A program made the translations under genes and the position numbers. Under the pieces are notes generated by a model that did not search any database, had not been told where the DNA came from, and was given only the letters and a program-made list of their open reading frames with translations. From a virus (taxonomy: Duplodnaviria; Caudoviricetes), in the IMG/VR virus record IMGVR_UViG_2806310979_000001, positions 1 to 64,000 of that record: 64,000 nt of DNA. The stretch is one strand, 5' to 3'. This document shows positions 1 to 64,000 of the stretch, one piece after another. How positions within the stretch are numbered: the first letter of the stretch is position 1; every line of letters starts with the position of its first letter.

Positions 1-213
1 ATGGCAATCAGTTATAAAAAACTTTGGAAATTATTGATAGATAAAGACATGAAAAAGAAAGACTTGCAAAAATTAGCACATGTCAGTTCAGCATCAATTA
101 CAAAATTAGGTAAAAATGAGAATGTTAATACTGAGATTTTGGAAAAAATATGTATAGCACTATCATGTGATATTAGTGACATAATGGAAATGGTGCCTGA
201 TAATGAAAAATAG
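1..213 (+). CDS. XRE/Cro-C1 family HTH regulator, probable controller of R-M operon 1
   Basis: ISYKKLWKLLID...VSSASITKLGKNENV...LEKICIAL is a typical small XRE (HTH_26-like); directly upstream of MTase genes. Confidence 0.85.
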   Translation: MAISYKKLWKLLIDKDMKKKDLQKLAHVSSASITKLGKNENVNTEILEKICIALSCDISDIMEMVPDNEK

Positions 214-269
214 CTGTTTGAGTTAATATATAGTCACTGTGCAATAGTGCAAGAAAGGCGGATAAGAAA

Positions 270-998
270 TTGACATATCAGATTTATAATGGAGACTGTA
301 TTAAGGAAATGAAGAAAATTCGCGATAATACAGTTGATTTGGTAGTGACAGATCCACCCTATAATTTAGGGAATTTTATGAAAAATAGAGATACTAATCT
401 TGCGAAAATGCGTGATAATTTTTTTGGAGCGGCCGGATGGGATAATTTAGAATTTGAAGATTGGGAAAGAAGTATGGATGCTTTTCTTGAACAAACGGCT
501 CGTATCATGAAAAAAGGTGGATCTATTATTATATTTATGGCAGTAATAAAGGTAGAGACGATAATAAGACTTGCAGAAAAGCATGGTTTTTACTATAAAA
601 CAACAGGTATATGGCATAAGCTTAATCCAATGCCAAGAAATATGAATTTGCACTTTGTGAATTCGACCGAGTCTTGGTTATATTTTACTTATAAAACAAG
701 AACAGGAACATTCAATAATGAAGGAAAAATGTTGCATGATTTTATTGAAACAGCAGTAACACCGGTTAGTGAAAGGAAATATGGCAAACATCCAACGCAA
801 AAGCCAGAGCAACTTATATCGCATTTTGTTTATACATTATCTAATAAAGGAGCGTGTGTTCTCGATCCATTTATGGGTAGTGGAACTACGGGAGTAGTAT
901 GTAAAAGATTGGATCGAAATTTTATAGGAATTGAATTAGATACATCATATTATGAAATTGCAAAAAAAAGGATGGAGGAAACAGGGGATGAAGCCTAA
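270..998 (+). CDS. DNA amino-methyltransferase (m6A/m4C, beta class)
   Basis: DPPY catalytic motif before HPTQKP and LDPFMGSGTT SAM-binding motif; TTG start. Confidence 0.92.
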   Translation: MTYQIYNGDCIKEMKKIRDNTVDLVVTDPPYNLGNFMKNRDTNLAKMRDNFFGAAGWDNLEFEDWERSMDAFLEQTARIMKKGGSIIIFMAVIKVETIIRLAEKHGFYYKTTGIWHKLNPMPRNMNLHFVNSTESWLYFTYKTRTGTFNNEGKMLHDFIETAVTPVSERKYGKHPTQKPEQLISHFVYTLSNKGACVLDPFMGSGTTGVVCKRLDRNFIGIELDTSYYEIAKKRMEETGDEA

Positions 999-2073
999 GT
1001 TAATGGATTTATTCGCAGGTGTTGGAGGATTATCACTTGGATTTGAAAAAATGGGCTTTGATATTGTATTTGCAAATGAATTTGATGAAGGGATAGCAAA
1101 TGCTTATAAAATAAATCATCCCAATACGAATGTACTAGTAGCAGATATAACAAAGATAAATTTTGATGAGGTATTTGATAAATATGTAGGTAGGATTGAT
1201 ATTATAGTAGGCGGTCCTCCTTGCCAAGGATTTTCGCAAAAAGGGCAAAGGAAAACGATACATGATGAGAGAAACTTTTTATTTAAATATTATGTTAAAG
1301 CGGTTGAAAAAGTAAGACCTAAATATTTTGTTATGGAAAATGTTCCAAATTTATTAACCGCTGAACATGGTTATTTTAAGAATGAAATAATAGAATTGTT
1401 CAATAAACTTGGTTATGAAATAAAAACAGGTGTTTTGGATGCTGCTGATTATGGTGTGCCGCAAAATAGGAGAAGAGCAATTATTATAGGGAAAAACAGA
1501 GGTGAGGCACCCGATTTGCCAGAACCATTAAAACAGAAAGTGACAATATGGGATGCTATTAGTGACTTGGCATATCTTGAATCAGGAGAAGGTTCAGAAA
1601 TACAAAAATATAAAAATCCAGCGGAAAGTTTGTATCAAAAAGAAATGAGAAAAAATAGTAAAGAGTTATATAATCACATTGCAACAAAACATTCAAAAGT
1701 AGCATTAGAAAGACTTGCCTTGATTCCGCCAAATTGTGGGAAAGAAGTTTTGCCAAAAGAGCATTTAACAAAATCAATATATAGTGGGACTTGGACAAGA
1801 ATGGTAAAAGACGAGGTGTCGGTAACAATTACTACGAGATTCGATACACCTTCTTCTGGAAAGTTTACGCATCCTTATTTGAATAGGGCTATAACGGTAC
1901 GTGAAGCAGCGAGAATACAATCTTTTCCAGATGATTTTCATTTTATTGGTACAAAAACGTCTCAGATGAAACAAGTTGGAAATGCTGTTCCACCTAATCT
2001 TGCCAAAGCTATAGCAGAAGTTATTTTGAATGATATGCGGAAGGAGGTATCATTAAATGATAAGACCGAGTGA
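988..2073 (+). CDS. DNA (cytosine-5) methyltransferase
   Basis: DLFAGVGG, GGPPCQGFS, ENV, PQNRRR, REAARIQSFPD, QVGNAVPP; ATG 988 follows GGAGG. Confidence 0.95.
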   Translation: MKPKLMDLFAGVGGLSLGFEKMGFDIVFANEFDEGIANAYKINHPNTNVLVADITKINFDEVFDKYVGRIDIIVGGPPCQGFSQKGQRKTIHDERNFLFKYYVKAVEKVRPKYFVMENVPNLLTAEHGYFKNEIIELFNKLGYEIKTGVLDAADYGVPQNRRRAIIIGKNRGEAPDLPEPLKQKVTIWDAISDLAYLESGEGSEIQKYKNPAESLYQKEMRKNSKELYNHIATKHSKVALERLALIPPNCGKEVLPKEHLTKSIYSGTWTRMVKDEVSVTITTRFDTPSSGKFTHPYLNRAITVREAARIQSFPDDFHFIGTKTSQMKQVGNAVPPNLAKAIAEVILNDMRKEVSLNDKTE

Positions 2074-4453
2074 AATAGAACAATACCCAGAAATAGATTT
2101 AAAATTAGGAATTAAATCATCATTGCCAAATATAAAAAGTACATTAGCATTATTAATCCTTATATGGGAGGCATTGGGAAAACCTTCAGAAGTTTTATAT
2201 TCTATGGAAGAAGGTAATAAACTTAAATTATCTGCTGAAGTAAAAAAATCTATTTTAGAATATGTAAAGCCATATCAGGATAAAAGTATTCTTGATAAAG
2301 GCGAGATGGAAAATTGCCTTGATTCGAATCAATTATTAAAATCTCAAATAGAAGCATTAATTGTGGCATTTGAGTTGGTGTGGAAAATAGCAAAAATTAG
2401 ATTTGAAGATCGGCAGAAACCTTTTAGTGCGGAAAGAACAGGGGGAAATAGGTACAATAAAATAATCACATATACCTCGAATATTGACGTCTTGGGTGTA
2501 CTATTTGATTTGAACAGAGAGGAAACTGATAAAATTATTCTAAATTGGTTGGGGTGCAATATAGCTATTGATTTAAAAACGGAGAGAGATTTTTGCAAAA
2601 TTCTTACTGTTATGTCAGAAACAGCGGTATATAAGATGAATAATGAGGGTAAGGATATTATATTCAACCAAAATGAAATATACAAAAGTTTAAAAGATTC
2701 GGATAGTGTAGATATTAATGGCGATAAAGAGGCAAAGGGCTCGCTGAGAATTTTAAAATCACTTTTATCGGAGAAGTTAAACCCTTATCTTGGTTATAAA
2801 ACTGGAAATATCAGTTGTGCAAGCGATGATATAGAGAACCTGGAAAATTATCAAAAAAGAGTAGATGCATATCTATCGCTGTCTGCGTCCAAAATAATTA
2901 GGAGTGAAGATGAAAATAATTATGATGATGTGTTTACTCATAATTTATTTGGAATACATATAAAGCAAAAAAATGATGCATTATCAGAGGATAATCCACA
3001 TATATGTATTGGTTGGTCTAATTTAGGGGACTTGACAGACGTTGATAGCCGGGATAAATTATCTGCAATCTATGATCAAAAATACTCAAAAAATAAAAGA
3101 GGTAGAGGTCAAGATATTGGACAGATATGGAGATTTTTGCATGATATGAGTATTGGAGACTATGTCATTTTTGCAGAGTCATCTGTATTTCATATAGGGC
3201 AAATTGAGTCATACTATTATTATGATAATACTGAGAAGCAAAATCAAAGCGAAGATTATACAAATAATCGAAAAGTAAAATGGATTAAAAAGAATATTGA
3301 TCGCAATATTTTGTCGGCTAATATGCATAACTCTTTAAAAACAGCGATGTCTGTTTGGACACTGAATGATTATAAATCAGTGGTTGTTGATTTGTTGAGA
3401 GGAACATATACAAAAGATGGAGAGATTGATATGGAAGACGAATACATAGAATTAATTTATAATACAAAGATTTCTTTGGACTATGAAAGAAACCGTATAG
3501 TATTTGGTGCTCCGGGTACCGGAAAGAGTTTTGGATTAAAGAAAGATTGTGATAATTTATTGAAAGATACAGAAGGATCATATGAAAGAGTTACGTTTCA
3601 TCCAGATTACTCTTATTCACAGTTTGTTGGCACATATAAGCCAGTCATGGATATAGACGGAAAAAGTATAAAATATGATTTTGTTCCGGGCCCTTTTATG
3701 CGTGTGTATGTAGAAGCACTAAGAAGTGGAAGAACAGATAATCCTCAGCCACATCTTTTGCTGATTGAAGAAATTAACAGGGCAAAGGTGGCAGCAGTAT
3801 TTGGAGATGTATTCCAGTTACTTGATAGGGATGCAGCAGGTGTGAGTGAATACGAGATTCAAGCATCTGAAGACATTAGAAGATACCTTGCAGATAAATT
3901 AGGTGGAAATCCTGATAATTATCAAAAAATACGAATTCCGAATAATATGTTCATTTGGTCTACAATGAATAGTGCTGATCAGGGTGTATTTCCAATGGAT
4001 ACTGCATTTAAGAGAAGGTGGAATTTTGAATATTTAGGTATCAATAAAAATGAAGATCAGATTTCTGGTATTGGGAAAATAAAACTGGCCGGAAGCGATG
4101 AGACCGTTGAGTGGAATATTCTCCGCAGAGCCATTAATGCAAAAATGTCATCAGAACAGTTCAAAATTAATGAGGACAAACTAATGGGGCCATTTTTCCT
4201 TTCCAAGAAGATTATTGCATCTGATGAAAACGGAATGATTATTAATTCTGATAAATTTGTGGATGCGTTCAAAAGCAAAGTAATCATGTATCTGTATGAG
4301 GATGCAGTAAAACAAGGCAAACATAGATTTTTTGACGGGTGTGATAGCAGTAAATATTCATCGGTGTGCGATGCTTTTGACAAACTTGGAATGGGCATTT
4401 TTGGAGCAAACTTTAAGGAAAATTTCTATGATGAACAAAGGGATGAGATATAA
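2057..4453 (+). CDS. McrB-family AAA+ GTPase restriction subunit (LlaJI R1-like) with long N-terminal recognition region
   Basis: Walker A GAPGTGKS, VTFHPDYSYSQFVG, Walker B IEEINRA, McrB signature MNSAD, AFKRRW. Confidence 0.9.
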   Translation: MIRPSEIEQYPEIDLKLGIKSSLPNIKSTLALLILIWEALGKPSEVLYSMEEGNKLKLSAEVKKSILEYVKPYQDKSILDKGEMENCLDSNQLLKSQIEALIVAFELVWKIAKIRFEDRQKPFSAERTGGNRYNKIITYTSNIDVLGVLFDLNREETDKIILNWLGCNIAIDLKTERDFCKILTVMSETAVYKMNNEGKDIIFNQNEIYKSLKDSDSVDINGDKEAKGSLRILKSLLSEKLNPYLGYKTGNISCASDDIENLENYQKRVDAYLSLSASKIIRSEDENNYDDVFTHNLFGIHIKQKNDALSEDNPHICIGWSNLGDLTDVDSRDKLSAIYDQKYSKNKRGRGQDIGQIWRFLHDMSIGDYVIFAESSVFHIGQIESYYYYDNTEKQNQSEDYTNNRKVKWIKKNIDRNILSANMHNSLKTAMSVWTLNDYKSVVVDLLRGTYTKDGEIDMEDEYIELIYNTKISLDYERNRIVFGAPGTGKSFGLKKDCDNLLKDTEGSYERVTFHPDYSYSQFVGTYKPVMDIDGKSIKYDFVPGPFMRVYVEALRSGRTDNPQPHLLLIEEINRAKVAAVFGDVFQLLDRDAAGVSEYEIQASEDIRRYLADKLGGNPDNYQKIRIPNNMFIWSTMNSADQGVFPMDTAFKRRWNFEYLGINKNEDQISGIGKIKLAGSDETVEWNILRRAINAKMSSEQFKINEDKLMGPFFLSKKIIASDENGMIINSDKFVDAFKSKVIMYLYEDAVKQGKHRFFDGCDSSKYSSVCDAFDKLGMGIFGANFKENFYDEQRDEI

Positions 4454-5934
4454 TGAAAGTCGTTTCACAATATGTCAGGGAACAGAAACGTTATACAAAA
4501 AATGATCTTAAAAGTAAGTTTTCTTTTGATGAAGACGGAGTGGAAAAATTTATAAAAAGCCTTAAAGCCTATGGTGTTTTGAAAAGTGTAAAAAATACTG
4601 ATGATCAGCTTGCAATGTCAGATCTCATGGATGATGATGTGGAAATTACTGATGAGACGGCTGAAAGCGGAGATTGTTTGTATGTGTTTACATATGTAGG
4701 AATTATTACCTGTGGAAGTCGTGTCATCAAAGTATATCCCAAATATTTATTATCAAAGAAAGATGAAGATCTTCTGGGTGAGATGAAACAGATTCTTAAA
4801 GTATTGGAACGATATAGCCGATCGGAAGAACAGATTATCAATGTTTTTAATGGAGATGGAGAGAATAGGAGCTTTAATATTCTTGCAGTAATTCTTTTTC
4901 TGATAAATGATTACTATGAATATGGTATTTATACGAATAGTGAAGATATTGTAGAAATAAATGGAGAAGGAGATATTCTTTGGGGAAAAACGATTGATGA
5001 AAGTTTTGCACTAATAGAGGACAACCGTCCGTATTATATGGAATTGTATACGGGTAAATCTATAGAAGATGATACCGATTATTTCAAAAGATTGCATGAG
5101 TGTGTACTTACAGAATGCTCTAGACAGCTCCAAGATGCTCAGTTGGATATACTGTTTGATATGGATAGTATAGAATTATCTGAGGAAGTATTGGATGATT
5201 TTGGGGATAGAGAATATATTCTTGAAAGAATTATCAAAGAGCTGAATCTTCAGTTTAATACCCATAGGCAAATACTGCTAAAAACATTGTATGCATATGT
5301 ATCGCAGGATAGGAAGATGCTTGATGAAAATGATGGTATCAGTATGTATGGAACGACAGCATATCACGCAGTATGGGAAAAAGCATGTGCAGAAGTATTT
5401 GATAATAAACTTAATACGATACTAGGACAGTTGAACATGACAGTACCACTTGCGGAACAGTATCAAGGGAAAAAAGAAAGACATCTAAAGTTGATTGATA
5501 TTATAGAAAAGCCAATATGGCAGGGTATTGATACAGAAGCTAAAGCAGCAGATACATTGATTCCTGATTTGATTAGCATTCCTTGTATAGATGGAAAAGA
5601 TTGGTTTATCATATTTGATGCAAAATACTATAATATTCAACTTGAGAAGGGAAAGTCGCTTCGAGGGAATCCCGGTGTTGGGGATGTTACAAAACAGTAT
5701 CTATATCAGTTGGCGTATAAAGATTTTATAGATGCACATGGGATTACGAAAGTGAGAAATTGTTTCCTAATGCCGACAGAGAATAATGAAATTGTAAAAA
5801 AGGGTATTGCAAAGATGGCTATGCTTGAAAGATTGGGATTAGAAAACATACAAATTCGACAAATTCCGGCAGGCAGATTATATGAGTTGTATTTAACGGG
5901 CAGACATATGGATATTTGTGAATTGATGTTATGA
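4453..5934 (+). CDS. LlaJI-family (McrC-like) PD-(D/E)xK restriction endonuclease subunit
   Basis: LIPD...IFDAKYY and DVTKQYLY motifs; coupled to the McrB-like gene. Confidence 0.85.
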   Translation: MKVVSQYVREQKRYTKNDLKSKFSFDEDGVEKFIKSLKAYGVLKSVKNTDDQLAMSDLMDDDVEITDETAESGDCLYVFTYVGIITCGSRVIKVYPKYLLSKKDEDLLGEMKQILKVLERYSRSEEQIINVFNGDGENRSFNILAVILFLINDYYEYGIYTNSEDIVEINGEGDILWGKTIDESFALIEDNRPYYMELYTGKSIEDDTDYFKRLHECVLTECSRQLQDAQLDILFDMDSIELSEEVLDDFGDREYILERIIKELNLQFNTHRQILLKTLYAYVSQDRKMLDENDGISMYGTTAYHAVWEKACAEVFDNKLNTILGQLNMTVPLAEQYQGKKERHLKLIDIIEKPIWQGIDTEAKAADTLIPDLISIPCIDGKDWFIIFDAKYYNIQLEKGKSLRGNPGVGDVTKQYLYQLAYKDFIDAHGITKVRNCFLMPTENNEIVKKGIAKMAMLERLGLENIQIRQIPAGRLYELYLTGRHMDICELML

Positions 5935-5941
5935 TGAAGGA

Positions 5942-5970
5942 TTGACAAAAAGAACGTATGTTCGTATAAT
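5942..5970 (+). promoter_or_regulatory. sigma-A promoter with LexA (Cheo/SOS) box in the spacer
   Basis: TTGACA 5942-5947, 17 bp, TATAAT 5965-5970; GAAC-GTAT-GTTC at 5952-5963. Confidence 0.9.
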
Positions 5971-6055
5971 GAAAGTATCGCTACAGAAATACCAGGCAGG
6001 GAGTTGTTAAGCAGACCAATCAATATAGTTCCGGTATTGGAGGTGTAAATTAACA

Positions 6056-6319
6056 ATGGAGTTAGAAGAGTACATTAAAGATGCTACGGATGAGGCAATG
6101 AGTGATTACATAAAATCTGAAAAGTATAAAGAACACAAGAAACAAATTAATGATTTATTACGGAACATGAGAGAAAATCTTTCATCAGAAAAAATGATTT
6201 TACTGAATCAGCTATTGGATGCAATATCGGTATGTGATGGAGCATTTGCATCAGAAGCGTATTTGCAGGGCGTTGTTGAAGGAATTGCGTTGTACAAAAA
6301 GAAGATTAGATCTGTTTGA
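6056..6319 (+). CDS. small helical protein (DUF6809-like), paralogue of 6368-6634
   Basis: GGAGGT RBS; about 40% identical to the convergent neighbour by manual alignment (LEEYIKDA...FASxAYLxGVVxGIAL). Confidence 0.8.
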   Translation: MELEEYIKDATDEAMSDYIKSEKYKEHKKQINDLLRNMRENLSSEKMILLNQLLDAISVCDGAFASEAYLQGVVEGIALYKKKIRSV

Positions 6320-6322
6320 AAG

Positions 6323-6367
6323 AAAAGCTGATGCACACCTTGATGAAGGTAGTGCATCAGCTTTTTT
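6323..6367. terminator. bidirectional intrinsic terminator
   Basis: AAAAGCTGATGCAC/GTGCATCAGCTTTT stem between convergent genes. Confidence 0.85.
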
Positions 6368-6634
6368 CTATTCACTTTTATTGTCCAGTGTTTTATTTTT
6401 TAATGCAATTCCACTTACAACACCACGAAGATAGGCGGCGGAAGCAAAATCACTATGTTGTTGTCCCAAGACATTTACTAATCTGTTTAAGGTTGAAACT
6501 TGATCTGGGGTCAATTCGGAACGCAGAGAATATAGAAGTTTTTCGATTTCTTCTCCTTGTTGCTTGTATGTTTCGGTAGTCAGGTAATCTTTCATTTCAT
6601 CGTCAATGGCATCTTTAATATATTCTTCAAGCAT
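6368..6634 (-). CDS. small helical protein (DUF6809-like), paralogue of 6056-6319
   Basis: GGAGGT RBS; clear paralogy. Confidence 0.8.
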   Translation of the reverse strand: MLEEYIKDAIDDEMKDYLTTETYKQQGEEIEKLLYSLRSELTPDQVSTLNRLVNVLGQQHSDFASAAYLRGVVSGIALKNKTLDNKSE

Positions 6635-6675
6635 TTTAATACCTCCAAATGCTGCTGTGATATTTGCGGGTTACG

Positions 6676-7056
6676 TTATGCGAATATCATACTGTCAGCA
6701 TCATCGGTATCCAGACCACGAATCTGGTTACGGTGAAGATACACATTTCGGAGTCGATATGAATAATTCCGAAATGAGAAGGTGGCTGACTTGGCGATAG
6801 GAATGAATAAAACTGCTTTTATATATGCGTGCAGGGAGCAGCAGGATGAGCGTCGATCCTCCTTTGTTTTGTGATATAAGAAATCATGCATGAAAGCGAT
6901 TAAGCTCATTAGGTGTTCATGGACTTTATCAATAAGCTCATCAATAACATTTTCTACAATTTCATATACCAGTTTATGTAAGGCATCATGAATAACTTTT
7001 ATAGAAAATGTGACTTCTTCGTTCGTTTTTTTAATAATCATCCGGGATTCTTCCAT
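6676..7056 (-). CDS. hypothetical protein, first gene of the NrdR-box operon
   Basis: GAGGTG RBS and near-consensus promoter upstream; no recognisable domain. Confidence 0.6.
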   Translation of the reverse strand: MEESRMIIKKTNEEVTFSIKVIHDALHKLVYEIVENVIDELIDKVHEHLMSLIAFMHDFLYHKTKEDRRSSCCSLHAYIKAVLFIPIAKSATFSFRNYSYRLRNVYLHRNQIRGLDTDDADSMIFA

Positions 7057-7092
7057 ACGCTAAATTCACCTCTTTTCTTTGTTGAGTCAAAA

Positions 7093-7145
7093 ACTCTATA
7101 TATTGTGGTATGTATTATTATAATACACAATATATAGAGTTTCAA
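7093..7145 (-). promoter_or_regulatory. sigma-A promoter overlapped by two tandem NrdR boxes
   Basis: Minus strand TTGAAA (7140-7145), 17 bp, TATAAT (7117-7122); ACTCTATATATTGTGG 7093-7108 and ACACAATATATAGAGT 7125-7140 match acaCwAtATaTwGtgt, 32 bp apart. Confidence 0.8.
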
Positions 7146-7155
7146 GGGTTAATTG

Positions 7156-7716
7156 TTATGCAGCTAATCCAAATAATTCTAACATTCGGATTTCGACTGG
7201 TTCGTAATCAGCGGGACCATATTGTAGCCACTTATGATAATAGCACATGGAATAGTATGCTGCTTGGATGGATAGGTCAAATTTAACTGCAACATCAATA
7301 TAATCATCGCATTGTGCATAATGAATCAATGGTGGTGGCGCAATACTATATTTTGCAAAAAAGTTTGCTTCCGCTTCTGCGAGTTCGCTCTCTTGGGTAT
7401 GATCTAACCGGATATGCCCAATTTCATGAAGGATTGTCCAACGTTGGCGTTCGTGGCTGTTTTCATCATTATAAAAAATAACCCACATAAACATACCAGA
7501 GACTTTATCCTCTACTAACATATGAAAGCCATCCATACTGATGTTCATAGCGGTTACCAATTTTTTTCCCTTTAATTTAGAATAGGGAACTAATCGGTAA
7601 TTTAGTCTTCTTGCAATTTCCATGCAGTCGATGGGGTATGTGGTTAATCCACATTCTTCATACATATCGACTACATTTTCTTTAATGTTTTCATATTGAG
7701 AGTCGCTCAGATACAA
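7156..7716 (-). CDS. ImmA/IrrE-family metallopeptidase (antirepressor)
   Basis: RQRWTILHEIGH (HExxH) and EAEANFFA; downstream of XRE repressor. Confidence 0.9.
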   Translation of the reverse strand: MYLSDSQYENIKENVVDMYEECGLTTYPIDCMEIARRLNYRLVPYSKLKGKKLVTAMNISMDGFHMLVEDKVSGMFMWVIFYNDENSHERQRWTILHEIGHIRLDHTQESELAEAEANFFAKYSIAPPPLIHYAQCDDYIDVAVKFDLSIQAAYYSMCYYHKWLQYGPADYEPVEIRMLELFGLAA

Positions 7717-7731
7717 AAAATCAGTCCTTTC

Positions 7732-8058
7732 TTAGTCATCTGGCTCAAGAAGGGCATTAATCAGTTCGTTTCTTTGTTTCCGAGTCATTTGGGATGCGTT
7801 ACGTGCAATGAGTCGGTGGATTTTGTAATACTCACTCTCAAAATCGCCAACTTCTTCTGTACCTAATAAATAGTCGGAAGTTGTGTGTAATGCGGTGGCA
7901 ATATTAGCGATGACAGGACCTTTGGGGGTACGATCATTGCTGATATAGCGAGACATGGAAACTTCGGTAACACCTACTTTTTCAGCCAATTCTCTTTGAG
8001 TCAAACCATTTTTTTCTAATAGTTCAGCAATCCTACCTCCTAATGTGTTTTCATTCAT
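7732..8058 (-). CDS. XRE-family prophage repressor (ImmR/CI-like)
   Basis: GLTQRELAEKVGVTEVSMSRY HTH; paired with ImmA, divergent from early genes. Confidence 0.9.
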   Translation of the reverse strand: MNENTLGGRIAELLEKNGLTQRELAEKVGVTEVSMSRYISNDRTPKGPVIANIATALHTTSDYLLGTEEVGDFESEYYKIHRLIARNASQMTRKQRNELINALLEPDD

Positions 8059-8392
8059 CTCTTAATTACCTCTTTCTAAATTGAATTTGCATATGCTCTG
8101 CAGGGCTCTTGCGGCTCTTGCGTCTTTGGCATTTTGCAGTGTATGGCTTCTCGTTTTTTGGGAATATTGTTTGTCAGCACTTTAGTTTATTGAAAAAATA
8201 TATTCAATTTGGGAGTGTGCTATTACCGTTCCCGATGGTCGTTTAGCTCCAACTGGCTTGCTCTTATGACTGGCTCATTTTGTCCTTGCACTACAGCAAT
8301 CATACAAATACTTCTTGCATTCTCTTTTGTGTAGTATAATATAAAATTTTAATCATAAAAAATAAAAAAGGAATACTGAACTATTTACCAAA

Positions 8393-8594
8393 AATATATC
8401 ATAACTTACCATTTGTGTCAATCTAAAAAGATGAAATGCGTGAAAAAGTAGTATTAAACCACGATTTGGCATTATGCAAAACTAAAAATAGGATTGACAA
8501 CTTACCGATTGTTTAATATAATTCGGTTTATAAGATGAAGAAATGGAAGAAAAAGGAAATTATTTTTTTACACAATACTTACCAAATGGTTAAG
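8393..8594. promoter_or_regulatory. divergent lysis/lysogeny promoters with repeated ACTTACC operator half-sites
   Basis: Leftward TTGACA (8416-8421), 17 bp, TATATT; rightward TTGACA (8494-8499), 17 bp, TATAAT (8517-8522); ACTTACC at 8404, 8500 and 8577. Confidence 0.8.
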
Positions 8595-8641
8595 AAAAAG
8601 AAGAAAAAATTTCCAAATAAAATTAAGAGGAGAGTGACATT

Positions 8642-8833
8642 ATGAAAGAGAAACAGATGAGCATTCATTTACGGTGTCCGTGGTGTGAAGGAAGTGAAAC
8701 ATTAGCCGATGGAAAAGGAAAAGTAACGATATCAGTCCAGTGTCCTAAATGTAAACATATTTATAAAGCGGATTTAGATACTGGAAAGACCGAAAAATCA
8801 AAAGCGCAAATGCGACTCAAAAATAGAAGATAG
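8642..8833 (+). CDS. small Zn-ribbon protein (CPWC...CPKC; KTR/Mu Com-like)
   Basis: two CxxC motifs; GAGGAG RBS; first gene of the rightward transcript. Confidence 0.7.
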   Translation: MKEKQMSIHLRCPWCEGSETLADGKGKVTISVQCPKCKHIYKADLDTGKTEKSKAQMRLKNRR

Positions 8834-8873
8834 AGCTGACTGATCGTCGGGGTTTATTATAACCACCATTAAG

Positions 8874-8918
8874 ATCGGAGCAAGATTGTAATTTTACAGT
8901 CATGCTCCGATTTTTTTT
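8874..8918 (+). terminator. intrinsic terminator/attenuator after first early gene
   Basis: ATCGGAGCA...TGCTCCGAT stem followed by a T run. Confidence 0.8.
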
Positions 8919-8992
8919 ATCACGATGTGTTTTTACTTTTTTGAAAAGCGAAACGGAGAATAAATACATAGAAAAACTTTTGCGAAAAAGTT

Positions 8993-9031
8993 TCAAATAG
9001 GAAATTACCCTTCCTATTTGAGTTCTATATT
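8993..9031 (+). promoter_or_regulatory. palindromic operator at the -35 position plus -10 box
   Basis: TCAAATAGGAA-N7-TTCCTATTTGA (8993-9021) then TATATT 9026-9031. Confidence 0.65.
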
Positions 9032-9065
9032 ACAGACAGACGGAAAGGAAAGGAGGGAAAAAGCT

Positions 9066-9401
9066 GTGAGTGCAAACGAAAGAAGAGCAGAGATCATGAG
9101 AATCATGGTCGCACGAAGACAAGAGAATATGCAGGTTTTGGCTTCTGAGCTTGGCGTTTCAGATAGAACAATCCGAAATGATATCGTAGCACTTACGGCT
9201 GAGTATCCTCTGGAAACTTATAGAGGTAACGGAGGCGGTGTCCGTATCGCCGAATGGTATCACCCACATAAAAATATTATGTCGCAAGAGCAGATTTCTG
9301 TTTTGGAACAGTTAATGGAAAAAGCAGATGATGCACAGAAGAAGGTGCTAGACCAAATGCTCCGTGAATACGGCTCGAATAAGTACCGTCCTGCTGTTTA
9401 G
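9066..9401 (+). CDS. winged-HTH (HTH_11, YafY/PafB N-terminal-like) regulator without WYL domain
   Basis: LASELGVSDRTIRNDIVAL...RGNGGG; GTG start after AGGAGG. Confidence 0.8.
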   Translation: MSANERRAEIMRIMVARRQENMQVLASELGVSDRTIRNDIVALTAEYPLETYRGNGGGVRIAEWYHPHKNIMSQEQISVLEQLMEKADDAQKKVLDQMLREYGSNKYRPAV

Positions 9402-9478
9402 GACAAGCCTAGTGACGACTTGGTGGTCCGTAAGTAGAAACTGTAAATTGACATATAGAGAAGAAAGGATAAAAGAAG

Positions 9479-9883
9479 ATGAGTAAAAAGATTGCATATA
9501 TCATTCATCCATTTAGGGATGACAAGGAGAATAACGAAAAAAATATGAAGTTTATCGCAGCCGTAGCTGTTCGTTCCGGCACAGTTCCGATTGCAACTGC
9601 TTTGTATTTTCCACATTTTTTAAACGAAGAAGATGAAGCTGAGAGATTGGAAGGCATTGATTGTGGATTAACACTTATGGAGTGCTGTGATGAGGTGTGG
9701 CTGTTCGGTTTTAATATTTCTGAAGGGATGAAAATGGAACTGGACTGTGCAAGGGAATTGAAACTTCCGGTTCGTCTCTACGATATGCATATGAACCGTA
9801 TCAATCTCAGGACTCTTAAAGCAGATAAGAGAGTGACACCAGAATACAGGGATGCCATTCATTGTTTAAAACTTGTACGGTAG
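9479..9883 (+). CDS. DUF4406-like (nucleoside deoxyribosyltransferase-like fold) phage protein
   Basis: YIIHPF...CDEVWLFG...SEGMKME pattern. Confidence 0.7.
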   Translation: MSKKIAYIIHPFRDDKENNEKNMKFIAAVAVRSGTVPIATALYFPHFLNEEDEAERLEGIDCGLTLMECCDEVWLFGFNISEGMKMELDCARELKLPVRLYDMHMNRINLRTLKADKRVTPEYRDAIHCLKLVR

Positions 9884-9892
9884 GTACTGAAA

Positions 9893-10087
9893 ATGTTAGG
9901 GCAGGTAAATGCCTGTTACTTTCTGAAACCGGGTGACCGCTTGATGGTCATCCGGGCAAAAAGAAAACGGAAGGTAACGGTAGTGAAAGAGTATCCGTAT
10001 CACATTCTTGTGGATGTTGGGATGTATAAGGAAAGTATCAACAAAATTGATGTGCTGACAGAAGATGTCAGGCTCATCCATCGATAG
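9893..10087 (+). CDS. hypothetical phage protein
   Basis: in-operon ORF. Confidence 0.6.
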   Translation: MLGQVNACYFLKPGDRLMVIRAKRKRKVTVVKEYPYHILVDVGMYKESINKIDVLTEDVRLIHR

Positions 10088-10101
10088 AAAGGATAACGAT
10101 C

Positions 10102-10404
10102 ATGAATAAAGGATTATTACAAATTGCGGAAGGTTTTGCAATGGTTGCAGAAGGTTATAGGAAAATGGCATCTGAAGGAATGGAAATTCCAAAAGATATT
10201 CAGACAGAGAAAAAGCCGGAAAAATCAAATACAGCGGAGAAAAAGATTTCTATTACAGAGGTTAGGGCTGTTATGGCAGAAAAATCCCGTGCAGGAAAAA
10301 CGCAGGAAATCAAACAGTTATTGAAAGAGTTCGGTGCGGATAAGTTATCTTCAGTACCGGAAGAACGGTATGAAGAACTAATGAAAAGGGCGGAGGTGCT
10401 GTAA
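10102..10404 (+). CDS. conserved phage protein preceding DUF2800
   Basis: EVRAVMAEKSRAG...LLKEFGADKLS typical of PolA-type phage replication modules. Confidence 0.75.
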   Translation: MNKGLLQIAEGFAMVAEGYRKMASEGMEIPKDIQTEKKPEKSNTAEKKISITEVRAVMAEKSRAGKTQEIKQLLKEFGADKLSSVPEERYEELMKRAEVL

Positions 10405-11534
10405 TGGGGAAACATGCAAAATACTCGCCATCCAGCGGGCATCGGTATATGAATTGTCCTCCAGCTCTTTTGTTGGAGGAACAGTTCCCGGATGAAGAAA
10501 GTCCTTATGCTGCTGAAGGTACAGCAGGGCATAAGCTGGCGGAGCATCTAATAAAGAAACATTTGAAGATTCGAAGCAGAAGACCAACTTCCGATTACTA
10601 TAGCGATGAACTTTTGGAAGCTGTAGATGGATATGTTCAGTATGTGATTGAACAGATAGAAGAAGCAAAGCATATCTGCTCTGATCCGGTGTTTTCCGTG
10701 GAACAGAAGGTAGATTTGAGCTTTCATGTAAAGGATTGTTTTGGTACGGCAGATATGGTGATTGTCACGGATAAAAAAGTTCATATTATCGATCTGAAAC
10801 TGGGAAAAGGCGTACAGGTGGATGCTGAAAATAATGTACAGTTGATGATTTATGGTTTGGGGATGTTGGATATAGCGGAGATGCTTTTTGATATTGAAAC
10901 CGTAGAACTTACCATCGTTCAGCCGAGAATCAGCCATTTTTCCACATGGGAAATTTCAGCAGAAGAACTGCATCAATGGGCAGAACAGGAATTTGAACCG
11001 AAAGCGAAAATGGCGTTGGACGGAAAAGGAGAATACAAAGCCGGGGAGTGGTGTCGTTTTTGCAAGGCGAGGTTTCAATGCAGGGCAAGGGCAGAAGAGT
11101 ATCTTCGTTTGGCACAGATGGAATTTTCACAGCCAGCGTTACTATCGGATGAAGAAATTGCAGAAGTGCTGTCAAAAGCGGATGCACTAAAAAAGTGGGC
11201 AGAAGAAATATACACTTATGCACAGAACGAAGCAATCGCGAATAGAAAAGAATGGCCGGGATTCAAACTTGTGCTTGGAAGAAGCAACCGGAAATATACC
11301 GATGAAGAGGAAGTGGCGGAAGCTGCAAAGACAGCGGGCTATACCGATATTTACCGGACGAGTCTTATCAGCATTACAGAAATGGAAAAGCTGATGGGAA
11401 AAAAGAAATTTAAAGAAATCTTGGGCAGTTATGTGTACAAGCCGGATGGGAAAGTCACATTGGTACCAGATTCAGATAAAAGAGAAGCAATTTATATTTC
11501 AACCGCAGAGGCGGATTTTAGTCAGGAGGATTAA
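10404..11534 (+). CDS. DUF2800 Cas4-like PD-(D/E)xK nuclease
   Basis: HAKYSPSS, AAEGTAGH, FGTAD, IDLKLGKG, WCRFCK. Confidence 0.88.
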   Translation: MGKHAKYSPSSGHRYMNCPPALLLEEQFPDEESPYAAEGTAGHKLAEHLIKKHLKIRSRRPTSDYYSDELLEAVDGYVQYVIEQIEEAKHICSDPVFSVEQKVDLSFHVKDCFGTADMVIVTDKKVHIIDLKLGKGVQVDAENNVQLMIYGLGMLDIAEMLFDIETVELTIVQPRISHFSTWEISAEELHQWAEQEFEPKAKMALDGKGEYKAGEWCRFCKARFQCRARAEEYLRLAQMEFSQPALLSDEEIAEVLSKADALKKWAEEIYTYAQNEAIANRKEWPGFKLVLGRSNRKYTDEEEVAEAAKTAGYTDIYRTSLISITEMEKLMGKKKFKEILGSYVYKPDGKVTLVPDSDKREAIYISTAEADFSQED

Positions 11535-12085
11535 TGATTATGAGTACGAGAGTAAACAACACGAAAGTTATTATTTCAGCGAGAGCATCCTATCTTCACG
11601 CATTTGAGCCGGATTCCATCAATGGATCTGATCCGAAATATTCCGTCAGTCTGATTATCGATAAAAAAGATACGGATTTGATTGCAAAAATTAAGAAAGC
11701 GGTTGAACAGGCAAAAGAAGATGGGAAGTCAAAATGGGGAGGTAAAATCCCCGCAAATCTGAAATTACCACTTCGTGACGGAGATTTGGACAGACCGGAA
11801 GATGAAGCCTATGCAGGAGCCTATTTTATTAATGCGAATAGCAAACAGGCCCCACAGGTAGTGGATAGAAATGTACAGCCGATTTTGGATCAGAGTGAGT
11901 TGTATTCAGGATGTTATATCCGTGCTTCCGTTACTTTTTACGCATATAACAGTAACGGAAATAAAGGAATTGCGGCAGGACTCGGAAATATTCAGAAAGT
12001 TCGTGATGGAGAGCCACTTGGTTCCAGAATGAATGCAAAGGATGAATTCGATGCAGTAGACGGTGAGGATGATTTTCTGGCTTAA
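11534..12085 (+). CDS. DUF2815 single-stranded DNA-binding protein
   Basis: KYSVSLII, LRDGD, YSGCY, GNKGIAAGLGNIQKVRDGEPLG, acidic tail. Confidence 0.9.
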   Translation: MIMSTRVNNTKVIISARASYLHAFEPDSINGSDPKYSVSLIIDKKDTDLIAKIKKAVEQAKEDGKSKWGGKIPANLKLPLRDGDLDRPEDEAYAGAYFINANSKQAPQVVDRNVQPILDQSELYSGCYIRASVTFYAYNSNGNKGIAAGLGNIQKVRDGEPLGSRMNAKDEFDAVDGEDDFLA

Positions 12086-12135
12086 GAATAAACGGGGGCG
12101 GATTTCCGTCCCCTACATAAAAAGGAGACGTAAGG

Positions 12136-12414
12136 ATGGAAATATGGAAAGACATAAAAGGGCAGGAAGGCCGGTATCAGATCAGCAGTACAGGGAGACT
12201 TAGAAGAATGCCAAGATATGTAAAAGGAAAGAATGGGTTGCTGCGGAGACTGCCAATGCAGATGCTGGAGCTTACCTATGATGAGGTAAAGAAAATCAAA
12301 AGGAAGTTAGAAGAGGGAGAGCATGTGTTGAAGATTGCAGAGGAATTTGACATTTCAAGAAAAGTGGTAAGCAAAATTAAAAGTGGGAGGTCTTATGCAT
12401 GGGTAGAATGTTAG
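12136..12414 (+). CDS. NUMOD4 + HTH protein lacking the HNH domain (vestigial homing endonuclease)
   Basis: EIWKDIKGQEGRYQISSTGRLR NUMOD4; C-terminal IAEEFDISRKVVSKIKSGRSY; no HNH. Confidence 0.75.
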   Translation: MEIWKDIKGQEGRYQISSTGRLRRMPRYVKGKNGLLRRLPMQMLELTYDEVKKIKRKLEEGEHVLKIAEEFDISRKVVSKIKSGRSYAWVEC

Positions 12415-14339
12415 CGATAGATATTGAAACATATTCGGATGTGGATCTGATTTCCTGCGGTGTATATAAGTATAGCAGTTCTCCTCATTTTGAAATTTTG
12501 CTGATTGCATATTCTGTAGATGATGAGGAAACGGTCTGCATTGACATGGCGAACGGAGAAGAACCTCCGAAGGAATTTATTGAGATGTTATTTGATGATA
12601 CCGTGACAAAAACAGCGTTTAATGCAAATTTTGAGAGAACCTGCTTTTCAAATTATTATCAGCATTCATTCAGACCAGAAGCGTGGAGATGTACGGCGGT
12701 ACAGGCGGCCATGTTAGCCCTGCCTCTTTCATTGGAAGGAGTAGGTGCGGTTCTCGGATTGGACAAGCAGAAAATGACGGAAGGAAAAGAATTGATTAAA
12801 TATTTTTGCAGCCCGTGTAAAGCCACAAAATCAAATGGAGGAAGAACAAGAAATCTGCCGAAAGATGCACCGGAAAAATGGAGACAGTTTAAAACATATT
12901 GTATTCGGGATGTTGATGTGGAAAAACAGATACGGCAGAGACTGGCGAAATTTCCTATTCCAAAAAGTGAACAGGAAATTTACTGTCTGGATCAGAGAAT
13001 CAATGACCGTGGAATCATGGTGGATCGTAATCTTGTGAATCATGCGGTTGCTTGCGATCTTTTATATAAAGAAACCGCAACAGCGAGAGCCTATGAATTA
13101 ACGGGACTGGAGAATCCGAACAGCGTGTCACAGTTGAAACTTTGGCTTAAGGAAAAAGGTTTGGAGGTGGATTCTCTCGCAAAAGATACAGTAAAAGATT
13201 TGTCAATGAAAGCAGAGGGAGATGTGCAGGAAGTGTTAAAACTTAGGCTGGCAACATCTAAGACTTCTGTAAAAAAATATGAAGCAATTGACCGTTCTGT
13301 GTGCGCAGAAAATCGTGTTCATGGACTGTTACAGTTTTATGGGGCAAACCGGACCGGCAGATGGGCAGGAAGATTGGTGCAGATTCATAATCTTCCGCAG
13401 AATCATCTGCCGGATTTGGAACTGGCAAGAGCGTTGGTATCAGAAGGAAGATATGAAGAAGTGGAACTTTTCTATGAAAGCACTCCAAATGTACTGTCGG
13501 AACTAATCAGGACTGCTTTTGTGGCAAAGCCGGGATGCAGATTTATTATCAGCGACTATTCTGCGATTGAAGCCAGAGTACTGGCATGGCTTGCAGGAGA
13601 GGAATGGAGATTACAGGTATTTGAAACACATGGGAAAATATACGAGGCTTCTGCATCAGCAATGTTTCATGTACCGATAGAAGAAATTACAAAAACCTCA
13701 CCACTCAGGCAGAAAGGAAAGATCAGCGAACTTGCATTGGGATATGGGGGTGCAGTTGGAGCATTGACATCGATGGGGGCTTTAAAAATGGGACTGACGG
13801 AAGAAGAACTTCCGGGACTTGTGAGTACATGGAGAAGTGCGAATCCTCATATTACAGCATTTTGGTGGGCGGTTGATGAGGCTGCGATAACGGCAGTACG
13901 GGATAAAAAACCATCCAAAGTAGGAAGGGTATCATTTGAATATAAAAGCGGGATTTTATTCGTCACGCTTCCGTCAGGACGAAAACTTTCTTATGTGAAG
14001 CCACGGATGATGATGAATAAATTCGGCAGGGAAGGACTGACATATGAGGGAATCGGGGAATCCAAGAAATGGATGCGTTTGGAAACATATGGTCCAAAGC
14101 TAGTCGAAAATATTGTACAGGCAGCAAGCAGGGATATTTTAGCGGAAGCGATGCTTCGCTTGGAAAAGGAGGGATTTGACATTGTATGTCATGTTCATGA
14201 TGAGGTGGTTTTAGAAGTGCCTGATGGGAAATCTTCCGTGGAAGAAGTGAATGAAATCATGGCAGTCAATCCAGTATGGACAGAAGGACTTCCATTAAAA
14301 GCAGCAGGATTTGAAAGTCCATTTTATAAAAAGGATTAG
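12399..14339 (+). CDS. phage family A DNA polymerase with 3'-5' exonuclease
   Basis: DIET, AFNANFE, motif A DYSAIEAR, motif B RQKGKISELALGYG, motif C HVHDE. Confidence 0.95.
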   Translation: MGRMLAIDIETYSDVDLISCGVYKYSSSPHFEILLIAYSVDDEETVCIDMANGEEPPKEFIEMLFDDTVTKTAFNANFERTCFSNYYQHSFRPEAWRCTAVQAAMLALPLSLEGVGAVLGLDKQKMTEGKELIKYFCSPCKATKSNGGRTRNLPKDAPEKWRQFKTYCIRDVDVEKQIRQRLAKFPIPKSEQEIYCLDQRINDRGIMVDRNLVNHAVACDLLYKETATARAYELTGLENPNSVSQLKLWLKEKGLEVDSLAKDTVKDLSMKAEGDVQEVLKLRLATSKTSVKKYEAIDRSVCAENRVHGLLQFYGANRTGRWAGRLVQIHNLPQNHLPDLELARALVSEGRYEEVELFYESTPNVLSELIRTAFVAKPGCRFIISDYSAIEARVLAWLAGEEWRLQVFETHGKIYEASASAMFHVPIEEITKTSPLRQKGKISELALGYGGAVGALTSMGALKMGLTEEELPGLVSTWRSANPHITAFWWAVDEAAITAVRDKKPSKVGRVSFEYKSGILFVTLPSGRKLSYVKPRMMMNKFGREGLTYEGIGESKKWMRLETYGPKLVENIVQAASRDILAEAMLRLEKEGFDIVCHVHDEVVLEVPDGKSSVEEVNEIMAVNPVWTEGLPLKAAGFESPFYKKD

Positions 14340-14352
14340 GAGGAGATGCAGA

Positions 14353-16704
14353 ATGAAGATTGCGGTGTCTACGGGAAACTCCCGTATGGATAAAAAATGG
14401 AATCTGACAGAAATGGAACTTGAGGATTTTAGAGAACGGATTTCCAAGACACAACGTACTGCGGAAACAATGGAACAGTATCGGAAAATGAAGAAGTCGC
14501 AACAGGACGATATTAAAGATGTAGGCGGTTTTGTGCTTGGAAGATTAAAAGGCGGGAGAAGAAAGAAGGATTGTGTAATCTCCAGATCCGCTTTGACGTT
14601 AGATATGGATTATGCAGTTGCAGATATTGGGGATCAGTTGGAATTGTTTTTTTCATTTCAATGCTATCTGTATTCCACCCATAAACATACATCGGAAAAA
14701 CCAAGACTTCGTTTGATTATTCCATTGTCCCACGAAGTATCGCCGGATGAATATATGGCTGTCAGTCGGAAGATAGCTGAAGAAATCGGGATGGAGCTGT
14801 TTGATGACACAACGTATGAACCAAGCCGATTGATGTATTGGCCTTCCACATCTTCTGATGGAGAGTTTATCTTTCGAGAAATTAAAGGGGAGCTTTTGAA
14901 ACCGGAAGATGTACTGGCACTATATACAGATTGGAAAGATGTCAGTTCATGGCCGGTATCTAACCGTCAAAGAATAATTGTGCAGAAAAGTCTCAAAAAA
15001 CAAGAGAATCCATTGGAAAAGAGAGGCATTATTGGGGCATTCAACCGGACATTTACCATTCAGCAGGCAATTGATGCTTTCATTCCAGATGTATATCAGC
15101 CAAGCGAGATGGCAGGAAGATATGATTATATTCCGGCGGATTCTTCTGCGGGAGTGGTAATTTATGACGATGTGTTTGCGTATAGTCATCATGCTACTGA
15201 TCCGGCATGCGGAAAACTTATGAATGCGTTTGATGTAGTAAGGATTCATAAGTTTGGAAATTTGGATGCAAAAGTGACGGAAGAAATAGAAACTACCAAA
15301 CTCCCTTCTTTTAAGGCTATGCAGGATTTTGTATCAGAAAATGAAGCGGTACGCCAGACTTTATCTAAAGAACGGGAAGAATCAGCACGGCTAGATTTTG
15401 CGGAAGAAGATTGGAAGATGCAATTGGAGTATAACAGACAGGGAATGGTAGTGAATAATCTGAGAAATTTGTTGTTGATTTTAAATAATGACGAAAAGTT
15501 GAAATCAATCGTGTTTAATCAGTTATCAGATGGTATGGAAATCAAAGGGGAAGTTCCGTGGAATCATCCATCAAAATTTTGGAGAGATGCGGATGATGCA
15601 CAGTTAATTTCCTATATTGATTTGAATTATGGGAATTTTTCTGCAAGAAATTATGATATTGCGGTTTCAAAAGTAACCGATGATCGTTCCTATCATCCCA
15701 TTAAAGAATTTTTAGCGGCGTTGCCGGAGTGGGATGAAATTCCGAGAGTGGATACTTTATTGGTGGATTTTCTTGGGGCAGCCGATAACGCCTATGTTCG
15801 TGCGGTTACAAGGAAAACATTGGTGGCTGCGATAGCAAGAGTAATGAGTCCGGGATGTAAGTTTGATACGATGCTCGTGTTGTCCGGACCGCAAGGGAAA
15901 GGAAAATCCACGTTGATTGCAAAACTTTGTGGAGAGTGGTTCAACGATTCCCTTCTTCTTTCAGACACAAAGGACAAGACTGCAGCAGAGAAACTGCAGG
16001 GATATTGGATTTTGGAAATTGGGGAACTCGCAGGTTTAAAGAAAACGGACATTGAAACGCTGAGAGGATTTTTGTCAAGACAAAACGATATTTACCGTGC
16101 CGCTTTTGGGCGCAGGGCAACCCCCCATCCAAGACAATGTGTGTTTATCGGGACAACGAATGCGGACACTTATCTTAGGGATATTACGGGTAACCGAAGA
16201 TTTTGGCCGGTAAAAACACCGGGAGGAACTGGAAGGGGTTCTTGGGAGATTACTAAAGATGAAGTGGAACAGATCTGGGCAGAAGCGTTGCACTACTACA
16301 AAGATGGAGAAACCATTCATCTTCCGAAAGAGCTGGAACCAATCGCAGTCCATGAACAGAAAGAAGCGATGGAACAGGATGAGAGAGAGGGAACGATCCG
16401 TGATTATTTGGATATGCTTCTGCCGGAAGGTTGGGATTCCATGACTTTGTATGAGCGCCGGAATTTTATCAATGGTTCGGAATTTGAAGGAAGCCATAAG
16501 GTGGGAGTGAATCGGAGAACCCGTGTCTGTAATATGGAAATTTGGTGTGAGTGTTTTGGAAAAGAACGCGGCAATTTGAAACGTCAGGATGCGAATGAGA
16601 TTGCTGCGATTATGAGTAATATCGAGGGGTGGAAACGCCCGGAAGGAAAGATGCGTTTTTCTATTTACGGAGTCGTGAAGGGTTATGTCCGTGAGGAAGA
16701 ATAA
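14353..16704 (+). CDS. VirE/VapE-domain primase-helicase
   Basis: LDMD and YSTHKH primase-like motifs; GPQGKGKST; GTTN...TGNRRFWPV. Confidence 0.92.
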   Translation: MKIAVSTGNSRMDKKWNLTEMELEDFRERISKTQRTAETMEQYRKMKKSQQDDIKDVGGFVLGRLKGGRRKKDCVISRSALTLDMDYAVADIGDQLELFFSFQCYLYSTHKHTSEKPRLRLIIPLSHEVSPDEYMAVSRKIAEEIGMELFDDTTYEPSRLMYWPSTSSDGEFIFREIKGELLKPEDVLALYTDWKDVSSWPVSNRQRIIVQKSLKKQENPLEKRGIIGAFNRTFTIQQAIDAFIPDVYQPSEMAGRYDYIPADSSAGVVIYDDVFAYSHHATDPACGKLMNAFDVVRIHKFGNLDAKVTEEIETTKLPSFKAMQDFVSENEAVRQTLSKEREESARLDFAEEDWKMQLEYNRQGMVVNNLRNLLLILNNDEKLKSIVFNQLSDGMEIKGEVPWNHPSKFWRDADDAQLISYIDLNYGNFSARNYDIAVSKVTDDRSYHPIKEFLAALPEWDEIPRVDTLLVDFLGAADNAYVRAVTRKTLVAAIARVMSPGCKFDTMLVLSGPQGKGKSTLIAKLCGEWFNDSLLLSDTKDKTAAEKLQGYWILEIGELAGLKKTDIETLRGFLSRQNDIYRAAFGRRATPHPRQCVFIGTTNADTYLRDITGNRRFWPVKTPGGTGRGSWEITKDEVEQIWAEALHYYKDGETIHLPKELEPIAVHEQKEAMEQDEREGTIRDYLDMLLPEGWDSMTLYERRNFINGSEFEGSHKVGVNRRTRVCNMEIWCECFGKERGNLKRQDANEIAAIMSNIEGWKRPEGKMRFSIYGVVKGYVREEE

Positions 16705-16950
16705 CGGCAATTTATCGGAAACAATCGGCAATATGTAGCCCTTTACGGAAGTTGCCATTGCCGATGAGGTATCCGAAAAAAGAGGGTAATGGAAACATAA
16801 AAAATCTTAGAGTTTATGAGGAAAACAGACAGAAGCTTCCTATGTTGCCGATAGTATCTTAAATAATAAAAATTATAGAATATCGCTTTATATGTGCGTG
16901 TAAAATGCGTGTTGCGTCATATACGCGCGAAATAGGGATATTCGGAAACG
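16705..16950. repeat. putative phage replication origin (iteron-like CGG(C/A)AA repeats in both orientations plus AT-rich tract)
   Basis: CGGCAA 16705, ATCGGAAAC 16714, ATCGGCAAT 16724, ATTGCCGAT 16757, GTTGCCGAT 16844, TCGGAAAC 16942; non-coding gap after primase. Confidence 0.6.
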
Positions 16951-16958
16951 GAGTAAAA

Positions 16959-17243
16959 ATGGTATCAGAAAAAAGTATAGAACAGAAGTTAAGAATGGAG
17001 ACAAAAAAGATGGGAGGCTGGGCGGTAAAGTTCAGCTCTCCCGGTTTGGATGGGATGCCCGACCGCTTGGTATTGTTCCCCGGTGGAAAGTTGGGATTTG
17101 TGGAACTGAAAGCACCGGGAAAAAAGATAAGACCACTTCAGGAAAAGAGAAAGCGGACATTGGAAGAACTGGGTTTTTTGGTATTCTGCGTGGATAGTAA
17201 GGAAATGATTGGAGGAGTGCTGCATGAAATACGAACCTTATGA
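16959..17243 (+). CDS. VRR-NUC domain nuclease
   Basis: EKSIE, GMPDRLVL, FVELKAPG, RPLQ. Confidence 0.9.
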   Translation: MVSEKSIEQKLRMETKKMGGWAVKFSSPGLDGMPDRLVLFPGGKLGFVELKAPGKKIRPLQEKRKRTLEELGFLVFCVDSKEMIGGVLHEIRTL

Positions 17244-18570
17244 ATATCAATCGTATGCTTCAAGGTTTATTTTAGAACATCCTTATTGTGGATTGATTTT
17301 AGATATGGGACTTGGAAAGACAGTAATCACGCTTACGGCATTATTTGCATTGGCATTGGATTATTTTACGGCGGGGAAAATTCTTGTCATAGCACCTAAA
17401 AGAGTAGCGGAAGATACTTGGCCGAAAGAACTGAAAAAATGGGAACATCTTATAGGGATGAAAGCAAGTCTGGTAGTGGGAACAAAAAAGCAGAGAGAGC
17501 AGGCATTGGCAGAAGCAGCTGATGTTTATATTATCAACAGGGAAAATGTGGTGTGGCTAGTAGAGAATCATCGTTGGGATTTCAGTACGGTAGTAATTGA
17601 TGAATTGTCTTCTTTTAAATCCAGCAAGGCTCAGAGATTTAAAGCATTGAAACATGTGAGACCACAAGTTTCCAGAGTGATCGGATTGACAGGAACCCCA
17701 TCTCCGAATGGCTTGTTGGACTTATGGCCACAAATGTATTTGTTGGATATGGGACAGAGGCTTGGAAGATATATAGGTGGTTACAGAGAACGCTTCTTTT
17801 TACCGGACAAAAGAAATCGTGAGATTATTTATTCTTATAAACCGAAACAGGGTGCAGAAGAAAAAATCTATAGTCTTATAAGTGATATTTGTATTTCCAT
17901 GAAGGCAGCCGATTATCTAAATATGCCGGAACGGATAGAGAACCGTGTGGAAGTGAGTATGAATGCCAAAGAAGAAAAATTGTATCAGTCATTTGAAAGA
18001 GATATGGTTCTTTCCATAGGCGGGGAAGAACTGGATGCCGTGAATGCAGCGGCACTTTCCAATAAATTATTACAGATGGCAAATGGTGCTGTTTATGGAG
18101 AAGATAAAAAAGTGATTTCCATTCATGACAGGAAATTGGATGCTTTGGAAGATTTGGTGGAAGCGGCAAATGGGAAACCAGTATTGGTAGCGTACTGGTA
18201 CAAGCATGATCTCATGAGAATACAGAGGCGCCTTCCTGAAGCCAGAGTGATTGATACTTCAAAGGACATAACGGACTGGAATCATGGCGAAATTGCGATT
18301 GGATTGATTCATCCCGCATCAGCCGGACACGGGCTGAATCTTCAGGAAGGAGGATGTACTATCGTGTGGTTTGGATTGACATGGTCGTTGGAATTATATC
18401 AGCAGATGAATGCCAGACTTTGGAGACAGGGGCAGAAGCATACCGTGGTTATACATCATCTGATTACAAAGGGAACACACGATGAAGATGTCATGAAAGC
18501 GCTAGAGAAGAAGGAAACTGGACAGTCCGCATTGATCCATGCAGTACGGGCGAGGATTGGAGGAATGTGA
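17224..18570 (+). CDS. SNF2-family helicase
   Basis: LDMGLGKT, IDELS, LTGTP, GHGLNLQ, QMNARLWRQGQ. Confidence 0.93.
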   Translation: MKYEPYEYQSYASRFILEHPYCGLILDMGLGKTVITLTALFALALDYFTAGKILVIAPKRVAEDTWPKELKKWEHLIGMKASLVVGTKKQREQALAEAADVYIINRENVVWLVENHRWDFSTVVIDELSSFKSSKAQRFKALKHVRPQVSRVIGLTGTPSPNGLLDLWPQMYLLDMGQRLGRYIGGYRERFFLPDKRNREIIYSYKPKQGAEEKIYSLISDICISMKAADYLNMPERIENRVEVSMNAKEEKLYQSFERDMVLSIGGEELDAVNAAALSNKLLQMANGAVYGEDKKVISIHDRKLDALEDLVEAANGKPVLVAYWYKHDLMRIQRRLPEARVIDTSKDITDWNHGEIAIGLIHPASAGHGLNLQEGGCTIVWFGLTWSLELYQQMNARLWRQGQKHTVVIHHLITKGTHDEDVMKALEKKETGQSALIHAVRARIGGM

Positions 18571-18571
18571 C

Positions 18572-19060
18572 ATGACAGCAGAAAGGATGTTTAAGGAATA
18601 TAAGAATTTGAAGAAGGAACAGGGAATTTTACTTTTTCAGTTGGAACAATTCAGCGGGATTGAGGAATCAGATGTTATCAATTCCATGATGTTCGGTCAT
18701 GCTGATGGCAATGACAGGGTACAGACAAGCAATCGATCAGATAAAACTGCATCCGTTGCAATAAATTATAAAAGTGTGATGGATCGGGAAAATGATGAAT
18801 GGTTTGAGTTTCTTTGGAACAGATATCAGACAGTTGTAGAAGAACTGAAATTTTTTGAACATAGCGTTGCAAGTTTGGATGGGATTCTGCCGGAACTGGT
18901 AATGGATCTGGTACGAGGAGAGCTTACATGGGAAACAATGGAACAAAAATATAATGTAAGTCATGCCATGATTGGAAAATACAGGAAAGCAGCAATGAAG
19001 GAACTGGATTTTTTGTACGAGCTTCGTGATAAACAGACGGAAGCCTTTATTTTGGGATAA
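18572..19060 (+). CDS. RinA/ArpU-like late transcriptional activator
   Basis: end of replication module; RVQTS motif and C-terminal sigma-R4-like HTH. Confidence 0.7.
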   Translation: MTAERMFKEYKNLKKEQGILLFQLEQFSGIEESDVINSMMFGHADGNDRVQTSNRSDKTASVAINYKSVMDRENDEWFEFLWNRYQTVVEELKFFEHSVASLDGILPELVMDLVRGELTWETMEQKYNVSHAMIGKYRKAAMKELDFLYELRDKQTEAFILG

Positions 19061-19075
19061 GGAGGACATAAAGAA

Positions 19076-19441
19076 ATGTGCAGACGAGGCGAAATTTATA
19101 ATGTGGATTTTGGAAATAATGAAAATTCGTATAAACAGTGTGGTGTCCGTCCAGCTCTGGTCGTGAGCAATAACAGGGCAAATGAAAACTCTCCGGTGGT
19201 AACGGTTGTACCATTGACTGCGAGGGTGTGGAAGAAAAAATATCTTCCAACCCACGTACAGATACCATTAAAAGCAAGTGTTGGATTATCAAAACCAAGC
19301 ATGGCATTAGCTGAACAGGTGGAGACTTTGGATAAGAATCAATTACTGGAGAAGCTGGGAGAGGTTTACGATGAGATGGTCATGCAGCAGATTACGATTG
19401 CCCTTCAGATACAGATAGGGGTTTATGCAGAATATAATTGA
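19076..19441 (+). CDS. PemK/MazF-family endoribonuclease toxin
   Basis: RGEIY, QCGVRPALVVSN, VTVVPLT, LPTHV, EQVETLDK. Confidence 0.9.
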   Translation: MCRRGEIYNVDFGNNENSYKQCGVRPALVVSNNRANENSPVVTVVPLTARVWKKKYLPTHVQIPLKASVGLSKPSMALAEQVETLDKNQLLEKLGEVYDEMVMQQITIALQIQIGVYAEYN

Positions 19442-19448
19442 CGAATGT

Positions 19449-19488
19449 AACAGCGGGTCTATGTAGATACCGCTGTTCGTGTTATAAT
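19449..19488 (+). promoter_or_regulatory. hairpin plus extended -10 promoter of moron
   Basis: AACAGCGG...CCGCTGTT inverted repeat; TGtTATAAT 19480-19488. Confidence 0.55.
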
Positions 19489-19495
19489 GAGATAA

Positions 19496-19822
19496 ATGGG
19501 GAGGAGAAGGATGGAAGGAAAAAATTATTGGAGATTACGGCGTTTTTCATTGTTTTATAAATACTATGCGTTTGTAGATACTGAAGAATATCTTGGAGAT
19601 CAGTTATTTATTCAGCAGAAAGTTGAGGTTTCTTTTGGAAAAGAATTTGGAAAAAAGGGAAATGATTACCTGATTATTTTTTGTAAAGTAAGAAAAAAAG
19701 ATGAGAAAAATTTCCTAAAGGCATTAGATGAATTGGAGAAAAAAATGTTGCTAATGGGGCATCATGACTACCCTGCTTTTTGTGAGAAGCTGAAACTTCA
19801 GATGCCGGGAGAGAAGGTGTAG
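19496..19822 (+). CDS. hypothetical protein (moron)
   Basis: ORF behind own promoter; start may be the second Met after GAGGAG. Confidence 0.65.
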   Translation: MGRRRMEGKNYWRLRRFSLFYKYYAFVDTEEYLGDQLFIQQKVEVSFGKEFGKKGNDYLIIFCKVRKKDEKNFLKALDELEKKMLLMGHHDYPAFCEKLKLQMPGEKV

Positions 19823-19827
19823 AGAAT

Positions 19828-20247
19828 ATGATTTTAATTGTTGCGGTAGATGACAGGAATGGCATGACATTTAATCATCGGAGACAGAGTCAAGATAAAC
19901 GATTGAGGGAACGGATACTTTCCATGACAAAAAATGGAAAGCTGTGGATGAATGCGTATTCGCATAAACAATTTGTGGATTTTGAATCTACAGAACAGAT
20001 TCAGGAAGCAGAGGACTTTTTGGAGAAAGCAGGAGAAAAGGATTACTGCTTCGTTGAAAATTTGGAGATCGAGAATTTCCGTGATAAGATTGAAAAAATA
20101 ATATTGTGTAAATGGAATCGCAGATATCCGGGAGATTTCTTCTTTACTATTGATGTGAATGATGGAAGTTGGAAACTGAAAGGTGTGGAAGAATTTTCAG
20201 GAAACTCTCATGAGAAAATAACGTTGGAGGTATATGAGCATGAATAA
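19828..20247 (+). CDS. dihydrofolate-reductase-fold protein with degenerate NADPH motifs
   Basis: MILIVAVDDRNGM N-terminus and WNRRYPGDFFF...ITLEVYE C-terminus parallel DHFR; GRxT and GG motifs absent. Confidence 0.6.
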   Translation: MILIVAVDDRNGMTFNHRRQSQDKRLRERILSMTKNGKLWMNAYSHKQFVDFESTEQIQEAEDFLEKAGEKDYCFVENLEIENFRDKIEKIILCKWNRRYPGDFFFTIDVNDGSWKLKGVEEFSGNSHEKITLEVYEHE

Positions 20248-21229
20248 GTGGAAAAAAAGATGGATTCCGATTTTTATGGCTCTGATGCTGATGCTTAGTG
20301 GATGTGGTGCAGATGTTCAGGAAGAATCACAGCCATCGAAAGATCAGACAGTTACAGAGCAACAACAGGAAACCGTGGAACAAGAAGATTGGGAAATTAT
20401 AGATGAAAGCGAACCGACAATGAATATAGGCGAAATACCGGAGTATTCTGGAGAAGCCTATGTCACGATTGCAAATAATATTCCAAACTTTACAGATTCA
20501 GAATTAAAAACGGAATCATTTGAAACCTATAGTGATTTGGATTCATTGGGAAGATGCGGTATAGCCTATGCCAATATCGGTCAGGATTTGATGCCGACAG
20601 AAGACAGAGGTTCTATTGGTCAGGTCAAGCCTTCTGGATGGCATACTGTAAAATATGACTGTGTCGATGGAAAGTACCTTTATAACCGCTGTCATTTGAT
20701 TGGATTTCAATTAACTGCTGAGAATGCAAATACAAAGAACCTGATTACAGGAACCAGATATTTAAACGTGGAAGGAATGCTGCCATTTGAAAATATGGTG
20801 GCAGATTACATAAAAGAAACTGGAAACCATGTGTTGTATCGGGTAACACCAATTTATGAAGGGGATAATCTGGTCGTAAGCGGTGTGCAGATGGAAGCAA
20901 AGTCCGTGGAAGATAACGGAGAAGGAATTCTTTTTAATGTATATTGCTACAATGTACAACCGGGCGTTTCCATTGACTACGCTACGGGAGAAAGTCAGCT
21001 TTCCAATGATGGCGGTTCTTCAACAGGAAGTACGGAAGGCAATATAGAAGCGGAAAATGAGCAGAAGACAGAGTCTTCTTATGTGTTGAACACTAATACA
21101 AAGAAATTTCATTTACCAAGTTGTTCCAGTTTAAATCAAATGAACGAGAGTAATAAAGGAGAGTTTACGGGTACAAGAGATGAACTAATTCAACAGGGAT
21201 ATGAACCTTGTAAAAGATGTCATCCATAA
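20240..21229 (+). CDS. lipoprotein DNA/RNA non-specific endonuclease (EndA/streptodornase-like) with C-terminal Ada-like Zn domain
   Basis: lipobox LSGC; LDSLGRC, YNRCHLIG, NLITGTRYLN; KFHLPSC...GYEPCKRC. Confidence 0.88.
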   Translation: MNKWKKRWIPIFMALMLMLSGCGADVQEESQPSKDQTVTEQQQETVEQEDWEIIDESEPTMNIGEIPEYSGEAYVTIANNIPNFTDSELKTESFETYSDLDSLGRCGIAYANIGQDLMPTEDRGSIGQVKPSGWHTVKYDCVDGKYLYNRCHLIGFQLTAENANTKNLITGTRYLNVEGMLPFENMVADYIKETGNHVLYRVTPIYEGDNLVVSGVQMEAKSVEDNGEGILFNVYCYNVQPGVSIDYATGESQLSNDGGSSTGSTEGNIEAENEQKTESSYVLNTNTKKFHLPSCSSLNQMNESNKGEFTGTRDELIQQGYEPCKRCHP

Positions 21230-21244
21230 AGAAAGAGAAAGAAT

Positions 21245-21520
21245 ATGAATCAAGAAAAAGTTAAAAGAATACTTTTAGGGCAAATACGGGAATATTTAGA
21301 TGGAGAAATTACAAAAGAGGAATATGAAGCTATGGCAGAGCCTTTTTATTCACAGTATTGTCATTTGATTATAGAAACTTCTTTTTATAAGATATTTTCT
21401 GAAACAATACCTGACTGTTGTATTATAAATGTGGATGAACCGGGAAATGAAATAGAAAAGGAACGAGATTTTCGGAAGATATTGACAGAAACTTATATTC
21501 GTTTGAAAGAAGTGTTGTAA
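21245..21520 (+). CDS. small acidic helical protein, colicin-immunity-like
   Basis: IREYLDGEITKEEY pattern; directly after nuclease; weak assignment. Confidence 0.5.
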   Translation: MNQEKVKRILLGQIREYLDGEITKEEYEAMAEPFYSQYCHLIIETSFYKIFSETIPDCCIINVDEPGNEIEKERDFRKILTETYIRLKEVL

Positions 21521-21529
21521 TGGAAAAAT

Positions 21530-21636
21530 CCCCCGTGCTGTATGCGCATGGCTACAAAGCTACACGGGTGGACAGATGGCGTAACCTGTAACCATGCATG
21601 GGCGATTGTAAAGAGGGGCTCATTCCCCTCCGCCAT
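21530..21636 (+). ncRNA. candidate structured RNA (pseudoknot plus T-arm-like hairpin)
   Basis: CCCGTG/CACGGG; GCATGGCTACA/TGTAACCATGC; ATGGCG/CGCCAT; GAGGGG/CCCCTC. Confidence 0.4.
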
Positions 21637-21663
21637 ATTAGAACAAAAAACAGTATTAGATTG

Positions 21664-21720
21664 GTAGACTGAAAGTAGACTAAGAGTAGACTGACATTAC
21701 TTTTCTTTTGTGTTATTCTT
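21664..21720 (+). promoter_or_regulatory. late promoter with three phased activator-binding repeats
   Basis: GTAGACT at 21664, 21675, 21686 (11-bp period) upstream of TGtTATTCT, before HNH/cos. Confidence 0.7.
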
Positions 21721-21837
21721 AAGATGCGGAAAAAAGAAACGGGACTGAAAGCATTTTGCTTTTGGTCTTTTTTTCTGTCGGAGCGTGGCTTTCCATCCTT
21801 TCCCACGCTGCGTACATAAAGGAAAGGGGTAATTAGT

Positions 21838-22191
21838 ATGCCGAGAAAACCAATGAAACCGTGCTGTCATCCCGATTGTCCTAAATTGACAGAGGGAAGG
21901 TATTGTGAAGAACATGAAGCACTACATCGTGGAGAACGGAAAAGTGCATCGGGACGTGGTTATAACAGTAAGTGGCAGCGGGCGAGAAAAAGATTCTTAA
22001 AAGAACATCCGTTGTGTTGTAAATGTGAGGAAGAAGGAAAATATGTGAGAGCAACAATTGTGGATCACATTAAACCACATCGTGGTGATCCAATCCTCTT
22101 TTGGGATGAAGAGAATTGGCAGCCTTTATGCAAACATCATCATGATGTAAAAACCATGACGGAAGATCGGTATCAGGAATATCGATATTGA
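21838..22191 (+). CDS. phage packaging HNH endonuclease
   Basis: HPLCCKC, VDHIKPHRG, NWQPLCKHHH. Confidence 0.92.
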   Translation: MPRKPMKPCCHPDCPKLTEGRYCEEHEALHRGERKSASGRGYNSKWQRARKRFLKEHPLCCKCEEEGKYVRATIVDHIKPHRGDPILFWDEENWQPLCKHHHDVKTMTEDRYQEYRY

Positions 22192-22210
22192 TTGGAAATA
22201 CTAGACAATG

Positions 22211-22442
22211 GTGGGGGGTATCAAATCTCTACAAATTTGTTGAACATTGACCGCCGCCCCCTCAAACGTGAATTTTCGCAGAATTAAACAAGGGGGATAG
22301 GAAAAGAGGACAAGAGTTTTCGCAGAAGGTGTTGTAAAACAAGCAGTTATTCGCAAAATGGGGTATGAGTATTTCGTTAAAAAGTTAGGAAAAATAGGAA
22401 TTATAAGGGTCAAAATGCAGTAAAAACGGATGCATTTTGACC
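22211..22442 (+). other. probable cos region with terminase-binding repeats
   Basis: G-run then GACCGCCGCCCCCT (22249-22262) after HNH; TTTTCGCAGAA at 22273 and 22317; 12-bp inverted repeat 22408-22442. Confidence 0.65.
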
Positions 22443-22480
22443 TGTTTTTATGTCTGGAAACAGGAAGGATGGTGAGAGGC

Positions 22481-22936
22481 ATGACAGAATTACAAGCCGA
22501 ACAGATTAGGAAAATGCGGACGCAGGGAGTTGGCTATCGTGCCATCGCTTCCGTGGTAGGGCTGTCTCGTGACATTGTGAGGAACTATTGTCGGTCGCAT
22601 GGTATGGATGGATATGCTTCTGCGCTTACAAAAAACATTCAGGAACAGATGATGTTAGGAAAGGCGTGTTTGTATTGTGGAGCAGAATTGATACAACCAT
22701 CTACAGGTAGACCAAAGAAGTTTTGCTCAGATAAGTGCAGACGGGAATGGTGGAAAGCACACCCAGAAAAACTGCATCGGAAAGACACGGCAATTTATAC
22801 CATGACCTGTGCGAGATGCGGAAAAGAATTTACGAGTTATGGAAATAAGAATAGAAAGTATTGCAGTCATGACTGTTATATAAAAGCACGATTTTGGGAG
22901 GGATTGGAAGATGGAGTTCAGAAAGCTGCGGATTAA
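22481..22936 (+). CDS. HTH + Zn-finger phage protein
   Basis: GYRAIASVVGLSRDIVRNYC; CLYCG, FCSDKC, CARCG, YCSHDC. Confidence 0.8.
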   Translation: MTELQAEQIRKMRTQGVGYRAIASVVGLSRDIVRNYCRSHGMDGYASALTKNIQEQMMLGKACLYCGAELIQPSTGRPKKFCSDKCRREWWKAHPEKLHRKDTAIYTMTCARCGKEFTSYGNKNRKYCSHDCYIKARFWEGLEDGVQKAAD

Positions 22937-24167
22937 GGATTTGGTTCCGGCATCATATAATCCGAGAAAGAAACTCAAGCCGGGAGATAAGGAATTTGAA
23001 AAAATAAAAAACAGTATTACGGAGTTCGGATATGTTGAGCCGATTATTGTGAATTCAGATATGACGATTATCGGTGGACACCAGAGAGCCACGGTTCTTC
23101 AAACATTAGGGTATGATGAAATTGATTGTATTGTCATTGAAATTGATAAAACAAAAGAGAAAGCGCTGAATATTGCCCTAAATAAAATTACAGGAGAATG
23201 GAATCAAGAACTATTGGCGGACTTGATTGAAGATTTACAAAAATCAGACTTTGATGTTGGTTTTACCGGATTTGAGCCACCGGAAATTGAGCAGTTATTT
23301 AATAAGGTTCATGATAAAAAAATCAAAGAAGATGATTTTGATGTGGATGCTGAGTTGAAGAAACCCGCCATGACAAAGCAGGGAGATGTGTGGATGCTTG
23401 GAATGCACCGACTGGTGTGTGGGGATTCCACTTTACCTGAGACTTATGAAAAACTTATGGAAGGAAAGAAAGCCAATCTTGTAGTAACTGATCCGCCATA
23501 TAATGTAAATTATGAAGGCAGTGCGGGGAAAATCCAAAATGATAATTTGGAAGATGATAAATTTTATAATTTTCTGTTTGCCGCATTCGTGAATATGGAA
23601 CAGAACATGGAACGTGATGCTTCCATTTATGTGTTCCATGCGGATACCGAGGGATTAAACTTTCGCAGGGCGTTTAAAGCAGCAGGATTTTATCTTTCCG
23701 GTACATGCATTTGGAAAAAGCAGTCATTGGTTTTAGGAAGAAGTCCTTATCAATGGCAGCATGAGCCGATTTTATTTGGATGGAAGTTGGGTGGAAAGCA
23801 TATGTGGTATTCAGACAGAAAGCAGTCCACCATATGGGAATATGACCGTCCGAAGAAAAATGATATGCATCCGACTATGAAACCTGTGGAACTGGTGGCA
23901 TATCCAATCCGTAACTCCAGTATGAGTAATTGCATTGTCTTAGATCCGTTTGGTGGAAGCGGTTCTACGATGATTGCCTGTGAACAGACAGGGCGTATTT
24001 GCAGGACGATAGAACTGGATGAAAAATATGCAGATGTGATAGTACATCGTTATATGGAATTTGTGGGAAGTGCAGAAGACGTATATGTAATACGGGATGG
24101 GAAGAAAATAAAATATTCAGAGCTAATGAAGGAAGGTGACACGCATGACGCAGTTGACCTTCCTTGA
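22911..24167 (+). CDS. ParB-N domain fused to DNA amino-methyltransferase (orphan)
   Basis: YNPR, IIGGHQR; DPPY; HPTMKP; LDPFGGSGST. Confidence 0.92.
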   Translation: MEFRKLRIKDLVPASYNPRKKLKPGDKEFEKIKNSITEFGYVEPIIVNSDMTIIGGHQRATVLQTLGYDEIDCIVIEIDKTKEKALNIALNKITGEWNQELLADLIEDLQKSDFDVGFTGFEPPEIEQLFNKVHDKKIKEDDFDVDAELKKPAMTKQGDVWMLGMHRLVCGDSTLPETYEKLMEGKKANLVVTDPPYNVNYEGSAGKIQNDNLEDDKFYNFLFAAFVNMEQNMERDASIYVFHADTEGLNFRRAFKAAGFYLSGTCIWKKQSLVLGRSPYQWQHEPILFGWKLGGKHMWYSDRKQSTIWEYDRPKKNDMHPTMKPVELVAYPIRNSSMSNCIVLDPFGGSGSTMIACEQTGRICRTIELDEKYADVIVHRYMEFVGSAEDVYVIRDGKKIKYSELMKEGDTHDAVDLP

Positions 24168-25422
24168 TTTATGCTCAGGCATTGGAGGATTCCGTTTAGG
24201 TTTGGAATCTGCCGGCCATAAGTGTGTGGGATATTGTGAATATGATAAATTTGCAAGGGCTTCATACGAAGCAATGTATGATACGGAAGGAGAGTGGAAA
24301 GCGAATGATGTTACAAAACTTAAACCATCCGATGTGCCAAGAGCAGACATCTGGTGCTTTGGATTCCCCTGTCAGGATATTTCAGTCGCAGGAAAGCAGC
24401 GGGGACTGGTCGGAAAAAGAAGTGGAATATATTTTAACATTATTGATCTCCTCAAAGGCAAAGAAGAAAGTGATAAGCCCACATACCTTTTTGTTGAAAA
24501 CGTTAAGAACCTGCTATCAATTAATGCAGGATTCGATTTTGCCACGGTTTTGTCTGAAATGGGAGAAGCAGGGTATGACTGTCGCTGGCAGGTGCTTAAC
24601 TCAAAAGACTACGGAGTTCCACAAAACAGAGAGCGCGTGTTCATTATCGCAAATCTTAGAAGCAGAGGTAGACGAGAAATATTATCTCTCAGAGGAAAAA
24701 ACAAAGCAGCTCTTAACCAGATTATAGGCGGAATGCAGGGATACCGAGTATATGATTCTCAGGGAGTTTCTACTACATTGATTGGAAATGCGGGAGGAAT
24801 GGGAGCGAAGACGGGACTTTATTTTATAGATCAAAGCAAAGTTGCACCGAAGATTACGGATACTGCAAGATGTTTGACAGCAAGATACACAGCGGGAATG
24901 GTAAATCATACGGCAATGAATTCTGCGGTTATGGAAGTGCATCCTGTTTTGACACCAGAGCGGATGGAAAAACGTCAGAATGGAAGACGAATGAAAGAAG
25001 ATGGAGAGCCAATGTTTACGCTGACTTCCCAAGATCGACACGGTGTGTATTTTTGTGAGAAACCCGTTAAATCCGTGAAAGTGAAAAACGCAACCAAAAC
25101 TGGATATGAAGAAGCACATCTGGGAGATGGAATTGTACTTGCGTATCCGAATAGCGATACCCGCCGTGGAAGAGTCGGAAAAGGGTGTTCACAGACATTA
25201 GATACCGGATGTCAGATGGGGACATTGATGAGGTGTGGAAGAATTCGGAGATTGACACCAAAAGAATGCTTTCGATTGCAGGGATTTCCAGATGAATTAT
25301 ACGAGCGCGCTGCTTCCGTGAATTCTGATTCACAGTTGTATAAGCAAGCGGGAAATGCCGTAACAGCGACAGTTGCGTATGCATTGGCGATGTGCCTTCC
25401 TGAAAGTCAGAAAGATGGTTAA
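24145..25422 (+). CDS. orphan phage m5C methyltransferase, probably multispecific
   Basis: DLCSGIGG, GFPCQD, ENV, PQNRER, RLQGFPD, KQAGNAV; several TRD-like blocks. Confidence 0.92.
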   Translation: MTQLTFLDLCSGIGGFRLGLESAGHKCVGYCEYDKFARASYEAMYDTEGEWKANDVTKLKPSDVPRADIWCFGFPCQDISVAGKQRGLVGKRSGIYFNIIDLLKGKEESDKPTYLFVENVKNLLSINAGFDFATVLSEMGEAGYDCRWQVLNSKDYGVPQNRERVFIIANLRSRGRREILSLRGKNKAALNQIIGGMQGYRVYDSQGVSTTLIGNAGGMGAKTGLYFIDQSKVAPKITDTARCLTARYTAGMVNHTAMNSAVMEVHPVLTPERMEKRQNGRRMKEDGEPMFTLTSQDRHGVYFCEKPVKSVKVKNATKTGYEEAHLGDGIVLAYPNSDTRRGRVGKGCSQTLDTGCQMGTLMRCGRIRRLTPKECFRLQGFPDELYERAASVNSDSQLYKQAGNAVTATVAYALAMCLPESQKDG

Positions 25423-25426
25423 AATG

Positions 25427-25464
25427 CTTGACTTTGTGGGCGTTTAGAGTGATGTATGTAGTAC
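25427..25464 (+). promoter_or_regulatory. conserved upstream motif, copy 1
   Basis: CTTGAC-N11-TTAGAGTGATGTATGTAGTAC. Confidence 0.7.
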
Positions 25465-25488
25465 CAAAAAAGAAGGGAGACTGCATAC

Positions 25489-26253
25489 ATGAGAATTGAA
25501 ACGATATGTGAAAACAGAAAAGAATTGGTAAAAGCGATGGCAGAAATATTGGGAGAACCTTCAAAATATTTAGGACCACCAAGTTTTGGATACCAGATAG
25601 GGGGTGCAATTGTGGATCGTGATGGAAACATTGAAACAGAGGATGGCGAAATGCTTCAGAAAGAACTGCAGCGAAGGGGATTCATTGAAAATAATCAGGA
25701 GGAATTAAATTTACAGATTCCAATAGAAGGTCATACCGCCGAGAGCATCCGAAATCTTATTTTTATGATTCATAGTAAACAGTATCTTTTGAAGCGGGCT
25801 GTCGGTACAGAAGTGCTGCACATGAGTGAACGTCTGATTGAGAGATTATCAGAAGAAAAAGATGCGGATATGAACAGGGTAATGGAGATTTTTGAAGAAG
25901 AAAAAGTACATTGCTTTGGGCTAGAGTTTGTGGCTGATAAGATTGTTTTTAACGGATTTCCGATGGAAGCAGAAAGTACAATTTCTTTTGCGGAATTAAC
26001 CTGCATGATGGCAGAACGTGCAAAAGAGATGAAATGGATTAATCCTGCGGAGACAATTGAGGCAAATGAAAAATATTATATGCGCATCTGGTTGATTCGT
26101 CTAGGACTTGGAGGAAAAGGCGGAAAGAAAACAAGGGATCTCCTTTTGAAGAATCTGAAAGGGAACACGGCTTTTCGGACGGAAGAAGAAAAGGAACGTG
26201 CAAAAGAGCGCAATCGGCAGAGAGCCGCTGAACGGAAAGTAACACAGGAATAG
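25489..26253 (+). CDS. degenerate amidoligase paralogue
   Basis: shares RNLxxxIxSK and NEKY..R.W..RLGL.G...L.GN.A.R blocks with next gene. Confidence 0.75.
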   Translation: MRIETICENRKELVKAMAEILGEPSKYLGPPSFGYQIGGAIVDRDGNIETEDGEMLQKELQRRGFIENNQEELNLQIPIEGHTAESIRNLIFMIHSKQYLLKRAVGTEVLHMSERLIERLSEEKDADMNRVMEIFEEEKVHCFGLEFVADKIVFNGFPMEAESTISFAELTCMMAERAKEMKWINPAETIEANEKYYMRIWLIRLGLGGKGGKKTRDLLLKNLKGNTAFRTEEEKERAKERNRQRAAERKVTQE

Positions 26254-26313
26254 TTTTCTGTAAAATACACAATTTCTTTTCCGAATTTTTGTGTACATTA
26301 TTGTTTGAAATGA

Positions 26314-26351
26314 CTGGATAATATGTGCTTTTAGAGTGATATATAGACTAC
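26314..26351 (+). promoter_or_regulatory. conserved upstream motif, copy 2
   Basis: CTGGAT-N11-TTAGAGTGATATATAGACTAC. Confidence 0.7.
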
Positions 26352-26379
26352 GAAAAAAACACATAGGAGGCGCAACAAA

Positions 26380-27270
26380 ATGAAAACACAGAAGTTCGGG
26401 ATTGAAATTGAATTAACCGGAATCACCAGAAAAAAAGCAGCAGATGTTATCGCAGAATATTTCGGAACAGAGAAATTTTATATCGGGACGTATTATCAAA
26501 CTTACGGGGCAAAAGACCGTAAAGGAAGAACGTGGAAAGCAACATTTGACTCCAGTATTATTGCACAGAGAAAAAAGGGTGGAAGAAGGGAGCCTGCCTC
26601 GGAAGAATATAAATGTGAAATTGTTAGTCCGATTTTAGAATATGAAGACTTGGAAGATTTGCAGGAAATTGTTCGTCAGCTTCGGCATAAGGGGGCATTC
26701 GCAAGTGACCAATGCGGCATTCATATCCACGTGGATGCAAGCAGATATACACCTCAGACTTTACGCAATCTGGTAAATATCATCGCCAGCAAAGAGGACA
26801 TTTTATATAAAGCTTTACAAATTGATCCGGCTAGGCTTCGATGGTGTAAAAAGACAAATGAACAGTTGATTCAAACGATTAATAAAAGAAAACCCAAAAC
26901 AATGGAAGAATTAAAGGACATCTGGTATGAGGGGAGTCATAGAAGAAGGACAGACCATTACAACGATACCAGATATCACGGTTTAAATCTTCATGCGACA
27001 TTCACAAAAGGAACGGTAGAGTTCCGATTGTTTAACAGCACGACGCATGCAGGGGAAATCAAAGCATACATACAATTCTGCCTTGCAGTCAGCCATCAGG
27101 CATTGACGCAAAAGAAAGCGAGTGCCAGAAGAACAGTTACAGATAATGAAAAATACGCATTTCGGTGTTGGATGCTCCGGTTGGGATTAAACGGGGATGA
27201 ATTCAAAACCTGCAGGCTTCATTTTCTGAAACATTTGGAAGGAAATTCTGCATGGAGACATGCTGCTTGA
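26380..27270 (+). CDS. amidoligase family (COOH-NH2 ligase type 2)
   Basis: FGIEIE, DSSI, EIVSP, CGIHIH, RYHGLN, TVEFR. Confidence 0.92.
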   Translation: MKTQKFGIEIELTGITRKKAADVIAEYFGTEKFYIGTYYQTYGAKDRKGRTWKATFDSSIIAQRKKGGRREPASEEYKCEIVSPILEYEDLEDLQEIVRQLRHKGAFASDQCGIHIHVDASRYTPQTLRNLVNIIASKEDILYKALQIDPARLRWCKKTNEQLIQTINKRKPKTMEELKDIWYEGSHRRRTDHYNDTRYHGLNLHATFTKGTVEFRLFNSTTHAGEIKAYIQFCLAVSHQALTQKKASARRTVTDNEKYAFRCWMLRLGLNGDEFKTCRLHFLKHLEGNSAWRHAA

Positions 27271-27366
27271 AGGGAATAGGCACAGCCCCACCAATGGCGG
27301 TCGAGAGACCGTCTTGAGGTGGTAGGAGGGAGACCTCACTATCAACAGAGAAAGGATGAAGCAAAT

Positions 27367-27825
27367 ATGAAGAAGTTGTATATTGCCTATGGCAGTAACA
27401 TGGATGAGGAGCAGATGGCATTCCGATGCCCGACTGCAACTTTAGTAGGAACAGCAATCGTGGAAGGGTATGAGTTAATGTTCAAAGGTTCTCGAACAGG
27501 TTCGTATGCTACGATAGAACCAAAGGAGGGAAGTATCGTTCCGGTATTGGTTTGGGAAATCGGTCAAATGGATGAAAGAAGACTTGACTATTATGAAGGA
27601 TATCCGAATTTTTATTATAAGAAGATGCTAGAGGTCCAAATCAAGGGGAAAATGAAACGTGCGATGGTATATATCATGGATGAACAAAGGAAAATAGGAG
27701 TGCCAAGTGCAGGATATTATCGGATTTTGGAACAGGCATATGAAAAGTTTGGGTTTGAGGGAGATGTTCTGGAGCAGGCTTTGAAAAATTCAATCGAGGA
27801 GGTGCAGCATGGTATTTCCGAATAG
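27367..27825 (+). CDS. gamma-glutamylcyclotransferase (AIG2-like)
   Basis: YIAYGSNM, LDYYEGYP. Confidence 0.92.
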   Translation: MKKLYIAYGSNMDEEQMAFRCPTATLVGTAIVEGYELMFKGSRTGSYATIEPKEGSIVPVLVWEIGQMDERRLDYYEGYPNFYYKKMLEVQIKGKMKRAMVYIMDEQRKIGVPSAGYYRILEQAYEKFGFEGDVLEQALKNSIEEVQHGISE

Positions 27826-28204
27826 AAAAATTGTGGAGCATATTCGCAAAGAATATCCAGTCGGTACGAGAGTAGAACTTGTAAGAATGCATGATAAACA
27901 GGCACCGCCAGTTGGCATGACAGGCACCGTTCTCGGAGTGGATGACACGGCATCCCTTCTGATGCATTGGGATAATGGATCAGGGCTGAATGTGGTTTAT
28001 GGAGAGGATTGTGTAAAAAAGATACCCCTAGTCAGAACCGTTTGCTATGGAAAGACAGAGGAGTGGTATTCGAGGGAGAAAGCAGAAGAATTTTTCTTTC
28101 AGGCAATTTTGGGGAGCGAAGGGAGTGAACAGAGCCGATACATGAAGATATATAATGAGTTAAAAATGGGATTGGACTTTTGTACGGATGGAGAAGACGT
28201 CTAA
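27809..28204 (+). CDS. DUF4314 domain protein
   Basis: YPVGTRVEL...GTVLGVDD...WDNGSGLNVVYGED. Confidence 0.85.
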   Translation: MVFPNRKIVEHIRKEYPVGTRVELVRMHDKQAPPVGMTGTVLGVDDTASLLMHWDNGSGLNVVYGEDCVKKIPLVRTVCYGKTEEWYSREKAEEFFFQAILGSEGSEQSRYMKIYNELKMGLDFCTDGEDV

Positions 28205-28237
28205 AGAAAATTTGTGCAGATTGTGGTACGGATATTG

Positions 28238-28275
28238 CTGGATATAAACAAGAGTCAGAGGTAACATGTGTGTAC
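28238..28275 (+). promoter_or_regulatory. conserved upstream motif, copy 3 (divergent)
   Basis: CTGGAT-N11-TCAGAGGTAACATGTGTGTAC. Confidence 0.6.
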
Positions 28276-28296
28276 AAAAAGAACAGGAGAATTATT

Positions 28297-28476
28297 ATGG
28301 GAGAAACATACAGAGGGTATCAAATTACAATCGCTTGGAATAGTGAAACTACAGGATATGATTTTATTATTACCCCGCCGGACAATGGGAAAATAATTAC
28401 AAGTGAAGATTCATATTTTTATGATTACAATGCTGTGAAAGCAGCAAAAGTAAAAATCGATGAACTTTTCAAGTAA
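28297..28476 (+). CDS. small hypothetical protein (59 aa)
   Basis: AGGAG RBS; own upstream motif and downstream terminator. Confidence 0.65.
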   Translation: MGETYRGYQITIAWNSETTGYDFIITPPDNGKIITSEDSYFYDYNAVKAAKVKIDELFK

Positions 28477-28495
28477 AAACGAAAGGTGCTGAGAT

Positions 28496-28524
28496 AAAAA
28501 AGACTTCTTCGGAGGTCTTTTTTT
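28496..28524 (+). terminator. intrinsic terminator
   Basis: AAGACTTC TTCG GAGGTCTT plus T run. Confidence 0.8.
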
Positions 28525-28552
28525 AGTGATGTTTTGGAAGGAGGTGAGAGCA

Positions 28553-29032
28553 ATGGCACAGAGAGGAAGAAAACCTAAGCCTACGGCAGTAAAAGTATTG
28601 GAAGGCAATCCGGGGAAAAGAAGTCTGAATACAAACGAGCCGAAGCCTGTGAAGAAAGCACCGAGATGTCCTGCGTGGCTGGAAGATGAGGCAAAGAAGG
28701 AATGGAAGCGGATGGCAAAACAGATGGAGCAGTTGGGTATTCTGACAGAAATTGATATGGCTGCTTTTGCAGGTTACTGTCAGGCGTATGCGCGATGGAA
28801 AGAAGCGGAGGAATTTATTACTCAGCATGGAACAATCGTAAAGACACCATCCGGTTATTGGCAGCAGGTTCCACAGGTGTCCATTGCTCAGACCTATCTG
28901 AAAATCATGAATAAATTCTGTGAGCAGTTTGGACTGACACCTTCTGCAAGAAGCAGGATTGTTACGGACAATGGTGATGATAAAGAAAGCGATGCAATGG
29001 AACTTCTGCTGATAAAGGGAGGTGGTGGATAG
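28553..29032 (+). CDS. terS: P27-family terminase small subunit
   Basis: RGRKPKPT, GNPGKR, FGLTPSARSR. Confidence 0.93.
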   Translation: MAQRGRKPKPTAVKVLEGNPGKRSLNTNEPKPVKKAPRCPAWLEDEAKKEWKRMAKQMEQLGILTEIDMAAFAGYCQAYARWKEAEEFITQHGTIVKTPSGYWQQVPQVSIAQTYLKIMNKFCEQFGLTPSARSRIVTDNGDDKESDAMELLLIKGGGG

Positions 29033-30579
29033 TGTATGATCAAACAAAAGCGGATCATGCCGTAAATTTTATTAATTGTTTGAAACACACGAAAGGGCAA
29101 TGGAGAGGTGTCCCGTTTGAGCTGCTTCCGTGGCAGGATAAAATCATCCGTGATATTTTTGGAACGGTAAAAAAAAATGGCTATCGTCAATATAATACTG
29201 CATATGTGGAGATTCCAAAGAAAAATGGAAAATCAGAACTGGCTGCTGCGGTGGCTCTGCTGATGACCTGTGGTGACGGAGAATGGGGTGCGGAAGTCTA
29301 CGGATGTGCTTCTGACCGTCAGCAGGCTTCGATCGTATTTGATGTGGCAGTTGATATGGTGGATCAATGTCCGGCTCTGAAGAAAAGAATTAAGCCAATC
29401 ATGTCTGTAAAGCGGTTAGTATATCAGCCGACAAACAGTTTCTATCAGGTACTTTCTGCTGAAGCATATACCAAGCACGGCTTGAATGTACACGCAGTAA
29501 TTTTTGATGAACTTCATGCGCAGCCGAATCGGGAGTTATTCGATGTCATGACAAAAGGTTCAGGTGATGCAAGAACACAGCCATTGTATTTTTTGATTAC
29601 GACCGCCGGAACGGATCGCAATTCCATTTGTTTTGAACAGCACCAAAAGGCAGAAGACATTCTTATGGGAAGAAAGATTGATCCGACTTTTTATCCCGTG
29701 ATTTATGGTATTGCGGACGATGATGACTGGGGAAGTGAAGAAAGCTGGTATAAGGCAAATCCGTCTTTGGGGCATACGATAGCATTGGAAAAAGTGCAGA
29801 ATGCTTATCAGAGTGCGAAAGAAAATCCGGCAGAAGAAAATATTTTCCGGCAGCTCCGATTGAATCAATGGGTAAAACAATCTACCAGATGGATGCCTAT
29901 GGATCGGTGGGATGAATGTGACTTTGAAGTAGATCAAGATAGTCTGCTTGGAAGAGAATGTTATGCCGGACTTGACCTTTCCAGTACTTCGGACATTACA
30001 GCGTTTGTTTTAGTGTTTCCGCCGAGAACGGAGGAAGAAAAATATAGCATACTGCCATTTTTTTGGATACCGGAAGAAAATTTACAACTTCGTGTGAGGA
30101 GAGATCACGTTCCTTATGACGTGTGGGAAAAGCAGGGACATCTTCAGATGACGGAAGGAAATGTGATTCATTATGGTTTCATTGAAAAATTCATCGAGGA
30201 TTTGGGAATGAAATATCATATTTTGGAAATCGCATTTGACCGTTGGGGAGCAGTTCAGATGGTACAAAATCTTGAGGGTATGGGGTTTACTGTCGTACCT
30301 TTCGGGCAGGGATATAAAGATATGAGTCCGCCAACGAAAGAATTAATGAAGCTGACATTGGAGAAAAAACTGGCACATGGCGGTCATCCGGTTCTCAGAT
30401 GGATGATGGATAATGTTTTTGTCCGTCAAGATCCAGCAGGAAATATTAAGATGGATAAGGAAAAATCTACAGAAAAAATAGATGGGGCAGTCGCAACAGT
30501 TATGGCACTTGATCGTGCAATCCGTAATGAAGGCACAACAGGAAGTGTATATGATGAGCGTGGCATTATTTCATTTTGA
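29032..30579 (+). CDS. terL: terminase large subunit
   Basis: PKKNGKS, FDELH, ITTAG, GLDLS, KIDGAVA. Confidence 0.95.
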   Translation: MYDQTKADHAVNFINCLKHTKGQWRGVPFELLPWQDKIIRDIFGTVKKNGYRQYNTAYVEIPKKNGKSELAAAVALLMTCGDGEWGAEVYGCASDRQQASIVFDVAVDMVDQCPALKKRIKPIMSVKRLVYQPTNSFYQVLSAEAYTKHGLNVHAVIFDELHAQPNRELFDVMTKGSGDARTQPLYFLITTAGTDRNSICFEQHQKAEDILMGRKIDPTFYPVIYGIADDDDWGSEESWYKANPSLGHTIALEKVQNAYQSAKENPAEENIFRQLRLNQWVKQSTRWMPMDRWDECDFEVDQDSLLGRECYAGLDLSSTSDITAFVLVFPPRTEEEKYSILPFFWIPEENLQLRVRRDHVPYDVWEKQGHLQMTEGNVIHYGFIEKFIEDLGMKYHILEIAFDRWGAVQMVQNLEGMGFTVVPFGQGYKDMSPPTKELMKLTLEKKLAHGGHPVLRWMMDNVFVRQDPAGNIKMDKEKSTEKIDGAVATVMALDRAIRNEGTTGSVYDERGIISF

Positions 30580-30597
30580 TAAAACAGGAGGCAGAGT

Positions 30598-31857
30598 ATG
30601 GGATTACGGGAATTATTTGGTTTAAGGGGAGCAAGGGACAAACCGACAAATAGTTATAATTCAGGAGTATCTTTTTTATTTGGAAGAAGCACAAGCGGTA
30701 TTTCCGTAAATGAAAGAACCGCCATGCAGACAACAGCAGTATATTCCTGTGTCAGAATTCTTGCAGAAGCAATAGCTTCTCTTCCCCTTCACTTGTATCG
30801 TTATACGGATAAAGGAAAAGAAAGAGTATTTGACCATCCGCTTTATCATATTCTTCACGATGAACCAAATGAAGAAATGACATCTTTCGTATTCCGGGAA
30901 GTCTTGATGAGCCATTTACTGATATGGGGAAATGCCTATGCGCAGATCATCCGTGATGGAAGAGGGCAGGTATTAGGATTGTATCCGCTTCTGCCGGATA
31001 AAATGGAAGTTGACCGTGCGGAAAATGGAGAACTTTATTATATTTACACACGGAACACAGAAGAGAATCCCAATTTTAAGGATTATGGACGGATCTATCT
31101 TCGCAGGGAAGATGTGCTGCATATACCGGGATTAGGATTTGATGGTTTAGTGGGATATTCTCCGATTGCTATGGCTAAAAATGCAGTAGGGATGACACTT
31201 GCCTGTGAAGAATACGGTGCATCGTTTTTTGCAAATGGAGCAACACCGGGTGGTGTTTTGGAACATCCGGGCGTTCTGAAAGATCCCGCAAAGGTAAGGG
31301 ATAGCTGGCATAAGGTGTATGGGGGTTCAAGAAATGCAGGAAAAGTGGCTGTTCTGGAAGAAGGAATGAAATATCAGCAGATAGGGATTCCGCCGGAAGA
31401 GGCACAGTTTTTGGAGACAAGGAAATTTCAAATCAATGAGATTGCAAGGATGTATCGGATTCCTCCACATATGGTAGGGGACTTGGAGAAATCCAGTTTT
31501 TCTAACATAGAGCAGCAGTCTTTGGAGTTTGTGAAATACACATTAGATCCGTGGGTAGTCAGGTGGGAACAGGCTTTGCAGAAAGCATTGTTATTGCCAC
31601 AGGAAAAGAATGAGTATTTTATAAAACTAAATGTGGATGGATTATTGCGGGGGGACTATGCCAGCCGAATGAATGGGTACGCCGTAGGCCGGCAGAATGG
31701 ATGGCTGTCAGCAAATGATATCCGAGAAATGGAAGATCAGAATCCAATTCCAGAAGAAGACGGAGGAGATTTATATCTTGTGAATGGAAGCATGACAAAG
31801 CTGGCAGATGCAGGAGCCTTTGCAGGAAAGGCAGGAGGTAATATGCCACAGGTTTAA
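30598..31857 (+). CDS. HK97-family portal protein
   Basis: AVYSCVRILAE, WGNAY, VGYSPI, SNIEQQ. Confidence 0.95.
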   Translation: MGLRELFGLRGARDKPTNSYNSGVSFLFGRSTSGISVNERTAMQTTAVYSCVRILAEAIASLPLHLYRYTDKGKERVFDHPLYHILHDEPNEEMTSFVFREVLMSHLLIWGNAYAQIIRDGRGQVLGLYPLLPDKMEVDRAENGELYYIYTRNTEENPNFKDYGRIYLRREDVLHIPGLGFDGLVGYSPIAMAKNAVGMTLACEEYGASFFANGATPGGVLEHPGVLKDPAKVRDSWHKVYGGSRNAGKVAVLEEGMKYQQIGIPPEEAQFLETRKFQINEIARMYRIPPHMVGDLEKSSFSNIEQQSLEFVKYTLDPWVVRWEQALQKALLLPQEKNEYFIKLNVDGLLRGDYASRMNGYAVGRQNGWLSANDIREMEDQNPIPEEDGGDLYLVNGSMTKLADAGAFAGKAGGNMPQV

Positions 31858-32154
31858 AAAATTTATGCTCAACTGGAGTTGAGCAACACTATGTTGCGTA
31901 GTGGAACAATATGCTACTGTTTGGTGACAAGAGTAAAAAGCAGAAGATCCCATGAAAGTGGAGAATTGAAGCAGAACAAGCGGAATATAACAAAAAATAG
32001 AAGGCTTTTTCTTTTGAAAGTGGAGGATAAATCCAAAATTAGATGAAAATATCAAAAATAATAAAGTGTGTTTTAAGGACGATAATCAGAAACAGAGTAT
32101 CTGGTTGTGGTCCTTTTTGTGTGCTTAAAACACAGTCGTAAAAGGAGGGACAGG

Positions 32155-32862
32155 ATGAAACGGAAGTTTTGGAACTGGGTAAGAAATGAAAATGATGAGA
32201 GCAGAACCCTGTTTCTAAACGGAGAGATTTCCGATGAAACATGGTACGGAGATGAAGTGACTCCCAAAATGTTCAAAGAAGAATTACAAGATGGAGAAGG
32301 AGATATCACGGTATGGATCAATAGTCCGGGAGGAGATGTATTCGCAGCAGCACAGATTTATAACATGTTGATGGACTACAAAGGGAATGTGACTGTGAAA
32401 ATTGATGGGCTGGCTGCTTCAGCAGCATCCGTGATTGCAATGGCGGGAACGGAAGTACAGATGTCTCCTGTGGCGATGATGATGATTCATAATCCTGCGA
32501 CCATTGCTATCGGTGATTCTTCAGAAATGAAAAAGGCAATCGACATGTTGGATGAAGTAAAGGAATCCATTATGAATGCTTATGAAATTAAAACGGGACT
32601 ATCAAGATCGAGGATTTCACATTTGATGGATGCGGAAAGCTGGTTCAATGCAAAGAAAGCTGTAGAACTTGGCTTTGCAGATAAGCTCCTTTTTTCTAAA
32701 GAGGAACCAGAAGGGGAAGAAGAAAAAGAGTTGGAAATGGAAGCAGTGATGTTTTCACGAAAAGCGGTGACGAATTCGCTGATGTCAAAACTGATTCCCA
32801 AACCAGAAAAAAAGACACCCATTGAACAGTTAGAAAAGAGACTTAGTCTCTTGGCACATTAA
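32155..32862 (+). CDS. ClpP-like head maturation protease
   Basis: INSPGGDV, AASAASVI, MMIHNP. Confidence 0.93.
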   Translation: MKRKFWNWVRNENDESRTLFLNGEISDETWYGDEVTPKMFKEELQDGEGDITVWINSPGGDVFAAAQIYNMLMDYKGNVTVKIDGLAASAASVIAMAGTEVQMSPVAMMMIHNPATIAIGDSSEMKKAIDMLDEVKESIMNAYEIKTGLSRSRISHLMDAESWFNAKKAVELGFADKLLFSKEEPEGEEEKELEMEAVMFSRKAVTNSLMSKLIPKPEKKTPIEQLEKRLSLLAH

Positions 32863-32880
32863 AAGAGGAGGATTTTTAAT

Positions 32881-34083
32881 ATGAATCAGATTTTAGCATT
32901 AAGAGAGAAAAGAGCAAAAGCGTGGGAGGCAGCAAAGGCATTTTTAGAATCTAAACGAGGAACGGACGGGTTGCTTTCAGCAGAAGATACGGCCACTTAT
33001 GACCGTATGGAAGCGGATGTGGTTAATCTTGGAAAAGAGATCGAGCGTTTAGAAAGACAGGCAGCTATTGATGCAGAACTGAATAAGCCTACTAGTCATC
33101 CAATCACAAATCAGCCGGGGAAAGGCAATGGGGGAGAAGAAAAAACAGGAAGAGCCTCAGCGGTTTATAAAACTGCATTTTGGAATGCGATGAGAAAGAA
33201 AAATTATCTTGATATTCAGAATGCTCTTCAGGTTGGAACAGATTCAGAAGGAGGTTATTTGGTTCCCGATGAATATGAAAGAACTCTGGTGGAAGCGTTG
33301 GAAGAAGAAAACTTTTTCCGAAGTCTGGCAACCGTGATTCAGACCTCCAGCGGAGATCGTAAAATTCCTATCGTGGCATCCAAAGGAGAAGCAAAGTGGA
33401 TTGATGAAGAAGCGGCATATCCAGAATCTGATGACAGCTTTGGACAGATTTCCATTAGTGCATATAAGGTTGCGACCATGATTAAAGTTTCGGATGAGTT
33501 GTTAAACGATAACGTGTTTAATTTGGAAGCCTATATTTCTAAAGAATTTGGACGAAGAATCGGAACGAAGGAAGAAGAAGCATTTTTTACCGGAGATGGC
33601 AAGGGAAAACCGACAGGAATCTTTAATGCTACAGGCGGAGCTTCTGATGGAGTCACGACCGCAGGCGCAAGCATTACGTTTGACGATGTTATGGATTTAT
33701 TTTATTCTCTGCGTTCCCCATATCGTAAAAAAGCGGTATGGATGCTCAATGACAGCACCGTAAAAGCGTTGCGTAAATTAAAAGATGGGAACGGGAATTA
33801 TATTTGGCAGCCGTCCGTGCAGGCGGGAGTGCCGGACATGATTTTGAACCGACCATATTTTACGTCTTCATTTGTACCGGAAATTGCAGCCGGACAGAAG
33901 ATCATGGCATTTGGAGATTTTTCCTATTACTGGATTGCGGACAGGCAGGGACGTTCTTTTAAACGCCTGAATGAGTTATTTGCGGCAACCGGACAGGTTG
34001 GTTTCCTTGCGAGCCAGAGGGTAGATGGGAAATTAATTCTTCCAGAAGCAGTAAAAACGATGAAACTGAAAGAAACGAGATAA
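32881..34083 (+). CDS. HK97-family major capsid protein
   Basis: GGYLVPDE, LKDGNGNYIWQP, FGDFS. Confidence 0.95.
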   Translation: MNQILALREKRAKAWEAAKAFLESKRGTDGLLSAEDTATYDRMEADVVNLGKEIERLERQAAIDAELNKPTSHPITNQPGKGNGGEEKTGRASAVYKTAFWNAMRKKNYLDIQNALQVGTDSEGGYLVPDEYERTLVEALEEENFFRSLATVIQTSSGDRKIPIVASKGEAKWIDEEAAYPESDDSFGQISISAYKVATMIKVSDELLNDNVFNLEAYISKEFGRRIGTKEEEAFFTGDGKGKPTGIFNATGGASDGVTTAGASITFDDVMDLFYSLRSPYRKKAVWMLNDSTVKALRKLKDGNGNYIWQPSVQAGVPDMILNRPYFTSSFVPEIAAGQKIMAFGDFSYYWIADRQGRSFKRLNELFAATGQVGFLASQRVDGKLILPEAVKTMKLKETR

Positions 34084-34100
34084 GAAAGAGGGGTGTCTAC

Positions 34101-34370
34101 ATGCTGATTACACTAGAAGAAGCGAAAGAATATTTGAAGGTGGAATATGAGGATGAAGACACCCTGATTCAAACGCTGATCGATTCTTCCGAAATACTGT
34201 GTAGAGATATTATACGGCGTGATATTCTGCCAGAGAATGCTGCCGTAAAAACTGCTGTACTATATGCGGTGGGTGTGATGTTTGAAAACCGTGGCACGAA
34301 TGAAGAAACGGAAAAAATGATTCCTACATTGAAAAATATTCTTTCTTCCAATCGTGAGGAGGTGTTCTGA
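34101..34370 (+). CDS. head-tail connector (gp6-like)
   Basis: ITLEEAKEYLKV...EDTLI...FENR. Confidence 0.88.
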   Translation: MLITLEEAKEYLKVEYEDEDTLIQTLIDSSEILCRDIIRRDILPENAAVKTAVLYAVGVMFENRGTNEETEKMIPTLKNILSSNREEVF

Positions 34371-34732
34371 TGGATATTGGTTCAATGCGACAACGGATTA
34401 TTCTTCAAAAGCATATATTACACACAGACGAAATCGGAAACCACCAGTCTCATTGGGAGAAATTTTATTCATGTTTTGCTTATGTAAATCTTGCGTCTGG
34501 AAAAGAAAATGTTACGGATATAGAAACGCTATCGGAAGATACATTGGTGTTTATATTACGCTGGTGTGAAAAATTGAGAGAAATCAATAAAAAACAATAT
34601 CGGATTTTGTTTGATAATGAGGTTTATAACATCATTTGTGTGGATGATGTGCAGTTTACGCATAAAAAATTAAAACTGACAGCAGTTCGGGAGATACGAG
34701 GTGGAAAGAATGAGCAGACGGGTGACATCTAA
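34370..34732 (+). CDS. head closure/head-tail adaptor
   Basis: MRQRIILQ, DEIGN, YNI; synteny. Confidence 0.85.
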   Translation: MDIGSMRQRIILQKHILHTDEIGNHQSHWEKFYSCFAYVNLASGKENVTDIETLSEDTLVFILRWCEKLREINKKQYRILFDNEVYNIICVDDVQFTHKKLKLTAVREIRGGKNEQTGDI

Positions 34733-35087
34733 TCAAATGGCATCAGAGATCATGAATGCTTTGAAAGAGTATAAAGAAGTGACAGATGATGTTGTAAAGC
34801 AGGCGGTCAATACAGTTTCTGAAGAAACAAAGAAAATGGTACAATCTGCTTCTCCCACAGATAGTGGTGGGTACAAGAAAGGGTGGACTGCGAAAAAGAT
34901 GAAAGATTCTGCAAGTAAAACAGAGGTTGTCGTTTATAATCGCAGCAAACCCGGACTAACTCATTTATTGGAGAAAGGCCATGCAAAGCGAGGAGGGGGC
35001 AGGGTAGAAGCAAAAGTGCATATTGCACCAGCGGAATCCTATGCCATATCACAGCTTGAAGATAAGATCGTGAAGGGATTGAAATGA
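34710..35087 (+). CDS. HK97 gp10-family tail completion protein
   Basis: LTHLLEKGHAKRGGGRV. Confidence 0.88.
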   Translation: MSRRVTSNQMASEIMNALKEYKEVTDDVVKQAVNTVSEETKKMVQSASPTDSGGYKKGWTAKKMKDSASKTEVVVYNRSKPGLTHLLEKGHAKRGGGRVEAKVHIAPAESYAISQLEDKIVKGLK

Positions 35088-35404
35088 TGGAATTAAAAAA
35101 TATTATGAAGTTATTAGGTGGTCTTGGAATTCCTATTGCATATCATCACTTTGCAGAAGGAGAATCTCCAGAACCGCCATTTTTAATTTATTTGACTCCG
35201 GGTAGTCATAATTTCTCCGCAGATGGAATGGTGTATTTTAAAGTAAAGCAATTAGATGTGGAACTATACACAGATAAAAAAGATCTTGCACTTGAAGAAA
35301 AATTGGAGAAGATTTTGGATGCACAGGGGATTTTCTATAACAAAACAGAAACATATATCAAATCAGAAAAATTGTATGAAGTGTTGTACGAATTGGAGGT
35401 ATAG
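35084..35404 (+). CDS. tail terminator-like protein
   Basis: AYHHF, PPFLIY, ELYTDKKD; synteny. Confidence 0.75.
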   Translation: MMELKNIMKLLGGLGIPIAYHHFAEGESPEPPFLIYLTPGSHNFSADGMVYFKVKQLDVELYTDKKDLALEEKLEKILDAQGIFYNKTETYIKSEKLYEVLYELEV

Positions 35405-35406
35405 CA

Positions 35407-35994
35407 ATGGGAAATAAAGTAAAGTTTAATTTGAAAAATGTTCATGCGGCAAAGCTGACAGAAAAGGAAGAAGGGGGAAGTACAAAATTTGAATATGGTG
35501 TACCAAAGGCTATTCCGGGAGCTGTCAGTATCAGCCTGGACGCAGAAGGAGAATCCAGTCCGTTTTATGCAGATGGAATCGTATATTTCCGTTCTGTGAC
35601 AAACAATGGTTATAGCGGAGATTTAGAAATGGCGCTGATTCCAGAATGGTTTAGAACAGAAATTTTACAAGAAAAGCTGGATGCAAAGGGAGTGTTGGTA
35701 GAGAATAGTTCCGTTGCAGAAAGTGTAAAATTTGCCCTGTTATTTGAATTTGATGGGGATATTAATGCAATCAGGCACGTCCTTTATAATTGTAGTGCTT
35801 CACGACCATCCATTGAATCTGAAACAAAAGAAGATACAATTGAACCGGGAACGGAGACCTTGTCTATTACGGCAGATCCACGGTCTGACGGATTGGTAAA
35901 AGCACGAACAGGCGATACTACGGATGAGACCACCTATAAAGAATGGTATAAAACGGTGTACACACCAACGGAAGAAGGAGGCGGAATGGCATGA
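35407..35994 (+). CDS. major tail (tube) protein
   Basis: VKFNLKNVH, IPGAVS, FYADG, NNGYSG. Confidence 0.9.
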   Translation: MGNKVKFNLKNVHAAKLTEKEEGGSTKFEYGVPKAIPGAVSISLDAEGESSPFYADGIVYFRSVTNNGYSGDLEMALIPEWFRTEILQEKLDAKGVLVENSSVAESVKFALLFEFDGDINAIRHVLYNCSASRPSIESETKEDTIEPGTETLSITADPRSDGLVKARTGDTTDETTYKEWYKTVYTPTEEGGGMA

Positions 35995-36365
35995 TTAAAA
36001 GAGAAATAGAAATCTGTGGAAAAAAGATTCCTTTTCGTTCTTCAGCAACAATTCCCCGATTATACAGGGCAAAATTCAAAAGAGATATTTTTAAAGATTT
36101 GAGTAAATTAGAAAAATCGTATGTTGGAACACAAAAAGATGGCGCAGAATTTCAGATTGATGATCTGGAAATTTTTGAAAATGTGGCGTATATCATGGCA
36201 TATCATGCGGATAACAGTATACCTTCTACAATAGAAGAATGGCTCGATCAGTTTGATATGTTTTCTATTTATGAAGTGCTGCCACAAATTTTGGAATTAT
36301 GGGGAGACAATGTGGCTACGGATATCAAAGCAAAAAAAGGCTTGGCAGAAGTGAGCGGGAGATGA
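35991..36365 (+). CDS. tail assembly chaperone (gpG-like)
   Basis: position after tail tube; slippery site near 3' end. Confidence 0.85.
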   Translation: MIKREIEICGKKIPFRSSATIPRLYRAKFKRDIFKDLSKLEKSYVGTQKDGAEFQIDDLEIFENVAYIMAYHADNSIPSTIEEWLDQFDMFSIYEVLPQILELWGDNVATDIKAKKGLAEVSGR

Positions 36366-36526
36366 CAACGCCCCTGTTCCTTCTGCGATGTACGGAAATA
36401 GGAATTTCAATTGTAGATTTGGATTTTTTGACGATTGGTCTTGTGATTGATATGTGGACAGAAAGAGCCAATGATAGTGTAAAATATAAGCGTTTGGCCA
36501 GTCAGGAAGATTTTGACAAGTTCTAG
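36332..36526 (+). CDS. -1 frameshift extension of tail chaperone (gpGT-like)
   Basis: A AAA AAA heptamer 36332-36338; -1 frame open to 36526 ending ASQEDFDKF. Confidence 0.8.
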   Translation, partial: KKRLGRSEREMTTPLFLLRCTEIGISIVDLDFLTIGLVIDMWTERANDSVKYKRLASQEDFDKF

Positions 36527-36528
36527 TA

Positions 36529-36578
36529 TTTTATTTATAGAACATCAGCTGATAGAAACTGATGTTCTGTAAATAAAA
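36529..36578. terminator. 20-bp inverted repeat at moron left edge
   Basis: TTTTATTTATAGAACATCAG / CTGATGTTCTGTAAATAAAA. Confidence 0.65.
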
Positions 36579-36591
36579 TTGAAAAAAGTAC

Positions 36592-36622
36592 TTGACCGTA
36601 CCCGGGGACGTTCTGATAATCT
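36592..36622 (+). promoter_or_regulatory. MerR-type promoter with dyad in spacer
   Basis: TTGACC, 19 bp, TAATCT (or 17 bp to GATAAT); dyad CGTaCCCGGGgACG 36597-36610. Confidence 0.7.
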
Positions 36623-36644
36623 ATGTATAAGAGGAGGCGGAACA

Positions 36645-37466
36645 ATGAGTTATAATACACATTGGATTGAAAAATACATAGGTATCACTAGAAAAACACT
36701 ATTAACATATGAGAAAAAGGGCTTTGTAAAGCCGGAAAGAAATTCCGTGACAGATTTTCGTGAATATAGTGATGAAGATTTAATGCGCATTTGGCAGATA
36801 AAATTACTGGTAGAATTAAAATATTCTTTTAAAGAAATTACTGAATTGATACTGGATGAAGATACTCCTATCCGAGATTCGATCGACAAAAAAATAAAGA
36901 AATTAGAAAAGGAAAAAGAAAAGATAGAGCAACTAATTGGGGTAGCACGGATGATAAAGGTTACAGGAAGGATGCCCACTATAAAAATGGATAGATTAGG
37001 AGAAACGGTATTCGAAGATTTTCTGCAGTTTGTTAAGGCAAATTGGAATGTTAATGTAGATCCTAAAGTATCTGAGTACGCTGCCTTAATAGAAAGGTTA
37101 TCAGAGAAGCCACAAAGTGAGTGGACTGAGGATGAAATGCTACAGTTTATGCAACATATGGATGAAACTCAGATAGAGATGTCATTAAGCATTCATAAGT
37201 ACTGTACGGCTATACTTGAGAGTGAATCATTAGGAATAACTGATTTATTTATACAGGATTTGGTGGAACAGTTATATGAATGTTTTGGGGAATTTTACGC
37301 TGAACAAGGAGTTAAACTTTCACCTATCAAATTTTGGGATTTGTTTGGAAATGCTTTAATTGATGGAAGTTCTGCACTAATGTTTGAACAACAATATGGA
37401 AAGAAGGGATGCCAGTTTATATTCGAAGCTATAGAATATTTTGCGAAAAATAGTGAAAAGAATTGA
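36645..37466 (+). CDS. MerR-family regulator with TipAS-like C-terminal domain (moron)
   Basis: GITRKTLLTYEKKG, REYSDEDL, coiled coil, YGKKGCQFIFEAI. Confidence 0.85.
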   Translation: MSYNTHWIEKYIGITRKTLLTYEKKGFVKPERNSVTDFREYSDEDLMRIWQIKLLVELKYSFKEITELILDEDTPIRDSIDKKIKKLEKEKEKIEQLIGVARMIKVTGRMPTIKMDRLGETVFEDFLQFVKANWNVNVDPKVSEYAALIERLSEKPQSEWTEDEMLQFMQHMDETQIEMSLSIHKYCTAILESESLGITDLFIQDLVEQLYECFGEFYAEQGVKLSPIKFWDLFGNALIDGSSALMFEQQYGKKGCQFIFEAIEYFAKNSEKN

Positions 37467-37493
37467 TTACGTCTTGGAAAGGAGCGGTTGGAT

Positions 37494-37706
37494 ATGGCGA
37501 GATATGAATGTCCAGAATGTGAAACAGAAATGAATCTTTTGTGGGAGGAAAACAAGGTTATTTGTCCTAACTGTGGATGCTGGGAAGAAATTAGTGACGA
37601 AGAAATGGAAGACTTTGATGGAGAAAGCAGCATGTCATATTGCAATGTATGTGAACACAGTGATGAATATCCTGAATGTAAGGATCGTTGTCCATATGAT
37701 GATTAA
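37494..37706 (+). CDS. small acidic Cys-rich Zn-ribbon protein (moron)
   Basis: CPEC, CPNC, CNVC, CKDRC. Confidence 0.7.
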   Translation: MARYECPECETEMNLLWEENKVICPNCGCWEEISDEEMEDFDGESSMSYCNVCEHSDEYPECKDRCPYDD

Positions 37707-37726
37707 AATGAGAAGGAGACGTTAAA

Positions 37727-38293
37727 ATGCAGTTATCAGCAACAGAACTCGGAAAAGAATATGGTTTATCAGGAGAAGAAATGAACCGTGTGTTGGTAAA
37801 ACTGGGATATTTAATGGGTGAACCCGGCGATTATGATGTAACGATTAAAGGAAGGCCTTATGCAGTAACAAAAAATTTTCATCGTGGAACAGGTGGTTAT
37901 GGATATTACAATCGGTATTGGAATACCAGAACTTTTGATGATTCCATAAAAGATGTGTTGGAGGTAACTAAGGAATTAGTTTCAGAAGTAAGGGCTGAAA
38001 TAGAGGAAGGTAAACTATTAAGAGCTGCTGTTAGAAAAGCGGCCAGAGAAAAAGCGAATGCAGAATTTTTAGCGAAAGAAGCTGCTAAACAGGCAGAAAA
38101 ATTAAAAGTAGAGAAAGAACTGGCAGAAGCTTTAACGAAGAAAGAAAATTGGAAAACAGTTGGAAAAGTAGGTTTAGTTGCTTCCGGAATTTTGCTTACA
38201 GGATATGGAGTTTATAAAGTAACACCATATCTGAAGCAATGGAGGGAAAAATCAAAAAAAGTCAAGGAAAAAGAAACTGTAGAAACTGAATAA
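37727..38293 (+). CDS. KilA-C/antirepressor-like N-domain, coiled coil, C-terminal TM helix (moron)
   Basis: SATELGKEYGLSGEEMNRVL; hydrophobic VGLVASGILLTGYGVY followed by basic tail. Confidence 0.65.
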   Translation: MQLSATELGKEYGLSGEEMNRVLVKLGYLMGEPGDYDVTIKGRPYAVTKNFHRGTGGYGYYNRYWNTRTFDDSIKDVLEVTKELVSEVRAEIEEGKLLRAAVRKAAREKANAEFLAKEAAKQAEKLKVEKELAEALTKKENWKTVGKVGLVASGILLTGYGVYKVTPYLKQWREKSKKVKEKETVETE

Positions 38294-38310
38294 TTACATA
38301 TATTGAAAGT

Positions 38311-38342
38311 GCATCGGTTCAGAAAAGAATCGGTGCTTTTTT
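38311..38342 (+). terminator. intrinsic terminator closing moron
   Basis: GCATCGGTTC/GAATCGGTGC plus T run. Confidence 0.75.
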
Positions 38343-38396
38343 CATGCTCGGAGAAATCCGGGCTTTCTTTATGTCTTTTTGGGAGGAGGTGCAGAC

Positions 38397-41387
38397 ATGG
38401 GAAACAGGATTAAAGGAATTACAGTTGAAATCGGAGGAGATACAACAGGTCTTGATAAAGCGTTACGCGGCGTGAATTCTTCAATTACTAAGACACAGTC
38501 TGCCCTCAATGATGTAAATAAATTGTTGAAACTCGATCCATCAAATACTGTATTGGTGGCACAGAAGCAGCAGTTGCTGTCGCAAGCGGTCAGTCAGACA
38601 AGTGACAAATTGGAAGTATTGGAATCTGCACAGGAGCAGGTTACGGCAGCTTTTCAAAGGGGGGATATAGGTCAGGACAAATATCAGGCATTTCAAAGAG
38701 AGATAGAGGAAACACGAGGAAAGCTGAATCAGTATAAAAATGATTTATCCTCTCTCCAAACGGAACAAGACCGTCTTTCTTCCAATACGGCAAGATTGGA
38801 AAAATTATTTTCTTTGACAGGAACACAAGTGGATGATTATGCGGATGTTCTTGGAAGTAAATTAGTTTCTGCGATTAAAAATGGAACTGCCAATTCAGAT
38901 CAAATGAAGACAGCCATCGAGAAAATTGGAAAGTCTGCAACAGGCGGGAAAGCAGATATCCGTCAATTGACCGATGCGTTAGATACGGTTGATGATGGAG
39001 AAGCTATCCGTAATCTGATTGAAGAATTAAAGCAGGCAGGGGATGCGGCTCAGGATACTGCCGAGGATGTGGGGCAGATTGCAGAAAATACAAAAGGTGC
39101 TGCCTTGATGCAGACTGCAGATCAGCTTTCTGCTGTAGGAGATAAAATTCAGGACATCGGAACAAAAGCAATGGATGCTTATTCGGAAACAGAGAATGCG
39201 GTCACAAAAGTAAATGCGTATTTTGGAGAAACCGGACAGGCAGCAGAAGAATCGGCAAATGTTATTAAATCTGTGTATTCGGATGGCGTTGGAGAAAGCA
39301 TGGACAGCGTGGCAGATGCCGTACTTATGGTAAAAAAGAACTTGGGCGATCTGAGTGAAACAGACCTTACTAATTTGACACAGCAGGCCATTACATTGGA
39401 CGAATTGTATGGAATTGATATGAATGAAACGCTTCGTGGTGTGAATTCCTTAATGCAGCAGTATGGTTTAACCGCACAGGAAGCGATGGATTATATCGTA
39501 GTTGGCACACAGAATGGCTTGGATAAAACGAATGAGTTAGGAGATAACCTGAGTGAATATGCAGGAAAGTTTTCTCAGGCGGGATATTCGGCATCGGAGT
39601 ATTTCCAATTGCTGGACAATGGCTTGAAGAATGGTGCGTATAATCTTGACAAGGTAAACGATGCCATCAATGAAGTGACTACCCGTCTTGTGGATGGAAC
39701 ACTTGGAGAGTCCATAGGTTCTTTTTCTACAAAAACACAGGAATTATTTACTTCATGGCAGAATGGAGGGGCAACACAGAAGCAGGTCATTGATTCTATC
39801 GTGGCAGATATCGGAAACTGTACGAATCAACAGGAAGCGTTAAACCTTGCTGCTTTAGCGTTTGGAACAATGGCGGAAGATGGAAACTTAAAATTCATTA
39901 CGTCCCTGACTTCTGTCGGAAGCACCTATGAGAGTGTAAAAGGTTCTGCACAGGGGATGTTCGATGCGACAACAACACCGATGCAGCAGATGGAGTCCAA
40001 TACAAGAAAATTACAGCAGGCATTAGTACCTTTAGGAGAAAAACTGGCGGAATTGGCAAATGCAATCCTTCCACCATTGGTATCCGTGATTACCACGATT
40101 GGAGGATGGTTTGAGAGATTACCGGGACCGGTTCAAAATTTCGTCATTATTTTAGGGACATTGTTGGCAGCATTCACAGCCCTTACTCCGGTCATTGCAG
40201 CGATTTCCGTGGCGATGGGTGCTTTGAATGTTTCAATGCTTCCTATTATTGCTGTCATTGCAGCGGTGGCAGCGGCGATTGCCGGAATTATTGCGATTAT
40301 ACAAAATTGGGGTGCGATTACACAATGGTTCGGAGAGCTGTGGAATACCATCTGTACCGGAATTGGTGCAATGGTAGATTCCCTAAAAGCATGGTTTTCA
40401 AATTTGTGGACGCACTTGCAGTCTGTATGGGAAGGAATATGTAATGTGGTACAGACGGCGGTCATGCTGCTCGGCTCTATTATTCAGGGTGCGGTGGATA
40501 TTATAACGTTACCGTTCCAGATGATTTGGGAGAACTGTAAAGGAATTGTTTCTTCCGTATGGGAGGGCATTAAATCTGTAGTGTCATCTGCAATCCATGC
40601 AGTTTCCAGTACAATCTCATCTGTGATGGGAGCGATAAAAAATGTGATTTCTACAGTATGGAATGCAATAAGCAGTAAGGTCTCATCTGTTTTAAATACC
40701 ATAAAAACTACGGTATCAACAGTATTTAATGCTGTGAAATCCGTGGCATCATCGATATGGAATGGAATCAAATCCGTAATTTCTTCGGTGGTGGATGGCA
40801 TAAAAAGTAAGGTCAGTTCCGTATTCAATGGCGTGAAAAGCACGGTTACTTCTATTTTCAACGGGATTAAAAGTACAGCTACTTCCGTTTGGAATGGAAT
40901 CAAAGATGCGATTATAAAACCAGTGGAAGCAGCAAAAAATGCGGTGAAGGGAATCATAGATAAAATTACAGGATTCTTTTCCGGTATGAAACTGGAACTT
41001 CCTAAAATCAAGCTGCCACATTTTAAGATTTCAGGAAAGTTGTCACTTTCGCCTCCGAGTGTACCGCATCTTTCCATTGATTGGTATAAGGAAGGTGGTA
41101 TTTTAACCAAGCCTACTGTTTTTGGGATGAATGGAAGCAGCTTAATGGCAGGAGGAGAAGCAGGTAAGGAAGCGGTTCTTCCATTGAAAGGGTTTTATGA
41201 TCAGTTAGAGCATATTTTATCAAGTCGGATGAATACAGGAAAAATGGAGCAGTATCTTGCCGTAATCGCCAATAACAGCAGTAAGGGCATTTATTTGGAA
41301 GATGGAACATTGGTGGGACATCTGCTTCCGGCTATTGACAGTCGTTTGGGACAGGCACAGAAGTTGAACAGGAGGTTGAGTTTATGA
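38397..41387 (+). CDS. tail tape measure protein
   Basis: RIKGITVEIGGDTTGL N-terminus, TM segments, periodic W/F repeats. Confidence 0.95.
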   Translation: MGNRIKGITVEIGGDTTGLDKALRGVNSSITKTQSALNDVNKLLKLDPSNTVLVAQKQQLLSQAVSQTSDKLEVLESAQEQVTAAFQRGDIGQDKYQAFQREIEETRGKLNQYKNDLSSLQTEQDRLSSNTARLEKLFSLTGTQVDDYADVLGSKLVSAIKNGTANSDQMKTAIEKIGKSATGGKADIRQLTDALDTVDDGEAIRNLIEELKQAGDAAQDTAEDVGQIAENTKGAALMQTADQLSAVGDKIQDIGTKAMDAYSETENAVTKVNAYFGETGQAAEESANVIKSVYSDGVGESMDSVADAVLMVKKNLGDLSETDLTNLTQQAITLDELYGIDMNETLRGVNSLMQQYGLTAQEAMDYIVVGTQNGLDKTNELGDNLSEYAGKFSQAGYSASEYFQLLDNGLKNGAYNLDKVNDAINEVTTRLVDGTLGESIGSFSTKTQELFTSWQNGGATQKQVIDSIVADIGNCTNQQEALNLAALAFGTMAEDGNLKFITSLTSVGSTYESVKGSAQGMFDATTTPMQQMESNTRKLQQALVPLGEKLAELANAILPPLVSVITTIGGWFERLPGPVQNFVIILGTLLAAFTALTPVIAAISVAMGALNVSMLPIIAVIAAVAAAIAGIIAIIQNWGAITQWFGELWNTICTGIGAMVDSLKAWFSNLWTHLQSVWEGICNVVQTAVMLLGSIIQGAVDIITLPFQMIWENCKGIVSSVWEGIKSVVSSAIHAVSSTISSVMGAIKNVISTVWNAISSKVSSVLNTIKTTVSTVFNAVKSVASSIWNGIKSVISSVVDGIKSKVSSVFNGVKSTVTSIFNGIKSTATSVWNGIKDAIIKPVEAAKNAVKGIIDKITGFFSGMKLELPKIKLPHFKISGKLSLSPPSVPHLSIDWYKEGGILTKPTVFGMNGSSLMAGGEAGKEAVLPLKGFYDQLEHILSSRMNTGKMEQYLAVIANNSSKGIYLEDGTLVGHLLPAIDSRLGQAQKLNRRLSL

Positions 41388-42034
41388 TCCCTGATGTGAA
41401 ATTAAATGGAAAATCTGTTCGTGAGATGGGATGGATTCGGGAAAATATTGATTTTCCGACACCACAGTCCCAAACGAATACAATCGTTGTTCCGGGAAGA
41501 AATTCTCCAATCCGATATACAGAAGCGTTAGGAAGGGTATCGTATCAGCCACGGAGTTTTACCATTGTTTTGTCAATGCTAGGTACCAGAAAGCAATATG
41601 ATCAGAAGGTTTCCGAACTTGTGAATCAATATGCTGGAAAGCTGATTAAGGTAATCCGTTCTGAAGAAACCGATGTATATGCACTTGGGACTGTAGAGTT
41701 TGTCCCTGTATATGATCCGCTGCTTAGAAAAGGCACAATCACGTTGGAGTGTACGGATGGAGATTCCTATTTTTACCATGTGAAGGAAAGTGAAGCCGTG
41801 ATTTCTGGAAGTGGCACGGTTACACTTCAAAACGATTTTATGCCTGTGGTTCCGGTAGTGATCACCACAGGGGAGACCGCATTTTCTTGGAGAATAGGAG
41901 AAGATACCTATGAAAAATCCGTAAGTGCCGGAACATGGGAGTTCCCGGAAATGGAACTTGGAGCAGGGGAAAACCGCCTGAGTGTTAAGGGAGAGGGTGT
42001 CACAACATTCCGCTATCGGGAGGGGAGATTATGA
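41384..42034 (+). CDS. distal tail protein (Dit)
   Basis: VPGRN motif; synteny after tape measure. Confidence 0.8.
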   Translation: MIPDVKLNGKSVREMGWIRENIDFPTPQSQTNTIVVPGRNSPIRYTEALGRVSYQPRSFTIVLSMLGTRKQYDQKVSELVNQYAGKLIKVIRSEETDVYALGTVEFVPVYDPLLRKGTITLECTDGDSYFYHVKESEAVISGSGTVTLQNDFMPVVPVVITTGETAFSWRIGEDTYEKSVSAGTWEFPEMELGAGENRLSVKGEGVTTFRYREGRL

Positions 42035-43488
42035 AATTATTTCGTGTTTATGTGGATGGAAAGTTGTTCTACCATCCACATTTTTCTCGTCTTGCCATCA
42101 CTCAGGCACAGGTAAAAGAAGATGCAGAAAACATTGACAGTTTGATATTGTCTGCACCTTATAACCATCCGTATCTGAAGGATATGAAACCGATGTCTTC
42201 TGAAATCGTGTGTAAAAAAGGAGAGAATACTGTATTTGAAGGCAGGGCGTTGGATGATGGGATTGATTTTTATAATACTCATACATGGACTTGTGAATCA
42301 GCACTTGCATATCTGAAAGATTCCATGCAGCCGCCGTATTCATATAAAGGAAATTTAAAGGGGCTTTTGGAACTGTTTCTGACAGAGCATAACAAGCGGG
42401 TAGAAAAAAAGAAACAGTTTCATATAGGAAATGTGACTGTGAAGGATAACAATGATTATATTTCTTATAGCAGCTCTGAATATTCCGTAACATTGGACGC
42501 AATACAGGAGAAACTGATGAAAACGCATGGCGGTTGCTTACAGGTACGATATACACGAGAAGGGAAAATGTTGGATTATCTAGAAGATTTCACAGCCTTT
42601 TCTTTACAAAAAGTGGAGTATGGGAAAAATCTTTTGGATGTAAAAATTACTCAGGACCATACGGAGAGAATCACGGTTTTGATTCCACTTGGAGCAAAAA
42701 TTAAAGAAACTGATGAAGACGGGAATGAAGTGGAAACTGGAAAAAGAGTGACCATTACAGGCGTAAATGAAGGAGTAGAGTATGTTTATGATGAAAAAGC
42801 CTTAAAAGAGATAGGGTGGATTTGGACGGTAGAAGTTTGGGATGATGTAACCGAGCCGGGGAATCTTCTTAGAAAAGCGAAAAGCCGGGTGGCAGAATTG
42901 GCAAAAGGTATCACAAGTATGGAACTTTCCATTGTGGATGAATCGGATGCAGGTGTTGATATTATGGATATTCGTGCCAGACAATACGTGGACTGTTTGT
43001 CTCCGCCACATGGAATTGATGGAAGATATCTTTGCGTGAGTAAAACAAGGGATTATCTGAATCCATCAGGAAACACCATTACAATCGGTGCGTCCAGTAT
43101 AACGCTGACTTCCTTATCGGCGAAACAACATGGGAATCTGAATACATTGGAAAAAGATATCATGGATCAAGATTCCAAATTGGAAGATATGTCGGGGAAA
43201 GTAGAAGAAATACAATCTTCAAAGATGTATCGGACAGAACTATTGGTGGAGGGAGTAAATATTTTCAAAGACCGGGGGCAGAAAAGCACCATAAGGTGCC
43301 GGGTATATTCTTGGGATAAAGAGATAACGGATACATTGGATGCGTCTGCATTCTGTTGGCATCGTAACTCTGGAAATGAGGAAACAGATGCGGATTGGGA
43401 TCGGCTTCATGCAGGAAGGAAATCGATTGTAATCACGACAGAAGATGTGCAGGATAATGCATCCTTTTATTGTGAGATTAAGATTTAG
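42031..43488 (+). CDS. tail spike/Tal-like protein
   Basis: VFEGR, CESALAYLKDS, YGKNLLD, LIPLG. Confidence 0.85.
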   Translation: MKLFRVYVDGKLFYHPHFSRLAITQAQVKEDAENIDSLILSAPYNHPYLKDMKPMSSEIVCKKGENTVFEGRALDDGIDFYNTHTWTCESALAYLKDSMQPPYSYKGNLKGLLELFLTEHNKRVEKKKQFHIGNVTVKDNNDYISYSSSEYSVTLDAIQEKLMKTHGGCLQVRYTREGKMLDYLEDFTAFSLQKVEYGKNLLDVKITQDHTERITVLIPLGAKIKETDEDGNEVETGKRVTITGVNEGVEYVYDEKALKEIGWIWTVEVWDDVTEPGNLLRKAKSRVAELAKGITSMELSIVDESDAGVDIMDIRARQYVDCLSPPHGIDGRYLCVSKTRDYLNPSGNTITIGASSITLTSLSAKQHGNLNTLEKDIMDQDSKLEDMSGKVEEIQSSKMYRTELLVEGVNIFKDRGQKSTIRCRVYSWDKEITDTLDASAFCWHRNSGNEETDADWDRLHAGRKSIVITTEDVQDNASFYCEIKI

Positions 43489-43500
43489 GAGGAATTTTAT

Positions 43501-44568
43501 ATGGCTACAATTTTAACTTCCAGTCAACAGACATTTGTTGACATTACAGATCAAAGAAAACTATCAGCGTATATCACGTCCAATCTGCCGAAGACGCAGA
43601 GTGAAAATCCAAACGTGCTGCCACATACCTATGCTCCAAGCTGGGCGGTCACGAATCTGAAGTTAACTCCTGTTATTTTTCTGGATCAGACGAATCTTTC
43701 ATTAGGTGCGTCAGGATTATCCATCAATTGGAAACGAAAAGATGGAACAGGGGCGGAAAGCGCATTGATCGCAGGAGAGACCGTGGCGGGAGGAATCCTT
43801 ACCGTAAATAAGGATAATCTTGCTACGTCATCTTCGGGGATGATCACTTACATTTGTTATATCAGTTACTACGATTCAGAAACAAAAAACACCGTTAACA
43901 TTTCTTCAGATATTACCTATACGCTGGTTAAGAATGCACAAAATGCTAAGTTGGTATCCGTGACGGCAGATACCCATGTATTTAAATACGATGCGGGTTC
44001 TTCTTTGGTAGGGGCGGCACAGGCTACACTTACCGCACAGGTACAGGGAGTGTCTATCAGCAAATGGCAGCATAAAAATAGTTCTGGAAACTGGGTGGAT
44101 TATCCAACTACTTCTGATAATGGTAGCATTACTGGTGGAACGTTGGTGGTTAAACCGACACATTCCGTTTTCTTTAATAATGTAGCTCAGATTAAATTAT
44201 TGACAGATGATGTGGATGTTTATGATACGGTAACCATTACGAAAATTTATGATGGAGAAAAAGGTGATCCGGGTGCTGCTGGTGGTGATGGAAAAGGTGG
44301 TCTTTCGGTTATTTTAGGAAATGAAACACAGTCCATTGCTTGTACAGCAAATGGAGCTGTAGCGGCGGAAGTTCTTGTAAACATTCCTTTTACCGGGTAT
44401 GTCGGAATTGAACAGACTCCCTGTACATGTACGGTAGGAACATTGCCGGATGGAAGTCATACGCATTCCCTGACACCAAAGGGGACAATCGCAAAAGCGG
44501 GTGGTGGAGCTTCCCATTCGAATTTACAGCCATATATTGTCTGCTATATGTGGAAACGTACAGCATAA
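43501..44568 (+). CDS. tail fibre/baseplate protein, possibly a deletion fusion
   Basis: beta-rich, short collagen-like GEKGDPG, C-terminal SHSNLQPYIVCYMWKRTA fibre-end motif. Confidence 0.75.
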   Translation: MATILTSSQQTFVDITDQRKLSAYITSNLPKTQSENPNVLPHTYAPSWAVTNLKLTPVIFLDQTNLSLGASGLSINWKRKDGTGAESALIAGETVAGGILTVNKDNLATSSSGMITYICYISYYDSETKNTVNISSDITYTLVKNAQNAKLVSVTADTHVFKYDAGSSLVGAAQATLTAQVQGVSISKWQHKNSSGNWVDYPTTSDNGSITGGTLVVKPTHSVFFNNVAQIKLLTDDVDVYDTVTITKIYDGEKGDPGAAGGDGKGGLSVILGNETQSIACTANGAVAAEVLVNIPFTGYVGIEQTPCTCTVGTLPDGSHTHSLTPKGTIAKAGGGASHSNLQPYIVCYMWKRTA

Positions 44569-44575
44569 GGAAAGG

Positions 44576-44597
44576 ACAGCCAATCGGCTGTTTTTTT
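44576..44597 (+). terminator. intrinsic terminator
   Basis: ACAGCC AATC GGCTGT plus T run. Confidence 0.7.
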
Positions 44598-44630
44598 AAT
44601 ACCCGAAAGGGAGAAAGAGAGGAAAAGACT

Positions 44631-45044
44631 ATGAAGCAATTTGTAACAACCATGCAATATGTTTTTGCAGCAATGGGAGGAGCAATCGGAGCAGTTCTTG
44701 GAGGCTTTGATGGATTTTTGTATGCCCTGATCGTCTTTGTGGTGGTGGATTATATCACGGGACTTATGGCAGCAGTCATCAATAAAGAAGTTTCCAGTGA
44801 GGTTGGTTTTCACGGAATCGTGAAAAAAGTCGTGATTTTTTGTCTGGTAGCAGTCGGGCATATCGTGGACACACAGATTATTTGTGATGGAAGCGTTGTC
44901 CGTACAGCGGTAATTTTCTTCTATTTATCTAATGAAGGAATTTCCATTTTGGAAAATGTGACAAGAATCGGTCTTCCGGTACCACAGAAGCTGAAGAATG
45001 TGTTGGAACAGTTAAAAGAGGATGACGAAGAGCACCGTGATTAA
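44631..45044 (+). CDS. holin (phage holin 4 family)
   Basis: TM helices; DYITG, SSEVGFHG, NEGISILEN, GLPVP. Confidence 0.92.
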   Translation: MKQFVTTMQYVFAAMGGAIGAVLGGFDGFLYALIVFVVVDYITGLMAAVINKEVSSEVGFHGIVKKVVIFCLVAVGHIVDTQIICDGSVVRTAVIFFYLSNEGISILENVTRIGLPVPQKLKNVLEQLKEDDEEHRD

Positions 45045-45075
45045 ACGGTGCTTTTTTCGGGAAATGGAGGAATCT

Positions 45076-46038
45076 ATGAAGTTAGTACAGAGTATCATGA
45101 CTAAAAATCCATGCTATACAGCAGGAAGAAAGATTACGGTAAAAGGATTAATGCTGCATTCCGTGGGATGTCCGCAGCCAAATGCATCGGTGTTTATTAA
45201 AAATTGGAATACGCCATCTTATGGAACAGCCTGCGTACACGGCTTTATTGACGGAAATGATGGTACGGTATATCAGACGCTTCCGTGGAATCATAGGGGG
45301 TGGCATTGCGCATCAGGTCCAAAAGGAAGTGGAAATAATACCCATATCGGTGTAGAGATGTGTGAGCCTGCCAGCATCCGTTACACAGGAGGTTCTAGCT
45401 TTACCTGTTCGAATCTGTCGGCGGCAAGGACTTCTGTGAAGAAAACGTATGTAGCGGCGGTGGAGCTGTTTGCATATCTTTGTAAACTCTACGGTCTCAA
45501 TCCAACTGCCGATGGCGTGATTATCAGCCACAGGGAGGGGCATGCCAGAGGTATTGCGTCAAATCATGGAGACCCAGAACACTTATGGAACGGTCTTGGA
45601 ATGGGATATACCATGAATACTTTTCGTAAAGATGTAAAGGAAAAAATGCAGGGAGGGACTGTAAAGCCAGATGAAACAAAGGAAATGTATCGTGTCCGCA
45701 AATCTTGGGGAGATGCCGTTTCACAAAAAGGAGCATTTCATGAACTGGAAAATGCGAAGAAGTGTGCAGATGCGAACAAAGGATATGCCGTGTTTAATAC
45801 ATCTGGAAAACAGGTTTATCCAAAAACTGATTTTTCGCCATATTTAGTGGAAGTCACCGCGACGGATTTAAATATCCGTAAAGGTCCGGGGACAAATTAT
45901 GGAAAAACTGGGAAATTTACGGGAAAAGGAGTTTTTACTATTACTGAAGAACGAGCTGGTACAGGCTCCAATAAAGGATGGGGAAAACTGAAATCCGGTG
46001 CAGGCTGGATTTCACTTGATTATGTAAAGAGATTATAA
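45076..46038 (+). CDS. endolysin, N-acetylmuramoyl-L-alanine amidase with SH3b
   Basis: LHSVG, RGWH, IGVEMCE, SHREG, NHGDP; LNIRKGPGTNY...GWISLDY. Confidence 0.93.
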   Translation: MKLVQSIMTKNPCYTAGRKITVKGLMLHSVGCPQPNASVFIKNWNTPSYGTACVHGFIDGNDGTVYQTLPWNHRGWHCASGPKGSGNNTHIGVEMCEPASIRYTGGSSFTCSNLSAARTSVKKTYVAAVELFAYLCKLYGLNPTADGVIISHREGHARGIASNHGDPEHLWNGLGMGYTMNTFRKDVKEKMQGGTVKPDETKEMYRVRKSWGDAVSQKGAFHELENAKKCADANKGYAVFNTSGKQVYPKTDFSPYLVEVTATDLNIRKGPGTNYGKTGKFTGKGVFTITEERAGTGSNKGWGKLKSGAGWISLDYVKRL

Positions 46039-46080
46039 AATTCTGCCGGGCGGTAAAATGCTGTCCGGCAGAATTTTTTT
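46038..46080 (+). terminator. intrinsic terminator
   Basis: AAAATTCTGCCGGGCGG / CTGTCCGGCAGAATTTT. Confidence 0.85.
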
Positions 46081-46124
46081 ACGTTATTTCCCATCATAGA
46101 AAACAAACGGTATCGGAAAAAAGA

Positions 46125-46162
46125 CTTGCTATTCTTGGGGGTTAGAGTGATATATAGACTAC
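46125..46162 (+). promoter_or_regulatory. conserved upstream motif, copy 4
   Basis: CTTGCT-N11-TTAGAGTGATATATAGACTAC. Confidence 0.7.
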
Positions 46163-46187
46163 AAAAAAAAGAAGGGAGGAGACCAGT

Positions 46188-47684
46188 ATGCAAATTGAAG
46201 TCAGAAAAGCTGATATGGGAAAAGAGAAAAAACGTTTAAAAGTCTGTGCATATGCGAGAGTATCCACGGAAGCATCTGAGCAAGAAAATTCATTGGAAAA
46301 TCAAGTGTCTCATTATACAGAGATGATTCAGTCCAATCCAGCTTATGAGTTCGCAGGTGTTTATGCAGATTTTGGAATTTCCGGTTTTAAGGAAAGCCGC
46401 CCTCAGTTTCAGAAAATGATGCAGGATGCGAAAAATGGAAAGATTGATTTGATTATTACAAAATCTGTATCACGGTTTGCCAGAAATACCGCAATCGTTC
46501 TGAAGGCTTCCAGAGAGCTGAAGGAACGAAATGTCGGTATTTTTTTTGAACTACAAAACATCAATACGCTTACGGAAGCGGGGGAATTGCTGCTTACCAT
46601 ATTGGCAGCATTTGCACAAGCAGAAAGTGAATCTGCAAGTGAGAGTTCCAAGATGGCTTATTTACACCGCATTGAGAACGGAGAAGTCGTAGCCTATTTG
46701 GAAAGATCTTATGGATATGAAAAAGATGAAAATGGAGAATATAGGGCAAAAGAACCAGAAGCGTCCGTTATCAGGGAAATTTATGATTTGGTAATTCAGG
46801 GCGTGAACTGCACGAACATTGCAAGAGTATTGAATGCAAGAAATATTCAGACCGTTCAGGGGGCAGAATGGACAGCGAGTACCGTTTTCCGCATTGTGGA
46901 AAATGAAATTTACAAAGGTGATGTTCTTATGCAGAAAACTTTTATAGATGGGAAAAGACACCAAGTGCAGAATCGCGGCGAAAAAGCCATGTACTATGCA
47001 AAAGACAATCATCCGCCGATTGTATCGGAAAAAATATGGGAAAAAGCACAGCGGAAGCTGGAAGACATGAGGGCAGAAAGAGCCGAACACTCTGTGATTC
47101 AGGAATTCACGGAAGAAAATTATCCTTACATGAATCATATTTTTTGTGCAAAATGCGGATGGCCTTTGAAGCCACGGGTGTACAGTCATAGGCATCGGCT
47201 TTCTTGGGATTGCTCCGGACAGAAGAGAGGGACAAAAAAATTCTGTACAGGCATTCACGTTTTGGATAATGATTTACGGAAAATGAAGATTGAAGGAAAC
47301 AGATATTTTTCAGAAACCGTAGATAAGTATGGAGAGGTACATTTAAAGCATGTAGGTGAGAGGACATGGAAGAATAAGCATAAAAAGAAAAAATTCAATC
47401 ACAAAGATTTATATCCAGAATTAAATGAGGAAAATTATCCGTACTATAGACGATTGTATTGTGCAAGATGCGGAAGCAGGCTTGGACGGTATATTTCACA
47501 TGGAACAGTAAGATGGATATGTTCGAGCTATAAAAGAAAGGGGCAGACAAAATGTCCGGGAGTCCGTATTCCAGATGAAATTATAAAGGGATGGAATCTG
47601 CCTGATGGCAAAATATATATTATGGGAAAGGAAGATAAAAATGGCGAGAAGCATTACAGTTATACCAGCGAGTCAGCCTTATAG
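46188..47684 (+). CDS. large serine recombinase 1 (duplicated Zn-ribbon)
   Basis: YARVST, DFGISG, KSVSRFARN; two EENYPY...CAxCG...C repeats. Confidence 0.93.
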   Translation: MQIEVRKADMGKEKKRLKVCAYARVSTEASEQENSLENQVSHYTEMIQSNPAYEFAGVYADFGISGFKESRPQFQKMMQDAKNGKIDLIITKSVSRFARNTAIVLKASRELKERNVGIFFELQNINTLTEAGELLLTILAAFAQAESESASESSKMAYLHRIENGEVVAYLERSYGYEKDENGEYRAKEPEASVIREIYDLVIQGVNCTNIARVLNARNIQTVQGAEWTASTVFRIVENEIYKGDVLMQKTFIDGKRHQVQNRGEKAMYYAKDNHPPIVSEKIWEKAQRKLEDMRAERAEHSVIQEFTEENYPYMNHIFCAKCGWPLKPRVYSHRHRLSWDCSGQKRGTKKFCTGIHVLDNDLRKMKIEGNRYFSETVDKYGEVHLKHVGERTWKNKHKKKKFNHKDLYPELNEENYPYYRRLYCARCGSRLGRYISHGTVRWICSSYKRKGQTKCPGVRIPDEIIKGWNLPDGKIYIMGKEDKNGEKHYSYTSESAL

Positions 47685-49038
47685 AGTGGGTGGCAGGAGT
47701 CAGCAGAAAACGAGAAACCTTCAGGTAGCGGCATATTGCAGGGTTTCTACAGATCAGGAAGAACAGTTGAACAGTTTTGAAAATCAAGTCGAGTATTACA
47801 CAAAATATATTCAGGAAAATCCATTATATCAGATGGCAGGCATTTATGCAGATGAGGGAATTTCAGGCACAAATACCAAAAAGCGTGAGGAATTTAAACG
47901 TATGATTCGTGACTGTGAAGAAGGGAAGATTGACTTAGTCATTACAAAGTCCATATCAAGATTTGCCCGTAACACGCAGGATTGTTTGGAATATAGCAGA
48001 AGGTTAAAAAATCTTGGAATCGGAATATTTTTTGAAAAAGAGCATATCAACACTTTAGATGCATCAGGAGAATTATTGTTTACTATATTGTCTTCGCTGG
48101 CTCAGGACGAATCAAGAAATATTTCGGAGAACTGCAAATGGGGCATACGAAGTAAGTTTAAAAAGGGAATTCCGCAGGTGGACTGTACGAAATTTCTCGG
48201 ATATGATAAAGGTGAGGATGGGAAGCTGATTGTAAATCAGGAACAGGCAAAAATAGTGAAGCGAATTTATCGGGAGTTTTTGGATGGCTATAATCCGGCT
48301 GCTATTGCGAAAATGCTTATGGAGGATCATATCAAGACTGGTACAGGCAGGGAAGAATGGAGAAGTGCATCTGTAAAGGCTATTTTAAAAAATGAAAAAT
48401 ATATGGGTGATGCCCTTTTGCAAAAAACTTATACAGCAGATTTCCTTACCAAGAAAGTAAAAAAGAATCATGGGGAAGTGGAGCAGTTTTATGTAAAAGA
48501 GAGCCACGAAGCAATCATTCCAAAAGAACAATGGGAAGCGGTACAACTTGAATTGGAAAGAAGGGATTCCTACATGCAGGAATTGGGATTGACTTTCTAT
48601 GGATATGGCTCGGAGGTCAACCCATTTTCTTGCAGGGTAGTCTGTGGAAAGTGTGGTGCAGTTTGTGGGAAGAAAAGTTGGAAAAGCAGGGGAGTAGAGT
48701 TTTGGCAATGTAATAACAGAAGTAAAAATCATGGAGTGAAAGGATGTGCCAGTGAGAATCTCCCGCATGAAAACCTGCTTAAGGGGTTTATCACGGCGTG
48801 GAACCAGATTGTTGCGGAAAGAGAACAATATCTTCCAAAATGGGAGAAAAAGAAGAAGGAAGGAAATCCGTTAGAAAAACTTCGTGCAGAACAAATGATA
48901 GAATTGACGTTGCAACCGCCTCTTACAAAGATGTTACCAGAACTTGGACAGATGGTTTTGGAAAGGGTAATTGTACAGGGGAAAGAAATAATGGTGATTC
49001 GCTTTTTGGATGGTACGGAGATTAAGGTAAGGATATAG
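47641..49038 (+). CDS. large serine recombinase 2
   Basis: YCRVST, DEGISG, KSISRFARN, CGKCG. Confidence 0.95.
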   Translation: MARSITVIPASQPYRVGGRSQQKTRNLQVAAYCRVSTDQEEQLNSFENQVEYYTKYIQENPLYQMAGIYADEGISGTNTKKREEFKRMIRDCEEGKIDLVITKSISRFARNTQDCLEYSRRLKNLGIGIFFEKEHINTLDASGELLFTILSSLAQDESRNISENCKWGIRSKFKKGIPQVDCTKFLGYDKGEDGKLIVNQEQAKIVKRIYREFLDGYNPAAIAKMLMEDHIKTGTGREEWRSASVKAILKNEKYMGDALLQKTYTADFLTKKVKKNHGEVEQFYVKESHEAIIPKEQWEAVQLELERRDSYMQELGLTFYGYGSEVNPFSCRVVCGKCGAVCGKKSWKSRGVEFWQCNNRSKNHGVKGCASENLPHENLLKGFITAWNQIVAEREQYLPKWEKKKKEGNPLEKLRAEQMIELTLQPPLTKMLPELGQMVLERVIVQGKEIMVIRFLDGTEIKVRI

Positions 49039-49047
49039 GCTCTGAGG

Positions 49048-49977
49048 TTATTCCAACAGAGCCATATTTTCTTCGGTTTCTTCCGTAAAAATAGCGAGCT
49101 GTCCATCAACCATATCATCTTCGAATACATCGGTATTTTCTGATGTTTCAATATCCGCCTTTTTTCCTCGTGGAGTTTTATGAGCGTAGAGGGTATCCAT
49201 GCGGAGAGGGTGTTTGGATTTTTTGTTATAGGCAATCAGAATCGCTTCTGCAAATCCAAGAGATCCTCCGCGGCGTTCTCTTGCCTGACGTCCAATTTCA
49301 CGGACAGAAACACGGCCAACCCTTTCTTTGAAAGTGGTATCACTCATTTTATCTCCGAAAGCATTATCTAACCTTGCGACTGCGTTCAGCATATTGGAAC
49401 TGAAGGACATAGGTGCGCCTTCCCAAGTGGCCACGCATAAGCGGAGTACACGGTCAAGAGTATGGAAACCATATTTGTCATATATGTTTACCAATGTTGA
49501 TACCGCACAGATTCCGCCGGGGTGAGAAGAGGATGTGATAGATAAATCATAGGATTCCACTAAATCTTTGATAATCAATTCTTTTTCGCTTCCAGCCTCA
49601 ATGTTAGCCATGAAGATTTCATAAGGCAGCAGGGGCTTTACATATTTCATTTGGTTAGCAAAGATATCTGCTTCCTGAGTATAATTTAAATCATCATAGA
49701 TCATACACCAGACAGGAGTTTCACGGGAACCGGATACCAATGCCACGATTTCAATAGTATGCTGTCCATTAAACACATAATTAATGCCATTCCTACGGCT
49801 TACCTTTACAGGATTGATTTGATACAAATCGAAGTTTGCAGCCGCTTTTTCAACATGGCGCAAAGATAGGTTCCTTTGATAATTTTGGTCTGAAACAAGG
49901 TTTTTAATAGGTATCTGTTCAAAATGAACGTTTGGGACATATCTTTGTAATTCTTCAATATTTTCTTCCATAATCAT
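49048..49977 (-). CDS. ParB/Srx-superfamily (DGQHR-like, DUF6551-like) protein
   Basis: NYQRNL...NPVKVS...YVFNGQHT. Confidence 0.75.
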   Translation of the reverse strand: MIMEENIEELQRYVPNVHFEQIPIKNLVSDQNYQRNLSLRHVEKAAANFDLYQINPVKVSRRNGINYVFNGQHTIEIVALVSGSRETPVWCMIYDDLNYTQEADIFANQMKYVKPLLPYEIFMANIEAGSEKELIIKDLVESYDLSITSSSHPGGICAVSTLVNIYDKYGFHTLDRVLRLCVATWEGAPMSFSSNMLNAVARLDNAFGDKMSDTTFKERVGRVSVREIGRQARERRGGSLGFAEAILIAYNKKSKHPLRMDTLYAHKTPRGKKADIETSENTDVFEDDMVDGQLAIFTEETEENMALLE

Positions 49978-50927
49978 GCTTCCTCCAAAATCTTTGTAAT
50001 TTTATCAATTACAGTCATTAGATTACTCAGTTGTATTTTTAAACGCTTTTTTCCTTCTTTAGAAGAACGTTGGAAATCAGTCACATTCATTACCCGTTCG
50101 ATGGAGCTGCACCAAGAAGGAATTGTGAGAGAAAGACTGGAAAGCTCGGCATCGGGATCAAATTTTGGCATTTGCTTGATGACGGGTTTCGGCTCTGCGA
50201 TTTTTTCCTTTTGGGTTGGAGCAACAACTTTTCTCCATTGAAGTTCACGCTTCATATCAGGATAGCTCAGATGTTCAATGCCTTTTTCAATCATGTAATC
50301 ATATAATTTTTTGAGTTCATAATGAGGCAGTCGGGAAAGCTCAATAATATTGGCGTGAGAAATGCGAAGTTTACCGGAACGGATTCGTTCTACCATTTGG
50401 GGAGTTTTCTCGCAAATATTATCCAATGCGCGACTATATTCATTGTATTTGTACACGGAAGCAGGAGATGTGTTGCATTCAGATGCTATCTGTGTTGCGG
50501 AAATGTGTCTGCAAGGAATTTTCTTTTCTATACGATATGTATGACCGCCTTTTCCGGTGGTGGAATTTTCAGATGAAATACGGGCAGTAATCGCTTTTAC
50601 GGCATCATATTTCTTTCCAATCACATATTTACGGTTGGCTTCTGTAAGGTCTTCACGTTTAAGTTGCTGTGTGCAGATCCATGAGATTGCATCCTCCCGG
50701 CTTAAAAAGTACATGCGTTTGATACGAAATTTGACTCCTCGTTTATGACAGATTTGATATGCTTCAACTCCATCCACAATCAATCCATTCCAAGTGTAAA
50801 TTGGATCACTGTATGCGTGGGAGCTTATTTTGCGTTCCAGTGATTTATGTTCGCGATCTTCTAAAGGCTGAATGAGATTTGTAAATTCCAGATCAAGTTT
50901 AAGGGTATAGTTGTTATAGTTACTCAT
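49974..50927 (-). CDS. ParB-like protein with degenerate CTP motif plus HTH
   Basis: DPIYTWNGLIVDGVEAYQIC (usually DGHNRY), WICTQQLKREDL, IASECNTSPASV. Confidence 0.7.
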   Translation of the reverse strand: MSNYNNYTLKLDLEFTNLIQPLEDREHKSLERKISSHAYSDPIYTWNGLIVDGVEAYQICHKRGVKFRIKRMYFLSREDAISWICTQQLKREDLTEANRKYVIGKKYDAVKAITARISSENSTTGKGGHTYRIEKKIPCRHISATQIASECNTSPASVYKYNEYSRALDNICEKTPQMVERIRSGKLRISHANIIELSRLPHYELKKLYDYMIEKGIEHLSYPDMKRELQWRKVVAPTQKEKIAEPKPVIKQMPKFDPDAELSSLSLTIPSWCSSIERVMNVTDFQRSSKEGKKRLKIQLSNLMTVIDKITKILEEA

Positions 50928-51325
50928 AATGTTTGTTCACTCCATTCAGTATTCTGTTGCATAGAAGGGGACGTTTCCAACATGGAAAACTGTATAACTC
51001 CTGCTTTGGAATTAAATTGCCCATATAAGCGGAAAATATTTCCATATTCCCAACCGCAGTCTACAGTCATCATGGTTTGTAATAAATCTTTACAGTATAA
51101 TTCATAACTGTATCCTGTTTCAAAACGATATTTTCTAACTTTATGTGCGAGATAATCCCGTTTATCGCCAGCCTTTATTGCTATCATTTTGGCATTGGGA
51201 TTAATCAGTAGCTGAATATAATCAGGATCACCGAGAAGCCGTAGTGTATTACGATGAACACGAATAAGGCTCTTTTTTAAATCAATACTCAGGATGGGTT
51301 GATATAGATTTTCTCGACTCATCAT
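50924..51325 (-). CDS. hypothetical protein, distant paralogue of the LSR3 C-terminal domain
   Basis: YIQLLINPNAKMIAIK...GW...FRLYG...IQFSM aligns with neighbours. Confidence 0.75.
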   Translation of the reverse strand: MMSRENLYQPILSIDLKKSLIRVHRNTLRLLGDPDYIQLLINPNAKMIAIKAGDKRDYLAHKVRKYRFETGYSYELYCKDLLQTMMTVDCGWEYGNIFRLYGQFNSKAGVIQFSMLETSPSMQQNTEWSEQTL

Positions 51326-52067
51326 CTAGCACCTCACTTTCGTTTGGGACTGGTATCTGCTCCGGTATAGGAGACTGTGTTTTCTTTTTTTCATGGACAT
51401 CAAATACTGCATATCCATCAAAAATATTGATCTGCAGGGCATTTTGATGCTCTTCGACAGGGACTCCGAATTGATTCTGCCACTCAGAAGGATAGCTTGC
51501 AGTTCGGGATACTCTTGGCTTTTCTCCTTCTTTGGAAGTGCGCATGAATATTTCCGGGGTTGTCAGGTCAAAAATGAATAATACTTCATCGCCGGATCGG
51601 ATGAGTTTTCCTAAAAGTTTGTAACGATAGTTAGGATTCCAGTTCATCAAAGAGATAACTTTCGCAAAGAATATCCGGCAGGTGATTTGTTTTGGATTTT
51701 TCTTTTTTCCTGCTGAACACCAACGGAAAGAGTCTTTTTCTTCCTCACGGCATGGCCTTACAGCAAGTTTTTTTTCTTCTGGATTTACGAGTATCTGTAC
51801 ATATTCTACAGAAGGAAGTTTTTTTATACAGGCCATATTTACAGATACTTTGTAATTGTTAAATGTAAAGGAAGGCTCAAATGTATGGGCGAAAAATTCG
51901 CCACGGACAACTTGATATCCATCAAAGCTGAAATCCATATCTTCAATGAGATCAGATTGTCCATCTTTTCCCGGCGTGATAGTTACTGGCAGGGGATTTT
52001 GAGGTTTGCTCATATCTTCGGGAATATTTTGTGCCAGTTCCCATGTGTTTACAGGTGTGTCAGTCAT
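51282..52067 (-). CDS. hypothetical protein, paralogue of the LSR3 C-terminal domain
   Basis: GYQVVRGEFF, LAVRPC, WNPNYRYKLLG, YPSEWQNQFG shared with LSR3. Confidence 0.85.
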   Translation of the reverse strand: MTDTPVNTWELAQNIPEDMSKPQNPLPVTITPGKDGQSDLIEDMDFSFDGYQVVRGEFFAHTFEPSFTFNNYKVSVNMACIKKLPSVEYVQILVNPEEKKLAVRPCREEEKDSFRWCSAGKKKNPKQITCRIFFAKVISLMNWNPNYRYKLLGKLIRSGDEVLFIFDLTTPEIFMRTSKEGEKPRVSRTASYPSEWQNQFGVPVEEHQNALQINIFDGYAVFDVHEKKKTQSPIPEQIPVPNESEVLDDESRKSISTHPEY

Positions 52068-53928
52068 TACGATTCTCCTTTATTTCTTCCATAATTTCCA
52101 CGATTCCTTTCGTAAGATCCGCTTTGGACGTGGTATGCAGTTCTGATTCCTTATAGGGTTGTCCTTCAGAGGTGATCTGCCAATTCTTATTATTGGTAAA
52201 AGCAACCAGTTCTCGTGCGTGGGTTTGACTATAATAATTGTTTCCAAAGCTATTCATCCATTCTGCCGGATAGCCGAGGATAGTTTTAGGCGTGGAAGAA
52301 GCCTCTGCTGATTTATTAGGGGAATCTTTGTCTGTTGTTGCAGGTACTTCATTCGGAATGCGTACTTCGGTTTCTTTCATATTAAAAATCAGAACATTTT
52401 CAGATCCCTTTTGATGTGCTACTCCGAGAACACGGTATTTGCAGTTGGGATTCCAACCAAACAATTCATAAAGTGTTGGTAGGAAAGCTGCTCCATATAT
52501 ATAGCGAGGAACCAGAACGCCATTTCGCAGACGCGCCCATTGGACTTTATTTCGATTATCTTCAAGTGTGCAAGGCCGTACAGCGAGAAGATAAGAACTT
52601 GGATGTATCAGCAATTCTACGGTTTTGATTTCTCCAAATTTTCTGAGAGCCTCCGTACTAAAATTTAATTTTTCATAAGACAGAGTTGCTGATATTTTTC
52701 CGGTGGTTTCAAAAAACTGACCATGTGCGATTTCATATCCCCTTAAGTCGAAAGAACCAAGTTGTGCAGTAATGGGGATTGTATCAGAAGGTGTGCTTTC
52801 TGAATCGGATATACTTGATGAAGCGGCACGGTAATCATCTGGTTTGAAGCCGGCCCAACGGGGATTAACTGTGATGAATCCTTTTAATGCTCCATCTGGG
52901 ATTACGTGAAGTTCAGGAAGCAAGGCTTTGTTTCCATATTTAGCATTACTGATTAGTTTTTGAACCGCAATGAAATCGTCTCTTGAAATAATAGCCTCAT
53001 GATGTTCACGTTTTCTATATTGATTACGGTCTTGGTTATTTTTCCGTGACTTATGATCCAGATAATTTGGTGTCCATGTTTTACGGGCAAGAACATCGCC
53101 ACAATGTCTTTCATTTTGTAAAATTTGAAGAATAGAACCGGAAGACCATACTTCATTATTCTTTTTTGTTTTACAGCCAAGTTCCGTAAGTGTGTCAGCA
53201 ATTTCCTGACAGGTATTTCCATTTAAATACATGTAAAAAATCAGTTTTACGATTTTTGCCTCGTGTTCATTAATTTTTAATTCTCCGTTTTCGTCTTGAT
53301 CATATCCAAGCAAAGGTGGTGTCAGGAAAATTCCTCTTCTAAAACGCATCTCAATAGAGGCATTCATGATTTCACTTTTTGTATGACTCTCCTCTTGTGC
53401 AAGGGTAGACATGAAGGAAAGGATCATTTCGCTTTTGGGATCAAGGGTATTTAAATGTTCGGTTTCAAAAAATACACCGACTGGAGGGCGGAGAGAAAGA
53501 AGCTCCCGTACATAGCCGATACAGTCCACCACATTACGGGCAAATCGAGATACGCTTTTTGTGAGGATAAGGTCAATTTTTCCATCTTCGCAGTCTTGTA
53601 CCATCTGTTTGAAGGCTTCTCTATGCTGTAGAGATGTACCGGAAATTCCTTCATCGGCATATATTTTTACGAGATTCCAGTTAGGATTACGATCTACTAC
53701 GTCTTGATAATGATTTTTTTGAAGTTCATATGAGGATGTCTGCCGAGGATCGTCTGTGGAAACTCTGGCATAAACAGCTACCCTTAACATGGAAGATGTT
53801 TTGAATATATCCGGTTTGGGGAGAGCAGGAATGACATCAAGTTCATCTGGATTTATTCCTTTATATCGCTCACGAATGAGAGCTTTCTGCTGTTCGATTG
53901 TTTCAGTTCTTTCTTCATATTCTTTCAT
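52060..53928 (-). CDS. large serine recombinase 3 with unusual C-terminal domain
   Basis: YARVST, DEGISG, KSVSRFARN, recombinase domain to HEAIIS; no CxxC Zn-ribbon. Confidence 0.93.
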   Translation of the reverse strand: MKEYEERTETIEQQKALIRERYKGINPDELDVIPALPKPDIFKTSSMLRVAVYARVSTDDPRQTSSYELQKNHYQDVVDRNPNWNLVKIYADEGISGTSLQHREAFKQMVQDCEDGKIDLILTKSVSRFARNVVDCIGYVRELLSLRPPVGVFFETEHLNTLDPKSEMILSFMSTLAQEESHTKSEIMNASIEMRFRRGIFLTPPLLGYDQDENGELKINEHEAKIVKLIFYMYLNGNTCQEIADTLTELGCKTKKNNEVWSSGSILQILQNERHCGDVLARKTWTPNYLDHKSRKNNQDRNQYRKREHHEAIISRDDFIAVQKLISNAKYGNKALLPELHVIPDGALKGFITVNPRWAGFKPDDYRAASSSISDSESTPSDTIPITAQLGSFDLRGYEIAHGQFFETTGKISATLSYEKLNFSTEALRKFGEIKTVELLIHPSSYLLAVRPCTLEDNRNKVQWARLRNGVLVPRYIYGAAFLPTLYELFGWNPNCKYRVLGVAHQKGSENVLIFNMKETEVRIPNEVPATTDKDSPNKSAEASSTPKTILGYPAEWMNSFGNNYYSQTHARELVAFTNNKNWQITSEGQPYKESELHTTSKADLTKGIVEIMEEIKENRND

Positions 53929-53977
53929 AGGTCATCAATTCCTTGTATTGCGATTTATTCTCATTATAATTTTTTTG

Positions 53978-54025
53978 TGAAAAAAAGACATAAACCACCA
54001 GTTAATCAAATAACGGATGGTTTAT
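53978..54025 (-). terminator. probable terminator after XRE gene
   Basis: ATAAACCA/TGGTTTAT stem with minus-strand T run. Confidence 0.55.
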
Positions 54026-54052
54026 ATAAAGTGAAATGGATTTGTGATTCAA

Positions 54053-54442
54053 TTATAGGTCTTTTAAATTGTTATCTTTTAGAAGTATTGTTTCAATTAA
54101 AGACCAATCATTGCTCCGAAGAATATCCTTTACTGCGGAAAGAATCAGATAGATGAAGCGTTTTTCGTTTTTGGAACAGTCTGCCATAAGTAAGTCAATA
54201 TCTGTTTGATATTCTGTAGGATTGTAAAGCAGATTTCCATAGAGCAGTTCATCCAACGTAATTCCCAGTGCATTGCAGATTTTGATAAGAGATTCTAAAC
54301 TGGGTTTCCGCTTGGCATTTTCAATGTAGCTGATATAGACAGAAGATAAATTTGCCAGTTCAGCTAATTCTTCCGCAGAGATTCCTTGCTGATTTCGGGT
54401 TTCTTTGATGCGGATACCAATTAATGAATAGTTTATAGGCAT
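54053..54442 (-). CDS. XRE-family regulator
   Basis: IGIRIKETR...ELAELANLSSVYISYIE...PSLESL. Confidence 0.9.
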   Translation of the reverse strand: MPINYSLIGIRIKETRNQQGISAEELAELANLSSVYISYIENAKRKPSLESLIKICNALGITLDELLYGNLLYNPTEYQTDIDLLMADCSKNEKRFIYLILSAVKDILRSNDWSLIETILLKDNNLKDL

Positions 54443-54661
54443 GTTATCACCTCCTTTCGCCGTTTGAGCAAGTTCTATTTGGAAATCTGCTCCCGGCTTT
54501 TAAAGGTGAATTGTACAAAAGTACATACTACACTAAAGAGGAGTATAGCACATGTTAAAAATAACGAGAAGATGTCGGAATAAAGGGAATTTCGTCGATG
54601 GATTTTTATTGCGGAATTTGTCTTCAAATGGTATTATCGTAGCGAAAGGAAGGTGGAATAA

Positions 54662-54874
54662 TTGTCAGAATATGAAGAAGAAATGCTTTTGAAAGAGCTT
54701 CAAAAATGTGGATTACATTTAAGAAAGTTAAAGGAGAAGTTATACCGCTACTGCGAAAAAAGAGTCTTTGTAAAAGGTTCGACAATTTTAAAGATGTATG
54801 CTAAAATTGAAGAAACTCAAAGAGAGTATAACAGACTGGATAATCGTCTGATAGAACTGGAGAATGCACAATAG
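54662..54874 (+). CDS. small coiled-coil hypothetical protein
   Basis: AAGGTGG RBS with TTG start; TGgTATTAT upstream. Confidence 0.55.
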   Translation: MSEYEEEMLLKELQKCGLHLRKLKEKLYRYCEKRVFVKGSTILKMYAKIEETQREYNRLDNRLIELENAQ

Positions 54875-55000
54875 CATCTTATTTTTTTACCTATATAGTC
54901 AAGTGTAGTTGAGTAAATACTAAAGAAGTATGGTTCTAATAAATCTTTCGATTTACGTTTAAAATGAAAGTAACGTATATCGGAAGAGAGGTGTATTTAC

Positions 55001-55321
55001 TTGTGTGCAGAGGACTACATAGCTGATCGTCTTGTTGATTTATGTGAAAAGCGTGGATTGACAAAGTATCGTCTTGCTCAACTGACCGGAATGTCCCAAA
55101 CTGCAATTGGAAGCATAATATCAAAAGAGAGTATTCCGACCATACCAACTCTTGAAAAGTTATGCAGTGCCTTCGGCATTACATTAGCGCAGTTTTTTTC
55201 GAATGAGGAGAGTCATCCAAATTTGACAGAGACTCAAAGAGAAATCCTTATGATATGGGATTCGTTGGATGTTGAGGAACGGAAGGTATTCATGACAATG
55301 ATTCGTGGACTGAAGAAATAA
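55001..55321 (+). CDS. XRE-family regulator, duplicate A
   Basis: YRLAQLTGMSQTA...IPTIPTLEKLC; TTG start. Confidence 0.88.
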   Translation: MCAEDYIADRLVDLCEKRGLTKYRLAQLTGMSQTAIGSIISKESIPTIPTLEKLCSAFGITLAQFFSNEESHPNLTETQREILMIWDSLDVEERKVFMTMIRGLKK

Positions 55322-55554
55322 GAGGGACAGTTCTAAGAAAATATTGGACTGTTTCTTTTTTTATACGAAAGCGAAACAGGATAGCGATTATTGAATTAAG
55401 AAGAACGATATACTTATGAACCATCCGTATAATTTTTTTTGTACTAATACTAATCTATAAGTTAGTAAAATACTAAACTATTACGGTTCTAATCAAACCT
55501 CTGATAACGGGATAAAATAAATACATCTAGTATCAGAGGAGAGGTGTAGATTAC

Positions 55555-55878
55555 TTGCTTACAGAAGACTATGTTGCATTGAGGATTATTGAGTTGTGTG
55601 AAAAGCATAAAATTTCAAGATACCGTCTCTCTCAATTGACTGGAATGTCACAGACAGCATTGGGGAAAATTGTTTCAAAAGAAAGTATCCCAACGATTCC
55701 AACTATAGAAAAGATATGTGATGCATTTGGAATTACGCTGGCACAGTTTTTTACCAAAGACGGAATCCGCCCTGACTTATCAGCAGGTCAACTGGAACTG
55801 GTAGAAACTTGGGAGTATTTGGATGATAAAGAGAGGGAGATATTACTTACCTTCGTGCGGAGTTTACAGAAAAAGTAG
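55555..55878 (+). CDS. XRE-family regulator, duplicate B
   Basis: YRLSQLTGMSQTA...IPTIPTIEKIC; TTG start. Confidence 0.88.
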   Translation: MLTEDYVALRIIELCEKHKISRYRLSQLTGMSQTALGKIVSKESIPTIPTIEKICDAFGITLAQFFTKDGIRPDLSAGQLELVETWEYLDDKEREILLTFVRSLQKK

Positions 55879-55939
55879 GACAGTTCATAAGTGAAAACAC
55901 TATGGGCTGTTCTTTTTTTGCCCTGAAAGGTAGGAGTTT

Positions 55940-56626
55940 ATGAAAAAATTAGTAATTCCGTTACTATTGGCATCAATGTGTGTGTTGTCTGGATGTACAG
56001 AAAAAGCAACCCAATCCGATTTTAAGGATAGAGTTCTTTCTGAAAGCATAGAAGAAAAAGATTATAGTATTCAGGTTGATTCTGAATTAAAAGGAGACTG
56101 TTACATTTGTGGTGACAATGAAAATAGTTTAATGCCATATTTCAAAAAAAGTGGAATGATAGGATTGGTGTGCCTTAATACAATGGATATTAGCAATTTG
56201 GATACGAGAGCTTATTCTGATGACGGTACAGAAGTTCTGGAGAACGGTACAATGGGGATTATGACAAGTGGACATGGTGATGGAGAATGTATGTTCCATA
56301 TTTCTGGTATGCCGGGACGAGGGATATTCGAAGCAAGTGTTACTTATGACGATGGTAGTGGATTGGACTTTGATAAGGCAAAGCAATTTCTATGTCAAAA
56401 ATGTTTAGACAAAGTGTGTGAGATGTACAAAGAAGAAATGGAGTGGAGTGATGGGAATGGCAGACTTCCTGAAGTATTTATTGTTGATTTCGCAACAAAT
56501 GAATTATATGCGATAGGTAACCATAGGGTAGGATTTTGGATCAGAGATTTTTGGATTAGAGTAGATCACAAAGAAAATGAAGAAGAAATTATGGCTATCT
56601 ATGCACCGGAAGGAAAGATGGAATAA
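55940..56626 (+). CDS. lipoprotein with two CxxC motifs
   Basis: signal peptide with LSGC lipobox; CYIC and CQKC. Confidence 0.8.
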   Translation: MKKLVIPLLLASMCVLSGCTEKATQSDFKDRVLSESIEEKDYSIQVDSELKGDCYICGDNENSLMPYFKKSGMIGLVCLNTMDISNLDTRAYSDDGTEVLENGTMGIMTSGHGDGECMFHISGMPGRGIFEASVTYDDGSGLDFDKAKQFLCQKCLDKVCEMYKEEMEWSDGNGRLPEVFIVDFATNELYAIGNHRVGFWIRDFWIRVDHKENEEEIMAIYAPEGKME

Positions 56627-56630
56627 AGCG

Positions 56631-56674
56631 TTTACCCCCTTATCCCCCTTTTGAAAGTGGGGTAAGGGGGTAAA
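56631..56674. terminator. strong hairpin after lipoprotein gene
   Basis: TTTACCCCCTTA / TAAGGGGGTAAA. Confidence 0.65.
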
Positions 56675-56982
56675 ATTCTTTCTATATAAAAGAGTTTCTT
56701 TATAATGTGTACCGAGAGTGAGGTTAAACGGGTGTTAAGACTCTAAAGTTGGATATCCCCCTAGTGCCTGAAACCCGCATAAACTGGGCATTTGTGTCTC
56801 TACATATCGCTATAATTTACATTCTAAAACTGTGCTTAGACGAGGAAATTATTCCCCGTTGTCGTTTCCCTTATTCAAGGGGGTATTTCAAAAAATGTAT
56901 AAATTAGCAAAAGAAGCAATCATTCAGCGTAAGTCAATCTTACTGCAAAAGTCTAATAAATCAGCAAAAGGAGAAGAAGCCT

Positions 56983-57174
56983 ATGGCATATAAAAAATAT
57001 AGAGAAATGAAGGTTTATGAAGCAAGTGGATACCAGTATAAGCGGACACCGAGTATTGTACTTAAAGGGCAGTGGCTGTCGGAGTTGGGATTTGACATCG
57101 GAGAGCAGATTGAGGTGAAGTGTGAAGATGGGAGATTGATTATAACTAAAGCAAACGAAATATGGTGTGAATGA
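56983..57174 (+). CDS. symE: SymE-family type I toxin-like protein
   Basis: PSIVLKGQWLSELGFDIG...VKCEDGRLII. Confidence 0.85.
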   Translation: MAYKKYREMKVYEASGYQYKRTPSIVLKGQWLSELGFDIGEQIEVKCEDGRLIITKANEIWCE

Positions 57175-57205
57175 ATCGAATTATGATGTTGACAATGTCT
57201 GATGT

Positions 57206-57270
57206 AAAACAACGCAAAACAACGTCAAACAATATAAAAAGTTGAAAAAAGGAATTTGTAATGTTATAAT
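57206..57270 (+). promoter_or_regulatory. promoter with three phased direct repeats
   Basis: AAAACAACGC/AAAACAACGT/CAAACAATAT (10-bp period) then TTGAAA, 17 bp, TGtTATAAT. Confidence 0.75.
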
Positions 57271-57314
57271 CCAATCTGTACTTTATTGGCCTTTTGTAAA
57301 AGAGGAGAAGATAA

Positions 57315-57500
57315 ATGGATAATAAAATTGATAATTATATAGGATTAGAGGAAACGGCTAACTACTTAGGCGTAAGACCGGCAACGGTTAGAAATTGGAT
57401 AAAAACTAAAGATTTGCCAGCACATAGAATTGGTAAACTATGGAAGTTTAAGCGCACGGAAATCGATGAATGGGTCGATAGTGGAAAAAGTGCAAACTAA
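57315..57500 (+). CDS. excisionase-like HTH_17 DNA-binding protein
   Basis: ETANYLGVRPATVRNWI...LPAHRIGKLWKFKRTEIDEWV. Confidence 0.88.
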   Translation: MDNKIDNYIGLEETANYLGVRPATVRNWIKTKDLPAHRIGKLWKFKRTEIDEWVDSGKSAN

Positions 57501-57524
57501 AATTATTTTGAGGTGAACTCATAA

Positions 57525-58631
57525 ATGAAAAGATATCAATATATAGATTTATTTTGCGGTTGTGGCGGATTAAGCCTTGGATTTGAGCAAGCAGGTTTTA
57601 TTCCTAGGGCTGGAATTGATTTTAAAGAGTCAGCAATAAATACTTACAGGAAACATTTTAAGAATGCAAAAGCGATTTGCGTAGATATTTCATCAATGGA
57701 TGAGGAAAGAATAAAGAAAGAATTAGGGGATTTAAGTAAAATCGATGTTATAATCGGGGGACCGCCTTGTCAGGGGTTTTCAAATGCAAATAAAAATTTT
57801 GTAGAAGAGGATGATCCAAGGAATAAATTATTTTTTGAATTTATGAAATTTGTTGACTTGGCACAACCTAGTGTTGTGGTCATAGAAAATGTACCGCAAA
57901 TTATTACAAAGAATAATGGCTATGCAAAGAAACGAATTACAGAAATTTTTGAAGAGCGTAAGTATAATGTAATCAATGCTATACTAGATGCGTCAGATTA
58001 TGGAGTTCCACAAAAAAGAATGAGGAATTTCTTTATCATAACAAAAGGAGTTTCTTTTGATGTTAGTAGAATAGTAAAAAATCATGAAAAAATAACGGTA
58101 AAAGAAGCGATTGGCGAGTTATATGAGTTCGAAAATCAAGATAAGAATTCGGAGGTTGTTTTAAAATATCCTCCTGTAACAGAATATCAACGCTACTTAC
58201 GGGCGAGTGATGGAATAGTAAAAAATCATGATATCCATTACCCAGCAGAAATTCAACAAAAACGTATTTCATATGTACCACAAGGGGGAAATTGGAAAGA
58301 CGTACCAGAAGAATTGTGGGAGACAAAGCGAACACAAAAGACAGGTAGAAAAAATCGGCATTCATCAGCATACAAAAGATTAAAGGAAGATGATGTATCA
58401 GTTACAATTGATGCTGGAAATCAGCATAGTAACTATTATCATCCAATTTATAATAGAATACCTACAGTGCGGGAAGCAGCAAGAATACAATCTTTTCCGG
58501 ATGATTTTGTTTTCGAGGGAACAATGACAGAGCAATATTTGCAAGTTGGTAATGCGGTACCACCGCTTTTGGCAAAATGTATTGCGATGGCGATAAAGGA
58601 GCATTTACAGAATGAAGAAGAAAATAATTGA
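57525..58631 (+). CDS. DNA (cytosine-5) methyltransferase M1
   Basis: DLFCGCGG, GGPPCQGFS, ENV, QVGNAVPP. Confidence 0.95.
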   Translation: MKRYQYIDLFCGCGGLSLGFEQAGFIPRAGIDFKESAINTYRKHFKNAKAICVDISSMDEERIKKELGDLSKIDVIIGGPPCQGFSNANKNFVEEDDPRNKLFFEFMKFVDLAQPSVVVIENVPQIITKNNGYAKKRITEIFEERKYNVINAILDASDYGVPQKRMRNFFIITKGVSFDVSRIVKNHEKITVKEAIGELYEFENQDKNSEVVLKYPPVTEYQRYLRASDGIVKNHDIHYPAEIQQKRISYVPQGGNWKDVPEELWETKRTQKTGRKNRHSSAYKRLKEDDVSVTIDAGNQHSNYYHPIYNRIPTVREAARIQSFPDDFVFEGTMTEQYLQVGNAVPPLLAKCIAMAIKEHLQNEEENN

Positions 58632-59649
58632 TTTATTTTGTGGTTGTGGAGGACTGAGTTTAGGCTTTGAACAAGCTGGCTTTGAAGTAGCATATGCAAT
58701 CGATATGTGGGATAAAGCCATAATGACTTATAATCATAATCATAAAAATAAGGTGGCAGAATGTAAAGATATACACGAACTGACAGATGAATATTTACAA
58801 CAATTAAATGCGAATGAGAAAATTGTTGGGGTTATTGGAGGACCGCCTTGTCAAGGGTTTAGTAAGGTCGGCACAAGAGATATAAATGATCCTAGAAATC
58901 ATTTATATTTAGAATATTGCAGAGTTGTAAAAACAATATCACCAGATTTTTTTGTGTTAGAAAATGTAGGAGGATTATTAACACTCTGCAAAGGCATGTT
59001 TAAAAATGATATTATTAATAGATTTAGTGAACTTGGATATAATGTTGTTTCCCAGGAAGTCTGCGCAGCAGATTATGGCGTTCCACAAAATAGACATCGA
59101 GTGTTTTTTGTCGGAATGAAAAAAGGAAATTTTTCCTTTCCAGAGAAAAAACACAAAATAATCACGAGTAAAGATGCTATTAGCGATTTACTGCCATTAA
59201 CGATGGAAGACGGTCTTGACGAAATGCATGGGTATGCATGCGCACCACAGAATGCATATCAGAAAAAGATGCGTGGAAATCAAAATATTGTTGCAAATCA
59301 TCAGATTACAGTTCATACACAAAAGACTATTGATATTATTAGTATGGTGCCAGACGGAGGAACAATTTATGATTTGCCAGATGAGTATTGGAATGTAAGA
59401 AAATACAGAAAAGGATTTGAAAGAATGCCAAGTTTGAAACCATGCCATACTGTAGATACTGGGCATAGAAATTATTTCCATTATTCGGAAAATCGCATTC
59501 CAACAGCTCGTGAAAATGCTAGATTACAATCATTTCCAGATAATTATGTCTTTTTAGGGACTAAAACAGATCAATATAAGGAGATTGGAAATGCAGTTCC
59601 ACCAATGTTGGCGTATAATATAGCCAAGGCAATTAGAGAACAGTTATAG
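58612..59649 (+). CDS. DNA (cytosine-5) methyltransferase M2
   Basis: DLFCGCGG, GGPPCQGFS, ENV, EIGNAVPP. Confidence 0.95.
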   Translation: MKKKIIDLFCGCGGLSLGFEQAGFEVAYAIDMWDKAIMTYNHNHKNKVAECKDIHELTDEYLQQLNANEKIVGVIGGPPCQGFSKVGTRDINDPRNHLYLEYCRVVKTISPDFFVLENVGGLLTLCKGMFKNDIINRFSELGYNVVSQEVCAADYGVPQNRHRVFFVGMKKGNFSFPEKKHKIITSKDAISDLLPLTMEDGLDEMHGYACAPQNAYQKKMRGNQNIVANHQITVHTQKTIDIISMVPDGGTIYDLPDEYWNVRKYRKGFERMPSLKPCHTVDTGHRNYFHYSENRIPTARENARLQSFPDNYVFLGTKTDQYKEIGNAVPPMLAYNIAKAIREQL

Positions 59650-59659
59650 GAGGTGCGAT

Positions 59660-60442
59660 ATGGATATATTGGTCTCTAGTCCGGGATCGCCCGGAACCAA
59701 TTTTACTGAAAATGTAAAGGAGCAAATATTACTTATTAGTGATGAACTAGACAAAAATGATGATTTTGCTTCTTTGATGGAGTTAAAAAAGCATTTAGAA
59801 AACTGTGGATTGAATCAAAATTATGTACGAAATATTTTGCCTTTTTTACAGAATTGCGGAATAGTAAAATATGATAATATAGATACATTCAAGAATAGTG
59901 AAATAGTGACCAATATAGGTCGAGCATACGTTGACGTCTTAAAGAGCATAAAGATTGCAAGGAACGAAGAAAAAAGCGAGATTAGAGATGACATTTTGGA
60001 AATGCTTGATAAAATTCAGCAGACGATATATTTTCAATGTCTTACGATTATGATGAAAAATCCTGATTGCAATTATGGTATTGATTTTTTGGATGTGTTA
60101 AGATTTGTTGATATGTATGGTCATATTGATTTAAACGAATATATGCTTATCTTGTACGAAAGAGAAAAAAATGGACATGATTATCTGCGTGATCTACAAG
60201 ATGTAGTTAAAAAATATCGAAATAAAGAAATTGAAATTCATGTAAAGACAAAAACCAAAAATGCTATGGAAGGCGATGGGAAATCTAAGAGCGTAAATTC
60301 ATTTCCATATGTCACAGGAAATTTCTGTAAATCAGGTATCATGAAAAAAATAGATGGAAAGTTTTATTTTGAGGAAAATAGAATTAAGGAAATTGAAAAT
60401 ACAATTGAGGAGGTGGCAAAATGTCGGAATTTAGTGAGGTAG
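59660..60442 (+). CDS. hypothetical, probable stand-alone specificity subunit of the McrBC-like enzyme
   Basis: between MTases and an McrB lacking an N-terminal domain; wHTH-like LPFLQNCGIV...TNIG. Confidence 0.6.
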   Translation: MDILVSSPGSPGTNFTENVKEQILLISDELDKNDDFASLMELKKHLENCGLNQNYVRNILPFLQNCGIVKYDNIDTFKNSEIVTNIGRAYVDVLKSIKIARNEEKSEIRDDILEMLDKIQQTIYFQCLTIMMKNPDCNYGIDFLDVLRFVDMYGHIDLNEYMLILYEREKNGHDYLRDLQDVVKKYRNKEIEIHVKTKTKNAMEGDGKSKSVNSFPYVTGNFCKSGIMKKIDGKFYFEENRIKEIENTIEEVAKCRNLVR

Positions 60443-61461
60443 CAAAAAATAGCATTGTATCCAATATTGAAGACATTAAACAAAGACTGGGATTAGAAGA
60501 TCAAGTTGCAAATGTTATGCAATCCAATAATGATGCTCAAATAAAACATAAAAATTGTATGGAAATTCAGCGGATACCGAGGTCATGTTGTATACATCCT
60601 TTGAATTTTATTATTTATGGTGCACCTGGAACTGGAAAAACATATAATACTGCAGAATATGCTCTCGCAATTATAAATAACAGAGAACCTGATTTATTAA
60701 AGAAAACAGATACTGAACGTAGAAAAATATTGTCAGAATATAAGAAGTATATACAAAAGGGACAAATCGTATTTACTACGTTTCATCAAAATTATGGATA
60801 TGAGGAGTTTATACAGGGATTACGACCAGACCCTGATAAGGATGGAATCTCTTTTAAGACTGTCGATGGAGTATTTAAAAAATTAGCAGATAAGGCCATT
60901 TTAGATAATGATAACAACTATGTAATTATTATTGATGAAATTAATCGTGCTAACATATCAAAAGTGTTTGGTGAACTTATAACATTGATAGAAGAAGACA
61001 AACGCTGGGGAGAATTGAACGAATCTTGTGCTACACTTCAATCTGGAGATGTTTTTGCCGTACCTAATAATTTATACATTGTGGGAACAATGAATTCGGC
61101 AGACAAATCTATTTCGCTTATTGATGCTGCTTTACGTCGAAGATTTTCTTTTATAGAGCAAAAACCAGATGAATCATTAATAGAGGATGATGTCCTGAAG
61201 AATGTATTTTGTGAGCTTAATACACGACTTGTATCAGAACTCGACAGTACAGATTTGCTAATAGGGCATTCATACTTTATGAATAGAAAAAAAGAGGATT
61301 TATGCAAAATTCTTAATACAAGTATAATTCCATTGTTGTATGAATACTTTTATGATAATCGGAAAAAAGTTAGCAATATTTTAGCAGAAGCAATAAAAAA
61401 CACAGATGTAGAAATAGTAGATGACAAGATAGGACGATTGAACGTTAGAAATAAAGGATAA
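60421..61461 (+). CDS. mcrB: McrB-family AAA+ GTPase (short)
   Basis: GAPGTGKT, TFHQNYGYEEF, IDEINRAN, GTMNSAD, ALRRRF. Confidence 0.92.
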   Translation: MSEFSEVAKNSIVSNIEDIKQRLGLEDQVANVMQSNNDAQIKHKNCMEIQRIPRSCCIHPLNFIIYGAPGTGKTYNTAEYALAIINNREPDLLKKTDTERRKILSEYKKYIQKGQIVFTTFHQNYGYEEFIQGLRPDPDKDGISFKTVDGVFKKLADKAILDNDNNYVIIIDEINRANISKVFGELITLIEEDKRWGELNESCATLQSGDVFAVPNNLYIVGTMNSADKSISLIDAALRRRFSFIEQKPDESLIEDDVLKNVFCELNTRLVSELDSTDLLIGHSYFMNRKKEDLCKILNTSIIPLLYEYFYDNRKKVSNILAEAIKNTDVEIVDDKIGRLNVRNKG

Positions 61462-61466
61462 ATGCT

Positions 61467-62855
61467 ATGGTAATTAATCGCTATGAAAATTCGCAGATAA
61501 AATTTGAGTCTCTTCCAATATCGTGGCAATCTCAGAATGTTTTGGATGAGTTGGCAGATTTTCTACAACAAAACTGGGAACAAAGGTCTGTGTTTTATGA
61601 AGATGGAACAATTACAAGCAAGCAGCAATTTATAGCATTTATAGGACAGCGTGGAATAAAAACAAAAAACTATATTGGGACAATTGTATTTAAAGGCGAG
61701 CAGATTAATATCTTTCCTAAAATGTTCCGGGAAGATGCAGATTACACAGAAACTGAAAATTTGACTCAAAAGCATCTTATGAAAAATCTAGTGCATTGGC
61801 TTGAGTATTGTCATAAAATTGAATATCCGTTTATTAATATTACGACTGCACTAGAAGACACGGAGGACTTAAGGGAGTTATTTATAACATTATACATAGG
61901 ATATGTCAGAAGTGCATTGGAGAGAGGTGCATACTATCAGTATGTGGAAAAAACAGAAGATTGCACAGGTATAAAAGGTAAGTTTGATATAAAGGATTAC
62001 TACATTAACAAGATTCCGAATGGGCAAATCAATCGTTTTAGGTGTTCATATTCAAAATTTGAATATGATAACAAAGTTAACAGGATTATTAAGTATACTT
62101 GCAAGCAAATAATGAATTCTACGACATCTAAAAATCAAAAGGAAATCAGAAAAATTTTAATGCGTTTAGATGAAGTAAATGATGTACCTTGTAGCCCTCA
62201 TGATTGTAATAGTATTCAATTGAGTAAAATGCATAGACACTATGATATTATATTAAGTATGAGCAAAATGTTCCTTTTAAACAGATTATCAAATTATACT
62301 GTTGATAATAATGAATCGTTTTGTTTTTTGTTTCCGACTGAACTATTATTTGAAGGCTTTATTGGTGGATTTATGCAAGAGGTACTGAGTGAATATGGAG
62401 CTAAAGTTAAATTACAACAAAGTGAGATGCATTTAATCGAGGATGTTATATATGGAGAGCGTTCATTGGGAGCTGCTTTCACGATGAGACATGATATATT
62501 GGTAGAAACTAAAAATAAAATATTTATTCTTGATACAAAATACAAACAGGTTTCAAGATTTGAAGGTAATGATGAAGAAGTAATGCGGGTTGTTAGAGAG
62601 GAACCTAAGCAGACGGATATATATCAGGTTTGTGAATATGCAAGAAAAAGAGGAATACAAGATGCATATTTGTTATATCCGATGTATCGATATGAAGATA
62701 GAGAGACAATATTCCCTGTGGGAATAAGCCCAAGCCCAAGTGGTGATATAAGGATTCATTTTATAAGAGTACCTTTTGTTTTTGAAGAAGATAGTGAAAA
62801 AATGAAAGAGCAGTTAAAAAGTATAATCTTGGATATAATAGGGATTGATGTATAG
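61467..62855 (+). CDS. mcrC: McrC-family nuclease
   Basis: NIFPK, LLFEGF, HD...ILDTKYK, DIYQVCEYA, LLYP. Confidence 0.9.
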   Translation: MVINRYENSQIKFESLPISWQSQNVLDELADFLQQNWEQRSVFYEDGTITSKQQFIAFIGQRGIKTKNYIGTIVFKGEQINIFPKMFREDADYTETENLTQKHLMKNLVHWLEYCHKIEYPFINITTALEDTEDLRELFITLYIGYVRSALERGAYYQYVEKTEDCTGIKGKFDIKDYYINKIPNGQINRFRCSYSKFEYDNKVNRIIKYTCKQIMNSTTSKNQKEIRKILMRLDEVNDVPCSPHDCNSIQLSKMHRHYDIILSMSKMFLLNRLSNYTVDNNESFCFLFPTELLFEGFIGGFMQEVLSEYGAKVKLQQSEMHLIEDVIYGERSLGAAFTMRHDILVETKNKIFILDTKYKQVSRFEGNDEEVMRVVREEPKQTDIYQVCEYARKRGIQDAYLLYPMYRYEDRETIFPVGISPSPSGDIRIHFIRVPFVFEEDSEKMKEQLKSIILDIIGIDV

Positions 62856-62936
62856 CTTGTATAATGATTAGTGTATAGGCTAATAACTTCATAGGAATCA
62901 TATGGATATCCCAACTAATATGAAAGCGGTGAAAAT

Positions 62937-63515
62937 ATGATTGTTTGTCCAAAATGCAGGTCAGACAGGACTGCACCAATATTATATGGTTATCCGTCCC
63001 ATGAAGCCTTTGAAGCAGAAGAGCGGGGAGAACTTATCTTGGGCGGATGTGAGATGATAGACGGAATGCCACACGAGGATTATGGCTGCCTTGACTGCGG
63101 ATGCCGATGGTCAAAGGAACTGCTCCCAGCTACTCAGATTACAAAAATACGATATAAAGTTGTTGAGAATGGTCCGTGCACGATAGACTCCCAACAGTCG
63201 TGGGTATATGAAATGTATCCTGATGGAAGGTGTAAAGAATATACATATCAAGGGCAGAATCGTAAATATCAGTTTAAGACGGAAGAGAAGGTATCTGAAA
63301 AGAAGGTATACAGACTTGCATGCAGTCTGCAGAAAATCATAGGAGCTCCCTTATGGGAGAAGAATGTTATTGAAGGACAGGTGTGTGACGGTTGGAGTTA
63401 TAACCTTCAGATAACTTATGCTGATAAGCGGAAAGAAATAATAAATGGTGATGTTGCCGGAGGAACGTTTGATTCTATACTGGAGAAATTCGTCCGCAGC
63501 GTATTTCCAGAATAA
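62937..63515 (+). CDS. hypothetical protein with N-terminal Zn-ribbon
   Basis: CPKC...ILYGYP...LGGC...CLDC. Confidence 0.75.
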   Translation: MIVCPKCRSDRTAPILYGYPSHEAFEAEERGELILGGCEMIDGMPHEDYGCLDCGCRWSKELLPATQITKIRYKVVENGPCTIDSQQSWVYEMYPDGRCKEYTYQGQNRKYQFKTEEKVSEKKVYRLACSLQKIIGAPLWEKNVIEGQVCDGWSYNLQITYADKRKEIINGDVAGGTFDSILEKFVRSVFPE

Positions 63516-63541
63516 AAATGATTATATAGAGGAAGTCACTA

Positions 63542-63570
63542 TTGACAAAACGAACGTATGTTCGTATAAT
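63542..63570 (+). promoter_or_regulatory. sigma-A promoter with perfect LexA box in the spacer
   Basis: TTGACA, 17 bp, TATAAT with CGAAC-GTAT-GTTCG 63551-63564. Confidence 0.9.
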
Positions 63571-63672
63571 TATCTCATCGCTACATTAGGAGTGTTGAAC
63601 AGTCTACAGAGATATGGTGTTTGGCAGACTATTTCCCTTGGTCGAACTTATATCGCAGGAGGCACGTTTAAT

Positions 63673-63903
63673 ATGACATACGAAACAGGTACAGAAGTTT
63701 TCTTCATTGAGAGCAATCGTATAATCCGTAAGGCAACCGTGGTCAGAAGAAGCGGTGATTTTTACATATTACGATTTGATGAAGGCGGTGGCATCCAGTT
63801 AAGAGAAGGCAGAATTTTTCCAACAAAAGAACAGGCAGAAGCAACGCTGCCTGGAGAAAAGGTTCAGAAAAAAGCTAACTCTCCATACGATTACTGGCAT
63901 TGA
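63673..63903 (+). CDS. small beta-rich hypothetical protein (76 aa), predicted SOS-inducible
   Basis: AGGAGG RBS; downstream of LexA-box promoter. Confidence 0.7.
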   Translation: MTYETGTEVFFIESNRIIRKATVVRRSGDFYILRFDEGGGIQLREGRIFPTKEQAEATLPGEKVQKKANSPYDYWH

Positions 63904-63918
63904 AATGTAAATTCGCAG

Positions 63919-63987
63919 AAGGGGGTTGACAGTAATACCCCCTTTTGATATATTAATAGTGTCAACCGTTCAGTTGACAGTTGACAC
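63919..63987 (+). promoter_or_regulatory. terminator-like hairpin overlapping a promoter, followed by operator repeats
   Basis: AAGGGGGT/ACCCCCTT; TTGACA 63926, 17 bp, TATATT; TGTCAAC...GTTGACA GTTGACAC. Confidence 0.65.
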
Positions 63988-64000
63988 AGCATTCTACAAT

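Follow-up and report, generated by a model that had tools for sequence, protein, structure and literature searches.

A probable accessory module of the ImmR/ImmA-type lysogeny switch in gut Lachnospiraceae prophages, with predicted LexA and NrdR operators

The region described here belongs to an ImmR/ImmA-carrying prophage of gut Lachnospiraceae represented by a 113.5-kb provirus record; the window, that is, the whole stretch of DNA analysed in our study, comprises 64 kb. Its features are the following:

5942..5970, + strand: sigma-70-type promoter TTGACA-17-TATAAT (12/12 consensus match) of copy a, predicted to be LexA-controlled
5951..5964, no strand assigned: LexA (Cheo-type) box AGAACGTATGTTCG, read directly and lying wholly within the 17-bp promoter spacer
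5971..6055, + strand: 85-nt leader (ATCGCTAC ... GTTRARCAG ... CCGGTATTGGAGGTG), conserved across 9 loci
6056..6319, + strand: DUF6809-like paralogue a, 87 aa, PF20648 24.7 bits (cut-off 27), predicted three-helix protein
6321..6367, no strand assigned: bidirectional intrinsic terminator hairpin between the convergent paralogues
6368..6634, - strand: DUF6809-like paralogue b (88 aa), encoded second in the ATP-cone operon and sharing 45% identity with copy a
6676..7056, - strand: 126-aa protein with an NrdD-type ATP-cone N-terminus (PF03477, 21.6 bits) and a conserved C-terminal motif (R-x-x-Y-L...R...D-D)
7093..7108, no strand assigned: candidate NrdR box 2, CCACAATATATAGAGT (- strand), over the expected transcription start
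7117..7145, - strand: promoter TTGAAA-17-TATAAT (11/12 consensus match) of the ATP-cone/b operon
7125..7140, no strand assigned: candidate NrdR box 1, ACTCTATATATTGTGT (- strand), filling the -35/-10 spacer
7156..7716, - strand: ImmA-type metalloprotease (Peptidase_M78; PF06114, E 3.6e-11), HEIGH motif
7732..8058, - strand: ImmR-type Xre/CI repressor (PF01381, E 3.4e-11), with an RstR-type repressor match

The immR and immA genes, 15 nt apart, encode the expected pair of an Xre HTH protein and a Peptidase_M78 (HEXXH) protein, and the module directly adjoins this pair, as an earlier note on this DNA had proposed. The gene order is immR-immA-ATP-cone gene-copy b, converging on copy a with its LexA-type promoter, and a small ORF of 76-95 aa lies 3' of copy a in most relatives. 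At least 17 diverged loci share this layout, and the order of the genes is identical across the mapped viral, genome and metagenome relatives as far as each contig extends; the metagenome scan was made with a 12-sequence alignment and gave 5 loci. An Rfam search of positions 5800-8700 returned no match. The succession of an Xre-type repressor gene and a COG2856/Peptidase_M78 protease gene is shared with ImmR/ImmA of ICEBs1 and MpaR/CI-like of Listeria, in which, as related in PMC6872733 (with Bose et al. 2008 cited there), the protease cleaves the repressor on a stress signal. Our module differs from both in that its operon continues with two additional conserved genes and is faced by a convergent, putatively SOS-controlled gene. 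On the basis of these sequence comparisons, we interpret the region, with a probability of roughly 0.55, as a conserved accessory module of the ImmR/ImmA-type lysogeny switch in Heliusvirales-like Lachnospiraceae prophages (Blautia, Faecalimonas, Lactonifactor), with the regulation, origin and function proposed below.

Defence genes that vary between phages occupy the adjoining slot: McrB/LlaJI in the window phage, and a methyltransferase with an endonuclease in phage NatCom_2932.

All features listed in the earlier note are present at the positions given there. The paralogy and the convergent arrangement of the two genes of 87-88 aa were recognized previously and stand, whereas their identity, first estimated by hand at about 40%, is 45% over 82 residues (E 2e-24). 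The single bidirectional terminator that had been placed between them was confirmed by folding (-30.5 kcal/mol for the + and -28 kcal/mol for the - strand; z -7.6 and -9.3) and by U-runs on both strands. The 41-nt gap between the ATP-cone gene and copy b contains an RBS and no hairpin, and the position of copy b is filled likewise in related loci. Since copies a and b score 24.7 and 19.4 bits against PF20648, both below its cut-off of 27 bits, yet many of the listed homologue clusters (about 85 aa) bear a precomputed PF20648 match, we regard them as a DUF6809-like sister group. Both window copies keep the C-terminal motif of the family (GVVEGIAL and GVVSGIAL), and the AF2 model of copy a consists of three helices (pLDDT 89.5). 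Searches with the DUF6809-like model by Foldseek (PDB, BFVD) and by VIA-align in its wide form found generic coiled-coil matches only, with a best Z of 6.1; no functional name came from PHROGs or NCBIfam, the PHROGs matches being to families of unknown function, and ESM Atlas offered just "phage protein" and DUF6809.

Copy a is preceded by a promoter that is conserved in all nine related loci inspected, and its spacer carries GAACGTATGTTC. The consensus of the Bacillus subtilis LexA (Cheo-type) box is CGAACRNRYGTTYC, a GAAC-N4-GTTC palindrome. The LexA-type box seen earlier in this spacer is real: the GAAC-N4-GTTC form stands at the same place in every relative whose region is in view, including 9/9 loci of one set. 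LexA is encoded in host genomes G001 and G002, in which the sequence 5' of lexA, the sole SOS gene looked at, carries only the weaker CGAATATCTGTTTG. In the conserved leader, a hairpin is predicted that takes up the Shine-Dalgarno sequence, with covariation at only two of its pairs. Because the LexA box fills the spacer of a consensus promoter, copy a should stay silent until the SOS response.

Tum of coliphage 186 is a small anti-repressor under LexA control. The anti-repressors of Gifsy-1 and Gifsy-3 are likewise LexA-controlled, as summarized in PMC6872733 from Lemire et al. Copy a resembles these in being a small gene beside the immunity region with its own promoter and a host LexA box, so that the SOS response would reach the switch by transcription and not by self-cleavage of the repressor, a resemblance read from the layout of the genes. 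Profile, PHROGs and fold searches found no relation in sequence or fold between the proteins of the module and the Tum/Gifsy anti-repressors. In contrast to those systems, a dedicated ImmA protease already serves the repressor of this prophage, the repressor operon appears also to express a paralogue of the small gene, and a second predicted stress input, through NrdR, is present.

NrdR, through which the host senses its supply of DNA precursors, is viewed as a repressor devoted almost wholly to the ribonucleotide reductase genes. Its binding depends on six positions of the box, C4, A6, A8, T9, T11 and G13 (PMC13584703), and linkers of 14-17 or 24-27 bp are permitted between two boxes (PMC12051234). 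The two boxes of the ATP-cone/b promoter are separated by 16 bp and agree with the consensus at 12 of these 12 critical positions; when the 64-kb window was scanned with the permitted linkers, exactly one pair was found, at 7093-7140, against a chance expectation of 0.07 pairs per window in first-order Markov simulations. There is no similar pair elsewhere in the window, the immR-cro intergenic region included, and just one further box of this kind, weak and solitary, occurs in the provirus record, at 1772-1787. The tandem boxes thus agree with all known sequence and spacing criteria for NrdR operators, and the earlier view that two 16-bp NrdR-type boxes cover the minus-strand promoter is borne out by the critical positions, the linker and the promoter overlap. 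The arrangement resembles the operators of Escherichia coli nrdAB, nrdHIEF and nrdDG, Listeria monocytogenes nrdDG and Streptococcus pneumoniae nrdDG (PMC9110341, PMC12051234, PMC13584703) in its two partially palindromic 16-bp boxes with their critical positions, in its linker (16 bp in the window, 26 bp in certain relatives) and in its overlap with the -35/-10 spacer and the transcription start. It differs in what it would control: not a reductase, but small ATP-cone and DUF6809-like proteins within a prophage lysogeny module, and the sites are predicted. The earlier note also reported the absence of an nrd gene, and searches of the 113.5-kb provirus record gave no NRDD match and no nrdR (TIGR00244), the class I/II large-subunit family having been searched only in the host genomes.

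The hosts could supply the corresponding repressor, as NrdR is encoded in all four host genomes that carry this or related prophages. Like boxes precede their nrdD and nrdJ-like genes, one of them inside a TTGAAG/TAATAT spacer, and the nrdJ-like promoters have an equal layout. It is important to note that this host evidence consists of sites at nrd genes only, and that the two-mismatch pattern count in the host genomes is not above the control count.

It could be argued that the inverted repeat at 7093-7140 is only the immA terminator, or the operator of a phage protein, and that its likeness to NrdR sites is accidental. The two boxes are inverted copies with 17-nt arms, and their transcript might fold into a hairpin of -21.6 kcal/mol that is followed by U residues and could act as a weak terminator of immA, there being no other terminator 3' of immA in the lineage of the window. 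We nevertheless consider this reading very unlikely in view of the completeness of the pair and its low chance expectation, its singularity in the window and the match of the boxes to the nrd promoters of the hosts. Furthermore, other lineages with the pair have a separate strong terminator 3' of immA, so the boxes are not needed as a terminator, and the 26-bp linker of some relatives corresponds to exactly one extra helical turn, which NrdR tolerates (PMC12051234).

Conservation of both boxes among homologous loci had been suggested as a check, and the outcome differs between them: the LexA box is present in all loci in view, while the NrdR pair is conserved in part, standing at the homologous place in 11 of the 17 loci with a linker of 16 or 26 bp. 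Across these pairs all key positions are kept, and the non-critical box bases and the linker vary; the boxes of locus L012 also count as a full pair by the six critical positions. The pair is absent from the other six loci and is therefore not essential to the module. In four of these six (L015, L096, L097 and L103), the ATP-cone/b operon begins 36-60 nt 3' of immA. From this distribution, we propose that the ATP-cone/b operon has its own promoter under an NrdR operator in the window phage and in about two thirds of its relatives. Host NrdR with ATP plus dATP should shut this promoter, since a canonical operator covers it, and a drop in dATP, such as replication stress or intense synthesis of phage DNA might cause, would be expected to open it. 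Since no GC-rich terminator lies 3' of immA in the window phage, transcription started at the immR promoter probably reads on and provides some basal expression.

The 126-aa product of the first gene behind this promoter, previously listed as unknown, belongs to a conserved family of 39 clusters (125-136 aa) with an ATP-cone N-terminus. Three diverged homologues score 27.2, 27.5 and 30.2 bits against PF03477, above the gathering cut-off of 25.8 bits, below which the window protein remains with 21.6 bits; the match covers only profile positions 1-55 of 88. The homologues share 32-37% identity with the window protein over its full length. Frames of 713-880 aa whose N-termini match the family profile occur in 160 of 401 Lachnospiraceae genomes, and the two of these frames that were checked are both NrdD; the N-terminus thus appears to be an ATP-cone closest to that of NrdD. 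A phmmer search with residues 1-70 against 1.8 billion representatives gave no long protein. The resemblance to NrdR and NrdD lies in the N-terminal beta-hairpin and first helices, which match the ATP-cone profile (consensus MQIVKRDGxEVxFDISKIVEAI), the window protein reading KK where the family reads KR, and in the position of the gene behind NrdR boxes, as is the case for nrdD and often for nrdR. In contrast to both, the protein has neither a reductase domain nor an N-terminal Zn-ribbon (it opens directly with the cone, and no CxxC pairs occur in the N-terminus), about half of the cone is recognizable, and the C-terminal 60-70 residues form a family-specific domain. Since only the first half of the profile is matched and the AF2 model (pLDDT 73, pTM 0.32) shows a beta-hairpin (residues 5-18) and, after it, two long helices in place of a four-helix cone, nucleotide binding is uncertain. 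Foldseek searches of the PDB with this model gave generic coiled-coil matches only.

As to origin, we infer that the start of a ribonucleotide reductase gene of the nrdD type supplied both the promoter with its NrdR boxes and the ATP-cone N-terminus, and that this 5' piece was joined to a C-terminal domain specific to the phage. The alternative that the frame is a decayed leftover of the 5' part of an nrd gene was rejected, since its full length is conserved in diverged loci (32-37% identity) and in a family of 39 clusters. In near-identical metagenome relatives, the 3' halves of the gene are frameshifted or recombinant.

Homology to the cones of NrdD also brings to mind a decoy, a protein that enters the cone oligomers of host NrdR (or NrdD) and so frees dNTP synthesis from repression or inhibition, to the benefit of phage replication, with positive feedback through the NrdR operator of its own gene. 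Oligomerization through the ATP-cone does set the activity of NrdR (PMC9110341, PMC12051234), and the NRDD search of the record found no reductase of the phage's own. This role seems quite unlikely to us, however, given that only half of the cone is recognizable and that the gene lies in a lysogeny operon and not in a replication operon. The L101 lineage also speaks against it, as there the cone has been swapped for an unrelated N-terminus while the NrdR promoter and the C-terminal domain are kept.

The two DUF6809-like copies have evolved differently. In the tree, a single conserved clade unites eight of nine a copies; the a copy of the window falls outside this clade and groups with b-like sequences. 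The b copies have long branches (1.4-2), and the motif GVVEGIAL has been lost in the L015, L096 and L101 lineages. The LexA-driven a copies are therefore conserved, and the b copies evolve fast, often losing the family motif. These observations bear on the OR-gate of the earlier note, in which interchangeable paralogues provide the same effector on DNA damage (through LexA) or on dNTP depletion (through NrdR), either leading to induction or abortive infection. The window copies taken by themselves would suit such a gate, being 45% identical and both retaining the motif, with the a copy placed among b-like sequences and both operators sound as judged from their sequences. Across the family, though, the copies are distinct, and the conserved a clade, the long b branches and the repeated loss of the motif make this proposal weak. 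In addition, the first gene behind the NrdR promoter encodes the ATP-cone protein and not the paralogue, and lineages without NrdR boxes would express b together with immR-immA, i.e. during lysogeny, which fits an inducer poorly. For these reasons we hold a shared effector to be unlikely; the fast-evolving resident b and the conserved, SOS-induced a would instead differ in role.

To our knowledge, there is no settled account of the way in which a stress signal reaches ImmA-type proteases and switches them on, whether in prophages or in ICEs. The three small helical proteins of the module may be protein-binding modulators of the ImmA/ImmR switch, acting as anti-repressor, protease cofactor or antagonists of these; a role as prophage inducer or ImmA cofactor is purely conjectural. 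As a tentative model, whose truth we regard as doubtful, dNTP status would be read twice at the lysogeny switch, through the hijacked NrdR operator and through the nrdD-derived ATP-cone protein coupling the ATP/dATP ratio to cleavage of ImmR by ImmA, and the SOS-induced paralogue would displace the resident one. If this model were true, it would constitute a nucleotide-pool-sensing pathway of induction (or against superinfection) and the first natural activator or cofactor of ImmA-type proteases.

In S. pneumoniae, lytic phage infection strongly induces the NrdR regulon (PMC6755750), which agrees with the regulation proposed above. This induction is also the starting point of a different explanation, in which the module protects the lysogen by superinfection exclusion or abortive infection and is not part of the induction switch. 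Levels of the ATP-cone protein and of copy b would rise as an invader drains the dNTPs and derepresses NrdR promoters, and would then block the invader. The predicted co-transcription of the operon with immR-immA in several lineages agrees with this, as do the fast evolution of copy b, which is expected of an arms race, and the defence cargo of the adjoining slot. The tight linkage to immA in every locus and the LexA-driven paralogue are nonetheless more typical of switch components, and no toxic or enzymatic domain is recognizable in the proteins, so we judge protection of the lysogen improbable. With the reading as an accessory module of the lysogeny switch, a widespread group of human-gut prophages (Heliusvirales-like; in Blautia, Faecalimonas and Lactonifactor) would have built a textbook NrdR operator, together with an ATP-cone protein derived from a reductase, into a repressor-protease operon, with a strictly conserved LexA-controlled paralogue facing it. 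If the sites work as predicted, phage induction or immunity would depend on both DNA damage and dNTP supply, the NrdR regulon would extend to mobile elements, and there would be a concrete, testable handle on why prophages of the gut react to drugs that cause replication stress, as well as to other phages.

In the literature searched, neither NrdR nor an ATP-cone is tied to a prophage switch, no description of such a module was found, and the term "DUF6809" does not appear. Canonical Pfam DUF6809 genes adjoin small Xre or RHH regulators, an observation that is suggestive only.

Two stress-responsive promoters of canonical design flank a convergent gene pair adjoining the ImmR-type repressor and ImmA-type metalloprotease genes in a 113.5-kb IMG/VR provirus record, whose first 64 kb constitute the window. 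Window 5900-8100 has counterparts at 98.8-99.4% identity in Blautia phage NatCom_2932 and two Faecalimonas phages, all three from human faeces and classed as Ca. Heliusvirales, and is also present in one uncultured Blautia genome and one Lachnospiraceae MAG. The position beside immA/immR described in the earlier note recurs in viral, genome and metagenome loci, where immR-immA-ATPcone-b regularly faces a convergent (76-95-aa ORF)-a. The elements of the module are the following.

5942-5970, + strand: promoter of copy a, a perfect match to TTGACA-17-TATAAT, its spacer filled by the LexA box AGAACGTATGTTCG
6056-6319, + strand: copy a, DUF6809-like
6321-6367, both strands: terminator hairpin shared by the two paralogues (-30.5 and -28 kcal/mol)
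6368-6634, - strand: copy b, DUF6809-like
7145-7117, - strand: promoter TTGAAA-17-TATAAT, preceding the 126-aa ORF126 (6676-7056) and then copy b
7140-7125, - strand: NrdR box 1, in the promoter spacer
7108-7093, - strand: NrdR box 2, over the expected transcription start

The LexA-type box within a consensus promoter, the single bidirectional terminator and the convergent paralogues, put at about 40% identity by hand, are thus all in place, with a hairpin strong on both strands and a measured identity of 45% (E 2e-24). Every related locus for which the region is available carries a LexA box in a TTGACA-17-TATAAT spacer, and judged from these sequences the LexA input is universal among them; the host genomes G001 and G002 encode LexA. 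The promoter is accompanied by the 85-nt leader of copy a (5971-6055), which is strongly conserved among the homologous leaders compared (related loci L014, L015, L096, L097, L101, L103, L105 and L012) and has a predicted hairpin pairing with the Shine-Dalgarno, with covariation in two pairs only and no Rfam match. A second, near-identical promoter, TTGACAAAACGAACGTATGTTCGTATAAT, lies within 63542-63903 and shares the leader motifs ATCGCTAC and GTTGAACAG; it drives a 76-aa ORF (63673-63903), which is homologous to the small ORF after copy a in most relatives and directly precedes the HTH (133 aa) and ImmA-like (268 aa) genes of a second prophage. Codon 5 of the LexA-driven copy a is followed by an in-frame TGA in Lactonifactor sp. 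BIOML-A5 (L014 ~3001-3020, equal to L006 ~4261-4290).

The two boxes over the - promoter also agree with the NrdR consensus: each keeps all six positions found critical by mutational work (C4, A6, A8, T9, T11, G13), which also showed both boxes to be necessary (PMC13584703), and their 16-bp linker lies within the tolerated 14-17 or 24-27 bp (PMC12051234). Scanning the 64 kb returned this pair only, where Markov simulations expect 0.07 per window. At the homologous place, a pair occurs in 11 of 17 loci, with a linker of 16 bp (the window, L013, L014, L012, L114-L117) or 26 bp (L100, L101, L105); the critical positions are constant, and the remaining box bases and the linker vary. NrdR-pair lineages other than the window's possess a separate strong terminator after immA (folded for L014 and L101), and therefore the boxes are not there as the terminator. 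In L015, L096, L097 and L103 the ATP-cone gene begins 36-60 nt past immA and there are no boxes, while L107 has the terminator and lacks the boxes. Conservation of both boxes, proposed earlier as a check, thus holds for LexA wherever the region is available and for NrdR only in those 11 loci, a pattern by which the NrdR input appears to be a frequent, selected and optional feature of the module.

All four host genomes in which this prophage or a relative resides encode NrdR, and these hosts have like boxes upstream of nrdD and of an nrdJ-like gene (for example CCACAATATATGGTGT); the host box within a TTGAAG...TAATAT spacer has the same layout as the phage's own. In the host nrd promoters L039, L041, L043 and L044, box pairs spaced by a 14-bp linker precede the -35 of nrdD, and the nrdJ-like genes have one strong box within the -35/-10 spacer. 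As the earlier note stated for nrd genes, the provirus has no NRDD match; it has no nrdR either, and no ATP-cone match besides ORF126.

ORF126, previously taken as unknown, itself matches the ATP-cone family weakly (21.6 bits), and homologues at 32-37% identity score above the Pfam cut-off (27.2, 27.5 and 30.2 bits). A profile search gathered 39 clusters of 125-136 aa, with the frame conserved over its full length, an N-terminal consensus MQIVKRDGxEVxFDISKIVEAI and a C-terminal motif R-K-x-Y-L-L-R-T-Q-D-R-G-x-x-D-D. In 160 of 401 Lachnospiraceae genomes, profile positions 1-55 match the N-terminus of frames of 713-880 aa (ATP-cone plus NRDD in the two frames inspected), and the 401 genomes hold only two full-length family members. 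From this we infer that the protein is specific to phages and fuses the start of an NrdD-type cone with a new C-terminal domain; its gene, like nrdD, lies behind NrdR boxes. The AF2 model, of moderate confidence, consists of a hairpin and two long helices, with no fold match by Foldseek against PDB. In L101 (3910-4695, - strand), and likewise L105, the promoter with NrdR boxes (26-bp linker) is followed by a gene for 261 aa, whose product has a Ser/Ala-rich N-terminus instead of the ATP-cone and retains the C-terminal motif. Near-identical metagenome relatives (P0003-P0007) have 3' halves that are frameshifted or run into unrelated sequence, for instance the C-terminus of an ABC-ATPase, which could reflect misassembly or genuine decay.

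Both paralogues fall under the PF20648 cut-off, and many homologue clusters carry this domain; their predicted fold has three helices (pLDDT 89.5), and searches by Foldseek against PDB and BFVD or by VIA-align wide gave no informative neighbour. In the tree, one conserved clade holds eight of nine a copies, and b copies have long branches, with the GVVEGIAL motif lost in three lineages. This divergence argues against one interchangeable effector produced from two inputs, as the earlier note had envisaged, as a general design; in this particular phage, whose copy a has an unresolved placement among b-like sequences, it may apply. Canonical DUF6809 genes of Lachnospiraceae (L078 1471-2361; L079 1157-1791) adjoin small RHH or Xre regulators; in L078, two such genes in tandem enclose a third small helical ORF.

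LexA is released from its box after RecA activation, and copy a would modulate the switch on SOS induction, in likeness to LexA-controlled anti-repressors. NrdR is DNA-bound as an ATP+dATP tetramer and released when ATP alone is bound (PMC9110341, PMC12051234), and lytic phage infection induces its regulon (PMC6755750); the ATP-cone protein and copy b would be resident partners whose level rises as dATP drops. Since the activation of known ImmA-type proteases is unresolved (PMC6872733), the genes appended to immR-immA would be natural candidates for this role.

The slot directly outside the LexA promoter (window 270-5934; L004 1-3797; L015 28-2875) holds cargo that differs by relative: two methyltransferases and McrB/LlaJI in the window, an endonuclease and a methyltransferase in NatCom_2932, and a helicase-like restriction subunit in L015. 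Many viral contigs terminate 0.1-1.2 kb from copy a.

Follow-up and report, generated by a model that had tools for sequence, protein, structure and literature searches.

The locus raises the question of what a third serine recombinase, LSR3, does in a temperate gut phage that already carries a classical pair of large serine recombinases, and why relatives of its own C-terminal domain and two ParB-fold proteins are tied to it. The stretch of DNA analysed, referred to as the window, comprises 64,000 nucleotides (positions 1 to 64,000 of the IMG/VR record IMGVR_UViG_2806310979_000001).

Layout of the operon and the recombinase LSR3

LSR3, p261, p133, ParB1 and a DUF6551 protein are encoded by five overlapping genes behind an XRE-type regulator (Table 1). 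Consecutive genes of the five overlap by 8, 44, 4 and 4 nt, and the stop codon of the DUF6551 gene is separated by 9 nt from that of the convergent LSR2 gene, as the sequence-only reading of this DNA had stated. The other features that it described are likewise found where it placed them, and ParA, relaxase and Rep are absent from the operon, again as claimed. The XRE gene lies 5' of LSR3 in most loci and has an XRE2-like gene divergent from it in many, while in Kineothrix-type phages it points toward the early genes; a tblastn search of the XRE/early-gene region of these phages found no ImmR/ImmA homologues. No conserved repeat pair that could serve as a candidate substrate site was found around or inside the module. 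The idea that a 31-nt inverted repeat (54228-54258 / 54461-54491) might act as an invertible switch around the start of XRE was dropped, because the repeat is not kept in 16 other loci.

Table 1. Positions in the window of the module genes and of the features that flank them
Feature	Position	Strand	Basis or remark
LSR1 and LSR2, overlapping classical large serine recombinase pair, outside the module	46188-49038 (LSR2 47605-49038)	plus	Resolvase, Recombinase and Zn_ribbon_recom domains
DUF6551 protein, ParB/DGQHR-like fold	49048-49977	minus	PF20188 6e-29, phrog_1033
ParB1, ParB-fold N-domain, HTH and C-terminal helical hairpin	49974-50927	minus	AF2 model, Foldseek, VIA
p133, 133 aa, free domain copy 3, core domain only	50924-51325	minus	hhalign vs p261
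p261, 261 aa, free domain copy 2	51282-52067	minus	paralogous to LSR3 tail
LSR3 C-terminal beta-rich domain, about residues 388-575, repeat copy 1	52204-52767	minus	BLASTP vs p261 1e-24
LSR3, serine recombinase, 622 aa	52060-53928	minus	PF00239 and PF07508, no PF13408
XRE/Cro-CI-type HTH, repressor-like, heads operon	54053-54442	minus	PF01381 1e-17
Two paralogous Cro-like HTH genes	55001-55321 and 55555-55878	plus, divergent from XRE	PF01381/PF13443
Right end of prophage A	56730-56736		junction with prophage B; in other hosts with 3' part of comEC

LSR3 looks like an active serine recombinase. It contains a resolvase-type catalytic domain (6e-27) and a Recombinase domain (residues 221-327, 5e-26), and 23 LSR3 homologues all keep the serine of the YARVST motif, the downstream catalytic-domain motifs and much of residues 1-370 unchanged. 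Its N-terminal part is related to solved catalytic domains of large serine recombinases (3g13, 3e-37; SprA, 7.5e-13), and NCBIfam returns partial matches to CcrB and CcrC. That it lacks a zinc ribbon is borne out by the finding that LSR1 and LSR2 both match PF13408 in the same search in which LSR3 does not, and residues 330-622 contain two isolated cysteines only and no CxxC pair. A novel beta-rich domain stands where the zinc-ribbon/coiled-coil domain would be.

The repeated domain and the ParB-fold pair

The beta-rich domain of LSR3 is paralogous to p261 (BLASTP E 1e-24, 27% identity over 207 aa), and p261 in turn is more distantly related to p133 (pairwise 1e-4; hhalign profile-profile probability 97.1%, E 5e-11, 106 columns). 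With the BLASTP and profile-profile values taken together the triplication lies far beyond chance, as the sequence-only reading had supposed. p261 bears N- and C-terminal extensions around the domain and is among the best conserved proteins of the module, with homologues in more than 2000 90%-clusters and 1544 50%-clusters at E<=1e-3. The LSR3 tail has no family in Pfam, NCBIfam, PHROG or PADLOC, the repeated domain has no Pfam match, SpoVT/AbrB included, and the AF2 model of p261 (pLDDT 83; about 91-98 across residues 40-210) finds nothing in the PDB with Foldseek at E<=1e-3. The earlier guess of an AbrB-like fold is echoed weakly by the best VIA match of this model, MraZ (1n0e; Z 3.7, rmsd 4.3, 91 residues aligned), followed by B3 domains (Z 2.4-2.7), all of which fall below the tool's stated noise level. 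Matches in BFVD are uncharacterised phage proteins of 110-130 aa, and the ESM Atlas search returned the p261 family alone.

Relatives of the module exist in split and fused forms. In phi1207.3/Tn1207.1 (orf2-orf3), phiNJ3 and NatCom_991 the recombinase is short (about 370-400 aa) and the domain is encoded by the next gene, an adjacency checked in seven phage records out of 26 matches, whereas in two Oscillospiraceae phages recombinase and domain are fused. phi1207.3 orf2 and phiNJ3 gp3 align with LSR3 residues 1-358 at about 42%, and the small gene that comes next is homologous to p133 (95.9% and 93.2%), in NatCom_991 as well. The free protein of NatCom_991 is 69.5% identical to a stretch within the LSR3-like match of NatCom_11393 and NatCom_21982. 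Because the domain is an adjacent separate gene in some relatives and fused in others, it is taken to work together with the recombinase; on these alignments it is a separable partner, which in the window is both fused and accompanied by two free paralogues. Of the multi-subunit recombination machine that had been envisaged, the conserved multi-gene recombinase module behind an XRE gene and the functional tie of the free paralogues to the recombinase therefore stand, while the setting of the target by the paralogues has lost ground, as discussed below.

The two downstream proteins, which had been taken for ParB relatives, both have the ParB fold, ParB1 according to its model and the DUF6551 protein according to Pfam and PHROG ('ParB-like partition protein'). 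ParB1 has no sequence-level match in Pfam or the PDB and its ParB character is seen in the fold alone: the AF2 model (pLDDT 86) matches pNOB8 ParB-N (5k5d) with a Foldseek E of 2e-5 and a VIA Z of 10.3, and KorB, Spo0J and PadC with Z of 9.4, 9.2 and 8.9, respectively. Its motif reads DGVEAY in the window copy and DGHNRY in many homologues, while in the DUF6551 protein GQHT, inside an NGQHT motif, is invariant. No ParA was found among the scanned ORFs of the window, a scan that covered part of the phage-body ORFs.

Carrier phages and conservation of the module

The record consists of two tandem prophages of about 56.7 kb each, approximately 70% identical, that lie in comEC and both carry a copy of the module. 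Positions 6006-56729 of the window are collinear with PV036436 at 95-99% identity, and prophage A is 95-99% identical to NatCom_26447, NatCom_2932, NatCom_27009 and NatCom_33527. By near-identity and collinearity with these classified genomes the prophage carrying the module can be assigned to Ca. Heliusvirales. Homology with L001-L004 and four phage records ends at the right end of prophage A, where the flank in PV036436 is the C-terminal part of ComEC, and in four runs contigs pass at 56729-56735 into sequence resembling comEC-like flanks. Runs labelled as RNA contain the whole prophage as 8-57-kb contigs, in which no excised (attP) joint was seen. The breaks at 5932 and 56733 were considered as the ends of a single 50.8-kb prophage, which was rejected because 5932 is a mosaic break between cargo and core and the record holds two prophages in tandem. 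All five genes are annotated 'hypothetical protein' in PV036436 and PV036443. A term search of the paper describing Heliusvirales found no 'recombinase', 'integrase' or 'ParB', and the portions consulted mention a 'DNA invertase' marker and unspecified integration/excision genes (de Jonge et al. 2024, PMC11283538).

The module formed by the five overlapping genes is real and is widely conserved among temperate gut phages. Among 80 loci fetched, their order is kept in all 72 with enough flank, which answers the question of conservation raised by the earlier reading, and the ParB-fold pair always comes after the recombinase and domain genes. p261 is encoded in 244 species-representative genomes, and the lineage with the module, whose temperate phages insert into competence genes, takes in both the Ca. 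Heliusvirales found in gut Clostridia and the phi1207.3/phi-m46.1 group of streptococci; a plasmid collection gave a single distant match. In 20 loci the gene pair next after the module is homologous to LSR1/LSR2. In Kineothrix and Anaerocolumna prophages the module occupies the lysogeny-module position by the early genes and the LSR pair lies 40-53 kb away.

Role of the module and comparison with known systems

Phages that share a module and differ in their chromosomal site bear directly on whether LSR3 inserts its own element. Between S. suis phages located in comEC and in rum, the LSR3-like proteins are 98.6% identical and the small proteins 99.3%, whereas the right-end recombinase pairs are 36% and 47% identical, so that in these relatives the site differs together with the LSR pair and not with the LSR3-like gene. 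The modules of L037 and L038 are likewise 95.7% identical and their host flanks differ. The occurrence of near-identical modules at different sites weakens the idea, implied earlier, of an LSR3 integrase with a target set by the paralogues, although two cases underlie the statement that module and site do not go together, because the left arms of the S. suis phages have possibly been exchanged recently with the mef(A) region. The comparative evidence argues against LSR3 catalysing attP x attB integration of its element; chromosomal insertion of the phage is probably the work of an enzyme other than LSR3, and LSR1/LSR2 are likely to be the chromosomal integrase pair. For phi1207.3, integration has been assigned, by inference, to the right-end recombinase pair (PMC4260502).

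An integration/excision role proper, possibly as an alternative system, is unlikely for the module; in it LSR3 would read att sites via the new domain in place of the zinc ribbon, p261 and p133 would be directionality factors and competence genes would be targeted. The phages examined of the window type, the Kineothrix type and the streptococci have a classical LSR pair, and in the window the operon is 9 nt from LSR2 and 2.3 kb from the phage end. Several placements do speak for such a system: Kineothrix-type phages have the canonical 'int...cI | cro' layout beside an att end, in Herbinix and Anaerocolumna about 85 bp lie between the end of the module and the host junction, as expected of an integrase module (in L037 and L038 past a terminator and a TTTTGC-CAT-GCAAAA dyad), L067 adjoins a truncated comEC and LSR3 alone is seen in the MAGs G005 and G007. 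A 19.5-kb transposon-like, non-phage island that splits a T2SSE gene also carries the module, with LSR3 as its sole serine recombinase, and was first read as evidence for an integrase role. This reading was then judged unsafe, because the island's junctions have an imperfect 7-10-bp core in common (attB ATTGCATTTA, attL AGTGCCTTTA, attR ATAGCATTTA) and it encodes three tyrosine recombinases; a Tn554-like mechanism accounts better for these features, and for TnpV, than does a serine crossover of 2 bp. The same island carries an MmeI-type system, and restriction-modification cargo adjoins the module in the window, Kineothrix and phi1207.3, which would suit a lysogeny-expressed defence, exclusion or anti-defence operon in which DNA that is incoming or competing, and not the element itself, would be the target of the recombinase and the ParB-fold proteins. 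Such an operon would also fit the co-orientation with the repressor gene and the enrichment of orphan ParB-CTPase folds in prophage regions (bioRxiv 10.1101/2025.10.10.680097). This role is nonetheless judged improbable, as PADLOC assigns the five proteins to no defence family save for one marginal match (0.0076), the catalytic residues are those of a conservative site-specific recombinase and invariant, and the recombinase/small-domain pair belongs to the stable core throughout the phage lineage and is not variable cargo. Least expected, and very improbable, is an autonomous nested mobile element or satellite hopping between phages and islands, which the earlier reading had also suggested. 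The module does occur in three contexts (beside LSR2, beside early genes and on the non-phage island), a 5.5-kb block is 95.7% identical in two phages otherwise about 70% identical, and the window and L005 have 49146-54517 alone in common. However, it has neither terminal repeats nor ends of its own, only 4-9 nt separate it from the neighbouring LSR2 gene in many loci, and the edges of the shared block are the XRE promoter region and the phage end, as in ordinary modular exchange. It sits at the same place in both tandem prophages, in copies whose divergence roughly matches that of the remaining genome, and in the lysogeny-module position in other members of the lineage, and is accordingly regarded as a part of the phage.

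The reading preferred here, although held with a confidence that stops short of even, is that the six genes form a 'third-recombinase' accessory module that performs a secondary site-specific reaction on the element's own DNA, with chromosomal integration carried out by the LSR1/LSR2 pair. The domain would serve the recombinase, both in cis and in trans, by recognising DNA sites or by regulating it, and p261 and p133 may be accessory or competing subunits that bind the same sites or ones close by. The ParB-fold proteins would be nucleotide-switched DNA binders at the recombinase's site, and the module would be read together with the XRE repressor. Candidate reactions are the resolution of tandem or multimeric copies and the modulation of excision. 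A bolder proposal, which is rather doubtful, is a new multi-subunit class of serine recombinases in which a separable domain, fused or free depending on the phage, targets DNA or regulates the enzyme, and in which p261, p133 and the nucleotide-switched ParB-fold pair come together with LSR3 on specific DNA to settle when and where recombination occurs; if true, this would make a naturally 'split' recombinase, and exchanging the small subunit could change its specificity.

Serine integrases are major genome-engineering tools, and it is in the zinc-ribbon/coiled-coil domain that their choice of site and of direction is generally placed. A very widespread branch of recombinases dispenses with this domain and uses one that is able to be a separate protein, and it spans the 244 species-representative genomes, human gut phages recognised as an order-level group and phi1207.3/Tn1207.1, a macrolide-resistance phage. 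Solving the role of LSR3 would explain why this abundant lineage of gut phages keeps three serine recombinases and ties two ParB-fold proteins to one of them, and could reveal a modular way of directing a serine recombinase. The carrier phages interrupt comEC and the module island a T2SSE gene, so that both are relevant to natural transformation in gut Clostridia.

Among known systems, the ParB-fold pair shares the ParB N-domain fold with the orphan ParB-CTPase-fold proteins (KorB, Noc, VirB, DndB/DGQHR and phage DUF6551 fusions), as well as the absence of a ParA partner, the prophage setting and, in ParB1, an HTH. The phage DUF6551 fusions bind CTP or ATP (bioRxiv 10.1101/2025.10.10.680097). 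Unlike these orphans, the module has two different ParB-fold proteins in tandem that are fixed to a recombinase operon, and the arginines of the canonical nucleotide-binding motif (GERRxR / DGQHR) are missing from both window copies. As a genome, prophage A is near-identical to the Ca. Heliusvirales records. phi1207.3/Tn1207.1, and also phi-m46.1, phiNJ3 and phi-SsuHCJ31_comEC, share with it the comEC insertion and LlaJI-type restriction-modification cargo in the left arm, and phages of this type carry an overlapping pair of serine recombinases behind the lysis genes and one more close to the opposite end (PMC4260502). Their third recombinase ends at about 370 aa and the domain is one separate gene, in contrast to the fused LSR3, and the annotated left arms viewed contain no p261-like second copy and no ParB-fold genes. 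With the large serine recombinases (phiC31, Bxb1, A118, SPbeta SprA, TnpX and CcrA/B) LSR3 shares the conserved catalytic and recombinase domains. In those enzymes the zinc-ribbon/coiled-coil domain reads the outer att motifs and controls directionality via a recombination directionality factor (RDF), whereas LSR3 has in its place a domain without an assigned fold family. To our knowledge RDFs have no sequence signature in common. The accessory proteins of large serine recombinases are unrelated RDFs, while those of the module are paralogues of the LSR3 tail domain itself.

Organisation of the module and its repeated domain

The sequence-only reading described overlapping minus-strand genes behind an XRE gene, and these are present as six genes, the XRE followed by LSR3, p261, p133, ParB1 and the DUF6551 gene, the last five overlapping by 8, 44, 4 and 4 nt in that order. 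The convergent LSR2, which with LSR1 forms a classical large serine recombinase pair, is as close as had been claimed, with 9 nt separating its stop codon from that of the DUF6551 gene. LSR3 has an intact catalytic core, in which Ser57 is the catalytic serine, and, as had been noted, is devoid of a zinc ribbon: it gives no zinc-ribbon Pfam match, whereas both LSR1 and LSR2 do, and its final 290 residues contain just two isolated cysteines. The zinc-ribbon motif of LSR1 is internally duplicated, with two Pfam stretches and a 57-nt direct repeat (72%).

Features of the window and of the comparison loci (L-numbers)
Feature	Coordinates	Strand	Length	Remark
XRE	54053-54442	minus	129 aa	first gene of the six at 49048-54442
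LSR3	52060-53928	minus	622 aa	Resolvase and Recombinase Pfam domains matched
p261	51282-52067	minus		repeated domain
p133	50924-51325	minus		repeated domain
ParB1	49974-50927	minus	317 aa	
DUF6551 protein	49048-49977	minus	309 aa	PF20188 match
LSR1/LSR2	46188-49038	plus		overlapping pair
LSR1 zinc-ribbon repeats	47103-47159; 47418-47474			
Prophages A; B	1-56733; 56734-113553			source record
Restriction-modification cargo of A; B	270-5934; 57525-62855			McrBC/LlaJI-type
Tail-fibre variation hot spot	44451-44453			
Gene broken in one genome	55940-56626		228 aa	1.34-kb insertion, L003:4333-5673
Insertion inside comEC	56730-56736; L081:50-1522; L095:18762-19436			
TTTTGC clusters	56907-56969; L067:8310-8375; L083:427-489; Kineothrix region (L039 end / L095)			
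Non-phage island	L092:14009-20000 + L019:1-13465		19.5 kb	shared by Blautia luti and Anaerostipes amylophilus

The zinc ribbon is replaced by a separable domain that had been read as paralogous to p261 and, more distantly, to p133. The LSR3 tail aligns with p261 at an E value of 1e-24. The pairwise similarity of p133 is weak (1e-4), but profiles built from 26 and 21 homologues match with 97.1% probability (E 5e-11, 106 columns), which establishes the triplication of the domain. Pfam, NCBIfam, PHROGs and PADLOC contain no match to any of its three copies. The structure of p261 predicted from an alignment of 69 sequences is confident (pLDDT 83, about 91-98 at residues 40-210) and shows a beta-rich domain with two helices. 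A Foldseek search of the PDB with this model returned no match at E<=1e-3. The structure aligner VIA ranked MraZ first (Z 3.7), followed by plant B3 domains (Z 2.4-2.7), every one of these scores being under the noise level of the tool. An AbrB-like fold, the guess of the sequence-only reading, is thus a possible one, echoed no more than weakly by MraZ. Among predicted viral structures the matches are uncharacterised phage proteins of 110-130 aa.

The two remaining genes had been assigned to the ParB superfamily, and both assignments hold. For the DUF6551 protein there are matches to PF20188 and to a PHROG with a ParB-like annotation, and GQHT is invariant inside its NGQHT motif; phage fusions of a ParB-CTPase with DUF6551 are reported to bind CTP or ATP (preprint 10.1101/2025.10.10.680097). 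ParB1 yields no sequence-level match, the family profile included, and its fold is recognised from the AF2 model (pLDDT 86), which matches pNOB8 ParB-N (VIA Z 10.3, rmsd 8.2, 205 aligned), KorB (Z 9.4) and Spo0J (Z 9.2), with a Foldseek E value of 2e-5. The predicted architecture comprises a ParB N-domain, an HTH region and a C-terminal helical hairpin, and DGVEAY occupies the position of DGHNRY in many homologues. The C-terminal motif of ParB1 reads MPKYDPDAEISSLTLTIPSW. In its homologues the motif IKQMPKYDPDAEISSLTLTIPSWISSIxR is strongly conserved downstream of a disordered linker, and it could be a docking peptide.

Genomic contexts and prophage ends

At 90% identity the p261 family forms more than 2000 clusters, and at 50% identity 1544; it is encoded by 244 species-representative genomes, for the most part Lachnospiraceae. 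The operon is conserved, with LSR3, p261, p133, ParB1 and DUF6551 tightly spaced and in this order in all 72 loci with enough flank (80 were fetched; the other 8 extend past contig ends). Near-identical copies occur in Blautia, Coprococcus and Anaerostipes. The module in the window belongs to the phage genome, and three contexts are found overall. In the 20 loci of the window type, LSR2/LSR1 converge on the module mostly 4-350 nt past DUF6551, and up to 2.5 kb past it in three. In Kineothrix and Anaerocolumna prophages the module lies between cargo and early genes, the classical 'int-cI | cro' position, and the LSR pair is at the opposite end, 40-53 kb off; the former prophage splits comEC and the latter adjoins an apparently intact comEC. 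The third context is a non-phage island whose copies in Blautia luti and Anaerostipes amylophilus share 98-99% identity. Alongside the LSR3 module it encodes TnpV, DUF6262, three tyrosine recombinases, a methyltransferase and an MmeI-type enzyme. A T2SSE (comGA-like) ATPase gene is split by the island, and near-identical module-bearing copies occur in Coprococcus, Dorea and Muricoprocola loci.

The source record is a provirus of 113.5 kb in which two Ca. Heliusvirales prophages, A and B, share 66-75% identity over collinear blocks and carry one module copy each. They lie head-to-tail (~70% nucleotide identity) and both begin with restriction-modification cargo, each different. Each phage runs from this cargo through ImmR/ImmA (in prophage A), early and replication genes, structural genes, lysin, LSR1-LSR2, the module on the reverse strand and Cro-like genes to its end; the break at 5932 is simply the border between cargo and phage core. 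Four Ca. Heliusvirales records match prophage A at 95-99% identity, and the paper describing this group (PMC11283538) makes no mention of the module genes. The tail-fibre region is a variation hot spot, with ~3.2 kb extra in PV036436 and in a 57.5-kb contig of sequencing run X1.

Four genomes and four phage records show a sharp right end at 56733, contigs from four runs exit the phage at 56729-56735 into sequence resembling the comEC-like flanks, and the 3' part of comEC is found past the prophage right end in other hosts. At position 56733 the right end of A meets the left end of B, which makes the junction a hybrid attP-like site. The insertion site lies inside comEC: the flanks in other hosts are ComEC fragments interrupted in the Competence domain, as for streptococcal phi1207.3, and among related elements some split a T2SSE (comGA-like) gene and others adjoin T2SSF. 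The phage end proximal to comEC-5' has, 20-230 nt inside it, three to four TTTTGC (GCAAAA) repeats with spacings of 18-38 nt. Clusters of this kind are rare, with 4 in 1.38 Mb of loci, and are possible binding sites for an accessory protein.

Probable partnership of recombinase and domain, and the role of LSR3

The phages of the streptococcal phi1207.3 group, which insert into comEC at a GA dinucleotide and carry LlaJI-type cargo and 'three resolvases' (PMC4260502), have the same overall architecture as prophages A and B. Orf2 of phi1207.3 (370 aa) and gp3 of phiNJ3 align with residues 1-358 of LSR3 (about 42%), and the 139-aa gene after orf2 encodes a p133 homologue (95.9%, E 6e-9), and so does, in phage record NatCom_991, the 155-aa gene next to the short recombinase (93.2%). 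This adjacency is confirmed by coordinates in 7 of the 26 phage records with the small gene. The match to the free NatCom_991 protein (69.5% identical) falls within the LSR3-like match in both NatCom_11393 and NatCom_21982, an apparent fusion. When one phage has a domain as a free protein and a close relative has it in apparently fused form, this is a classical sign of two parts that work together, and these forms are the strongest support for the proposed partnership, putatively by contact, of recombinase and domain at the core of the sequence-only reading. In two streptococcal relatives a variable cargo site directly follows the short recombinase and small gene: phiNJ3 has mef(A)/msr(D) there, and phi-SsuHCJ31_comEC has a tagatose PTS operon.

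Three observations argue that LSR3 is probably not the chromosomal integrase, a role we consider unlikely. Between S. suis phages with insertions in comEC and in rum, the LSR3-like proteins are 98.6% and the small proteins 99.3% identical, whereas the recombinase pairs at the right end share just 36% and 47%. Over 5.5 kb the module of Herbinix is 95.7% identical to that of Anaerocolumna, yet their host flanks differ and the remaining phage is about 70% identical. Finally, the island junctions, set against empty sites from four congeners, have in common an imperfect 7-10-bp core (ATTGCATTTA / AGTGCCTTTA / ATAGCATTTA), and with the three tyrosine recombinases the island resembles a Tn554-type insertion more than a 2-bp serine crossover. 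The integrase role is nonetheless kept as a rival because these observations are comparative and left-arm exchange could explain the near-identity of the S. suis proteins across sites.

Under the preferred reading of LSR3 as a recombinase with a secondary reaction, it is proposed that the repeated domain would supply DNA-site recognition or control, and that the free copies may act as accessory or competing subunits, placed on its sites or on neighbouring ones. The ParB-fold proteins would be nucleotide-switched DNA binders at the module locus, the operon being read together with the XRE gene. The substrate may be the element's own DNA, and the tandem double lysogen of the window is the type of structure on which a resolvase-like activity would act; this is the weakest step because no conserved repeat pair was found around or inside the module.

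None of the papers searched describes a zinc-ribbon-less large serine recombinase, a new domain found in fused form, in split form and in extra copies, or two fixed ParB-fold partners of a recombinase; the component parts themselves fall in known superfamilies.
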